Part shown: piece after piece, positions 1-64,000 of the stretch
Layout: each line of letters starts with the position of its first letter
How positions within the stretch are numbered: position 1 is the first letter of the stretch
NCBI RefSeq assembly: GCF_006345805.1
Contig: NC_042997.1
Coordinates: 150,350,001-150,414,000 of the forward strand
Length of the DNA stretch: 64,000 bases
Direction: 5' to 3'
DNA from: Octopus sinensis
Taxonomy: Eukaryota
Program-made: the position numbers and the translations under genes
The notes under the pieces: model-generated
The model's input: only the letters and a program-made list of their open reading frames with translations
What the model was told of the DNA's origin: nothing
The model's database searches: none

Positions 1-542
1 ATATTGGTATGTTTCTATATGCATTGGTCACATATTACATCTATATTTGTTTCTTGTTGTCTTTCTCCTATTGTTAACTCTCTCCAAGCTATTTCTCTTA
101 CTTCGGTGTTCCACTTGGCGTACTCTTTCTCCTACATACACCAAATTTTATCTCCTGTCTTTTCTCTAAATTCATTCATCTATTGTGTTTTTTACAATTC
201 TGTTCCAAACGAACAAAAATATGACTCTCAATGTCTCTTCATCCTCCCTTCCCTTACTCGTATTCTAATAAATTTCCTCATAAAGATTTCTTTATAGTAG
301 TATTTTTTCTTCTCAAACAATTCATACATAGTTCATTCCACTTTTCTCCTGCCTTTTGAATATATTTGACCCGTTATTTTCTCATACTTCCACGCTTTCT
401 TACTCCTTCCCTCTATCTCTCTGTATATATATATCTGTCGATCAATATATCTCTCCCTGTCTCACTCATCACCATTCGAGTAGATTTTCACTCTGAGACA
501 CAAACTCACATATATATCACGAGATATTTCATGTGTGTCTGC

Positions 543-625
<83 letters not shown>

Positions 626-1950
626 TATAAAACAGAGCCAAATTAACCAATATATATATTCATACACACACATATATATACACACATCTGCAAACGTGCA
701 CATAGAGACTTCTATAAGTTTATTTACAAAATATTTTCAAAACACGGGTGAAAGAGGAGGCCAATAGTAGTTTTAGGGCACGAAACTATCTATAGACAAC
801 ATCCATGGTTTGTAATTCATATCGATATATTACTATATTTGTTTGTGTAAGCATACACACCCAGTACCATATGTGTGAGCGTATATATATATATATATAC
901 ATATATATAATATTTTTATGTAAGCATATATAAGTGTATAGGTACGCATGCATTATAAATATATATGTGTGTATATATATATATGTATGTATGTATATAT
1001 GTATGTATATCTGAGGAAACCAACCCACCCATATACAGGGTTTCCTTGCACGAGGTGATTTTTTTGGTTTCTTCACTAACGCCTAGGCTTGGACAAGGTT
1101 TCTTTGTTTTACTTTCAGAAGAAAGACTAACTGTGTGTACGTTTGTGTGTAGGTGTCAATACGTATATTATGTGTGTGTCTATGTGTTACTATGTATGCG
1201 AAGAAAGAGAACATATTATTAATGACTTCCGTGCCCTACTTTTGGAATGCAGAAAAGGAGGAACTGCTGCTCCCTTCTCAGTAATCTCCATTCTCTTTTT
1301 TTATTAATTTGATTCTGAAAACTTAATTTGTGATTTCGTCTTCCTCTCACTAATATTATTAATATTTCCTCGGTGTCTCTCATCTTATTACTTTTTGTCT
1401 GCAACGTTGTCTCATAGTATCGTTGTAGTCTGCTCAATTGAATCTATTAACACTCATCATATCTCTCAGCGATCTTTGTCGTTCAGTATTTATCAATACC
1501 TACTGTCTCTTTCTAGATCTCCGACGAAGCCCCTTCATAACAAAAATAAAAAAAAATCCCGCCACATCGAAATTGCAACTTTTTATCTATGCCTTTATAC
1601 ATCCACTAGAAACAAAGGGATATCTAGTACATTGAGCGCAACTATAGAATAAAATGACATTTCATTCGCTTCCCGTCTCGAGACTAAAAGACAGACTATA
1701 CATATCCATCCTTGGAATATTTCCTTATCGCGAGCAGCCATTGAATATTTCCACTCTGCTACCACCACTATTGCCTAAGTTTCATTTTATTCAACTCTAC
1801 ACAGACTCTTGTTCAATTTCTTCCCCACTTCTTCCTTTCTCTCCTTCTCCCTGTCTCTTCAGTTCCATCCAAAATCCTCTCAGAATTTCTATGTCATTAT
1901 AAAAATGTCTTGCAATAAAAGTCTTTAACAAATAGCTCAAATCTACAATG
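1..1950 (-). mobile_element. Highly decayed RTE-like LINE (APE endonuclease/linker), interrupted by simple repeats at ~300-1220
   Basis: Broken minus-strand translations (GFWMEL, FNGC, FVSSG, REWRLL, KWNTEVREIAWREL) fall in the order expected for an RTE endonuclease and linker; many stops and frameshifts. Confidence 0.4.
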
Positions 1951-2522
1951 ACACTAAATCGATACCAATAACAGACTCTTTCACCTCAGTGTACGTACAA
2001 TGATGCATAAATATATACAAGTGCGTAAGCACATACATGTATACGCATACATAAAGATGCACAATTAACCACACAAGTATTCGCACACCCATAGGCACAT
2101 ATATAAATGCCCGCACTCATATGAATGAATTCACAAGCGCACTTTTAATACGCACTGGCACACAAGCCATATTTGTGTGAAAGAGTTGGTCGTGTGTGTC
2201 CCTATCTGTGACTTCTTGTATGTATGTGAGCTGTTTGTTGCTGAGACAATACGGGTTGCACTGACATACAGAGCTAGTTTTGGTCTCAGAGTTGCTTTGT
2301 GTTAGCAAATGTGTATATAAAGGAGTGTGTGACGTGTGGATATGCGTGTCCATTACCAGTGATATTTATGGAACAATTACTTAAGATTTAATAACTAACA
2401 ATATTGGTATCTTCAAATAGCGTACGTATGCAGTGTGTTATAGCATGTATGTGTATCCATAAGCATGCATATGCGTATGTGTGTAGAGATGTCTGTACGA
2501 ACGCATATACTTGTATATATAT

Positions 2523-2569
<47 letters not shown>

Positions 2570-2663
2570 TATATATACATGCATATATGTATATGTATGT
2601 ATATATATATGTATATATATACATGCAAATATATATATATGCTTATATGTATATATATGCACG

Positions 2664-2700
<37 letters not shown>

Positions 2701-2859
2701 GTTGTATGTATGTGTGAATGAATGTTTGTATGAATATACACTACTACGAGCAACCTTTTCCGAAATATACAAAACAATGGAGCCTATACTCCTCCTACTA
2801 CTACTACTACCACTACAACTACTGATATTACTGCTAATTACGTTACTATTGCTTATTTT

Positions 2860-4400
2860 ATGCGAGCTGTTTGAAGTCTCACCCAGAGACCTCATGTTAC
2901 ACAACGTTGGACTTTCATAGTTATATGTTCATTAGGATCACCGGTTCTCGTAGGGTATTTTCCATGTAATGCCTTACTTTGCCATGTGCTTCACAGCAAT
3001 GAGATTTCCTATCATATGTTTTGTTTTTTTTGCAATTCGTTTCTGCTATCACAGTGTACTTCTCTCTTTCATTTTTGTATCTCAGCCTCATTGATTTTTA
3101 AATCCTGTACATGCTCTTCTTTGCTTCTGATATGGAACGTATAATTTTGTGAACTTAATCCCTTACTTGTTGGGAGCATAATCTCTTACTTCATACCTTT
3201 AGTATGTAAACTCTATGTACATCCGTGTTTAACTGATGTATGTGCTGCATTGTGAGGATCTCGTACAATTTTGTATCAATTTTATTGATTTTACTGATGA
3301 ACAGCTTTATAATGTTATAGCTATAGGTCACAACAATTATAGCTAAGGTACTCATTGCATCAAACCTGTTTCGCGATAATTTGGTTTTTTAGAACAGCTC
3401 CAATTCTCCGATAACATTCTTTTCGTATTCTGCATTTGTGAGCGTTGGATGCCATCCCCTTCACATGCACTTAAATACTTGTAATTGTTGACGGGATCTA
3501 ATTCTTTGAGACTGGTAAACTTGTCTATTTGTGTATTGTTCGTTTTCAGGAGTTTTCCCATAAAAAATGTGGCTGTAAAGCATTTATCAAAGCGGACTCC
3601 ATTCCAACATCGTCACTGAACTGTTTTTACCACAATTAGAAACCGCTTCAGTTCCTGATCATCTTTCGTAAAATGTTATAAACTATCCATGTAAAGGATG
3701 CGATTCATATATCTTTCGTATTCTGTACGCCCATATTTTGTGCCACTCGACAGCTTATATAGAAGAATGAAATCCAAGAAAAGAGTAGTGATGTAAAAGA
3801 AACACCTTGAAAATGTCACAGTTTATGTCCATGTCACCAACATTCATAGTGCCTTCTCTGAATTCCGTATAAGAGTTGTTTTCAATTACTTCATATTCGA
3901 CTGAAAGTTATCAATAACTAACAGATTTTATATATTTCTACACATATCGCAGATTGTCAAATACTTTTTGTAATGAAACCATGTAACAGAAAGATATTTG
4001 CTTTGTTCGTGGTAGTCATCAAGGGCCATTTTATTGATTAAAAGCTGGTCTTTACTACCAGCGATTATTAGCTAATTCATAACTAACGATGTTTGCTGTT
4101 TTGGTAGGGCTTTTCTTCCCCCAGTTTTAATATCTTTGTTCTGCACTCGATCTCTGAATTGGAAACTAATATTGTAGTGTAAGAGGTGTCTATTACGTCC
4201 ATTTTCCTTCCTTAGTCCGTTTCGCTCTTGAATTTAATTTTACCAAATGAAAATGGTGTGTATGCATATCCAGTGTTCGGAGATATCTTGTAAACGGGAA
4301 TATTCATGCCTGTGTTTTAGGAAAAGATCAAACCAACAGCAAACTTTTCGACCGCAGATTCATTTGACTTCGGGAGTTGATTGATGAGTTATCCATTTTT
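2860..4400 (-). mobile_element. Decayed R4/Dong-clade non-LTR retrotransposon, RT region
   Basis: Minus-strand motifs in order: GSKDQLLINKM...LSVTWFHYKK, FQGVSFTSLLF, LYMDSL...DQELKRFL, NNYKYLSACEGDGIQ, TLAIIVVTYSYNII, KALHGKYP. Frameshifted. Confidence 0.85.
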
Positions 4401-4697
4401 CTTAGTATTTCCGATATTCTCGCGTATTGTCCATATCGCCAAGGGTAGGGGGTTTCTTTCATAGTGATCCCAGCATGTGAGGTCTCTGGGAGGCAGGAAA
4501 TCTTATCTTGATTTTAATTTTATCACAAATCAATACCCTTTCTCTTTATTAAATGATAATTCACTGCATCGTGTTCGTTTCTAACATTACATAATTTTGC
4601 ATGATTCAGTTCGAAAGTTGACAATAGCTGCACTGTTTTATAATTGGTTCTAATTCTTATTAGCATATCTGACTTAGAAGGCATCCGCTGCAGTAAT

Positions 4698-4875
4698 TTT
4701 GGGGAGGGGACTAGTCGATTACATCGACCACAGTGTTGCATTGGTACTTAATTTATTGACCCCGAAATGATGAAAGGCAAAGCCAACCTCGGCAGAATTT
4801 GAACTCAGAACGTAACGCAGACGAAATATCTCTAAGCATTTCGCCCAGCGTGGTAACGATTCTACCAGCTCGCCG
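4698..4875 (-). mobile_element. tRNA-derived SINE, family A
   Basis: Reverse complement of the GGCGAGCTGGCAGAATCGTTAGC...GAGTTCAAATTC (B box)...GTCGATGTAATCGACT element repeated elsewhere in the window. Confidence 0.85.
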
Positions 4876-7428
4876 ACGGAGCAGCAATAACAGCAAGCAA
4901 ATAAGAGACTACTATCACTCTCACCCACACACAGATACACAGAAGTATGTATGTATGCATGTTTGTGTATTCCCTGCAGCATCTAATTAAGGTCTCTATG
5001 ATTTAAAATTCATTGAAGTCAGTTTGTCTTTTGAACATAAAGGTATCGATGAAAGAAAACCAGTTACTACATTGATTTCATTACATTGTCCTTGTGTTTA
5101 TATCGCAAACAACATTACTTCATCTGTCACTTGAAACCATATTGAAATTTGCACTGGCCCTATTTAATGTATATCACAATTATAATTCACCAGCTAAACA
5201 CTGAGCCTTTTCTTTCTTTTCTTTTTTTTTTTACTCTTACTATCACTTTCGTTCACCTCACTCATATTTTCCTTTTTTTCCCTTTAGTCGTTTATATACT
5301 GTCTTCTGCTGACTTCACTTAGGCATCCGTCAACGAATCTGTGTTTGGATTTGACTAGTGTAGTGCTATGACTTTTGACAGATTACTCAGCATATTCAAC
5401 AAGGTCTGTTGGAGGTTTAATCATTTTCAAATATAGCCTGTTAATTTCTTCCTAATTTTTGTACATTGATACTTTATACTTCCCGTTTCTTTTAAACAAC
5501 CCGGTTGGTGGTTGACATGCTCAGCACTTTGCTCTTACTCTATATTTACAAATAACAAACATTACATGATTTAGTGATTATCTTATGAATCTTACTATCT
5601 TAGCAATCTATTCTCAGTTGTAGCAGACGACTGCTTTCCGTTGGCAATTTCCTTCATTCTAAATACTGATTTTCGAACTGATTGTACCTTAGTGAATTAT
5701 GTTGTGAAAATGTAGAAATATCACATCATGCACCTTTTCTTGAAAAAGACTAGGGCTAACCGTTGATAGATATCGATAAAGGAGAAATGAACATTTCAGA
5801 CAGTAAAGTAGTGTTAAAGTATTTAAATATTTTTAACAATGAATTAATAAGTCATTCATTTTATCACTTCTTAAAACTATTTTCTTTTGTTTGTATTACG
5901 TGTTTTTTCTTCAATTTCTATTCTTATGCGTTATCTAAACAAACTAAAGGTGATAAATCGTTTATTTTGCTCACAGACAATAAACAAACTCTAGGCTTTG
6001 AGTTAAATCTCAGAAAAATTACGCTGAACAATTAATTACAAAATATTAAGCAAGTTTAAAACACATTTGTTATAGAAAAAATATCTGACGCAGAAGTTGA
6101 ATTTAATAAATTGATAATCTTTGTTGCACGCAAATTTGATATCAAAATATATTTTATACATTTATTTGGTTTAAATTGGTGAATTTAAACATAGCACGTC
6201 AAAATATTATGAAGCCCCTTCTTCAAGTTATGTATTTAAGGTGGTAGGGGTGATGGAAAACGATACTTAGAAATTTCATTTGAGGTTGTCACATGACAAT
6301 AGGACATATTTTATTTGTAACAAATAATAAGTGTTTGTTCTGGCCCTAGTTGCTTGCGTTTAGAATACGCCTCATCGTTATGAGACACTCTAATATATGA
6401 GATACAAGAATCAATTAATAATGTTACTCTACTTTCGGTGCTAATCTAATACCTCTTATATCTCCTCACTGTAAGATAAATGGATACCTTTTGTTTTAGT
6501 CTATGGATACTTAATGGGAAATATGACTGGATCAAAACTACTTACGATCCTATTAGCGATTAGACATTCTACTCACCCATGCATTCACATAAATAAATTA
6601 GTATTGCTTTCATGGGACTTTGTTTGTTTACAATACTAAAGTTAAATCAGGGAATATGAACGTGATGAAAGAGAGATTTAATATTGCTTAGAATCTTACC
6701 AGTTTCTAAAGTCTTGTACCCATGGGTATCAAAAGTAAATTACATATTTGCTTCTTTGAAGAGAAGAACAATTTTGTGTCCATACCTTTGTATTTAAATC
6801 TGCATAGTATGTATATATAGACATATATCAGTGAACGGACACATCTCTCTCTGGCTCTCTCCTCCCTTTCTCTTACTATGGCGTACATTTTGTATAATGT
6901 GGTTCTGAGTATGATCCGATCTGCTTCTAACATTATTCTAGTAGCCTTTATAATTTTCGTGTTTTTGTGCATCTCCAGGTGACAGGAATATTATGAGCAG
7001 CAATCGAGTGAATTGTACCCGACCTGTGGTTTAAATTGCCACTGTTATTGCACACAATGTCTATCCGAGTTTACATCGTTTTGATTTGAAAGCTAGAAGT
7101 GAATGCGGAATAGTGAACCAACTCTACAATAAGTAGATATACGATATATATATATATATATATATATATAAGTTGAAAAACCTATCGATGTGTGTTGCTT
7201 TGTAAGTGCACATATAAGAGTGTCTATGTTTCTGGACTGTAAATAACCTATAAACGTTAGTTTATGGGCTTGTATGTATAGATGTGGTTGTATATTTCCA
7301 AGCACAATGTCGGTTTGTGTTACGTGTGTGCAGCTAACTGTATATCAACAATATTATGAATAACTTCATAAGTGAATATGCCTCGTATGCCTGCCTGTGT
7401 GTATGTGTGTGTGTGTGTGTGGTGTGTG

Positions 7429-7467
<39 letters not shown>

Positions 7468-9400
7468 GCGGCATTGATCTTCCACTCGTTTCATTTGTTT
7501 ATGTGTTTGCATGCGATTTTGTATTAGCGTATATCAGTATATTCACTGACAGTACGTAGTTAGGTACGTGTTTGAGTTTCTGTGTCTTTATGTTTGAATA
7601 CACCAGGATCATTACTGATTCTTGTAGTGTTTCTGCTTGTGAATATGTGTACTGTTCGTTTGTGTGAATGTGTGTGTGTATAAATATATTGAATGAGACA
7701 GACTATCATTGATAGATGTTTACATGTCTATTTATGTGAATACTAAGCATACATGAATGAATATGTCATGTTCGAAAACAAGTTAATGCATGGCTAGGAT
7801 ATCTTAACTCTGTGCGTGTATACAGATATGTGAGAGTAATATATTGCCTGCTTTACTCTTCGCAAGATATAACGTGCATATGAATATATCATTTGTATAT
7901 AATATGCTCTGGCATTGTATTTATACTATAACACGCGCTCAGACACAGACATACACAGCATGTATGTGCCATATTGTATTTATCAATGTGTGCTTAGCAA
8001 TACATTTGTAATTGATGTACTTGATAAACTAATTACTTGTATGTATATATCAGTGAGTGACTAGATATGCATCAGGGTATTTTTGTGTTTGAGTGACTAT
8101 GTATATATCCATTTATGTGCATTTGTGCTGGTGTAATGATAGTTCTATGTGTGCATATATGCAAGAGCAATATTGTATGACTTAACGTGTATGATATCAT
8201 ATGCATGATATATGTATGTGAATATATCGTGCGTCAAGGCAGTTCTATGTAACATATGTGTGTACGTATGTATGTATGTATGTATGTATGTATGTATGTA
8301 TGTATGTATGTATGTACGTATGCATGCATGTATGTTTTAGCTGAGTTTACTTTTGAATATGGTGATTTGTATCTATATCCGAATATAACATGGAATAAAA
8401 CATTATGAAATGGTTCAATGCACTTCTGAGAAATATCATGTGTATATGAGTAAATTTAAATGCGTGACAAATTTATTGCATGGTATGATTCAAGGCTTGA
8501 TGTGTGGATGCATGCATTGCGTTTATCAAGGTATATAAATATACACATATATACGTGCAACTGTATATGTGTACTATGTATGTGCATTTGTACATGATGT
8601 AATGAATACACGAATATATTCACTTCTAATTTAGGCATAGTGCCAGACATTTTTGAGAAAGGAAGCAGTACATTATATTAACCTAACTGTACATTATTTC
8701 ATAGATCCGCTGACCTCCACAAGATTTGAATTCACCACACAAAGAGTCGTAATTAAACATCGGAAGGCATTTTCAAATCCGATGCTCTACAAATGTTTTG
8801 AATCAATCGGTGAAGTATCAGAAAGCTTGTGACATGCTAGAAGTTATACCCAGATATCCTGTTATAGCCAGCCCTTATCTTGAAAGAAATTGTGTACATA
8901 TCGGATGGCGCAGTTGTGTATTGGCTACAGATGTGATGGTACAATCATGGTTTAATGCATTTGGCTAGCCAGCAAAATCAGAGGCGTCAGTATATTCCCA
9001 AAACTAGAGGAGTACTAACGATTCTGTCAGTTCAACGACTTAATTGTGATAATAATGAGGATAATGATGATAGTTGAATGTGATGCTTCAACAGAGACGC
9101 TAATAGAAAAAAAGTTTATATTTGTGGTAAACAAACATTGTTTTCATATATGTATCGCTGTATTTTTTTCATTGCATTCCGCAAACCTGTTTGTAAACAA
9201 TTACCTAATGACTTATTCGAGTGAGTCATTGAAAAATATGTATTTGGGAAAATGTTTTATTGTTCGGTACGTGTGAATTCATCTATTGACACCGGTATGC
9301 ACACACACACACAGACACACACAAATATATGTGCATATTATGTACACCATCTATGATAGCATTTGTTTATACTAATAAACATATGCATGTATATATATAT

Positions 9401-9472
<72 letters not shown>

Positions 9473-9617
9473 GTTAGCCGACCGCACTCATGTTTGCCTG
9501 TATACATTCTGTGAAGCTTTACATAGCGTCGTTCGGCTATCGACTGCTATTTCCAGCAAACATCAGTGCCTTATTGTGCCACAATTTCCCACACACATAA
9601 ACACTCACATATACACG

Positions 9618-9660
<43 letters not shown>

Positions 9661-9661
9661 A

Positions 9662-10898
9662 CAGTGTACGGGGAATAAACTGTTGTGAGAATTACGGAAA
9701 AATGAAAATAATACTGACATCTCATTTTAACTGATATATTTACCAAAATTACATAAAATTATCTTGAACTTCTAAAGAGAAAATCGATTCAATAAGATCG
9801 CTATTGGCTTTAATCACAACCTCCAGATGACTTCGGAATATCATGCAACTCTTGTGGTTGGTCTCCATGTTTAAGTTGGTAAATGCTGCCGTAATCCTTG
9901 CCTTCAGTTCATCTTTAGTGTTACGCACAACTGAACCCCATCTGTAATAACCAAGGGGGTTGCAGTGTGGGGATTCAGGTGGTCAGATATTATGGATGGT
10001 GTGGTTGCAGAAATTGTCTGACAGCGATGACAGTTCTCCTGCTTGGCTGGCATGGCTTAGAGTACTCTTGTCAGATATACGGTTTTATAGCAGCCACCCT
10101 CTTGACTCAAGGTAGCACTACCTCCTCCAGGCACTTGCTGAAGGCCTCCGTGTTAAGTCTGAGGCTGTGTGGGAAGATGAATGGCGGTATAACGTCGCCA
10201 TCACTAGAGATCACTCCAAACACGAATTATTTTTATTACTCTCGGTACATGTTTTGTGGACATGGCAAGCCAATGATTGTTCTGTGTGTTTACCATTGAC
10301 CTTGGCAGGATTTTTCTCGTCTGATAAAAACCAAAACTTGTCCATTTGGAGGGGATACTTGAGTTTGTTCACAAGCTTCGTAGCGTTGTCTTTCCTCTTG
10401 TCTTTAATGGTTAGTGATAAAAATAGGCCATCTTTCTTCTAGTTTGAGGAATGTCTTCATGCACTACCTGCCTGATAAGAAGCTGAGGCACTCTCATGTC
10501 CTTAGTGATGGATCTGATTGGCTTCGATCGTTGTTAATCATGGTTTTGATCTTAGTAACAAACTAAGGAGTTTTTTCTTACCAGAACAATCACAGTGAAT
10601 TTTCCGAGCTGCCGTACCTTCGTAATCACCAATTGACTCGTCCAACTCATTCCGAATTCTCTGCTCTGTTCTGAGATTGACACCGAAACACTCAGAGAGT
10701 ATTGACGCTTCCGGCGCGAATTCCAAGCACCTGTCGCTTCCAAATTTTGGCAGAGTGAATTGCATCATGGTGTTGTTTTTCCCACAGAGGGTGCCTAACT
10801 GAGCCTACTATACTATACAGTCAAAAACATCAAAAACAAACATTGCGCATGCGCAAAATAAAAATATAGTATGGCCATAATTTTCCCATCGCACCCTG
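9662..10898 (-). mobile_element. Near full-length decayed mariner-type (maT/DD37D-like) DNA transposon
   Basis: The minus strand starts TA|CAGGGTGCGATGGGAAAA at 10900-10881, with a degenerate counterpart CAGTGTACGGGGAATAAA at 9662. Broken transposase from MMQFTLP (10768) through TKDELKARITAAFTNLN. Homologous to the copy at 61839-63402. Confidence 0.85.
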
Positions 10899-13002
10899 TA
10901 TGTTTGTATGTACATATATACATATAAGTATGCGTATAAATATGTATGTATGCATATATATATTATATATATATATTTGTAGCTATCTACGTTGACATTA
11001 CTATTTGTATGTGTGAGTGATCTGCGTGTATATGTACTCTTGTGGTAGCTTTATAGGCGATTGTACACGCGTTTTCATTTTGTATTTTTCAATGCAAAAT
11101 CTCTACAAGCTGTCAAACACATAAAATCTTCTGCATGTGTACACGTGTGTGTAAGCATGTACTTACCTGTAAGTTTTTGTTTATATTTGTCATTGTTTAT
11201 TTACACGCGTGTCAATATATACGTTTCTATGATTCATTCTTTGTATTATCCTTGCGAAAAGATTTCTTCATATCAGAGTCACTTACAAAATATTCTTTTC
11301 TCATTTATATTTCTGAACGTTGAATTGATTTCTAAGCCAAACAATTTGTTGTATATAAATTTATCACAAAAATACAATCCATTTTATTTCTATCTCATAT
11401 GTAAGCTGACAACTAAACTACGAAATTATGTTCAGAGAACAGATGTTTCCTTTTAACCGCTTGTAGATCTTATTTTAAATGAAATAAAATTTTTACTCGG
11501 TTTTAAATGCCTGGCAAGAAATAGAAATGCACACACCTGCTTGTATGTGTGTATATACAATGTACACACTCACGCGCACATATATAAGTGTATGTGGATA
11601 TATACGCGTGTGTGTGTGTGCGTGTGTGCATACATTATATATATATATATGCTCCACTGGCTAGCAATAACACTGCTAGACACTACCTAATAAAATGCAC
11701 AAGATGTGCAAATATCAAGACTAAACATTTATTTATATATTTCATGACTTGTTTCGAATTTATCGATCGTGTCAAACTAAAACTCAGTTATTGGTCTGAC
11801 AGGTAGAATAAGATCGAAACATTCCACAGTTGATCACTTTATCATTAAACATAGACAGACATACGAATATGTATGTAAGTGTATGTATACATGTAGAAAT
11901 ACCTCTGTGTGTATGTGTGCTAGAAGGTGCAGTCCATTAGTATCTTTAAAAGTAGTCAACATGTACTTATTTTATCGATCCCTTGAAGAGTAGACAGCAA
12001 CGTAAGATATGGAATATTTGAATCCAGAACGTAAGGGGCCATAACTATTATGCTTTAAAGCATTCCGTCCGACATTTTACTGACAAGTTTTCTCCATTGA
12101 TCTGTTAATATTTATAGTAACAAGTGTATATATGCAAACAGGAATGGTGCCATCGGTTTAACAAGTCAGCCGTTAATGCACTTCTGCTAAAATAATGCTT
12201 CAGCTTTGATGAAACAATGAAAGAATGATGAAAATGACTATTAACTAAAGAAATTTTTTAATGAAACCTCTGTAGATAATATACTGACTTATATTCATAT
12301 TATCGCTGATTGTATGATATGAATTTTGTAATGTTAACGTTTTGAACAAAATACAAGGATCCATTAAATTTATAGACAAATTTAGGACCACCAAGTATAA
12401 AGGCAGATTTAGAGATAGCAACCAATCAAACTTTACATAATACACCCATCAATGTTATTAATGCAATGAGAAACACTATGGTTAATTTTCTTGTATATTA
12501 CTTTCTAAAACATACAATATGATTATGGATGGCATATCTTCGACCATAGCACTAATTCGTTGGAGCTTCAATCTTGTGAATGCATAACCTCTACCTAGTT
12601 ATTCGATCAACTAAATATAGAAGTAAATTTCCCTCAAATGAAATCGCACCAGGTTATTTTAATACGGAATATACATTCTTTAAAATTGCTCTGCTACATA
12701 GAAATAGAACTTTTCGGAAATAACATCCAAATGGAAAAAGAATAAGGAAAATTAAAATCAGGAAATCAAGCAGCATCGTGGTAATTCTAGTACAAATAAT
12801 TCAGGTTGAAATTAACGAAGGCAAGAAGTGAAAAATCCTAGCCAAATATAGAAACTATCGACTAGCAAAACAAAGCAAGCAACAGGATGTAAACCCAAAC
12901 TACACTTACGAAAAAAAATCCTAGAGTAATACGAAGATGTTATTAGCAGACATTTTTTATTAGAGATTTCGTCTATGAGAATAATCATAAGCGGTATATA
13001 TA

Positions 13003-13047
<45 letters not shown>

Positions 13048-13054
13048 TATATAT

Positions 13055-13098
<44 letters not shown>

Positions 13099-14902
13099 CA
13101 TACATACATACATACATACATACATACATAAGCCATCGAAAAATGGTTAGAAAGATAAAAATCTCACGATAAACTAGCGCCTACAATGGAAAACGTATGA
13201 TGAGTGAGCATTTTTGGACACATACATACTTATGGAGATGGTCTTATCTGTAGAGAAAAAAACATTCTGGAGAGATTGTAAATGTTTGTAGCACCACGAA
13301 GAAACGCAAGTATACCATACATAGTGTTTAATATGTAAAAAATCTTGTAGATGCAGAGAAAAAAAAAGATGTTCTGTTTTATTAATCCATATTTTTTAGA
13401 AGATAATGTATCCATTGCTTTTCTGTGCGATATTAACACATTTCAGTAACATAAATATTAGACTGAAAATTGACAGACGTACTATCATGTAATAATAAAA
13501 TTTCCCTTGCATATAGATGTCTTTAAGACTTATGTTGGGGAGGTCAGAGAAGACAGAAATTCAAAAGTGAAAGTTGATATGAATTCATTTTCAAAAAATG
13601 CACAAAAACCGCTGGGAAAATAATACAATCTACGAAAGCCTGTGACGTTATGCTAGATAATGTGAGTGACACCTGAATTTGACCAACAACTTGAGAATTA
13701 ACACTAAAGACAAAGAATTCTGATAATAAAAACTCACAAAAGATAAATATAACCTTATTCCGGAAACCACTGCAGGCTGCTGCAACAGAAAGCTATATGT
13801 GTTGAAGATAAAAAAGAGAGCAACGAACTTTAAATCGGTTCCAAATGAAAACAGAAAGTGTGGAGAGGAGGAACTAAATACTGAAAGCCAGAGTCATTCA
13901 CGCAAGTCATCGATTGGTACTTAATTTTATCAGTCTTCAAGGGATAAAAATTACTCTGACCAGGATTGAGTTTGAATTCGAAATCACAACGTACAGATTT
14001 GAAAGACATACTATAGAACATTATATTCTGTTTAGTCAACACTCTCACCAACAGTAATAACGATTCGTTCTATATTTACCACAAGGCTGACATGCTAGAA
14101 GGGTTACATTACAAAACGGAATATAAAAATGCTTCTTTATACAGCAACAAATGCTGTGTATGTGTGTGCTTAACTAATGATAATATGAGTTGCAATAATT
14201 GAGTGAGACACTTAGAAAGAGAACCTTACCTGGATTTGAGCGCAGAATCTTGATAGGCTCAATTGTAAGCTGAAATCTCAATCAAGTCTCAAAACATAAT
14301 ACACCGCAAGTAAATACGGCACGGCCTCTTATCTCACGTTCTGAGGACTTAACCAGTCCAGATGATTTCAAATCTAATGGTTATTAATAACAGACAGTAT
14401 TAAACTTGTATATTCATTTCATACAATAGTGAATAGTATGCAGATGTAATAGAATTTTTGTAGTTCGAAGTACTTTGATTGCTGATTATATCTTTTAGAT
14501 TTAGTACTATATATCTCAGTCAATGTAGATTTTAGATTTAAGATATATATCTTATTCAATGTATTACACTATTTGTTATCGATTCTTTTCAGGATTTTGT
14601 TCCTATATTCTAACTCCAAATTACATTAAGAATCATATCAAAACATATTGAAGCACCAGAAAAGACCGTATTCTAAATACAATTCCGAAGCGAAAATGAG
14701 GAACTGAATTTGCTGTATGTGTGCGTACGCATATATGCGCGCGCGCAATCACACACGTTATATATATATAATATATATATATATATATGGGAGCAAACAA
14801 GTGGGTGAATTCACACATATAGGGGTAAACAAGTGTGTATACAAACATGCATACACACACATTACATATATATATTACATATATATATACTGAGATATAT
14901 CT

Positions 14903-14970
<68 letters not shown>

Positions 14971-16228
14971 CGAGAGAGAGAGAGAGACAGAGAGAGAGAG
15001 ACAGAGACAGAGAGAGAGAGAAAGCGAGAGAGAAAGCGACATGGCCTCAAGTGGAAAATGAATAATTTTAGTTCAGATAGAAATATTCTCTCCATATGGA
15101 AAGGAAAATCAGATAGATTTGCAATAATGTTGTTCAACAAAACTTGAACACCTATTTTTGTCAATAATCAGCCCTAAGTTTACTGTGACATTCTGCAGAT
15201 ATAGGCCGATTAGATTCACTCTTATATTTCTCTTTCTTCACACATTCTCCTATACAAAGAAAAATGTAAAAAAATTCCTTCTGTTTATCTTGTCTGTACC
15301 TAAAGTAATTTTTCTGTCATAGTTGACACAGTTCTATTCTCACTCGCTCACTGATTCCAATTTTAATAATTGTCTCTTTTCCCCATACGCACACACAAGT
15401 ACGTGCATATAATCCCTTTGGCTTCCGCACTGTTCCCATCTTCCTAATTCCGTTTAGATTATATTGTTCAAATCGTGCCTACTGAAGAAGGCCTGGGTTT
15501 CGAGTGCCACGTAGTGAGAACAAATCAGTGATCATTCTTTTTCGAAGTGAACATCCTAACCACATGACTAAAACTGTACTATTACGTTATTAAACAACAG
15601 AAAATCCGATATTATGTCATGTAGTCTATGTGTGTCTCTACACCATCTACACTGAAGTTTCTTCACGAAAACCTGCTGTATATAACATCATCAATCTCTT
15701 TACCATTCTCCCTTCACTTCTTCACCCTTAACCAATAAATAAATAAATAATACACGGTTTCCGGTTGTATTCAAAGTCAGTCATATTCAACGGAAGAGAC
15801 GGTTAGTAGAGAACGAAAAAAATAAGAACCTGCACAAAGTATATAGAAATAAGTACGAAGTATTTTTACATAGGGTTTTTCTTATTATTCTTGCTTTTTA
15901 CTTACTGACACATGTCAAAGCAAATAAGGTTGGTATCATTTCACGAAACATCGAAAATCAAAAAACGCTCTTCGGCACAAATAGGAAAATTGAATCCCTT
16001 GAGGGAACTCCCGGGGCTTTCTTTCTTCCACTTTATTTTTCTTTCGCTGATAAGACATTCAAACACATTTGATTTGTAGCTGTTGCTTTTGTTCATTTTA
16101 CTGATTTATTTTACTTAGTGAAGAACGGCTGGAGGTATAAGGAAAGAGGGATACCGTTGTTTTTTCTATTTGTACATTCTCGAATAGTTTGTCCTACATA
16201 TATATATATAGGATTACATACGCAGTCA

Positions 16229-16263
<35 letters not shown>

Positions 16264-16470
16264 GAAATATGTTACGAAAAGAAAATATAAAATACACGTG
16301 GAAATGTAAGGGTAAAATATGAAAAATCAACGAAAATGCATATTGCAGATAGCAAAAGGCTATTTATGACATGTAGTGACAAATATATACATTTAAATTG
16401 ACTGAGATAGTAATATGAGTCATAAAGGTCATTATTATGAGATGATTATAAGATGTTAATAATAATAAAA

Positions 16471-16676
16471 TGTGACCTCGTGTGTACCGTTGGCGATTTT
16501 TTTCCCTCTGTCTTCCCTTCTCTGGACCTTTCCTTCTCCTATGTTTCCGACGAAGAGCTCCACTCGAAACGTTAAACCCTCCTTCTTTCCTTCTTTCCTG
16601 AGCGTCCAATAATACTATATTTGTTCCACGTCCTCGCGTTGTTGTGTTGTTTTGTGCTTTCTTGTTTGGATTAACT
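16471..16676 (+). mobile_element. Penelope-like element terminal repeat (pLTR) remnant ending in (TA)n
   Basis: About 200 nt closely matching 39615-39820 and 55722-55800; contains a hammerhead core. Confidence 0.7.
16543..16577 (+). ncRNA. Minimal type I hammerhead ribozyme motif (U4->C variant)
   Basis: GTTT-CCGACGA-A-GAG(CTCCA)CTC-GAAA-CGT-T-AAAC: stem I GTTT/AAAC, stem II GAG/CTC, palindromic ACGT stem III. Confidence 0.6.
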
Positions 16677-17864
16677 ATATATATACAAGCTCGCATAAAA
16701 AAAAACTAGCATGCAGTCACATTTACAAAATCCATATATATGGTGACACATAAAATTCTGTATATAGGTACATAGCCAAACACTGAAACACAATGGAGCC
16801 TCTTCCATTCTGGGTTCAAGGAACAAAACTGCGCTGGTAGTGGTCCAACAGATTTACGATCCGGTTATTGTAAACTGAGGTGGCGGTAGCTGGCATCGAT
16901 TACGTGTATAGAGAATCTGTTGAAATATGCACAAAAAGATAAAAAAAGTATTTCGTTTGCACTACATGTAGCTTTGATTCACCTCCAGAGAACCAACAAT
17001 ATCGTACTTGTTACTTTATCCTTGCTGTGAAACATATTTGTTTACTAATCTCTCAGTGCGACATGTTTTGCTTCGCGCAACCACACATATTTACAGTCTG
17101 GTGACAATTTAGAGAATTTTCCCGGAATACGAAACAAGACTCAGTAATGTCGTAGAGATTTTCATGTAAAAGAATATACTTTTGAACGGTGAATCATAAA
17201 GTAATTCACTCCTAATTACTCTCAAATGACCTCGTTGTAAGTACAAGTATCCATACACGACTTCTCGTCTATTTTTCAGTTCAGATTCCGTTAATTTCGA
17301 GTTTATTATTCCTTATTCCGACGCCGCTAATATAAATATCACGCTAATTAAAAGAGCAGTTTGCCAGTTGATAAAACAGCTGGAAATTCATATAAAGAAA
17401 CGTGAGTGAAAATCCATAACACAAAATCATACTAGCAAGCTTTGCGCAAACAGTATTTCTATACATATTTAGATGCTTATATACATTTTAAATATGCATA
17501 TACATACATTCGTTTATATATATGTGTGTGTATCTATGTATGTAATGTACATTCATATATACATAGATATGTGTGTATGACTACATACAGACTGGTACAA
17601 AAGGAGGTTAGCAGGTATATTTTTATTGTAAAAGTAGGCCTGGACCTGTGAAAAGGTGTGTGTCACAGTGAAGCCGATAGACTATAAGAATGTGTCAATG
17701 TTCAGGGCGGACATTTTGAGCATTTACGGGACTAATATTGTGCAATGCTTTTTAAATAATATCATAAAATATACAACTATACAACTGTAAGCCTACTTTT
17801 GCACCAGCCTGTATACTCATAAACTTATACATTATGCTCACACATACAAATATATATATATATA

Positions 17865-18260
17865 AATCCCTAGATGGTACTTTCAACGGTTTTTTCTCAG
17901 TGTTGTTGAGATGAATTTGGCTCTTTATAGCATTGAAGATAACCTTAAGGACCAAGTTGTGCCTCCATGTATACCTGTTCAATGCTAATGAACAGTTGGA
18001 AAGAATATGTTTTAGTGTACCGACCTTTCCACATTTGCAGATGTCATTCTCTGAGACGTTCCATCTTACTAGATTCATAGGTGATGGCAAAACATCATAA
18101 AATGAACGAATCAGGAAACTCAGCCGAGATGTCGTCCACTTCCACATCTCATCCCAACTTATCTTCCTCTCAACAACATGTTCTTCCCATCTCGTCATCT
18201 GACCATGATGAACACATACTTTCGGTTCGAACAGTTTTTTTTATAGGGCTCCGTTTTTAC
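17865..18260 (-). mobile_element. Hero-like (RLE-type) non-LTR retrotransposon C-terminal fragment
   Basis: GQMTRWEEHVVERKISWDEMW...FLIRSFYDVLPSPMNL..W...CKCGKVGTLKHILSNC...RYTWRHNLVL matches the zinc-knuckle region typical of Hero-clade elements. Confidence 0.75.
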
Positions 18261-18479
18261 AATCCTGTAAATAATAATGATTTTTTATATAAGATTTAAG
18301 CTTATATATATATATACAAGTATATATGAGTTAGAGGTTAGACAACCATCTAATGGATAATAAATATTCAGTGTGCTACTGGATAGATATCTATTTATAT
18401 TCAAAAGTTTACTGTTGCAAGTACAGTTGAACAATAGGTACAAGTGGAGTAAACAAAAGTTTATCCAGAATTTATATAA

Positions 18480-19054
18480 GGCAATTAAGAAAATGGAGAA
18501 GAGATTCAATTAACAATCATCAGTAAGATTTATTTATTATAATCATAAGAATAAATAAATAAATAAATAAATACAACTCCACTCTTACATCTGTTTCCAC
18601 TTTGGGGTTCCAGAATGCTAAAATTGACATATCATACAAAAATTGAACTCCAAAGTTTCATCAGAGGGTCAGTAAGTCCATAATGGTAAGGATACGAGGT
18701 AATAAGTGAAAAAGTAAAATAGAAAAACCCAAAGCTGTATTCAGAAGTTGTGAGATCACATCTGATTACAATTTGATGGACGAGATTATCTCTTCCATCA
18801 AATTGCAACAAGATGTGATCTCACAACTTGTGAATATAGGCTTGGACCTTCCTTTTTCACTTTTTACCTTGTATCCTTACCATTATGGACTTACTGACGG
18901 TCTGATGAAACTTTGGACTTTAATCGTTATATCTGTCAGCTTTAGCATACTGGAAGCCCAAAGTAGGAAGTTGTATTTATTTATTCCTATGATTATAATA
19001 AATACATCTTACTGATGTTTGTCAATTGAATCTCTTCTCCATTTTCTTTCTTGC

Positions 19055-19055
<1 letters not shown>
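18480..19055. repeat. ~575-bp imperfect palindrome (foldback) centred at 18787
   Basis: 18480-18786 is the reverse complement of 18788-19055, from GGCAA/TTGCC at the ends to GAGAT-T-ATCTC at the centre. One 65-nt block shows 4 mismatches; the left arm carries several small insertions. Confidence 0.95.
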
Positions 19056-19094
<39 letters not shown>

Positions 19095-20348
19095 CATGGA
19101 TTCATGCACACATGTATACATACACCCATGAAACACACTCACGTATTCTTATATACAGGTATGCAAGTAAGACACTCAAGAGCTATCACGCTTTCTCAGC
19201 GTTTGACTGCAGCCGAATTCAAACGCGTTTTCTCCAACAAAATCTGCAACCGAACTACCTCAAAATCTACACGATGAATGAACTGCCAAATATGTTCGGT
19301 TATTCCGTCGATATATTGGCTTGGCATATACCACTTATTGTCGATTTTGGATTTTGACTTTCATGTCCGATATTTAGTTGGTTCTGTTCTGCTTTTGATT
19401 TATTAACTATTTTTTTTGTTTTTATACTGACTATGTATTTTTTTTCTTTCCTTTCTATCATTCGTGTAATGTATTGCAAATAGGCCAAGTAAAGTAGCAA
19501 GTATAATGTGAGAGCCATTCATTTTGCGATTCATAATCAATAGTGACTGCCAGTTAAAGATTCCAAGCATGTCATGAGCTTAACATTAAGTATACTTGTG
19601 TTCGAGTCTTCTGATCAACTCACATTCCTTTCCCGTCTTCAGCCATTTACTAGACATTTTTTTATGATTGTGATGTTGGTGTTGCTGGCTGTAAATGAGT
19701 TGATGGTTGATCATCATATATACTCAACAGCAACACTGCTACTCTTAATTCATTTCACCATTTTCCCCCTTTTCCCTTGCATTTCCTTCCTCTTGTCTTG
19801 TCCCCTTTCTCTACCACCACCACCACAAACATCTCCTCCTCCTTCTCTTCTTTTTCTTCTTCTTCTACTTCTTCCTGCGTCATTGTATCGTTTGTTTCCT
19901 CAATACTTCATAAATCTCATTTCACAGTCACCATAACTATGTGTATTATTGCAGTTACTGGGAACATTGAAGGACTTTTTTTTACATTATTACAACGACC
20001 TAAATTGTAGGCCTGTTCAGATATGCTTGTATTTCAATGTTCAACATTATTACAGTTGTGTTTATATGAAAACAAATCAACTTTATTTATGAATATGTGT
20101 ATCAGTGCATGTGCATTCGTATGTATAGTTGTATACAATTATGCATAAGTATGCATATATCCATATGCTCATATGTGTGTGTGTGTGTGTGTTAGTGCGT
20201 GTGTATGCATGAGCTCACACAACATATAAATACATGCACAGCTAAACATTTTATATGCGCCCGTATAAAATGAAATATGCATTCATATATATGTACAATG
20301 TGTGTGTGTGTGCGTGTGTGTGACACAGAAAGAGATAGATTGATAGAT

Positions 20349-20385
<37 letters not shown>

Positions 20386-20550
20386 ATGCCTTTTGAATAT
20401 ATACAAAACTAGCTAAAAGTGATAGACGAAACCTACAGAATATATAAAGGAGAACCATTCAAGGTTGTTTTATTCAAGAATATCCATTCTATTGAATTAT
20501 AATCTGTTTTATTATATTATTTGTCTTGTAATTTTGATTATTATTCATAT

Positions 20551-20584
20551 TTTAACATGATCATTTTGTTTCTTTTCATTGCAG
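20551..20584 (+). promoter_or_regulatory. 3' splice acceptor opening the TLR exon (exon starts 20585)
   Basis: Branch-like TTTAAC (20551-20556), pyrimidine tract TCATTTTGTTTCTTTTCATT, then GCAG ending 20584. The in-frame TGA at 20558 lies just upstream, so the open frame begins essentially at this site. Confidence 0.7.
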
Positions 20585-20641
20585 ACTGTAATATCAAACC
20601 GTGGACTTTCATGTGGGAAGTTTAGGAACGTCACCATTACA

Positions 20642-23600
20642 ATGTCTTCCGTGAAATCCAGATCACAGCGGGCATGCGTAACGATGACGTCTAACTCCGT
20701 CTCGCAAATCTCCAGGTGTCATTCCTTGCGTCACTTGGCTGTAGTAGCAGCAGCAACTGCCACAAAGCATTTAGAACCGAAGCTAAATTCTCATTCAACA
20801 CTAAATTCTGCGAGAGAAGAAGCCATGACGCCGACAAAAGCCAAACTAACACCAATATCATTATCACAGTTTTCAACATTTTTATTCATACCGCCTCTAT
20901 TGCCATTCTCCTCTCCATTTAAACCTCCACCGCCAGCAACGCCGACTCAACCCTTACCCCTTTCTTCTTCTTCTTCTTCTTCTTCTTCTTCTTCTTCTTC
21001 TTCTTCTTCTTCTTCTTCTTCTTCTTCTTCTTCTTCTTCTTTTCTTCCTTCTCCTTCTCATTCGCACCCACCATCTCCTACACTTCACTGTACTTCTTCC
21101 TCTTGTTCTTTATCTTCTTCTTCGAATTCTGTAGTAGAAACGACTACGTTTTTCTCGTGTCCATGTTCTCTGCCTCACTATCTACCACCACCTCCTTCTT
21201 CACCCACCACTTCTCGTCTATCGTGCTCTGAGTCGTTACCGCCGTCCTTAATAAAACCACTACTTCCACAACCATCTCCTCCACCACAGTCGCCGATATC
21301 GGCATCTTCGACGTTAACATCATTATCATCATCGCCGGCGTCTGTTCCTTTTCACTGGATGAGTGTACTATTTCTTCTTCTTCTTTTCTCGCATTCAGCG
21401 CAACCGTGGGTGACTCAGCCCGAATTTCAGTGTCCTAAACAATGCGAATGCCATAACCTTCGTACTTCGCAGCTTTCCACTTCAATAGCAGCCCGCTGCC
21501 GAATAAATGAAACGATGAGTCGGTATAATTTCAGTGTATTTTCAGCCCCATATATTACTGTCCTGGTTATACAGTGCCAGGGCAAACCTTTAAAACCCGT
21601 TAACAAAATGCTCCGTAATCTTCCTTTTCTCGAAGAACTTGTATTTAAGGATTGTCATTTCAAAAGCATTCCTGAATATACACTGTTAGGCTTGAATAAC
21701 TTGAGAAATTTTAGCATTTTTGGTGCTGATCAGTTGACGTTAACTTCAAACATATTCCACAAAGCGGTTAAATTGAAAAACCTCGAGATAATACACAGTG
21801 GACTTAAAACAATTCCTGTTGATATGCTTTGCAATTCTGTAGATGTTGAATTGCTTACTTTATCGCAGAATGAATTAACGCACCTGTCAGAATTGAAAAA
21901 ACTTTGCCAGACTAACACCACCATTTTAGACCAAATAACACGCTTAGATTTGAGTTACAACTTACTCCAAACAATTCCAGCAGATTTCAGTAAATTATTT
22001 TCTGATATGCAAATGGTAAATTTTGTAGGTAACCAAATCGATAACATAGAAGCTGGTAGTGTCAGTGATCTTTATTATTTAACAGTTATGGATCTGTCAA
22101 AAAATCAAATCCAAAGTTTCCCACGTGACTTTTTAGAAAATTCCATTGGAATACAGCAGCTCGGTATCTCACAAAACCCTATCAAAACTATATTCCCATA
22201 TTTTAAAGATCTTCAAGATTTAGAAGTGTTTGAAGCCGAGCATACTTATTTAGACAATAGTTTCTTCCGGGAAATTCCTAAAGGGTCTGCATTAACGAAT
22301 TTAAACTTAGCACATTGCTATATGAGTAAAATAAATAAATCCCTGATGAGTAATTTGAAAAATTTAAGGCGTCTTGATCTTAAGAGTAATTCAATTTTAT
22401 CGCTGCCTTCTAATGTATTTTCTTCCAATGAGAAGCTCGAGGTTCTGATATTGTCAAACAATGATATTGAGGAACTTTTGGATAATTCCTTACAAGGACT
22501 TAGGGCCTTGCGAGAACTCGATATCAGTTACAATAATATATCAGTTATAAATGAAGACGCCTTTCACGATCTTCTGGTTATTGAAAAACTTGATTTAAGT
22601 TTCAACCAGCTGTATGATATCCCCAATGCTATAACCCCTTTGGACAAAATACAAGAATTGTATTTAGAGGGAAATTTCATCAGTAAAATTAACAAGAATT
22701 CATTCAAGGGTTTAGATTCTATTAATCGAATTGTTTTGTCTAAAAATAGAATTGTCTTTCTTGATGCCAGTAGTTTTACTCGATGCTTCAATTTACATAT
22801 TTTAGATTTATCTGAAAACAACATTTCCTTTATACATGAGGACGCGTTCGAAGGTCTACAATTGGTCGGTGTCAGTTTAGCAAGTAATAAAATTAAAAAC
22901 ATCGGTACAGCGTTATGGAAGCAGCACAATCTAAGCCAGGTTCATTTGCAGGGTAACCTTCTTGAAGCCATTATGTCGTCCAATTTCCCAGAAAACGTAA
23001 AGTTTTTAAACGTTTCGCATAATAGAATTTGGAATGTCCATCCATTTACCTTCTCAAACAAAGATACACTTGTAGAAGTTGACTTACGCCATAACAACAT
23101 CAGCTTCCTAGCAAATGATGCTATCAGTGTATCCCACAGAGTACGTTCCATTCCCGACGTTTACCTTATGGGAAATCCATTCAAATGTGATTGTAACATT
23201 GTCTGGCTTAAAAAACTTGCCAATGTAAGGCCAAGGAAAAAAGACGGCCTTCCGTACATTCCGGATTTGAACGAACTAGAATGTCATGCGGACAATGAAA
23301 GTTCAGTACCAACAGGCCGTATGTACGAGGTAAAGGAATCGGATTTTCTCTGCAAATACCTGAAAGAATGCTCTCCTGATTGCATCTGCTGCAATTTTGG
23401 CATGTGTGACTGCAACAGCATTTGCCCCGAACAATGCAGCTGCTATCGCTCTTATGATCGTAAAGCTAATATCATCAACTGTATGAACAGCGGACTTAGT
23501 GACTCACGTATGTTGCCTTCGAATGCCACCAAAATTTACCTGAGTGGTAATCGTCTTATATCTCTTTCCAAACACTCTTTTCTTCGCCAGCGAGATCTGT

Positions 23601-24925
23601 TAACTGTACTCTATTTAAATAGATCCCATATTTCCAATATACAAAATGGCACATTTATGACTTTAATAAATCTGAAACAGTTATACATGCACGATAATGA
23701 TTTGACTATTTTAACAAAAGAAACTTTCCAAGGATTAGAAAACCTTGAAGTCATCACGCTGAATTCAAATTCAATTAGTTATATTGCACCAGGAATGTTT
23801 GCTCCTATGCCGAAATTAAAAATTGTCGATGTCAGCAGTAATCGATTGCACATATTGGACAACAGTTTCTTGAGCCTAAAGTATTTAGAAAGTATTGCAA
23901 TCCACAACAATCCATGGATTTGCAAATGTCCATTCGTCATGGGACTGCAGGAGTTGTACATTAATAAACCTGATTTGGTGGTTCTCTCAGAATCTGTAAT
24001 ATGCGATCATGAAGATGTCATCAATAGCAGTATGTCTTTCTACACAGCTTACCCTCTTTTTGAGTTCGATGTACAGTTACACTGTCTGAACATCACTCCA
24101 GTCACCAATTTATCAGCCCACGTGAATACGCAAATCGACTCAAAAGTTATATGTGCTTTAGCCATTTTTTCAGCCGTCTTTTTGACTTTGATAATTGCTG
24201 TTATCAGCATCGCATGTTATCGTGAAGAGCTGAAGGTTTGGCTGTTCACGCAGTATGGATGGCGTATTGGAGATCCGTGGGCAAAGCTAGATGATTCTAA
24301 CCGACGATATGATGTCTTCGTAGCTTACACAAGCAAGAACGCAATGTTCGTGGAACACGAGCTTACACCGCGTCTAGAGAGAAGGGAACCACCTTACCAG
24401 GTATGTCTGACCTACAGGGATTATGATGTGGATATTTCCTACGCTCAAAACACAATCAATTGTATACAAAATAGCAAGCGAACCATTATGCTAGTGTCTA
24501 ACGACTTCTTCCAAACGGAATGGTTCCGTTATGATTTTCAAATTAACAATCATGATATACTGAAAACGCTTTCTGAAAGACTCATAGTCATTTTAATGGA
24601 AAAAGTCGATAGGAAAAAACTTGAATGCGACCTTATGTTTTATGCCAAGACGAAAAAATTCCTAAAATATCAAGACACACATTTCTGGGACAAACTTTAT
24701 TATATGCTACCAAAAGTTCGAGGACTGCCATTATTACCACAGACCCCAGAATCTGCGGTTTCCTCTGGAGAGCTACGCGATCAGTGTTGCAATAATATTG
24801 CTTTCTCGAAGACTTCGTTGGAAAGTGGGTACGAAGAGATTAACTTCGTACGGAAAAATGTTTTTCCCCGTTCAGATCATCAGACTGTATATTTAGCACC
24901 TGTTTGCCAAAGAAATTGTAAATAA
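20642..24925 (+). CDS. Toll-like receptor, multiple-cysteine-cluster (protostome/Toll-type; Tollo/Toll-6/Toll-7-like architecture); coding region in a single exon
   Basis: Uninterrupted ORF ending at TAA 24923-24925. Signal-like MSVLFLLLLFSHSAQP starts at 21359, then LRRNT CPKQCEC and ~21-23 LxxLxLxxN repeats. LRRCT NPFKCDC (23174) is followed by a second LRRNT (CSPDCICC...CPEQCSC), ~5-6 more LRRs and LRRCT NPWICKC (23909). TM VICALAIFSAVFLTLIIAVISIAC at 24146-24217; TIR from YDVFVAY (24308) to FWDKLYYMLP (~24712). First in-frame ATG is 20642 (1427 aa); alternative start 21359 gives 1188 aa. Confidence 0.97.
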   Translation: MSSVKSRSQRACVTMTSNSVSQISRCHSLRHLAVVAAATATKHLEPKLNSHSTLNSAREEAMTPTKAKLTPISLSQFSTFLFIPPLLPFSSPFKPPPPATPTQPLPLSSSSSSSSSSSSSSSSSSSSSSSSSSFLPSPSHSHPPSPTLHCTSSSCSLSSSSNSVVETTTFFSCPCSLPHYLPPPPSSPTTSRLSCSESLPPSLIKPLLPQPSPPPQSPISASSTLTSLSSSPASVPFHWMSVLFLLLLFSHSAQPWVTQPEFQCPKQCECHNLRTSQLSTSIAARCRINETMSRYNFSVFSAPYITVLVIQCQGKPLKPVNKMLRNLPFLEELVFKDCHFKSIPEYTLLGLNNLRNFSIFGADQLTLTSNIFHKAVKLKNLEIIHSGLKTIPVDMLCNSVDVELLTLSQNELTHLSELKKLCQTNTTILDQITRLDLSYNLLQTIPADFSKLFSDMQMVNFVGNQIDNIEAGSVSDLYYLTVMDLSKNQIQSFPRDFLENSIGIQQLGISQNPIKTIFPYFKDLQDLEVFEAEHTYLDNSFFREIPKGSALTNLNLAHCYMSKINKSLMSNLKNLRRLDLKSNSILSLPSNVFSSNEKLEVLILSNNDIEELLDNSLQGLRALRELDISYNNISVINEDAFHDLLVIEKLDLSFNQLYDIPNAITPLDKIQELYLEGNFISKINKNSFKGLDSINRIVLSKNRIVFLDASSFTRCFNLHILDLSENNISFIHEDAFEGLQLVGVSLASNKIKNIGTALWKQHNLSQVHLQGNLLEAIMSSNFPENVKFLNVSHNRIWNVHPFTFSNKDTLVEVDLRHNNISFLANDAISVSHRVRSIPDVYLMGNPFKCDCNIVWLKKLANVRPRKKDGLPYIPDLNELECHADNESSVPTGRMYEVKESDFLCKYLKECSPDCICCNFGMCDCNSICPEQCSCYRSYDRKANIINCMNSGLSDSRMLPSNATKIYLSGNRLISLSKHSFLRQRDLLTVLYLNRSHISNIQNGTFMTLINLKQLYMHDNDLTILTKETFQGLENLEVITLNSNSISYIAPGMFAPMPKLKIVDVSSNRLHILDNSFLSLKYLESIAIHNNPWICKCPFVMGLQELYINKPDLVVLSESVICDHEDVINSSMSFYTAYPLFEFDVQLHCLNITPVTNLSAHVNTQIDSKVICALAIFSAVFLTLIIAVISIACYREELKVWLFTQYGWRIGDPWAKLDDSNRRYDVFVAYTSKNAMFVEHELTPRLERREPPYQVCLTYRDYDVDISYAQNTINCIQNSKRTIMLVSNDFFQTEWFRYDFQINNHDILKTLSERLIVILMEKVDRKKLECDLMFYAKTKKFLKYQDTHFWDKLYYMLPKVRGLPLLPQTPESAVSSGELRDQCCNNIAFSKTSLESGYEEINFVRKNVFPRSDHQTVYLAPVCQRNCK
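20963..21040 (+). repeat. Pure (TCT)26 microsatellite, in frame as poly-Ser in the TLR leader
   Basis: 78 nt of uninterrupted TCT codons. Confidence 0.95.
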
Positions 24926-24968
24926 TCCCCTCCCATTTTCTTTGTGAATGTGTTAACTTTTGTTGTTC

Positions 24969-25033
<65 letters not shown>

Positions 25034-25372
25034 CTACTACTATTATTATTACTATTATTTTCCCATTATTTTTTTATTTTTAAACGCTAAATTTAACCAT
25101 AAGTTGTACATTTTCTCTCTTTAAAGAAAAAAAAAACAAGAAGAAAATATTGAAAAAAGAAAAGACAATAGCATCATCTCTGTCTCCTCTTTGCCTTCTG
25201 TCAAAAATAACATAAAATTATTTTTAAAAAACAATTATTTAAAGAAAAAAAAGATGTCAACCACAAATCAAAGATAAACGCTTTGTCTAATAAATCATTA
25301 TTGAGCTGATTTTTTTCCAGACAATTCAGTTTTGTTTTTAATTTAAACATAATTTATAGAAATGAAATCCAA

Positions 25373-25623
25373 AATAAAATATATTATTTTATTTGAGAGT
25401 TATAAAGATTACATTTTAAAAATAAAATAACCAAAATGACTTATTCAAAAGTGATTGTTGAATTTTATTTCAAATTCTGTTTGATTGTTTTTGTTATTCT
25501 CTTTTTTTCCTCACTTTCTCTTTTTTTTATTATTGTGATTATATTTATGTTATTTTTTTATTTCTGTTTATCTGTCTCTTTCATTGTTTGTTTATTTTTT
25601 TTCTAAACGGTTCTTAAAATAAA
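25373..25623 (+). promoter_or_regulatory. Candidate polyadenylation signals of the TLR 3' UTR
   Basis: AATAAA at 25373, 25421 and 25618 in an AU-rich region after the stop. These are weak evidence given the local AT content. Confidence 0.35.
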
Positions 25624-25838
25624 GATGCGTATATTTATATGTTAAAATCATTTTTATAAATCAAAGATGAAACTAACTGCACCTGAGAACAAACATTCTG
25701 ATTGTTAATACAAATCTCCTTCAAGTTATCTAGCTAGCTACCTGTTTCTCTCTCCCTCTCATTCTTTTTGTGTCTACCCCCTGTTACTCTCATTCTATCG
25801 TTCTCTCAGTCTCTTTGTCTCTTTCTTTTTCGCTCTAT

Positions 25839-25888
<50 letters not shown>

Positions 25889-25891
25889 TAA

Positions 25892-25932
<41 letters not shown>

Positions 25933-27558
25933 TAAACATACATATATATATATATACATATACACATACACACACACATATATATATATATATATACACA
26001 CACACATTCAAATGCGTAAATGTGCGTGAATGCGAGTGCGTATATGTATACCTATATATATATATATATATCTTTATATATGAATGGATGACTCTGCTTG
26101 ACTACCTCTGTTTCTCACTTCTACTGTTAATGTGTATCTGTGTGCATGTATATATATATACATATATTGACTTCTTCCATCATTGGATTTAAGCTATTTG
26201 TTAACATTATTCTGAATAGCTTTCATTCCAACCATCACCAATAAGATAAATGTTTTTACATGTTCTGTCTTAATCACTATCATCATCACTATCATCCACA
26301 TTACTTCTAACTTTATGACTGGTTTATCTTCCTAAGATATCAGATTCAATGATTAGATTTCTCATGAACACATGCACATACAAATTCGTCGTCATCATCA
26401 TCATCATCATAATCATCATCCTCATCATACGTAAGAACCCTTGTATAACAATCATTTGTTCTTGTTGGATTCGTTGCTCTCATTTACTCTGTTGTTTCTT
26501 TGCCTTTGTTTTAACCTTGTTATATGTTTAAAAACGTTTAAAAAGTTTTCTAATCTTGTTACCTATTACGGACTTATTACCTAGACATACCATCATAAGA
26601 TACCAAAAATAAAAAAGAAAAAACACTGAACAAGCTCAAAGTTTGGAGACATTTTGATTATTAAAATTGATTTTACACTGAATATTTTCTATAATTATTA
26701 TTTTCTGCGGCTTAATGAGAGCTTATTTCATAGAAGGTATTTTGTATTTCATAGCGAAGCCCAAACCGTATTACTCCATAGTAAAGTCAAGCAAAAATTA
26801 TATATAGTGTAGAGCTCCTAAACACTGTTCTGTTATTACTAAGCCGATTTGACGAGGAAGTTAAACCGGCTTTTATAGAAATTGCAAATCGGTTTCCAAA
26901 AATATTCTCATAGTCCTGTTGTAATTATTGCTTTCTAATATTGGCATGAAGCCACAGCTTTCGGAGAAATGTATAGCTGTATAGTTGATTAAATCGAAAC
27001 CTGTACTTCACAAGTACTTATTTTCGCTGACCCTGTAGGAATGATGAAGTAATATCGACTTTTGTGGTATTTGAATTCAGAACGAAAAAGGATGGGTGGT
27101 GGTGTAACTAAATAACAAAAGAACTTTAATCATACGCATGATTTTTTCTATGAATCACCAAATTTTCCTCGTTGTAATTGAAATATTTTATTTAAAAGAC
27201 ATTGAACATTTGATTGGAGCGTTGGATATCATTTATATCAATACGTCCAACTAGATATTGTCCATGTATGTTGTAGTATAGTTGAAAATGCAGGGGAGGA
27301 ATTGATAAAAATGTAGTGTATAGTAGCCCTAATATTCCAATTATTGATTCTAACTCTCCACACTGATACGTGTTAGCTTCTGCATTAAGAGCCACATATA
27401 TCTGTTTTAAATAGGTTCAATAGCCTACAGCTGGGAATCGCATCACGCAAGATGATGTCTTGTTGATCGAAATATGCCACCGATGACGTGTGACATACAT
27501 TTAGACCTGAGAGTAATGGAAAATACAATTAACCTAAATAAACTAACAAAATTAGCTT

Positions 27559-27632
27559 TTCTGGAATTAAATATAAATATGTGTTCTGGAATTAAATATA
27601 AATATGTGTTCTGGAATTAAATATAAATATGT
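27559..27632. repeat. 25-bp minisatellite, ~3 copies
   Basis: TTCTGGAATTAAATATAAATATGTG repeated head-to-tail with no spacers. Confidence 0.95.
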
Positions 27633-27847
27633 TTAAAGAGAGAATAAATAAAAGTTAGAGCTAAAAATTGTTTAATAACTGATTGAATCTTTCGGAACAA
27701 TATCCAGTAACGTCAGTGATATAGAAACATTTCTTTTCCTTGTAAAATACTGGCGACGTTTGTCTATTTTTTACACCAAATTGTTTTGTCCGATGCGCTG
27801 TTTACTCTACACCTATAAATATAATTCTTTCTACAGTGTCTGAGATT

Positions 27848-28025
27848 TTAGGGGAGGGGACTAGTCAATTACATCGACCTCAATATATGACCGGTACTTA
27901 TTTCATAGATGAAAAGACGAAAGGCAAGTCGACCTCATCGGCGTTCGAACTCACAACGTAAGACGGTCAAAATGTTAGCATTATTTTGCCAAGCATGTTA
28001 TCCATTTCCCCAGCTTATTGCCTTA
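27848..28025 (-). mobile_element. tRNA-derived SINE, family A (diverged)
   Basis: GGGGAGGGGACTAGTCAATTACATCGAC...GGCAAGTCGACC...TTCGAACTCACAACG, homologous to 4698-4875. Confidence 0.7.
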
Positions 28026-30499
28026 GGTTCACCTATCATAATGGCTTCAATGAACACAAATAAACTACCGGAGATTTAGAATAATTTATATACACAAAAC
28101 AGTTTTATCTCTTTTCCTCGTGATTTCTTATGAAATATATTTCAACCAAGACAATTACTTCTCTTATTCCGGACGAAATAGTTTTCAGCTACATTATTCA
28201 AATATGCTCTTCCATTTTTTAAGACGTCACGATGTCATCAGAGGGAGATTTGATAGCTATTTCATGTAGTACAATCAATTACCGCACTTTGTTTCTCGTT
28301 TGCTTTTAAGCAGTACAATTGTTTTCCAGAGAAAGAAACAGTACATTGGCACGCTATATTTAAACCAGTTAAGGAAGCCTAACATTAACCCGTTGTTTAG
28401 TTAACAAAATTTGAAGCCGTCCACCAACATCCACCCACCATCACATACATACGCTCATACTTTCTTACACAAATGAATTCAATTATGTTTATTTGATATG
28501 TTTAATTTTAAGTATCGGTCATTTATAAATATTTACCAAGCGATGATGAAATATTGTGTATGCTTCTGAGATAGGTATGATATATATTTTTGTCTGGAAG
28601 TGGTGTACCTCATATTTACCTTCCTATAGATTAATCTTCTTGAACCCGCATCTGCTTGAACGATACTCGACCCACCGTCAAACATGCATGCTAATTGAAT
28701 AAATAATTGTTTGGCCAAAATAATGTAGGCCAATGACCTAACGAAACATCGGATTTGATGACCGTAGACTGCCGCGATCTATGTGAAATCTGAACCCGGT
28801 ATGATTCTCAATTTTTTGAACTATAGTAATGAAAGAAAACAACTCCCCCGTAGGAAATGAATACAACCAATTAGCAGAAAACCTATTCACATCTTGACTA
28901 ACAACGAACCTCGGCCGTGTAAACTTTTCATTGTTTTGTTCAATGCCATATACACGAAGTGTTGAAGCATTTTGATAATAGTTTGTACAAACATACATAC
29001 ACTCGTACACTCACACACGCGTAGACAGATGTATTTATAGCATATATGCTTACAAGTATAGGCATATCTATTGAGACTGATTACAAAAGAAATAGTAATA
29101 CTTAATTTTTACGACGAATAAAAAATAATCATCGTAAAAGAATGAATAATTACAAGTAAATTACTGGTACTTATTTTATAGACGGTACAATAATAAAAGA
29201 CAGAACCAAATGTGGGCGCTTTACTTAGATATATTATTGGAAGATGCACTGCAAGGTCTGTAATATGCCTCATATCAATATTGCTGTTTCTTTTCGACGT
29301 AGTTTTGTTTGGTAGAAGTTGTTGTTCCGAAATGTTTTATTGGTATCGCCAGACCATAGACTTCATTGAAATTAATGTAGGGCATATTTGAATAATATAG
29401 CCGTTGAATAGTTGCAAATTCATGGTTGCAAGAAAACATGGGGTACCAGGGAATACCTGCATGTTAAACAACGGTTTCAGCCCAGTTTGTATAATAAGAA
29501 AAACTTGGGCGACACCTAGCGAGCTGGTAAGTCGTTTCATCCGAATCCGTAGGGTAACTTGTATTCCTTTTATGCCTGAGTAGCTGCAGCAACAAACCAC
29601 ATGTCGGAACATTACCCCATTTTCGGGCTGATCTGAACTTTATAGAGTGTTATTAGTTACTGAACCCTGAATTATTTTGTGGTCACCAGTCGTATGATGT
29701 AGTGTTTGCGGTATTGAAGATGTGCTTTGCTGAGAGAAATCCTCAGGGTCCTATTACACAGAACACTCTCTGACCAATTCATTCAACTCATGTTGAATTT
29801 AGCAGTCATATAATAAAAGACCCAATGTACTGAATGAACAATGAAGAGTATAATACAACTACAACAACATATATACTGCACTGTTACACCCCAACAAATA
29901 AAATATATACTAATCGCATAATCGATATTCGAGAACATAACATTTACTGATATCCCCAGAAACACGAATTCTACACAACTACCACCCAGGGACGTAATAT
30001 AAACAACATATAAAGCATATACTCTACACTGTAGTACGCAGTACAACTCTTACGAAGCACAATCGCTTTTCAAACGATAGGGAGATGAAACATAGCAATT
30101 ATGATTAAGAGAATAAGTAAATGTGAACTTAATAGCTATCGTTAACATAGTGAAAGTGATAGAAACAGTAGTGTCATCAGGATAAATCAACTATTCTAAG
30201 CATCAGATACGTACCGGAAAATTGTAACTAGCTCGGAACATCTCAGAGAGAAGAACCAAGCAAAAAATCGAGCATTTTCGGCAGACAATGATAGAGAGAA
30301 AAATTTGTAGATTTTAATGGTAAAATCAACGAAAAATTCTGAAAGAAAGAGAGAAGGAGAGAAGGAAGAAAAACAACATTAAGAAAGTACAGTATCCAAA
30401 AATCAATGTGTTGCTTTATTGAGTTATTCGCTCAATTGCAGAAAATCTATCTTTATGATCAGGAAATGGTGACACTTCATTGAAAAGAATATACTGTGT

Positions 30500-31360
30500 G
30501 ACTCTAAACCAAACCAATTTTCACCAGAAGTAGGTAAAAATGTTAGGAATCAATTGCAACAGCGAAGGCAGCAGAAAGATCTAAAGCAGTATTATGAGCA
30601 GGGCTTGAATCACTCCATCCACAAGTCAACGATGTAAATAACATGTGAAACCCACAAGGAATATGAATAACCCAGCAAGCTGTTCACAAACGAAACAAAA
30701 GTGGCTCCGCCAGGAGATGATTATCTTCGAAACTACTGATAACAATACGTAGGTGGAGGTGCAGACAACATAGTTAAATATATTCAGCGACCGACTGAAA
30801 CAGCAAATCACAACAGCTGGACAACTAAAGTCATCCACAAAGCTTAGAAAACTTTAAACTCACACAGAAAAAGAAACAAGGACTTAACATCAAGATTATT
30901 ACAGAAGATAAAAGCTCAGCCTGGAAATATTTTCATGAGAACAGAAGGGACCCCGCCCAGAATGTTATGGCAATAAATAGCATTTACTGATCAACAACGC
31001 TCTAAATAGTAACTGTAGAAGTGAATAGAAAACTATGAGCATGACAGATTAATGATCAAAATGTCTGCCTCCGATAGCGTTTGCCACGTATAGATTCTCT
31101 AAGCCTTCAGCAACAAATTCGTTATAAAAAACACACAAAACAAGACATGAATAACGGCATAATAATTTTCAGGCAGAAACGAAAGAGGGAGTATTAGAAA
31201 CGAAACCATCATTAGACGAAGAAAAAATCTGATGTTAACATCATTTAGTGTCAAATGAGATCACGTACGAATACAAACTGTATGGAATAATATATTGCCA
31301 TCTTTCCAAGGGTAGATTTTAAGTTGTACATTGCTGACAATAAACATTTGGAAACCATGT
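30500..31360 (+). mobile_element. Very decayed R4/Dong-like RT remnant
   Basis: Fragments KMSASDSVCHV (cf. KKAFDSVPH) and VDFKLY (cf. MDDLKLY) appear in the expected order. Confidence 0.35.
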
Positions 31361-32049
31361 TATATACTAAAATCTGAAGCACAAGGAATAAACAGCGTAT
31401 ATGTGTTGTAGTGGCTAGTGTTAATGGTCATACTTTGAACTCAGGTTAAGAACACGTTGCGTGTAGCCGCAGCAGCAGCGCTATTCTATAAGTGTGAACA
31501 ATCTTTTAATACTGTTATTCCACGAGCTTTGCAAGGAAGGCTTACCTAATCACTGCATATGTACTTCCTAAATCTAAAGGAGACTCGTATTCTTTGCAGG
31601 GCAGTTGTGGTGTTAGCTTAAAGGAGTCACTATGAAAAACATCATTAGATGATGAGGTGCAAAATTTGTAGCCATATTGAGGATTTCAACTGCGTTATTT
31701 ATAACTAGAAAATGTGAGCTCACATCTCCCTTCACACATGTACTAATTTAGAGTTTGTGCAAATGAAAGAAACGGTTTTTATATTCTCACCGAAGGCTGC
31801 TATCACCATTTCTGTTCAGAAATTCAGTGAGGTATTTATGTTATGGCAGCATGGGGACTGCGAGCATAATTTTAAGATTTAATACAATAAGATTTAATAC
31901 AATGTAGTCTACATACTTCAAAGGCACGTTCTGAGCGGGACTCATCGGTGCTAAATTTGCTAAGAATCAACTCTGAGAAAATGAGTCATGCTCAATGGTC
32001 TAAGATGAGGGAGTACAGCAAAATGCCAAAAGAACTAAATTCTTCGTTA

Positions 32050-32450
32050 CATCAAGCTCCACAGAATTTATACTGTTGTCGATGGACGAAAGAGACGGGG
32101 ACAGAGAGAGAGGCGGAGTTGCACTGTTTCTCTCATTCTGAAACAGTGGAGTAAATTCTATGGGTTGACTGTTTACGTGGTTAAAGTGGTTGCCATTTAA
32201 GGAGAGTTTTTAGGAGAGAAGGAGAAAGCTATACAGATTTTGAAAATGTTAGTGAAAAACAGCATTTCAGAGAAAGAGAAGGGACATTTTTGAGATAATT
32301 TCATTTCATTTCATTGATAGGACGAGTTATCGGTATGGGATAGTCTGCGAACAATGATGAAACCGTGAGATTAAATAATGAAATTTACGGATGCGGATAT
32401 GGAGACTGAATTCATATTAGTTGCAAATGGAAGAGAAATTAGGAAAGAAA
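32050..32450 (+). mobile_element. Decayed RTE-like APE endonuclease remnant
   Basis: GGVALFLS, SEKEKGHF*DNF and YGCGYGD motifs in APE order, with stops. Confidence 0.4.
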
Positions 32451-33092
32451 ACTTAGCAGAATGAGCCGGACCTGGTTGAGATTGATGAATGGAAGGGGTC
32501 TGCAAAGTTGGTCAAGACTTTCTTTCGAGAAATGGAAAATGTTAAAAGAGTTTGAGAGCTTAAAGGACAAATGAATATTTCTTTTCTCTAATAATATCAA
32601 AGAAACAACTAAGTTTGAATGGTGTGAGAGAGAATAAGAACAATACCATTCTAGGTAGTGGTTGTCTTTTGGCAAAGATGTGTAGCTAATGCTACTTGAT
32701 GTATTACAAATAAAGTGCAGTAAGGGTTTATCTGCAACTACATAATTCTTATAAAATAAACAATACTGTAAAGTTGAAAGCATATTATAAACAATGGCAT
32801 AGTAAATATGAATAGGGGGAAAATATAAAAACGCGTCACACTTCTCTCCTCAAGAATTCAAAAGAATATTGCACGTAAGTTGAAAATGGAGACACATGAA
32901 TAAAAATTATGAAAATTTTAGATACAAGATTCAAAATATGATTACAAAATGCTATGGTTGGATGTTCACAAGGTGCGTGTCTACGTGACGAATAATCGAC
33001 AAATTTGTATCAAGCGTTACATGCTAAATTTGGCTTATGAACCATAAGCGAGTTAAAATCAAATGAATTCAGATCGCAGCACCAGAGTGCAA

Positions 33093-33151
<59 letters not shown>

Positions 33152-33377
33152 TACAGGCACACGCACACACACTCACACCACACCACACATACATAGGCAC
33201 ACATGTTTTTGAAATTTCTCGGTTCGAGAAAATAATTCTTTCGACTTTATGTATTCTAAAATGGCTGTAGATATCAATATTTTAATCTCAAAGAACATTG
33301 ACTCTACCATCATGAGAGCTACGAAATAAAAATGAAATAAGCGGTGAATGAAGAATTGAAAAAAACAAACATTCTAT

Positions 33378-33409
33378 ATATCTATCTATCTATCAATCAA
33401 TCTATCTTT

Positions 33410-33490
<81 letters not shown>
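33378..33490. repeat. (TATC)n microsatellite
   Basis: Long TATC/GATA array; a similar array lies at ~53820-53920. Confidence 0.95.
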
Positions 33491-33491
<1 letters not shown>

Positions 33492-34315
33492 GTCTGTCTG
33501 TCGGTCGGTCCGTTTATCTTTCTGTCTACCTCGTTAGTCTGTCCACCAGTATGTATGAATATATGTATGCGCGTGTGCATGTGAGAGAGAGGCAGTATTT
33601 GTTTCCTTGCACGCTTGTATGTGTGAGTATATTTTGTTGGGATTTGTAAAACTCAAGCCGGTCACCAGGAAAATGGCAAATATCTTTTCATTCAAAACAT
33701 ATCTTGGTCGCTGTAGCTCTCTGAATTTTTTTTTTACATACGCATATGTGCATACGTGTTGATTATATGTACACGCGTACGGGTGTGCAAGCGTGTGCGT
33801 GTCACGATGTAATACAAGTTTCTATATTTCATTTATGTTTGTGTGTACAAGCACGTATATTCCATACATATGTTCACCCGGAAAATACAAATACAGAAGC
33901 CCTGAATAGTTTTCCAATGTTTTACTGTTCTTCAATTCTATTGTACGTAAAGAAAATAAAGCAGTCTTCTCTCACTTTATATTTTTGTTCAATATTACTA
34001 GAATTCTCTCCCTTGTATATGTAGCTAGGCGTTAGTGTATTTTGTTACAATTCACCAGTTACGGTATTTTGTTAGACCTGATGTCCAAATCACAATTTCT
34101 TCAAGTCTCCATTTCCATATCCCAAATTCTGATACTAGCACTGGTACGACGAAAGCATTGTGAGATACAGTTTTATTGAATCAGAATTCCATATGTTCCG
34201 AATTTTGTTGAGGTATACTTTTGTCTATCTAGCTTTACTCAGGGTAACAGCATGTGTAATATTCTTGTCGTTTGTGAGTTATTTGTAACGGTAATTACAG
34301 GTGATGAGGTGGTAT

Positions 34316-34692
34316 GGCAGCGAGCTGGCAGAGACGTTAGCACGCCGGGCGAAATGCTTAGCGGTATTTCATCTGTCTTTTTATTCTGAGTTCAGATTTC
34401 GCCGAGGTCAACTTTGCCTTTCATTCTTTCGGGGTCAATTAAATAAATACCAGTTACGCGCTAGGGTCGATATAATAGACTTAATCCGTTTGTCTGTCCT
34501 TGTTTGTCCTCTCTGTGTTTAGCCCCTTGTGGGTAGTAAAGAAATAGCTATTTCATCTGTCTTTATGTTCTGAGTTCAAATTCCGCAGTGGTCGACTTTG
34601 CCTTTCGTCGTTTCCGGGTCGATAAATTAAGTATCAGTTGCATACTGTGGTCGATCTAATCGACTGGCCTTGTGCTTAGAGTAGAAAAGAAT
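34316..34692 (+). mobile_element. tRNA-derived SINE, family A, dimeric form
   Basis: GGCAGCGAGCTGGCAG head and B-box-like GAGTTCAGATTTC, then a second headless body with GAGTTCAAATTCC and a tail ending AGAGTAGAAAAGAAT. Confidence 0.85.
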
Positions 34693-36756
34693 TACTGGTG
34701 ATGAGGTGGTGATGGGTGTCGGTGGAGATAGACAAGATGTTAATAACCATATTTCTTGCCTGCCCTGCAGTCTACCAAATATGAGCACTTACCCTGACCA
34801 AACTCCTCTCCTGTTTTCCGTGATTATGTTGTGACAAATCCCAACTGCTTGCTGGTAACATGAATGTTACTCGAGTATAGCTTCTGAAGATAATCAGCAA
34901 AAAAAAGGAAGAAAAAAGCCTGCTGGTTTTTCCGGGCCTTTTCATAAGTCGCTACACTGTATCTTGGAGAAACGCACAGAAGCTATATTAATATAATTTA
35001 TATATCACATTCATGTTTGCTATGGATCTATATTTTTCATTACCTCATGCATTATCCGATTTTCAAATAATAGTATTGTCTGCGTGACTACCAACCAGTC
35101 GGGTACATCTACCTCAGTGTCTATTTCTCTTTCAGCAGGTCAACAATGACTGTCCGGTAGAATGTGAACTATTCATTATTCGTTTATCAAGTATCTCCTA
35201 GGTAGTTTTCCGTTCGGCAGTTTGCAACTCTCGTCAAGAGAGTTTTACTGATATCATAAGTTTGTGATACTTTGTAGCCCATCTAACCACTTTGCATCTT
35301 AGTTGTATTGTCGGTTTACATTCCAGCTCCATCACCAAAATGTTCATCCGAAGGAGGGGATTCCACAGCCTTGAAGGTACTGCCTTTCATACCGAAATAT
35401 ACCCCTTGTGCCTATATATATGCATGTACGTACGTATATATGAATATGCATATGTACCAAAACTGAAGCTTTTATACTGTTATGCCGCACGTTCGGATGT
35501 CTCTACTACTCAACTCTTCTCTGCTACTCTGCTACTCTACTCTGTTCTAGTCTACAGAGCTGTGCTCCCACGTCTACGCTTCTCCCTTTATATCTACGTA
35601 TTGGGTTAGTCTATCGTGTGGGGAGCGTCCATACAACATATGCACAGGAAAATATGATAGCATAATGGAGTATGCATATGAACTAGTTGATAACATGTAC
35701 AATATAATAATGCCTGAGTGTCTCTATTCTGAGATATGCCCATTAACACACAAAGATTAAGATGAATATTCCAGGAGGTACAGTGAAACAACTTCCTGAT
35801 GCACATAATTTCATAATTTGGAGCGAGCAGCTGTGGATTTAAGGCAGCGCGTATATTCATTAACGAAAATCGTCCAGCTTTCTCGCCAATAAGGAAATAT
35901 CTTTATAAATAAATAAAATTAGTAACTTTTTTCTACAAATAATTACTGGACACCAGTGAATCCTTTTACTTCGTTTTTCAGTCGTTCTTGAAATATGTCG
36001 TAAGGGCTTGCATGGAGAAAGAAATGTCTATGTGCGTCTAGGCAACACAGTTCTTCTTCCATGTTACCAACTATCAGGGAAAATTTTTGTCAAAGGTGAA
36101 GGTGAAAGGATGACCTCAATGACGAATTTGGTTAACACGTGATAACATGTGTTTAGTGTGATTCAACCAATAAATCATTTTACTATTATGTTTATTCCGA
36201 ACGCTTGTCACTGACACAGTTGTGGTACAATATTTCTCATATTGATCCGTCACTGTTCTCAGATTCCAAAAACATCATTTCTTAGGCTATACCATCAGAT
36301 GGAATCTCAGTCCTGTATACATGTACATGTGGAGGAACGCAACATCTCTGTTGTACGTGTGATTTGCAAGTAATATTTTTCACATGTTTTTCATTATAAC
36401 ATATAATCCCTAAAGTACAATTCTTATATGAAACTCTAGTCATCTGCTCAGAGAATGGCTTCCAGATTCTTGGTCTACGCATTTGTATGCAACAGATCTT
36501 CCAAGATTATTAACTTCTTCCCCCTGCAGATCTAACATATTAGGTATATTTTTTTAAGAAACACAGTTTTGGATCTCACAGACTCTAAAGCACCAAAACT
36601 GAAAATGCGAGCAAATGATTTGGATTTTACTTTTCCTTTCTGCTGTGTTACTACTGATATTTCCGATCATAATTTTGCAGTTGTTTTTTGTAGTGCTGTT
36701 ATATTTATGTTGGTCATAGTCGTAGTATTTCTGGAGCCAGATATATAGATAAGGGA

Positions 36757-36969
36757 AAGGCAGCGAGCTAGCAGAATCGTTAGCACGCCGGGCGAAATGC
36801 CTAGCGGTATTTCGTCTGTCGTTACGTTCTGAGTTCAAATTCAGCCGTGGTCGACTTTGCCTTTCATCCCTCCGGGGTCGATAAATAAAGTACCATTTAT
36901 CCCTTAATCCCTTTGTCTGTCCTTGTTTGTCCCCTCTATCTTTAGCCCCTTGTGGGAAATAAAGAAATA
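36757..36969 (+). mobile_element. tRNA-derived SINE, family A
   Basis: AAGGCAGCGAGCTAGCAGAATCGTTAGC...GAGTTCAAATTC...CCCTTGTGGGAAATAAAGAAATA. Confidence 0.9.
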
Positions 36970-37245
36970 TATACAGATAAGGGAAAAACTTGAAATATAT
37001 TACTTCGTATTTTCGACGGTTCAGTGTTCGTCAGACATGTTGACGGAACCATGTCCGACGAGTATTTGAGGTTGCTGACAAACATTTCATTGTAAAAAGA
37101 ATGTAATGCTATATCTAAATGTCTCGAGTAATCCAGCAAATGAAGTGCATATAAATGTATATCAGAGAAACAAGCATTTACCCACCAGCCTCCCTCCCTC
37201 TCTCTGTCTGTATATATGTGTGTGTTAGTGTATGAGTGTGTGCAG

Positions 37246-37276
<31 letters not shown>

Positions 37277-38881
37277 CGTACGCGTGTGCGGGTAAAACGT
37301 CATAGGCTTATATCTATTTGAGATTGTGTAGTGAGTGGGTGTAGAAAAATCGATTCTTCACTTCTGAAAATACTTCGAAGTATCTAGTTGTGATCGAGTT
37401 ATGTTAAAGACAACTTGCTTTTTCATCATTAAAGAGATCGAGAATATATACCTCATGAATTACACTTGTCGTTATCATCGACTAAAATAAATATCCTTCT
37501 GGGAGGTGCTACAGCATGGCCGCATATCGCTAGTGAAACCCGTTAAATAGAGCAATGAAAGTCGAAATGAATGTGATGCATGATTCATAGGAGAGAAATG
37601 ACTTTTCTGCTATATTTCGATGTGCACAGCCTTTTCCTGTTACTTCTGTCTGATACTTTACGATCACAAATGCAATTATTCTCCATAGAAGGGCCAAACG
37701 ATACGGGTAAATATCATTAAGGAAAACGAACATCAGTTAATAATTCAACATTAAATCAATGTGCAATGACCATGTAAATATCTGAAGACGGACACCTCTT
37801 GTAAGGAGAAAGTTTAGTTCGCGTTTTGCCTCTGGTGTATATCTGTATCCTTCAAGAAACCAGTTAACACTACTGCTCACTTCTCTTGCTTTGTTTATAA
37901 TTAATTACCTTAGCTGTCCATCTGGAAAAGTGACCTGTAATAGAACTGACGATCGAAAGGCCGAATTCTTTTCTCTCATCTACTTAACCTACAGATTTTC
38001 GGACAAGGAGTATTATATGGCAATGATTTGCATGCCACAAGGCATCACCATAATACGCTATCCGATGACAGTATTCATTTTCTAAGATTGTAGTATGCAA
38101 TGAAATAACAAGAGGCTCGTTCTAGCTTCACTTTGTCTTTCATTTTCTAATCAAAACTGAGATTTGAGATTGAAACACTTCAGAACTGCAGTTGACCATG
38201 CCCGTTTGAAAACATAATTGAATATGCCTTTTTTCTTATCATTATAAACGAGCAGAGATTGCTAAGATACGCAATTATCAACAAATATATTTCTTTGCTT
38301 TCTTCTTTTTTATCTAAATAAAGGACGACAAACTAGATAGATACACCCAATAAAAAGTTAGCTGTGATAACAAATAGGATATTGAAAGTAGTTTCAGTGT
38401 AGTTTCCTACAGGGAGTATAACCAAGGTTCAGTAAAACTTGTAGGAATTTAATAAGATATCATTTGTTGTAGATTGATTGGTTAGTCTGATGGAAAATGG
38501 AACTTGCTAAAGTGTTGAAAATTTAAAGATCAACATAACAATCTCAAGTAAAATGAAAATAGGAAAGGAAATAAAATAATGTAAAAACAAAAAGAAACGT
38601 TCCTTTAAAACCATTTGAAATGACTTATTGGTTTTGACAAACATTTACCTGATAAAAGAATGGAGAAACAACATTTTCACTTTGGTTCCCACCTGGAGTT
38701 CTTTTGATGCTGATTAGCTTTGATTCAAAATTCTCCAAAAGTAAATATAATGGAGAAATTTAATGAAAAAAAAAAACGTTTGCATATATTTTTATCAAAA
38801 CAAGCACGTTTCATTCTTCTCCTTCCTCCTTCCAGTCTTTCTTTCTATTAGTTTCTCTCTCTCTCTCTGTCTCTCTCTCTG

Positions 38882-38914
<33 letters not shown>

Positions 38915-39009
38915 CTATCTATTTTATGTGTTTATCTAACTCCCTATCGGTTTCCTCTCTCTTTCTTTACTTTCTACTCTTTTTAAATATATCAATCACA
39001 CACACACTC

Positions 39010-39049
<40 letters not shown>

Positions 39050-39429
39050 ATATTATATATATATATATATACATATACATATAAATATATATAAAATAGC
39101 ATATACTATATATATTATATTATCATATGTTGAGTATAATTATATCAGTATACTTGTATCTTTATATATTCCTGAATAACGAAATGAGGTGCACATACTG
39201 CATTATTTCTCTTAATTTCTCTCTCTCTCGCAGTTTATATCTTTCTTCCACAAGTATTTTACGAGCATACTACTACATCTGTGTCAATTTATGTTCTGGT
39301 TTCTGAGTGTTAGCGTGTATATATATACATATACATACATGCATATACACAGTTATTCTTACGTATATCCAGAAGAGGGATCATGCATAGACCCAAACAC
39401 CATTCCTAACTCACTGCTGACACCTTCGG

Positions 39430-39825
39430 GTAAATCTCGAAGAATTTCATCTTAATTGTCATTCATGAAATTCATTGTATTATATGAAGAAAGTGCGACG
39501 GTAGCTCGACCGCTTTGGAACACCTGTACATGCAACCCAGAAAGAACTTTCTGATTCACGACATCATCTGTGCTGTATACTCACTCCACCTTGTATCTCT
39601 CTGCATTTCGTATATGACCGCGTGTGTATCGTTGGCGATTTTTCCCCCGTCTTCCCTTCCATGGATCTTTCCTTTTCCTATGTTTCTGACGAAGAGCTCC
39701 GCTCCAAACGTTAAAACCTCCTTCTTTCTTTCCTTTCCTGAGCGTCCAATAACACTATACTTGTTCCACGTCTTCGCGTTGTTATGTTTTCTCTTTGTGT
39801 TTTCATGTTTGGATCAACTATATAT
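39430..39825 (+). mobile_element. Penelope-like element: GIY-YIG endonuclease remnant plus pLTR with hammerhead motif
   Basis: CGACGGTAGCTCGACCGCTTTGGAACACCTG resembles frameshifted RRLADRFAEHL of PLE GIY-YIG domains. It is followed by the same ~200-nt terminus as 16471-16676, then (TA)n. Confidence 0.65.
39682..39717 (+). ncRNA. Minimal type I hammerhead motif (G12->C, probably inactive)
   Basis: GTTT-CTGACGA-A-GAGC(TCC)GCTC-CAAA-CGTT-AAAAC. Confidence 0.55.
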
Positions 39826-39856
39826 ATATATATATATATAATATATATATACATAT

Positions 39857-40083
39857 ACTCTTTACTCTTTTACTCTTTTACTTGTTTCAGTCATTTGACT
39901 GCGGCCATGCTGGAGCACCGCCTTTAGTCGAGCAAATCGACCCCGGGATTTATTCTTTGTAAGCCCAGTACTTATTCTATCGGTCTCTTTTGCTGAACCG
40001 CTAAGTGACGGGGACGTAAACACACCAGCATCGGTTGTGAAGCAATGCTAGGGGGACAAACACAGACACACAAACACACACAA

Positions 40084-40128
<45 letters not shown>

Positions 40129-40195
40129 CGACAGGCTTCTTTCAGTTTCCGTCTACCAAATCCACTCACAAGGCATTGCTCAGCCCGGGGCTATA
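39857..40195 (-). mobile_element. tRNA-derived SINE, family B (5'-truncated), with internal microsatellite
   Basis: Matches 48059-48507 over the 3' two-thirds; repeated ACTCTTTT tail. Confidence 0.9.
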
Positions 40196-40812
40196 TTTCT
40201 ATCCTATGGTCATTGGAACATGACTTGAAAGGGAGTGAAATATAGTCCTCCGTTATTCCAAGATTTTTTATATATTCTTTTTTTCGCACTAACGTTCTGA
40301 TGGACATATTAGATGTATACATCATTTGCATTGCTCTAGAGTCAATCTCATAATTACATTTCGTTTCTACTTTGAAGTCTGCATTGTCATTTTTCATTAG
40401 TTATATGTGTTATGTGTGCATGTGTATGTATGTATGTATGTATGTATGTATGTATGTATGTATGTATGTATGTATGTATGTATGTATGTATTTATCTATG
40501 TATGTAGATATGTATGTATGTGAGTGAGTGTACTGAGTGACACGACAGAAAGATGTGATCATGTCTATAGCTACTGTGAACAAATGTGATTCATCAGGAA
40601 ATACACAATGATAGCTGTGAACAGGCGTTCTTTGAAGTCGGTTCAAGGGAGGTTAGAACACGTGGGTGAGCCCAACAGTTTTGCTATGAATTCCACATCG
40701 GAAAATGGCTGAAAGAAAGATAATTATTGACATTTATTTTCGCTTTATTGTAAGGGAAAAGAGAATGACCGATCTTCTGCTAATATTCTTTTCTGCGCTA
40801 GGCACAGCGCCC

Positions 40813-40969
40813 GAAATTTGGGGTAGGTGCCAGTCGATTAGATCGACCAAGTATGCAACTGGTACTTAATTTATCAACCCCGAAAGGATGAAAGGCGAAG
40901 TCGAACTCGACAGAATTTGAACTAAAAATTTCGCCCAGCGTACTAACGTTCCTGCCAGCTGGCCGCTTT
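40813..40969 (-). mobile_element. tRNA-derived SINE, family A
   Basis: Reverse complement of the family A head and body. Confidence 0.8.
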
Positions 40970-41079
40970 GATCTTTTGTTAATATTGATGCACTTATCAT
41001 AATATTTGATGAAATGTTAAAGGTGGCTTTCAGTAAGCGTTCAGCGTTTGTCTATGTTTGTCTTTTGCTGTCTTTTATA

Positions 41080-41476
41080 TTTTACTACTTTCAGTTATTG
41101 GACTGCGGCCAAGCTGGGGCATGCTGGGTCACCACCCTAATGGGCCATTTAATCGAATAAATCGACGCCAGGACAATTTTTTAAAGCTTAGTGCTTCTTC
41201 AATTGTTCCTTTTCGCCGAACCGTTAAGCTACGGGGCCGTAACCACACCAACACCGGTTGTGAAGTGGTGGTGGGGGACCAACACAGACACACACATAGA
41301 AATACACAAACACATATATTTACGACGGGCTTCTTTCAGTTCCCATCAACTAAATCCACTGACGAGACTTTGGTCAGCCTGAGGCTATAGAAGAACACTT
41401 GCTCAAGGTACTTCCCAGTGGGACTGGATTCAAAATTATGTGATTGGGACGCAAGCTTCTTACCACAGAGCCACGC
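41080..41476 (-). mobile_element. tRNA-derived SINE, family B (diverged)
   Basis: Collinear with 48059-48507, including the head region. Confidence 0.85.
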
Positions 41477-41862
41477 AACTCATGAAAATAGAGCAATACA
41501 GGTGATGTTTTAGTAAAGACTAATATATATATAAATACGAGGCCCAAAATTGAGATATAAGCTCAGTCTATAATATACACACCAGTACTTTACAAAAATT
41601 CTCGGATTCTACCTGATGAAGTGACCCACAGAGCTGTTATTAAAAAATATATATATTAAAATACATAATTATTAAGAGTAATCTTAAATAAAGATTTTCT
41701 TTATTGGCCTCAAGGGCCCCTAATCAGTAAAAGTTGTGAATTTCTATCATGTTATTGTTATCATTTTCTTAATCCAAAATAGTTCTACATGGACACTCAT
41801 ACAATGATTTAGGCTAGGATAAAATTAACATGTAGCAGCCGACCATATGCGTAGGAGCTTTT

Positions 41863-41902
<40 letters not shown>

Positions 41903-42649
41903 ACACACGCGCGAATGCACATGCGCGAATGCACATGCGCTCACACACCTAGACACACATACTCACAAACATACACATATACACCACGAATATTTCACAC
42001 GTTTATATGTGTATTATTCTGAAAGTATGCTTGTGCCAGAATGTGTGTGAGAGTGTACGTGTGAGTATGTGCTAAATTGTACGCGCTTGCGTGTATGAGC
42101 GCCGTGCTTGTATTTAATTTCTAATATTCTTAACGTGGAAACATCTGGTGAAAGAGATACCGTTGTACTTTAGGGGGGATCATTTTCTCAAAATATGCGT
42201 AAACTGATGTTAGTTCACTTCATATTTAACAGTAAACTCATTAGCTATTTAAGTAGTGAGTGATTTGATTAATCATTTAGTTCATCAAATTTGTTTTGTT
42301 TTACTACATCATTGTCCTAAACTGATGTTCTGTCATTTTTACGAACTAATTTTCCTATCGTTTTGCTACCGTAAAAAACGTTTGTGGTATTTAGATTACA
42401 TCAGTGTGCACATTGCTGTTTTCTGGTCAGGGCCTATGTGTGTTGCATGTGGGCGCATACATATAAATACATCTATATGCATGTTCATATCAAAGTATAG
42501 ATATGTGGGTGAGTACTTCATATGCATGTAATCCTATGCATTTGTGTGTGTATATATATATGTATATATAGTTGAAATTTACAGAAAAAAGACAGATGTA
42601 TGAGTAACAAAATGGTGTACAAGTTTTACAGCGGGAAGGTGTGAAAGTG

Positions 42650-42682
42650 TTTTACATTTCGAGCCTACGCTCTTCAACAAGA
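42650..42682 (-). mobile_element. Degenerate hammerhead-like PLE terminus of a related family
   Basis: Minus strand TTGTTGA-A-GAGC(GTAG)GCTC-GAAA-TGTA-AAAC has the same stem II arms as the other copies, but the core is mutated. Confidence 0.35.
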
Positions 42683-42758
42683 AAAAACACGTGGAATTAA
42701 ACAGAGAAAGAATAGGAAACGGTTTTGGAGCTAGCGGTCAGTCATATACATATATATG

Positions 42759-42826
<68 letters not shown>

Positions 42827-43296
42827 TGCGTGTGTGTGTGTGTGTGTGTTGGTGCGCGCGCATCATTGCGCGTGTGCATGTATGCATTGGATTACTGATA
42901 TCCATTGTCTGGTACAGTTCTTGCAGCTTCTTTAATATATTTCTGTGTTTAGTTCATTAGCAATCATATGTGTTGTCTCTTCGACTGGTTATATTCTTGG
43001 GACAGGCGCGATTATTGTTCAAGATTTTTGTGTACCTTGGTGTCGTATAACCATCAGGCCTCTTTCTTTGTGATAAAGCAGTATCGTGCTGATGAAGATT
43101 GCTTTTGCTTATACTGAAATCGTTTAACTTCAGTTGAATTTGATACGCTCTTGGTGGTTTCTCCTATATAATCTGTGGTGTCTTCTATATATCTTTCAAA
43201 TGGATCATGATATATTCAGGTTTATAATTTGTTTCATTTTGTCTGTAATACAACGGTTATTCACTCATGTTTTCTTCTTGAAATGCTATCCACTTT

Positions 43297-43687
43297 AAGG
43301 CGGCGAGCAGCCAGAATCGTTAACACGACGGGCGAAATGCTTAGCAGTATTTTGTCTGCAGCTACGTTCTGAGTTCAAATTCTGCCGCGGTCGACTTTGC
43401 CTTTCATCCTTTCGGTGTCGATTAAATAAGTACCAGTTACGCACTGGGGTCGATGTAATCGACTGAATCCGTTCGTCTGTCCTTGTTTGTCCTCTCTGTG
43501 TTTAGTCAATTGTGGGTAGTAAAGAAATAGGTCTTATGTTTTGAGTTCAAATTCCGCCGAGGTCGACTTTGCCTTTCATCCTTCCAGGTTACTTTAAATT
43601 TAGTACCAGTTGCGAACTGGGGTCGATCTAGTCGACTGAAACCCTCCCCCAAAAATACGGGTCTTTTGCCTAGAGTAGAAAAGAATC
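43297..43687 (+). mobile_element. tRNA-derived SINE, family A, dimeric form
   Basis: Same head + body + headless second body + AGAGTAGAAAAGAAT layout as 34316-34692. Confidence 0.9.
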
Positions 43688-44006
43688 ACATACCCATTTT
43701 TAAAGTTTTATAATGTTAGTTAACTTTGTCAACAATGTTTCCATTAAGTTAATCCTTCCATGAATTCAGAAGCCAGTTTTCTTTCGATGGTTGCGCCAGT
43801 AAGCATTTGGCCTTATAATTTGTTATTAGTTCTCCATATATGTGCATTACTTACTTCCAACCATGTACTCCAAGGCGTAGTATATGTTCCATTCGCATAA
43901 TTTTTTAAAACTCTTCTAAATTATTTCCTAGCCCCTTGTAACCTTTGATTGCATTCTATTGATTATATCGGTTTAATAAGCGAACATTTTTACACACGAA
44001 TTCGCT

Positions 44007-45319
44007 ATGGGAAAGTGTCGTAGTTTCAGCTTATTCACTACATCAAAGATCGTGTTGCTTCATCAGCAAACTGTGCCCTTCGTGAACATTAGCTGCAGCA
44101 AAATAGCTTGTGTTCAAGCACGGGAGCTTTACCATGCCACTGGCCAATACAAAGATCGGCAAAGAACAGGCGCTCCGAGAAAAACAACAGTACAGATGAA
44201 TCGGCGAAGTCAAAGACTCTCTGAAGGTAACCGACTGCTAACAGCAGTGGACAATTGCAAGCAATTATATGATGAAAAATGATATCAGCTTTACACCACT
44301 AAACTGTCAGAAACCATTTAAAAGAATTTGGTCTGTTCGGCCGGATCGCTCGAAAGAAGCCGATAATTTCTGAGACGAACCGGTGGGAGCGGCTCAAGTT
44401 TGAAGTTTGCTCAAAGCCATATTGAATGTACGGCCGAAAAGTTATTTGGTTAAAAGTTATTTGGGGCCGTGAATCCAGTTTTTACATATTTGTATCAGAC
44501 TTATATTAGACGCCGTCCATCTAAAGAATTACACTGTAAGTGTCTCAATAAAATGGTGCAAGTGGTAGTGGAGGGTTAATGGTGTGGGCCGTGTTCAGCA
44601 GCTTAGGTGTTGGTCCAATTGTTAAGGCTGATGGCAGAGTGAACAGTGTAGGCTATTTGCAATTATTAAAAGGAAATTTGCTGCCTTATTTAAATAATCA
44701 GATGCCACCGGGATCTATTTTTCAGCTGGACAATTGCCTTATCCATAAGGCTTGGGAAGTTTTGCAATATTTTGAGCGCAATAATATGGTAGTTATTAAG
44801 TGACCTCCGCAGAACTTTGCATGTGATAGATAATTTATGGAATTATGTTTCTAAATGAGTTCATGCTATAAAAATACAAAACAAAACCTGCTAATTTGTC
44901 CCAATTATATGATTTTATTGATGAAATATGGCAGAACATTCTAAGTGATTTTTGTGCTCATTTGTCGAACTCCATGTCCCACCGTTGTGAGGTCGTAATT
45001 GAAAATAATAGCTAAGAAACTAGAGACTAATAATAAATTTTGGTTCGTTGATCATTTGTCACGTAAATTTTCAATTTAAACAAAATAATGTTAGTATGGT
45101 ATTAAACTTATTGTGCCGACAATTTTTAATCGTTTGAATTAATTGCGTATTAAAATTATTCAAATTGCAGAAAGATATATAACGCTTATATCATTCGAAA
45201 GTGAAAAAAATCTACATAAGCTGAAAAAAGTAAAATAATTTTACGCTGTTTTGTTAAATATAAATTAATGAAGGAATAGAAAACTGTCATCCTCAGCCTT
45301 AAACTTATTTTGGCCAGTG
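44007..45319 (+). mobile_element. Decayed Tc1-type transposon (DDE transposase pseudogene, right terminus present)
   Basis: MGKCRS...RQRTGAPRKTT HTH region, IARKKP, GGGLMVWAVFS, IFQLDNC, WP.Q...DNLW and NSMSHRCEVVIENN motifs, all frameshifted. The element ends ...GGCCAGTG|TA at 45319-45321; the left TIR was not found. Confidence 0.85.
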
Positions 45320-46552
45320 TATATATAGATATGTTTATATATACACACTCAGATGCATGAATACAAACTTATGCACAACTGTATCTCATTATACACATCT
45401 AGATCTCGTTATACACAGCTGGATATCTTTAGGCAAACAGTTGCATAATCAAATATCTGTGTTTTTGGAGACTCATGCTGGGTGGAAACAATTGCAGTGA
45501 TTAAAAACCTAACTGTCAACTGTACTCCTCGTTGACTCAAATTTCTATAATTTTAGGCTCGCACATACATATATATGAGTATATGAGAATCAGTATTTTC
45601 TAACAGAAATATACTTCAGCTTTAGCATTGTTAGTGAACACTACATGCATTTTGATTTAACGAGTACGGTAGAAGAACTAACAATCGAAGTAATACAGTC
45701 GTTTATATCAACTATATGCTCTCAAAGGTAGTGCACCAGAAATACTTTTAGTGTAGTCACCGAGACTAGTAAACTAAAAAAAAGTACAGTGGAATAAATG
45801 ATACGACCGTATAAATAATTGCAGAAGCAATAATAGAGGAAACCATTAGCGAAATGCATCAATAACATTGTGAAGAACTATTGAAGATTAAAAGAATGAA
45901 ATAACAAAACGAAATGACAAAATTATATACACAGTGAGGACAAGAAAGCAACAAAAAGCAAATCATTCAGAAAATATGACAATTCTCATTATTAGAAAAA
46001 CTTTACTTCAAACTCAATGTTTAACCAGGCTATGCAGATAGGCGCAGCTGGTTTTTGTATGAATTTAATTAAAGTCATATCTGTAGCGTTTTCTAGTTAC
46101 TGTCAAGCAAATGATGTAGAGCATTCTCTGCGGGTGTTAGTTTGTATAATGTTGAATTTAATTAGAAACCATCAAAACTATCACATACGAAATATCTGAC
46201 TCTCTCTCTCTCTGTCTCTGTTTCTCTATCTCTCTTGCTGTCACTGTCTCTCTTTTTACCTAACCATCCTTACTTATACATAAGGAAACCCACATGTATA
46301 ATACATACATACATAAATACATACATACATAAATACATGCATATATACACGCATACATAAGTGTGTATCTGTATATATATATATGTATACGCATGTATAT
46401 ATATGTGCGTTTATGCATGAGTGAGCGGTCAAACGAAAGAGTGTAGCAGTCAAAAAATTCGGTTGAACACGTACACAATTGCAACTTTACTCAGTCACAC
46501 GTAACAGACAATTGAAAAGAATCTGTATTTGTACATACATACACACACACAC

Positions 46553-46583
<31 letters not shown>

Positions 46584-47039
46584 CACATACATAGGTACAT
46601 AAATGAAAATACATGAATACGTACATACATGTATAAACATATATAGTTACATACACATATATACAGATATATATTTATTCATATATAGACATATATAAAC
46701 ACACATATTCACAATTATATATGTACATGTGTATGTGTCTGTGTGTTTCTATGTTTGTGTGTGTGTGTTTGACTGTTTATCACAAACCACTATTGGACAA
46801 CCAACGCTGGCTTGATTACGTATCCGTAACTTAGCTGTAAGGCAAAAGAGAACGATAGCACAAATATTAGGCTTAACAAGTACTGGTATCGAATTGTCTG
46901 ACTGTAACATCCAAGGTGGTGCACAAGCATGGCGGCAGTCCGATGACTAAAAGAAGTAACAGATAATAGATATATAAAGAACGTGCTATTGGATACACCG
47001 GTGTCCCAGAATCCCTTGCACCGATAATACGAGTTTATT

Positions 47040-47780
47040 CTGAACCCAAGATAGTGAGTTCGGTTTTATTCAGTGACGGCTCTTCTGGGAAGGATCGAAA
47101 GCTGTAGGATCCAGCATGTAGTCCGGCCTCCTGACTTCCATCTTTCGTAAATGATATATTGAAACCTCTCTAATTGTCTCAATGATCTTCCACTAACAAG
47201 CAGAATGCATTTAGAAGACTTTCGTGAGCGGGCCAATATCATAATATTCGCAACACTAATTCTCATCCCTTTTTCGAAACACTCGGCCGCAAATACATTC
47301 AGTGCATACTGGAAATCACTTTCTGATTATCCAAGTAGCGCAATGTTACCTGCAAACATCAGGCGACCGATCCTACACCTACCAATTGTGGTATGACATC
47401 GACAGGAGCTGTGCATCTCAATCCATTTCAAATATTATGAACTGGTAATAGAAGCACTCCTATCAAGGATGTTGGTCTTTAATTTATGGAACCAATCTTA
47501 GAAGCAGTAAAGAAAACATCTCCTCGACTGCAGTAGTCTGAATGCCAATTTGAAGGGGATAAGGGCCTTATATTTCACAGCCAAGACTTCGCAAAAGACC
47601 CATAAATTATAATTTTAACAATCACGCTGCTCTCCAAGTTAACATTGTGTAGTATTGCCGCATTATAAGGAGAGCTTCGGTCCTTTGTCTCTGCACTACT
47701 GAAGTTCCTCAAAATACAACGATGCAACCACGGACGAATGTTATTTGACATTTGACTTATTCCTCAACAACTTGCAATCG
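47040..47780 (-). mobile_element. Decayed RTE-clade LINE RT fragment
   Basis: RLMFAGNIALLG*SESDFQYALNVFAAEC..KGMRIS...LRQLERFQYI corresponds to RTE RT motifs 5-7. Confidence 0.75.
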
Positions 47781-48058
47781 ATAACAAATTCACTGTAAAC
47801 TTGTTAGGTGGTAGAACATGAGTATTTTGAAAGTTTAATAAAAATTATATTTGCACAAATCCTCATTCTCTGAAGAACCACTAAGTTGAATGTTACTTTG
47901 CCTGTAGTTAGGAGGGTTCACTTTTCATTACATTCACTATCTAACAATTAATCGAAAACTTAACAAATATATCAAACTGTTATTTGTTAAATGAACTGGT
48001 TACTTAATCGCAATAGAATTCCTTGGGGACGTTTCCTGATTGTCTTCAACTATACATA

Positions 48059-48264
48059 TACTCTTTTACTTGTTTCAGTCATTTGACTGCAGCCATACTG
48101 GAGCACCGCCTTTAATCGAGCAACTCGACCCCAGGACTTATTCTTTGTAAGCCCAGTACTTATTCTATCGGTCTCTTTGCCGAACCGCTAGGTAACGGGG
48201 ACATAAACACATCAGCATCGGCTGTCAAGCGATGTTGGGGGGGCAAACACAGACATACAAACTT

Positions 48265-48341
<77 letters not shown>

Positions 48342-48507
48342 TATGACGGGCTTCTTTCAGTTTCCGTCTACCAAATCCACTCACAAGGCTTTGGTCGGCC
48401 CGAGGCTATAGTAGAAGACACTTGTCCAAGGTGTCACGCAGTGGGACTGAACCCGGAACCATGAGGCTGGTAAACAAGCTACCAACCACACAGCCACTCT
48501 TGCGCCT
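48059..48507 (-). mobile_element. tRNA-derived SINE, family B, full length
   Basis: Minus strand begins AGGCGCAAGAGTGGCTGTGTGG (A box)...GGTTCAGTCCC (B box)...CCTTGGACAAGTG, with an internal (TA)/(TG) array. Confidence 0.92.
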
Positions 48508-48564
48508 ATATATAAATATCCTCTATTTACCTAATATCGATGTCTCATTCTGTTGTTGTCACAC

Positions 48565-48600
<36 letters not shown>

Positions 48601-48663
48601 GTATATATAAACATATAGGTATATATATATGTGTACATACATACATATATACATATATATACC

Positions 48664-48857
48664 CTTTTACTCTTTTACTTGTTTCAGTCAGTTGACTGCG
48701 GCCATTCTGGAGCACCGCCTTTAGTCGAGCAACTCGACCCCGGAACTTATTCTTTGTAAGCCCAGTACTTATTCTATCGGTCTCTTTTGCCGAACCGCTA
48801 AGTGACGGGGACGTAAACACACCAGCATCAGTTGTCAAGCAATGCTAGGGGGACAAT

Positions 48858-48889
<32 letters not shown>

Positions 48890-49050
48890 CATATATACGA
48901 CAGGCTTCTTTCAGTTTCCGTCTACGAAATCCACTCACAAGGCATTGGTCGGCCCGGGGCTATAGCAGAAGACACTTGCCCAAGATGCCACGCAGTGGGA
49001 CTGAATCCGGAACCATGTGGTTGGTTAGCAAGCTACTTACCACACAGCCA
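48664..49050 (-). mobile_element. tRNA-derived SINE, family B
   Basis: Near-consensus copy; its head abuts the LINE fragment at 49051. Confidence 0.92.
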
Positions 49051-49525
49051 GTACATTTGGAAAGAGGTATCATTACTCATATCGATACCCCGGCCCTTCC
49101 CTAATTTAGGTTCTGGCTTTGGAAACCCCTGTGAATCAGTGTACCCTTTAAGCTTAAAATTCAGTTTTGGATGCTGGTAATGCACGATTTGGAATATTTC
49201 AGCAGGGACTCTGTATTTTCTGCGAGTCTTTCGTATCGTTTGCATAGATACCAAGGGTGGGTGTCCGGGCAGATGATGGCATATCTGAAAGGGACACTAT
49301 GAAAAGCAGTGGTCCCAAGACTGTGACCTGTGGAAAATTACCCATTATTTTTGGTTTTCTTTCAGAAAATCATGTAACCACTCTCCAAGTTTTCCAGCTA
49401 TGCCGAGATCACACAGTTTGTGATATACCATGCCATGATACACTTTATCAAAAGCTTTTGCAAAGTCAGCGTATATTACTTCCACATTTGCTGGGTATCA
49501 CTCACTAAGTTGTTTTCCCCAAGGA
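49051..49525 (-). mobile_element. CR1-group LINE RT fragment, inverted
   Basis: NVEVIYADFAKAFDKVYHG, LGPLLFIVSLSD and YANDTK motifs on the minus strand. Confidence 0.85.
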
Positions 49526-49526
49526 A

Positions 49527-49570
<44 letters not shown>

Positions 49571-49600
49571 TATATTATATTATATTATATATGTACATAC

Positions 49601-50184
49601 AACCTAAATTAGGGAAGGGCCGGGGTATCGATATGAGTAATGATACCTCTTTCCAAATGTACATTACCAGGATGTCCACAAAGTGCAGACTGGCTGGCTG
49701 GATACTGAGAACATTCAGAACCAGAGAGAAGGAAACAATGATGGTCTTCTGGAGGACTTTCGTACTCAGCCGCATTGACTACTGCTCCAGCTATAGTCAC
49801 CCAACAGTATAAAATTAACAGTGGATCTTGAAGCAATCCAGCGAAGCTTCGTAAAGAAGATCATCTCGTTGCAACAGCTCAGCTACTGGGAAAGGCTGAA
49901 ACAGCTAAGATTATACTCCCTGGAGAAAAGGTGAGAGGGGTATGCAGTAATATACACCTAGGAGATCCTGGAACGGAATTGTGCCATATTTTGGCATTGA
50001 AAGCTACACCAATGCCAGAAAGCGTCGACACTGCACAGTGCCAAAGATCCCAGCAATGTCATCGTGCTTCAGGACCAATTACTGCAACAGCCTGGGATTC
50101 AGGGAACGACAGCTTTTAAAATATTCTCCCAAAGAGCCTGAGGGTCCTACATAAAGTGTATGTAGGTGTTTTCAAATCAAACCT
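49601..50184 (+). mobile_element. CR1-group LINE, RT thumb/C-terminal fragment
   Basis: GIDMSND...LAGWILRTFRTREKETMM.FWRTFVLSRIDYCS; QLSYWERLKQLRLYSLE; VFKSNL. Confidence 0.85.
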
Positions 50185-50570
50185 GGAGCACTCGGAATGA
50201 TCAAAAAGGAACTGAACATTATTTAAGAATTATCCCTGGCTTACCATCTATGCAGGGAGTGAAAAAGATTGTCTTAGCTGGAACGTCACACGTACTGACA
50301 AGACCATTGTCGCTGTGAAATTTTTTCCGTTTTCCCTCTCAGTGTTCTTCGTTTAATTTTAAATTTTTAAAATTTAAAAAAATTTTCTCTCTGTCTTTCT
50401 TCCCCTTTTTCTCTACCACATGACTTTGAAAATGAACAAGCTGGTGTGTTTTATTTTAATGACCTACCAAGGTATACAGTGCGTTTCTCAGTCCCAGGTG
50501 TCAAGGAGACACTCGGCAAGAAATGGAAACACATTTGAAAGAAGATGATAATGAAAATAGTAATAACAAA

Positions 50571-50640
<70 letters not shown>

Positions 50641-50645
50641 TTAAC

Positions 50646-50681
<36 letters not shown>
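50185..50681 (+). mobile_element. 3' end of an R4/Dong-clade LINE with (AAT)n tail
   Basis: GALGMIK/KGTEHYLRIIPGLPSMQGVKKIVLAGTSHVL..LSL* (one frameshift; TGA at 50316), a short 3' UTR, then (AAT)n at ~50571-50681. Confidence 0.7.
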
Positions 50682-50997
50682 CCCAAAACAACCAAATTAA
50701 TAACAGTATCTCACTCTGTGTGTCACATAGATAGAAAATAGCGGAAATTTGTGCCAAGTAGAGAGGAGAGAACATTCAGTAGATATTGACGTGTTAAATA
50801 ATCACTGTTGGATTCTATTTTCATTCGATGCCATCGACCAAAATGTATATAGTAAGAGAAGAGTTACTTATAGAAACTGAACACAGATTAACACACGTGC
50901 CGTTTTCACGTTTGAATAAACAGGTTGATTAATTGTATGTCGGTACTATGTATGTGTGCATGTTTGCGTGTGTGTCTTTGCTTGTGGGCGTCTCTGC

Positions 50998-51043
<46 letters not shown>

Positions 51044-51308
51044 TATATATAGCATAGATAGATGAAGGGATGGCTAAATTAATGGTGGTTATGCTTGCTT
51101 ATACTCAAGTGGTGTACGAAAATAGACATTACACATAGCTAATTTTGAATGATATATAAATGCATATATACGTATTTGTGCATCTATATATGTTTATATG
51201 AATTTTACAATGTTACGTTTATACGTACATAGGAACGTCTCTCTATATGTCTGTTTGCCTCTTTCTCTCTCTCTTTTATCTGTATATATACACGTAAATT
51301 GTGCATGC

Positions 51309-51340
<32 letters not shown>

Positions 51341-51375
51341 ATATACATATATACATACACAGACACACACACACG

Positions 51376-51420
<45 letters not shown>

Positions 51421-53639
51421 ATATATATATATATATAGATATATATATATATATATGAATCAAATATAGTTTGATAGACAGCCAATCAAGTTAGAAAGAT
51501 AAAGAGATAGCGGAAAACAGATAGAGTAGATACAGCATAGAGGCCAAGTGATAGAGAGATAAATTTAACTGCTTGACATCTTGCCAGTGGAGTAGAGAAA
51601 AAGACATCTTCATTTGCTAATTGCTTTTGCTGTAGGTTCAATTTAACTGTCCATCATGTATCTTGCATGGGATTGACTCTACATTGTTGTGAATCATGAA
51701 TTTGGCAATAACAAGAATGTGACGCTGCATACAGACAGTGGTTAACAGTATCTGTACCGGACCAACGAATGATCCTGTATGTTTGCCTCCCGCGCAAGAC
51801 ACAGGAAGCCAAATTCGCCTTTGAGGATCAATTTACAATCCAAAACAATGTAACTGCATTATTTGACGTAATGTACATTTGGGTATAACGTTTGAAGTTA
51901 AGATGACATTATTATGGTGGGTAAACTTTGATGTCAGGTAAATTTAATAAGAGCTGAACTGGTGCTACACGGTCACATTAGCAACGATAAGTAGAAAAAT
52001 ATTTTGGATAGATGCTGCCTACGCTTCAATTAAAATTTTTAAAAGTCAATCCTCATATTTCAACTCCATTCTTCAGAGAAAATTTATACTAATAACAATT
52101 GGTACTTGCATTGTCTACTAGGGATGCACAAATGTACCGTTTCGTTTTTATGTGGGGCATGACTGTTGCTAATTTTCTCGTATCTTGCAAAGGATCGCTA
52201 GTTTTCAGTGATTTTTTCACCGAAGGATGCGCAGACCTATCACCTTATTCCGAACCTTAAACTTGTGGGAGGAAACGATGTAATTTACCTATCACCAGAT
52301 ATCCAGCGTAGATGCTTGCAGCACAGTGTGCTGTGCTAAAGACTGAGAACCGTAAGGTACTATTACACTATTAAGATGCCACACAAGAAGAGAAACACTT
52401 GCTCTGACGGGATTCTATAAGGTATCCCTCCATCAGATATTGTTTAGAATGATGTAAGTTATAATTTGTGAAAGAAGACAATTGCCTACGATATCATATA
52501 GAGGGATCTTGATCAAAGCAACTTTTTTTAACAGCAGATCAATACTTTTATCCGTTGTTATTGTTGAGCTGTATGACATATTTGATCGGCGAACAATCAT
52601 GAAAACGCTCCATCCTGTATTAATAACGCACAATGCATCAATAACTAGACTACCTAAGGTATTCTTTCATTTAAAAGTGAGTTATTTGGGTTTTAGAAGA
52701 TATTGCTAGCAGGCAAGCGTCTATGCAGTTGCACCCATGCTAGTTTCGCAAGCTGTGTACTTAGAAAATTGGTATTACTAGCAGCAATACGATTCGTTTA
52801 TATCCAGTTACAAGCATTATGTTTTGTCTTTGGTTAACACACGTGACGTTGCTATTTAACCACCGCTGCTGTTTAACATAATCAACTGGCATCTTGAATG
52901 CGTTTAGCGGACCTTGTTCTTTCACATTCATATGAAGTAAGACTCCTCCGTTTCTCCCACCATAGTGAGAGACTCTGAAAGACGCCTTGGGCATTTTCTT
53001 ATCGCCTAAATGAGAGATAAACAAAAATCACACAAATATCCAAGTGGTTCGAATCTGATAAGTAGTATCGTCTTCAAACTCATTCCTGTTTTGACTGTAT
53101 ATTTGTAGTAACATTGTGTGAAGGATAATGCATTGTTGTTAAACAGACCCAAAGTCAAGGACATTCCAACCTAATGTTATCTAATGTAAAATTCATTTAT
53201 ACATTTAAAAAATTCCTTGAGTAATTTGATGGGAATTTGGATTTGTCAACCCAAAAGAGACTATAGAGATCATTAATATTTAGTTCCATTTACGCATAGG
53301 TTGAAGGGAGATTTGGTTGTTGTTTTTATAAAAGTTAGCAAGAGCCTAGAGGCATCGTTATTTGTAGGCGCCTGTTTTGCCGCCATAAACAAGTTATCTG
53401 CTAGGAGAAACGGTGTTGTGATTTATAAGCCGCATGAATTACGCTGATCCATTCACAGACATATATACAGCTGTACAGCAGTACAACTATAAAACTAAGT
53501 TCTGCTCCGTTTGTATGTAATGGATTTGATTGATTGTGAAGGGAAGTGAAGAGCATTATATAGGTAAGTGTTCAATGACACCAGGGTCCCTGATCCTCAG
53601 GTATGATAACTGATCAAACAGCTATACATATATACTATA

Positions 53640-53690
<51 letters not shown>

Positions 53691-53784
53691 CTAGCTAGAT
53701 AGATTGATGGATAGATAGAAAGACAGACAGATGGGCAGGCAGACAGACAAACAGACAAACAGACAGACAGAAAGATAAACAGAC

Positions 53785-53831
<47 letters not shown>

Positions 53832-53835
53832 GATG

Positions 53836-53918
<83 letters not shown>

Positions 53919-54721
53919 AGACTGAGATAGATAGTTAGACAGATTGATACATGTATGTATGTATGCATGTATGTATGTATATATTTATAAATACATACAT
54001 ACATACATGAATAGATAGACAGATGTATATGCACACACACAGATACACGCAAAAACACATATTATTTTGTACACCCAGATAGCATGTGCTCTCTAAGCTC
54101 TATAAACTGCAGTAATCTTATTACAAATTGATTTCGTATAGAATTACAGTGCTATAAAGCAAAGATTATATCAGCAGACGAATCCTATCAGCATCAGTGC
54201 TGCGGTGGGACTATTGCATCACGGGATTTCAGCGTGGTTTCACATCGTCAGCAATTGACACCCAAACATGCTAAGCCAAAATGCTAGACAAAATCTCGTG
54301 AAACCGATTGAGTATAGCATTCAATGTTGGTGTGTTCATTCGTAACAATTAGAAAGCGTGAAATCACGTGATACAATAGTTCCACCTCCTGTGCAAATAT
54401 AATTCGTCTGGCGGAATAATCTGCGTTTTTTAGCACCATAAATATATAAGAAGAGATACAGTCTCAAGAATATGACTGTTCTTCATGGTGTTTTCATAGT
54501 ACATCCAAGTTAAATATTATTTATACGTCAATATTAGTAAGAAAGTCTGCCTCCGTCGCTGATAACTATACGGAAAATAAATGTACATACAGACACACAC
54601 ACGTATATATATATATATATATTTATTTATTTATTTATTTATTTATTTATACGCTCAAACACACACATATACATACATACAATTATATATACATACGTAT
54701 ATAGTTACATTTAAAAATATG

Positions 54722-55430
54722 CAGTGTGTTCGAGATAAATTTGACAGTTTACATCCAAAGTAAAGAAAGCAAAATATCTCGTCTAAAATTAAAAGTATTA
54801 GATTAATAAAAAAAGTAGCAACTAGATTATGGCTGAGAGATAACATTTTACTGAAAATAACCCCCTTCAATGTCCACCACGGCCTGAAGACGGCTCCAGA
54901 ACCTGACGCATGCGTTTCTCAGTCTGTGCTTCGAAAGATCTTCGAAAACCTCTTTGAACTTGACCGCCAGCTCGGCTTTACTGTAGTAAGAAGAGCAGCT
55001 GCTGTCTTTCTCCGCACATGGTTATGCAAGGTATTACAGTCGGGGGAATTAGAAGGTTAGAATTTGGGTTTCGTAAAGTCGTAGAAATTCTGCAATAATT
55101 CGTTCTAACACTTTCTGGAAGTATGGCAAAGAGCCAAAGCTGCTACCACATATATCGCCTTCCAGCAGCAAACCTCACCAGCCAGAAATTTACAACAGTC
55201 ATCAACCGCTTTACATAGACGTCTGAATCGAGTTAAATGCCATTATCAAAGATGTGGGGATGAATTCCAGCGTGTAGATGCAGTCAGTATACATGCTGTG
55301 TTTCTTTTTTGTTGGCCTTGGTCTGGTAGTTTCAATTGCAGATGTCCATGTCACGTCTTACACACTTCACAGTGTTCAAAATCCATTGAACAGCAGTCTT
55401 TATGTCGATATTTCGATACCCGGCGCAGAT
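54722..55430 (-). mobile_element. Decayed mariner-type (maT/DD37D-like) remnant of a second subfamily
   Basis: Minus-strand LNSDVYVKRL...AAGRRY...SNSPDCN...NACVRFWSRLQAVVDIEG; possible terminus CAGTGTGTTCGAG at 54722. Confidence 0.75.
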
Positions 55431-55619
55431 TAGTATAATAGTAGTAACTCTTTCCCAGTGTTCAGCTGTCTACTAATTCTCTGTCCCAGCTATATTTTAT
55501 CAAACATAAATTTTAATAATTATGCTCTCCAACAAAGTTGACCGTTTAAAAACGCCTTGTTCTTGAAAGAAAAGGAGACAAAACTCGTCAAATTTATCAC
55601 TAACACACTGTATATATGT

Positions 55620-55651
<32 letters not shown>

Positions 55652-55721
55652 CTAGAAATGGATATATATAGTTCAAGATGCGACCAGTTCAATATATTCA
55701 ATATGGTTCAATGTGTGCCCA

Positions 55722-55800
55722 GTCCAATAACACTATACTTGTTCCACGTCCTCGCGTTGTTGTGTTTTCTGTTTGTTCATGTTTGGAGTAACTATGTATA
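55722..55800 (+). mobile_element. 3' fragment of the Penelope-like terminus
   Basis: GTCCAATAACACTATACTTGTTCCACGTCCTCGCGTTGTTGTG matches the 16471-16676 and 39615-39820 copies. Confidence 0.7.
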
Positions 55801-56840
55801 TATAACTATATACATAGAATCTGTAAGTGGAGCAGTAAATATATGCAAGATATTTCTTAAATTTAAAATGTGACATAGGTTTCGTCATCAATCTACATTC
55901 TGTGAATGTGGCTTTCTGTCTTTGTAAGAAACCAAATCTTTCCTCAGAGAAAGAATTTAGATAATTAAAAACAGGAAAGATCATCCATCCATCCAGCCAG
56001 CCAGCCATCCAGCCATCCAGCCAGCCATACATACATACATACATACATACATACATACATACATACATACATACATACATACATACATACATACATACCT
56101 TGCATATTCTGTTACTGATACATTATCATTTAGCCGAAAGTTAGCGAATAAAAAATAGTTACCTCTCCCTCAAGTGACACTAACTAATTATTCAAAAATG
56201 ACGTATTTGATAATTTAGTTCCGGTTACACCATGCTCGAGGTGGTCATGAATGTTATATAGTTATCCGATCAGGACTGATCTTGTGGGGAAAATAGTAAG
56301 AACTATAATTAAACGAACTTATGACCAAAGGCTTCTACTGAGTGTTGATTATAGCTGCAAATTTGAGTGCATGCTTTTTAATTTTTGATTTTTATTTGTT
56401 TCTGTCATTAGAACGACCAGAGCAATATTGTCTCCATTCTAATGAATAAAAGACTCTAGTCTAATGACCGAAGGGCTTAGGCGATGAAATCGGTCCCGGT
56501 AATTATTTTTAACACTGGCACTTCTATCTACGCTTATTACCAAACAGATAAATTGCGAGAATGTAAGGACAGCGACCCTGATTGCCAAGTGGTCAGAGAC
56601 AGTTGCTAATATCCACTCGTAAATACATATATTTACACGTATTGATGATACGATTCTAAAATGCTAACATCAACCAAATTTACCTACAGGTCATTATTGG
56701 CCTAGGGCTATTGTAAAATACCAATCCGCAGTGAAATGTGAGACGGAATACAAATCCAAGTATTTGTAAAGCGAATTTCTTAATAAAACAGCGAACGAGT
56801 TATATTGCCACCCAATATAGTAAATCCTAACATGCCGAAA

Positions 56841-56896
<56 letters not shown>

Positions 56897-57008
56897 CCAC
56901 CATCATCACCATCATCATCACCATCACCATCACCATCACCATCACCATCACCATCACCACCACCACCACTACCACCACCACCACCATCACCATCACCATC
57001 ACCATCAC

Positions 57009-57092
<84 letters not shown>

Positions 57093-57186
57093 CATTACTA
57101 TTTTCATTATCATTACTATTATCATTATTATTATTATCATTATCATTATTATTATTACTACTATAATTATTATTGTTGTTGTTATT
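56841..57186. repeat. Compound trinucleotide array (CAT)n-(CAC/CAT)n-(CAT)n-(TAT)n
   Basis: Read directly from the sequence; source of the spurious poly-His/poly-Tyr ORFs. Confidence 0.95.
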
Positions 57187-58095
57187 GCCTTTACACAGCT
57201 TCTAACGGTGGGGATGTATTACAATGTCAGCTGTTCACTACCAGTGAACTAAGGTAACATTTCCTATTTTTCGATCACCTTCCAGAGTATTCCAGCGGTT
57301 CCAAGCATTGCTGTTTTCTGCAAGTGCTCCACCCTGATTGCAGCCCCTATTTGTTCAACGTACGTCTCGATATTTTTGTTCACTGTTCCAAGGGCTCCGA
57401 CAATTATTGGTACTACTGCTACCTTTTTCATCTAACCCAACTGCTTAAATTCCCAAGCTAGCCCGTGATGTCTCTCGACTTTTCTTTCTTCCTTATCGCA
57501 TGCCCTTTTGTCAGCTGGGCATGCCATATCTATGATCCAGCATAGTTTGTTTTCTTTCTCAACTAAGACCATGTCCGGCTTCCTCTTCTCTATTTCATGG
57601 TCGCACTGAATCATAAAATCTCATAGGATCTTTGCATTTCCATTTTCGACGATGCCTTCAGGTTTGTGTTCGTACCAATTTTTTACTCTGTCAAGTCCAT
57701 ACTTGCTGCAGAGTGTCCAATGTACAAGCCTGGATATATTGTCCTGGTGTCACTTATATTCTTTCTGGGCTAGTGGTGTACATTAGCTAGTAATATGCTA
57801 TACGGTTTCACTGTTTTGTCCACAGATTCTGCACTTAACACTTTCTGATGTGTTTTTCTATTCTGTATTTCATATAGTTTGTTCTTAGTGCTTGCTCGAT
57901 TTTAGTCATCCACAGCCATCTTTTTTCTCTGTCTGTCTTATCTTCAACATCCCTATGAAATTGACCATGCATTCATTTTTTTACCCACCTATTTTCAGTT
58001 TTATTTGTTTTCAATTTCTTGTACAGTGCTTTATCTTTGCAATTTTTCATCCTACACAAGCCTGACCTTCTTATTTCTAATAATAACGGTTCTGT
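57187..58095 (-). mobile_element. 5'-truncated R4/Dong-clade non-LTR retrotransposon (zinc knuckle + restriction-like endonuclease)
   Basis: MHGQFHRD; CRICGQNSETV*HITS*C (CCHC); RKPDMVLVEKENKLCWIIDMACP (PD-D RLE); PIIVGALG...LQKTAMLGTA. Stop TAG at 57266-57264, then a short UTR and an AAT-rich tail. Confidence 0.9.
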
Positions 58096-58107
58096 GGCAT
58101 TTTAAAA

Positions 58108-58158
<51 letters not shown>

Positions 58159-58209
58159 GTTGTTGTTGTTGTTGTTGTTGTTCTTCTTCTTCTTCTTCTT
58201 CTTCTTCTT

Positions 58210-58295
<86 letters not shown>

Positions 58296-58306
58296 TATTA
58301 TTACTA
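58108..58306. repeat. Compound array (ATT)n(GTT)n(CTT)n(ATT)n
   Basis: Read directly from the sequence. Confidence 0.95.
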
Positions 58307-61300
58307 TTTTACTGTATTTAATTAATTAATTAATTAATTATTTTATTTATTTATTTAATTATTAATTTATCTATTTGTTATCACACTATCTAATAAGAAA
58401 ATATATGACGCGACAATCTGAAATTTAAAAATTGTTATAGCTGCCGTTATTTTTGCTCTTGACAAATGCACTTTACTTTTGGTAGGCTGTTTATTCCAAC
58501 TAGGCTGTATGTAAATAGCTACAGGGTGTCTGCTATTCATCATTTCAGCATGCAGTGCAAATCAAAACAACTTGAGCACAGTGCAATACTGATCTCAGAT
58601 AATCACATCGAATTAGGAAAAAAATGGGTGAACATTTACTATAGTCTTTACCATAATCTTTACAGCACAAAATGCATGTAAAGCAGTATGCTGATCATTC
58701 CTCATGAAGTAACAATGATGCTATGAAATAATTACATTTTTCAATACAGTAAGCGACGCAGCAATGTTGATCCTTTTAAACAAAGCATGTCTATGCATAT
58801 CACACACTCTTTCCATTAAGGATTTCATACTTTCTTTCCCTTTCTTCCCTGCGTTGATACTCTATCATGTGGCTTGTTTCTGTTATTCTGTTTCTCTTCT
58901 TACTTCCACTCTGTCGTTTACACTCATTTCCTTTAAGTAATTTATGCCTTTAGGGCAACACTAATGAAATGGTTTTGCAACTACTAACAACTGTGTCACA
59001 CTCATCAGTTCTCTAATTAAATAGTTGCTTTAGGTAACAAAACAATACTTGCAGAAGGACATGTAACTCTGGTTTATCAGTTCAAGAGGTTGACAGCCAG
59101 TCTATTTGACCTTTAAGCCTCTACAGCACAAATTAAACCAGTATAATACCAATCATCATTATGCTCCTGCTTGCTGTGCAGATTCATCGACCCATTCATC
59201 TACCAACCAATCAGCATCTTACACGTAACCTATACACCTGCGTATTCCATTCTATTACCGAAGATAACAGATGTTATATGAGATCCTTAATAGAGTGCAT
59301 GCAGATTGATTAAAGTGTACAACAGCTATAACACTGGCTTTGTAAATACATGAAATATTCTTTGAAATTAGACGGGGTATTGTTAAATATCAGTATCTGA
59401 ATTTTCATGTTCTCTGTTAGTCAAGAGGAAAGTCAAGTCCACGATCCTTTACAAGGCTTCCGAGATTTGTATGATGGAGGGAGGGGTGAGGATTCTTGTC
59501 GAGGAGGAAACCTGACCCCAGTGCTTACAACAAAGTTCAAGTCCGCTAAAGGTATCCAAGAAACGAATGGTGTTAAACCAAGTGACACATTCAGTGTATC
59601 AACCAACACTCCTCGACATTTTGATTTAGATAAATGAAGGAGGTAACTTTGGATATTATGCTCTGTATGCTATTGTTGCTGTTGATGTGCTTCATTTTGA
59701 TTTATAATCTCTGATCAACCTAATGCCTCTGTAGTGATACGCTATGATTAGATCTGCTCAATGATTTACCCTTCTATTTAAATATTTATTGAAGGAGAAT
59801 CTTAGCAAGCCGAGCAGAATTGCAAGCAACCACCTGTTAGCTTGTGCAAAGAATGTAGCTTCGGGAAATGTAGAAATGATTGTAATAAGGAATCTAAATG
59901 CGATACTAAGGTAGCTCTGAATATATTTATTCCTATTCTATTATACTTCCGAAGTAGGCATTTACTGATACGTGCTTCAGAAGACAAAAAATACAGGTGT
60001 GTTTTCAAGAATTAAGACATGGACTCCATTCCCTACATTATGTTTATTATCTCTGTCGACGAAGCATATTCCTGACACGCAGCATATTAAAATGAGACTA
60101 TCAATAATGACAGAACGCGTGCTTAAGGCCAAGGTGAATTAATAATAGCCACTTAGGGATAGATCCAAAACCAAAGAGCATGGAAAGATATACACCGATC
60201 ACAGGACAGCAATTTTCCTATCTTAACTTTTTGACAAATTCTAAAACTGTTTCTGACGTATTACATTTAGAACTGCATTTCTCGCATTATAATTCACAAG
60301 AGCAAATTCGAAACTTGTATCAAATACCAAACTTCTTTTCATTGGTTTCAATAATTGGAACAGGTCACAAAAGTTATGGTCATTGACACCATAATATTGC
60401 CCTATATCCATTATATATACTCGTGGTTACTTACGGTTGTTATGTAATCTCTGAAGATTTGATTACATAATTTATTTATAAAGTCTTCCTTATATAACTG
60501 AAATTGTTATTTTGAAGGAAGCACGTGTAATATGATGATGTAACTAAATAATGCAAGAACATTCTTGTTTTGTCTTCTCTTACTTCCTCTCTCACTCTCT
60601 CAGCTCTTTCTTCTCTCTCTTTACTCTCTCTCACTCTCTATTCACTCTCTCTACTCTCTCTATATATATACTCTCTCTCTTTCTCTTGCTCTCCACTAAC
60701 AATAAATCAATGCATATGTAACTGCAAACATACACGAATAGGCTACGCAGGCTGAAACTTCGAAGTCCATGTCAGCATTATTCTTATTAACGTAAAATAA
60801 CTATACTCTAAAGAAGCATTGTGTAATCCTTGGGTTTAATACATAATTATTTTTACATTATAACTCTACACAAAGGCTAACATTAATTTGTGTGTGTCTA
60901 TGTGTGCGTGAATGTGCGTGCGTATGTGTGTGTGTGCATGTGTGTGTATGTGTTGATATTATGAAGAGGTTTAGAATATACAGATATTACGTAAAGTATA
61001 CCCTTGGTACAGAGAATGTTACTATGTTATCAGAAACGTTTTACATATTGAACACACAGCACAAAATGTATTTCGTTTCCTAGCAATTTAGAGAATTGTT
61101 CTTTATACAATAAAACAATCAATAAAAATATCAAGTCAGTTGAGAGATCCACAAAAATGTTTTACTCTATTTCATAATATCTATGAGAGGCTGTCAAATG
61201 AAGAGTGCAGTATATTGTTCATATTACAGCGCTGCCAGCTAAATGATGTAATTTTCTGATTTGTTGTTTTTGTTGAGATGACGAAGCACTCTCTGTTTGG

Positions 61301-61740
61301 TCATTGAAATGGCTAGGTACTCACAGCAGCTGCGCATTCAATGTAGACAGATTATATAATTTAAATAACACTTGAAAATTCAATGTATATAGATTTTTAC
61401 AATGTAGTCTTCTATTGCAATGTAGACAGCTTTAACACAGCAAAGAACTCATGCATTGCAGACGGCTGGAATAATATAGACATATCATAGAATATTGATT
61501 TATAGCATTGGTACAAGCCACACATACTAAAGGAGTGGTGTGGGCAATTAAACAGATTCCAGTTCAAATGAATGTATGGTTGAATATGCTTATATATATG
61601 TGGGCGTATACAAGTATATATACACGTATATACCGATTAATTTTTACAGATATGTGTGTGTACGTATATATGTGAGTGTGTATGGGTGTGTTTATGTATG
61701 TATGTATCTATTTATGTGTATATACATACATATATATATA

Positions 61741-61787
<47 letters not shown>

Positions 61788-61838
61788 CATACATACATAT
61801 ATATATATACACACACACACGCACACACGCATATATAT

Positions 61839-62127
61839 GTGATGGGTAAATTGTCGCCATTTAATATCTCTAAATTTGCGCATGCGCATTCTTCGATTCT
61901 TTTACTTCATACAATTATTTGACTGCAGCCATGCTAGAGCACCGTCTTTAGTAAAAAAGTTGACCCCCGGGACTTATTCTTTGTAAGCCTTATTGCATCG
62001 GGTCTTTTGCCGAACCGCTAAACACACCAACATCGATTGTCAAGCTATGGTAGGACAAACACAGACACACACTCAGATACATCCACACACAAACACTCAT
62101 ACACACGCATACGCGCATATATATATG

Positions 62128-62161
<34 letters not shown>

Positions 62162-63402
62162 ATATATATTATATATATATATATATATACACGACGGATT
62201 CTCTCAGTTTCTGTCTACCACTCACAAGGTTTTGGTCGGTCCGAGGCTATAGTAGAAAACATTTGCTCAAGGTGCCACGCAGTGGAACTGAACGCGGAAC
62301 CATGAGGTTGGAAAGAAACCTCTTACCTCACAGCCACGCTGCGCCATTGTTTGTTTTCGATTTTGTTGACTGCATAGTATTGTAGGCTCAGTTAGGCACC
62401 ATCTGTGAGAGAACTAGCTCCATGACTCAATTCAGTCTGCCAGAAATTTGGAAACGACAGGCTGTATTGCTTGGCATTCGCTGTTTCGCTGTCAATCAGA
62501 GGACACTGCAGATGATTCGTAAAACGTTGGATGAGTCTAATGGTGATTACGAAGGTACGGCAGCTCCGAAAACACACTCTGGTCGTTCTGATAAGAAAAG
62601 AACTCTTGAATTTGTTTGTGACATGCAGGCCATGAATGATTACGATCCCTCCAAGTCAATCGCGTCCATCTGCCATGGACATGGGAGTGTCTGACTTTAT
62701 TGTCAGGCAGCTTATGCATGAAGATATTCAGTATTTCTCATTCAAGATGAGAAAGGGACACTTTTTATTTCAAGCTATCAAGGACAAGAGGAAAGACTGC
62801 ACAACGAAGCTTTTGAACAAACTCAAGCATCCAAGCTCCAAAATCCAACCGAACATTCTTTGATTTTACTCACACAAGAAATATTTCGGTCAGGATCAGA
62901 TGGTGAACACACAGAACAACCATTGGCGTGTCCTGTCGCCAAAACATGTGCCAAGAATGATAAAAATCAAGCATCCAGTCAATATCATAATGTTGGAGTG
63001 ATCACTAGTGATGGCGACGTTATGTCTCCATTCATCTTCCCACAAGTCGTCAGACTCAACACAGAGGCCTTCCTCAAGTTCCCAGAGGAGGTAGTACTAC
63101 TGGGACAAGTGGGTGGATATTGGACTATGCCACACAAACAGGAGAATACAATCATGGCCATCAGACAATATTTGCGATCACATCCGCCTAACTCCCCAGA
63201 CTGCAACCCTTTTGAATATTATGTGTTGGGTACCGTTGGGGGAGAGACCAACAAAACACCTTGTAACACAAAAGATGAACTGAAGGTAAGGATTATGGCA
63301 GCATTCACCAAATATAAACATGAAAATCGCCCACAAAATTTACAGAAAATTTCGAAGTCGTTTGGAGGCCATAGTTACAGCTAATGGCGATTTTATTGAA
63401 TA
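61839..63402 (+). mobile_element. Decayed mariner-type transposon (same family as 9662-10898), interrupted by a SINE and a Helitron
   Basis: 5' end remnant GTGATGGGTAAATTG...TTGCGCATGCGCA at 61839-61890. Transposase pieces run from MTQFSLPEIWKRQAVLLGIR (62422) through PPNSPDCNPFEYYVLG...TKDELKVRIMAAF. Confidence 0.88.
61897..62345 (-). mobile_element. tRNA-derived SINE, family B, nested in the mariner 5' region
   Basis: Collinear with 48059-48507; mariner sequence resumes immediately after 62345. Confidence 0.88.
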
Positions 63403-63794
63403 CTATCAGTATCGCCCGGCGTTGCTCGGGTTTGTAAGGGAAATAATTATATAAGCATTTTTAGAGATGTAAAGTATAATAGCCATCTCAATATGGCTAA
63501 CCACAAAGGGGGAGGGGTGTTACTGTAGCTTTTTACGTTCTGAGATTTAATAATAAATTTTAGAGTGTTACTTCCCTTATATATGTCAAAAATGGATTAA
63601 AAATGGGAAAAATTGATGGTAATTTTTTTTAAAATCATAGACTCATCGTAGACGCGCGCTAATACCCAGACGGTCTCGATATGAATCACGACTAAGATAC
63701 CCGGTTTTGGTTAAACTGCACCGCAAAATGTGGGAGTAGTTAGGAATCTAAATCGTAGGAGACAGACACACAACCTCACTTTTATATATAAAGA
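63403..63794 (-). mobile_element. Non-autonomous Helitron (~390 bp)
   Basis: Minus strand: A|TC start at 63794 and a GC hairpin CCCG(A)GC-AAC-GCCGGG (63430-63415) 12 nt from the end. The end is CTGATAG|T (CTAG with one substitution); insertion is at AT with no TSD. Confidence 0.72.
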
Positions 63795-64000
63795 TTTCCT
63801 CTATTTACATAATTTGAGGTCTCTTTCTTTCTTTTGTTATCTTACTGTTTTTACCAATATACATATATATAATATATATAAATATATATATAGTTACAGA
63901 GATGTACTTGCATAGCAAGTGACTTGATCTGAGATCGTGTGCTGGAACGAAAACAGTTGCAGCGTTGAAGGTGTTTATAAGCCATTTAAGAAACACACAA

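What the first reader, a model, noticed from the sequence alone, without database searches (positions are those of the whole stretch)
18480..19055. ~575-bp near-perfect foldback 1.5 kb upstream of the TLR acceptor: candidate long dsRNA hairpin
Seen: the two arms (307 and 268 nt) pair essentially from end to centre with a 1-nt loop at 18787, with scattered substitutions and small indels. No TSD, coding capacity or match to other repeats in the window is evident. Divergence between the arms argues against a simple foldback-read artefact. Established: coleoid cephalopods edit RNA extensively via ADAR on dsRNA, and long hairpin RNAs can yield endo-siRNAs. Inference: if within the TLR primary transcript, it could be an editing hub, splicing modulator or small-RNA source; otherwise it is a foldback/MITE-like element or cruciform-forming DNA.
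Basis: partly seen in the sequence, partly recalled or inferred. Interest (0 to 1): 0.7.

Follow-up and report, generated by a model that had tools for sequence, protein, structure and literature searches.

The report
Lone non-coding DNA palindrome upstream of TLR
A real 576-base near-palindrome lies 1.5 kb upstream of an octopus Toll-like receptor exon, but it looks like ordinary decaying repeat DNA, a kind octopus genomes hold in abundance, and not a dedicated RNA gene.

Summary
Window 18480-19055 is a spacerless inverted repeat with arms of 307 and 268 nt and a 1-nt centre at 18787. The arms show 238 matches, 30 mismatches and 39 gap columns. The RNA fold is -318.8 kcal/mol (z = -33). It ends sharply, has no TSD, no coding signal, no Rfam match and no second copy in the window.

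The window is Octopus sinensis chromosome CM016859.1 (GCA_006345805.1). The neighbouring gene is a Tollo-like TLR whose coding exon follows a splice acceptor (AG at 20584) conserved in Argonauta hians.

The foldback is absent from 10 kb upstream of the A. hians gene. This is expected, because the arms differ by K = 0.12 and TLR synonymous divergence is 0.5-0.67, so it arose after the split. The arm mismatches show no bias towards keeping RNA pairing.

I read it as neutral palindromic DNA. I lean slightly to a decayed foldback/MITE-like transposon copy. A local inverted duplication is nearly as likely. If Pol II reads through it, it would be a routine ADAR hyper-editing substrate. An endo-siRNA role is unlikely, because molluscs show no such pathway.

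I could not test genome-wide copy number, transcription or the loci of closer Octopus species. Interest is low.

The parts
18480..18786 (.). Left arm of the palindrome (307 nt). It is A-rich on the + strand and contains an (ATAA)n run at about 18550-18575.
   Evidence: pairs with the right arm end to centre and carries all 39 extra (gap) bases.
18787..18787 (.). Centre of symmetry: a single T between GAGAT and ATCTC. The folded loop is 3 nt.
   Evidence: (pair I3, 1 nt between the arms).
18788..19055 (.). Right arm of the palindrome (268 nt).
   Evidence: The terminal 32 nt, GGCAAnnAAGAAAATGGAGAAGAGATTCAATT, occur only at the two ends of the element in the whole window.
19056..19095 (.). (CA)n(TA)n compound microsatellite abutting the right end. 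This is context and may hide any former target-site duplication.
17752..18198 (-). Context: a short LINE-like ORF fragment with a weak zf-RVT match. It does not extend to or across the foldback.
19252..19611 (+). Context: a conserved non-coding block between the foldback and the TLR exon. It is about 70-75% identical to A. hians L001 4136-4401. It may be a promoter, 5' exon or enhancer.
20565..20584 (+). Context: polypyrimidine tract plus CAG, a 3' splice acceptor conserved in A. hians (AG ends at L001 9944). Nucleotide homology between the species starts here.
20642..24925 (+). Context: single-exon CDS of a Tollo-like Toll-like receptor (LRR_8 1.6e-71, TIR 4.5e-09).

Best explanation
This is a genuine, lineage-specific, selectively neutral DNA palindrome with no coding capacity and no dedicated function. 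My preferred origin, by a small margin, is a decayed copy of a palindromic non-autonomous DNA transposon (foldback/MITE-like, arms making up the whole element). It would have inserted into TA-rich intergenic or intronic DNA upstream of the TLR coding exon after the Octopus and Argonauta lineages split. Its arms have since drifted apart by about 11% plus a few indels.

Shown: the structure, its sharp ends, its uniqueness in the available DNA, its absence from A. hians, and neutral-looking arm divergence.

Inferred: as DNA it does nothing in particular. If Pol II reads through it, either as part of a TLR 5' intron or from any other transcript, the RNA would fold into a roughly 270-bp imperfect duplex. 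ADAR would then hyper-edit and unwind it, as happens to the very many similar loci in octopus. It would not feed an endo-siRNA pathway.
For: The structure is real and far beyond chance. It is a discrete unit with sharp symmetric termini GGCAA...TTGCC, and the palindrome does not extend into the flanks beyond shuffle expectation. It is 576 bp, 32% GC, has no Pfam signal and only short stop-ridden ORFs, which fits a non-autonomous element. It sits among other repeats: a LINE fragment 280 bp away, microsatellites on both sides, and many interspersed families in the window.

Divergence looks neutral. There are 13 transitions and 17 transversions. G:U-compatible changes number 4 on the + strand and 9 on the - strand (p = 0.27). 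The longest perfect run is 28 bp, against 28 expected for random placement of the interruptions.

Arm K = 0.12 against TLR dS of 0.49-0.67 with A. hians dates the event after the split. This agrees with its absence from L001. There is no Rfam family above gathering score.

From the literature: octopus has an exceptionally high density of loci that form long near-perfect dsRNA, palindromic repeats can be ADAR substrates on their own (PMC5625713), and molluscs show no endo-siRNA pathway (PMC12479628).
Against: No target-site duplication is present at the ends. No second copy was found in 64 kb of O. sinensis or 24 kb of A. hians. No ORF call resembling any of the six frames exists in the public protein collections. 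All of these fit a one-off local inverted duplication equally well or better.

Genome-wide copy number, the defining test for a transposon family, could not be run. The zero in 64 kb only excludes families above roughly 10^5 copies.

Non-function is argued from lack of evidence. Transcription, editing and conservation within the genus Octopus were not testable here.
Confidence: 0.45

Rival explanations
1. Local inverted duplication. About 270-300 bp of pre-existing unique DNA was copied in reverse orientation right next to itself. Possible routes are replication template switching or hairpin-primed (snap-back) repair synthesis at a short inverted repeat (GAGAT-T-ATCTC at the centre). The palindrome then decayed neutrally. 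The functional consequences are the same as in the best explanation.
For: It is single-copy in everything that could be searched. There is no TSD. The centre is spacerless, with a 5-bp inverted repeat around 1 nt, as expected for fold-back priming; hairpin-mediated foldback inversions are documented in yeast (PMC7467729, seen, abstract only). All gap events make the same arm shorter, which would fit an imperfect copy, though with about 4 independent events this is not significant.
Against: Small internal inverted duplications need two template switches. To my knowledge they are much rarer than palindromic repeat insertions in animal genomes. Any palindrome has an inverted repeat at its centre, so that feature does not discriminate. 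A perfect 2 x 300-bp spacerless palindrome at birth would be expected to be unstable.
Confidence: 0.35
2. Functional cis-acting RNA hairpin of the TLR gene. The foldback lies in the 5' intron of the TLR pre-mRNA and acts as an ADAR-recruiting editing hub, a splicing modulator or a nuclear-retention signal that tunes TLR expression.
For: A conserved splice acceptor at 20584 implies an upstream non-coding exon, so the foldback could be intronic. The + strand RNA would be 83% paired with helices up to 28 bp. There are 9 A:C mismatches on the + strand, a context ADAR favours (my own knowledge). Octopus edits such structures heavily.
Against: The only conserved non-coding block (19252-19611) lies downstream of the foldback. 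If it marks the promoter or first exon, the foldback is outside the transcript. There is no counterpart in A. hians. There is no sign of selection for pairing on the sense strand. It matches no known RNA family. Such structures are abundant in octopus, so the prior for any one being functional is low.
Confidence: 0.08
3. Independent hairpin-RNA gene (hpRNA or miRNA-like) that yields Dicer-dependent small RNAs.
For: Its architecture resembles Drosophila hpRNA loci: a long inverted repeat with a short loop. The central hairpin gives weak hits to miRNA covariance models.
Against: The Rfam hits score 36 bits or less against gathering scores of 75-100, and they occur on both strands. That pattern reflects generic hairpin shape, not family membership. 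No complementarity to any target in the window, including the TLR, was found. The mollusc small-RNA survey found no evidence for a dedicated endo-siRNA pathway, O. bimaculoides included.
Confidence: 0.03
4. Assembly artefact from a chimeric fold-back long read, such as a missed SMRTbell adapter.
For: Palindromic artefacts are known in long-read assemblies (my own knowledge). No independent assembly of this locus could be retrieved.
Against: The arms differ by 30 substitutions (11%) and several multi-base indels, which is not the error profile of a polished consensus. The palindrome is only 576 bp and internal, with unique and different flanks on both sides. The right-hand flank runs on in the same order as in A. 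hians: conserved block, acceptor, then TLR. There are no Ns in the window.
Confidence: 0.03

Closest known systems
Palindromic MITEs: non-autonomous DNA transposons whose two halves are inverted copies, e.g. the palindromic Harbinger-derived repeat of Xenopus discussed in PMC5625713
   Same: A few hundred bp, non-coding and AT-rich, with the whole element forming a hairpin. It can form dsRNA on its own when transcribed and so become an ADAR substrate.
   Different: Here there is no TSD, no other family member in the DNA available, and no link to an autonomous element. Family membership is therefore unproven.
Drosophila Foldback (FB) elements
   Same: Long inverted arms that make up most or all of the element, with no coding capacity in most copies.
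   Different: FB arms are built of tandem subrepeats and are flanked by 9-bp TSDs (my own knowledge). The arms here are unique sequence apart from a short (ATAA)n run, and no TSD is seen.
Foldback inversions / inverted duplications from hairpin-primed or template-switch synthesis (e.g. PMC7467729 in yeast)
   Same: Spacerless inverted duplication centred on a short inverted repeat. No TSD. Single locus.
   Different: The documented cases are mostly large chromosomal rearrangements. This one is a small internal 2 x ~290-bp event fixed in a wild genome. Its ancestral one-arm state has not been seen.
Drosophila hpRNA loci (endo-siRNA hairpins)
   Same: A long inverted repeat with a very short loop that is predicted to form a long RNA duplex.
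   Different: hpRNAs are transcribed, give 21-nt siRNAs and have complementary target genes. None of that is shown here, no target lies in the window, and molluscs appear to lack the pathway.
Inverted interspersed-repeat pairs that form ADAR-edited dsRNA (Alu-pair type). An example lies next door in A. hians at L001 1506-2216.
   Same: Same predicted RNA consequence: a long imperfect duplex in non-coding sequence near or in a gene.
   Different: Those arms are copies of a high-copy ~150-nt repeat with other copies nearby. The arms here have no other copies and abut without a spacer.

Membership tests
MITE / palindromic non-autonomous DNA transposon | Terminal inverted repeats | tested here: met
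   The arms pair from the very ends (GGCAA...TTGCC). The outer 82 nt are 93% complementary.
MITE / palindromic non-autonomous DNA transposon | Target-site duplication flanking the element | tested here: not met
   No direct repeat of 2 bp or more abuts either boundary within +/-8 nt. The only match is TATATA on the left against a TA microsatellite 19-33 nt beyond the right end. A microsatellite at the right boundary could have erased a TSD.
MITE / palindromic non-autonomous DNA transposon | Multiple dispersed copies in the genome | not testable with these tools
   There are zero extra copies in the 64-kb window and in 24 kb of A. hians, and none in the searchable collections (57/59). No octopus whole-genome search was available.
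MITE / palindromic non-autonomous DNA transposon | Small size and no coding capacity | tested here: met
   576 bp. The longest ORF is 80 aa, with no Pfam hit and no homologues.
Drosophila-type Foldback (FB) element | Arms composed of tandem subrepeats | tested here: not met
   TRF reports no array inside 18480-19055. Only a short (ATAA)n run is present.
In-situ inverted duplication (template switch / fold-back priming) | Inverted copy directly abutting its template, no TSD, single locus | tested here: met
   1-nt centre, no TSD, and no other copy in the available DNA.
In-situ inverted duplication (template switch / fold-back priming) | An outgroup shows the ancestral one-arm state at the orthologous site | not testable with these tools
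   The only outgroup reachable, A. hians L001, is too diverged (dS 0.5-0.67). O. vulgaris and O. bimaculoides loci could not be fetched.
hpRNA / endo-siRNA hairpin gene | Long inverted repeat that folds into an extended duplex | tested here: met
   -318.8 kcal/mol, z = -33.
hpRNA / endo-siRNA hairpin gene | Complementarity to a target gene | tested here: inconclusive
   There is no similarity to the TLR or any other part of the window. The rest of the genome was not searchable.
hpRNA / endo-siRNA hairpin gene | Transcription and Dicer-sized phased small RNAs | not testable with these tools
   No expression data were available. The literature reports no dedicated endo-siRNA pathway in molluscs (PMC12479628).
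Known RNA families (Rfam 15, incl. miRNA precursors) | Score at or above the family's gathering threshold | tested here: not met
   The best hit overlapping the foldback is mir-944, at 36 bits against a gathering score of 100, and it scores on both strands.
ADAR hyper-editing substrate | Long, nearly perfect intramolecular dsRNA | tested here: met
   83-86% of bases are paired. Perfect helices reach 28, 25 and 19 bp.
ADAR hyper-editing substrate | Transcribed, with clustered A-to-G mismatches in RNA-seq | not testable with these tools
   No RNA-seq data were available, and the position of the TLR transcription start relative to the foldback is unknown.

The most novel reading that the evidence does not exclude
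The foldback is kept within the genus Octopus as an intronic or upstream hairpin of a Toll-like receptor gene. When transcribed, its dsRNA is hyper-edited by ADAR and thereby tunes TLR pre-mRNA processing or marks the transcript as 'self'. That would link the cephalopod editing machinery to the regulation of an innate-immune receptor.
Probability: 0.04. Interest if true: 0.6.

Novelty: new member of a known kind. Interest (0 to 1): 0.15.

Why it matters
It matters little as it stands. Octopus genomes are unusually rich in loci that can form long dsRNA, and this is one more, sitting next to an immune receptor gene. It would become interesting only if it proved to be transcribed with the TLR, conserved among Octopus species with compensatory arm changes, and needed for normal TLR expression. 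As a single-copy palindrome without a TSD it could also serve as a small, datable example of how spacerless palindromes arise and survive in an animal genome. That would first require closer outgroups to settle its origin.

Tried and rejected
(1) Orthologous conservation. I fetched the A. hians TLR locus with 10-kb flanks. Only the TLR exon and one upstream block align. dS of 0.5-0.67 shows neutral DNA is saturated, so absence there says nothing about function.

(2) Closer Octopus orthologues. None were returned by the protein search. The window's own TLR is not in the protein collection. The exact look-up returns only the source assembly.

(3) Finding family members through ORF calls. I tried the 80-aa ORF with the word search and with index-free phmmer. 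The single phmmer hit, P0121, is a tandem-repeat junk ORF that matches a low-complexity stretch. A six-frame concatenated query also found nothing.

(4) Exact look-ups of six ORFs in or beside the foldback, to find independent assemblies. None are on record.

(5) Exact-core DNA scans of the metagenome, prokaryote-genome and viral collections. The only result was two chance 21-mer hits in bacterial MAGs, with similarity limited to 22-28 nt and 0.6-1.6 hits expected by chance.

(6) Insertion into the neighbouring LINE fragment. Rejected, because no RT-like frame continues to or across the foldback. The first Pfam attempt on raw frames failed on stop codons.

(7) Extension of the palindrome into the flanks. 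It is not above shuffle expectation.

(8) Selection for RNA pairing. There is no wobble excess, and the longest perfect run equals the random expectation.

(9) Using L002's 5' end as a transcript to locate the TLR first exon.

(10) Literature search for the Octopus TLR gene structure and for mollusc foldback elements. Nothing specific was found. No divergence time usable for an absolute date was found.

Full report
THE OBSERVATION. The repeat finder reports three nested inverted pairs that together run from the outer ends to a 1-nt centre at 18787. A global alignment of the left arm (307 nt) with the reverse complement of the right arm (268 nt) gives 238 matches, 30 mismatches and 39 gap columns. 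That is 88.8% identity over aligned bases. As RNA the + strand folds end to centre at -318.8 kcal/mol, against -110.8 +/- 6.3 for shuffles (z = -33). The - strand is slightly more stable, at -327.6 kcal/mol. With DNA parameters the fold is -197.4 kcal/mol (z = -31). The palindrome stops sharply. The flanks are not complementary beyond shuffle expectation, and no direct repeat abuts the ends. The arms have no other copy in the 64-kb window, although many other interspersed families do. 'Near-perfect' somewhat overstates a duplex with about 11% mismatches and 39 bulged bases.

WHERE IT IS. An exact look-up of the neighbouring gene's product places the window on Octopus sinensis assembly GCA_006345805.1, chromosome CM016859.1, with window base 1 at 150,340,001. 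The gene is a Tollo-like Toll-like receptor with LRR_8 at 1.6e-71 and TIR at 4.5e-09. Its closest retrievable relative is Argonauta hians 'toll-like receptor Tollo', at 91% amino-acid identity. Its whole CDS (20642-24925) is one exon. That exon is preceded by a polypyrimidine tract and a CAG whose AG ends at 20584. This site is conserved in A. hians, and nucleotide homology between the two species begins there.

Between the foldback and the acceptor lies one block, 19252-19611, that is still 70-75% identical to A. hians (L001 4136-4401). Synonymous sites between the two species are near saturation, so this block is probably a promoter, 5' exon or enhancer. It lies downstream of the foldback. 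If it marks the start of transcription, the foldback is not in the TLR pre-mRNA. If transcription starts further upstream, the foldback is intronic. Sequence alone cannot decide. To the left, 280 bp away, is a short LINE-like ORF fragment that does not continue into or across the foldback. A (CA)n(TA)n microsatellite abuts the right end.

CODING CAPACITY AND KNOWN RNA FAMILIES. The longest internal ORFs are 80 and 59 aa. They are mirror images of one another and have no Pfam match. They also have no homologue by word-indexed search or by index-free phmmer over 1.84 billion representatives. The one phmmer hit, P0121, is a tandem-repeat junk ORF matching a low-complexity stretch. A query made of all six frames found nothing either. 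Rfam gives only sub-threshold miRNA-model hits: 36 bits or less against gathering scores of 75-100, on both strands. That is what any hairpin produces.

AGE AND CONSERVATION. The foldback sequence is absent from the 10 kb upstream of the A. hians TLR. That absence is expected. TLR synonymous divergence between the two species is 0.49 at fourfold sites and 0.67 by Nei-Gojobori. The two arms differ by K = 0.12. If the arms were identical at birth and drifted neutrally, the structure arose after roughly three quarters or more of the time since the Octopus-Argonauta split had passed.

The pattern of arm differences looks neutral. There are 13 transitions and 17 transversions. Only 4 of the 30 mismatches are G:U-compatible on the TLR-sense strand, against 9 on the other strand (p = 0.27). 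The longest perfect helix is 28 bp, exactly what random placement of the 37 interruptions gives. Nothing indicates selection to keep pairing. Closer outgroups (O. vulgaris, O. bimaculoides) would be decisive, but I could not reach them.

ARTEFACT? This is unlikely. The arms differ by 30 substitutions and several multi-base indels. The palindrome is short and internal, with unique and different flanks. The right flank continues in the same order as in A. hians. There are no gaps in the window. I could not retrieve an independent assembly of the locus, so a small residual doubt remains.

WHAT IT MOST LIKELY IS. Two origins fit, and I cannot separate them with the tools at hand.

(a) A decayed palindromic non-autonomous DNA transposon (foldback/MITE-like). 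In favour are the discrete unit with sharp symmetric termini, the size, the AT-richness, the lack of coding capacity and the repeat-rich setting. To my knowledge, most few-hundred-bp near-palindromes in animal genomes are of this kind. Against are the lack of a TSD (a microsatellite sits exactly where the right-hand one would be) and the lack of any other copy in the little octopod DNA available. Zero copies in 64 kb only excludes families above about 10^5 copies.

(b) A one-off local inverted duplication by template switching or fold-back priming at the short central inverted repeat GAGAT-T-ATCTC. This fits the single-copy status, the lack of a TSD and the spacerless centre. However, it is a rarer class of event.

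I put these at about 0.45 and 0.35. Either way the element is a passive by-product.

HOW IT WOULD BEHAVE. This part is inference. As DNA it is inert, because the diverged arms make it a poor cruciform and a stable locus. If transcribed it would form a duplex of about 270 bp. Porath et al. found that octopus has the highest fraction of genomic loci able to form long near-perfect dsRNA (4.4e-3 of random 50-mers). They also found that hyper-editing is concentrated in such repeat-derived structures, including repeats that are palindromic on their own (PMC5625713). The default expectation is therefore routine ADAR hyper-editing, not a special 'hub'. [quoted passage not shown] The A. hians locus carries its own, unrelated hairpin-forming structure 2 kb upstream of its conserved block. 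That structure is an inverted pair of a ~150-nt multi-copy repeat. This illustrates how common such structures are near this gene without being conserved.

COMPARISON WITH KNOWN KINDS. In its predicted behaviour it resembles palindromic MITEs and inverted repeat pairs, which are ADAR substrates when transcribed. Membership of a transposon family is unproven: TIRs, small size and lack of coding capacity are met, the TSD is not met, and copy number is untestable. It is not a Drosophila-type FB element, because the arms contain no tandem subrepeats. It is not a member of any Rfam family. It has the architecture of a Drosophila hpRNA locus, but none of the defining expression, small-RNA or target features could be shown, and the pathway seems to be missing in the clade.

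VERDICT. This is a real structure of a common, known kind, and its exact origin is unresolved. Interest is low (0.15). The most novel reading still open is a conserved, edited hairpin that regulates an innate-immune receptor. I put its probability at about 4%.

Noticed in passing
window 49051-49662: A second hairpin-capable element with perfectly identical 62-71-nt terminal inverted repeats around about 490 nt of unrelated sequence. Its ends can be read as TA|CATTTGGAAAG...CTTTCCAAATG|TA, which suggests a young Tc1/mariner-like non-autonomous element with a TA target duplication.
   Followed up: partly
window 19252-19611 (= L001 4136-4401): A conserved non-coding block upstream of the TLR exon, 70-75% identical between O. 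sinensis and A. hians although synonymous sites are near saturation. It lies about 1 kb from the acceptor in Octopus and 5.5 kb in Argonauta. It is a candidate promoter, first exon or enhancer.
   Followed up: partly
window 20642-21397: The annotated TLR CDS begins with about 250 Ser/Pro-rich codons (including a long TTC/Ser run at 20962-21058) ahead of the signal-peptide-like MSVLFLLLLF. This part has dN/dS of about 0.67 against 0.07 for the rest. The ORF called on the more distant relative's contig (L002) begins at residues that read like a signal peptide, with no long extension before them. The modelled start codon may therefore be too far upstream, or the extension is a fast-evolving region.
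   Followed up: partly
window 9787-10849 and 62340-63401: Two 1.1-kb segments in inverted orientation, 51 kb apart and 69% identical. The second overlaps a 174-aa ORF (62860-63384) that has no Pfam hit. They may be old copies of one mobile element; I did not classify them.
   Followed up: no
L001 1506-2216 (A. hians): A roughly 700-bp hairpin-forming structure built from inverted copies of a ~150-nt interspersed repeat, which has further copies at L001 ~15.1, 17.1-18.3 and 19.6 kb. It is unrelated in sequence to the Octopus foldback.
   Followed up: yes
window 4693-4875, 27863-27961, 34313-34668, 36757-36969, 40785-40928, 43296-43686; also 39821-40195, 41072-41473, 48059-49050, 61898-62345: At least two interspersed repeat families (about 100-450 bp, 70-87% identical, both orientations) are scattered across the window. 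This shows how repeat-dense the region is, whereas the foldback arms match none of them.
   Followed up: no
window 56694-57257: ORFs of 150 aa on both strands made almost entirely of His/Tyr or Met/Val/Ile runs. They are translations of a long trinucleotide-type simple repeat, not genes.
   Followed up: no
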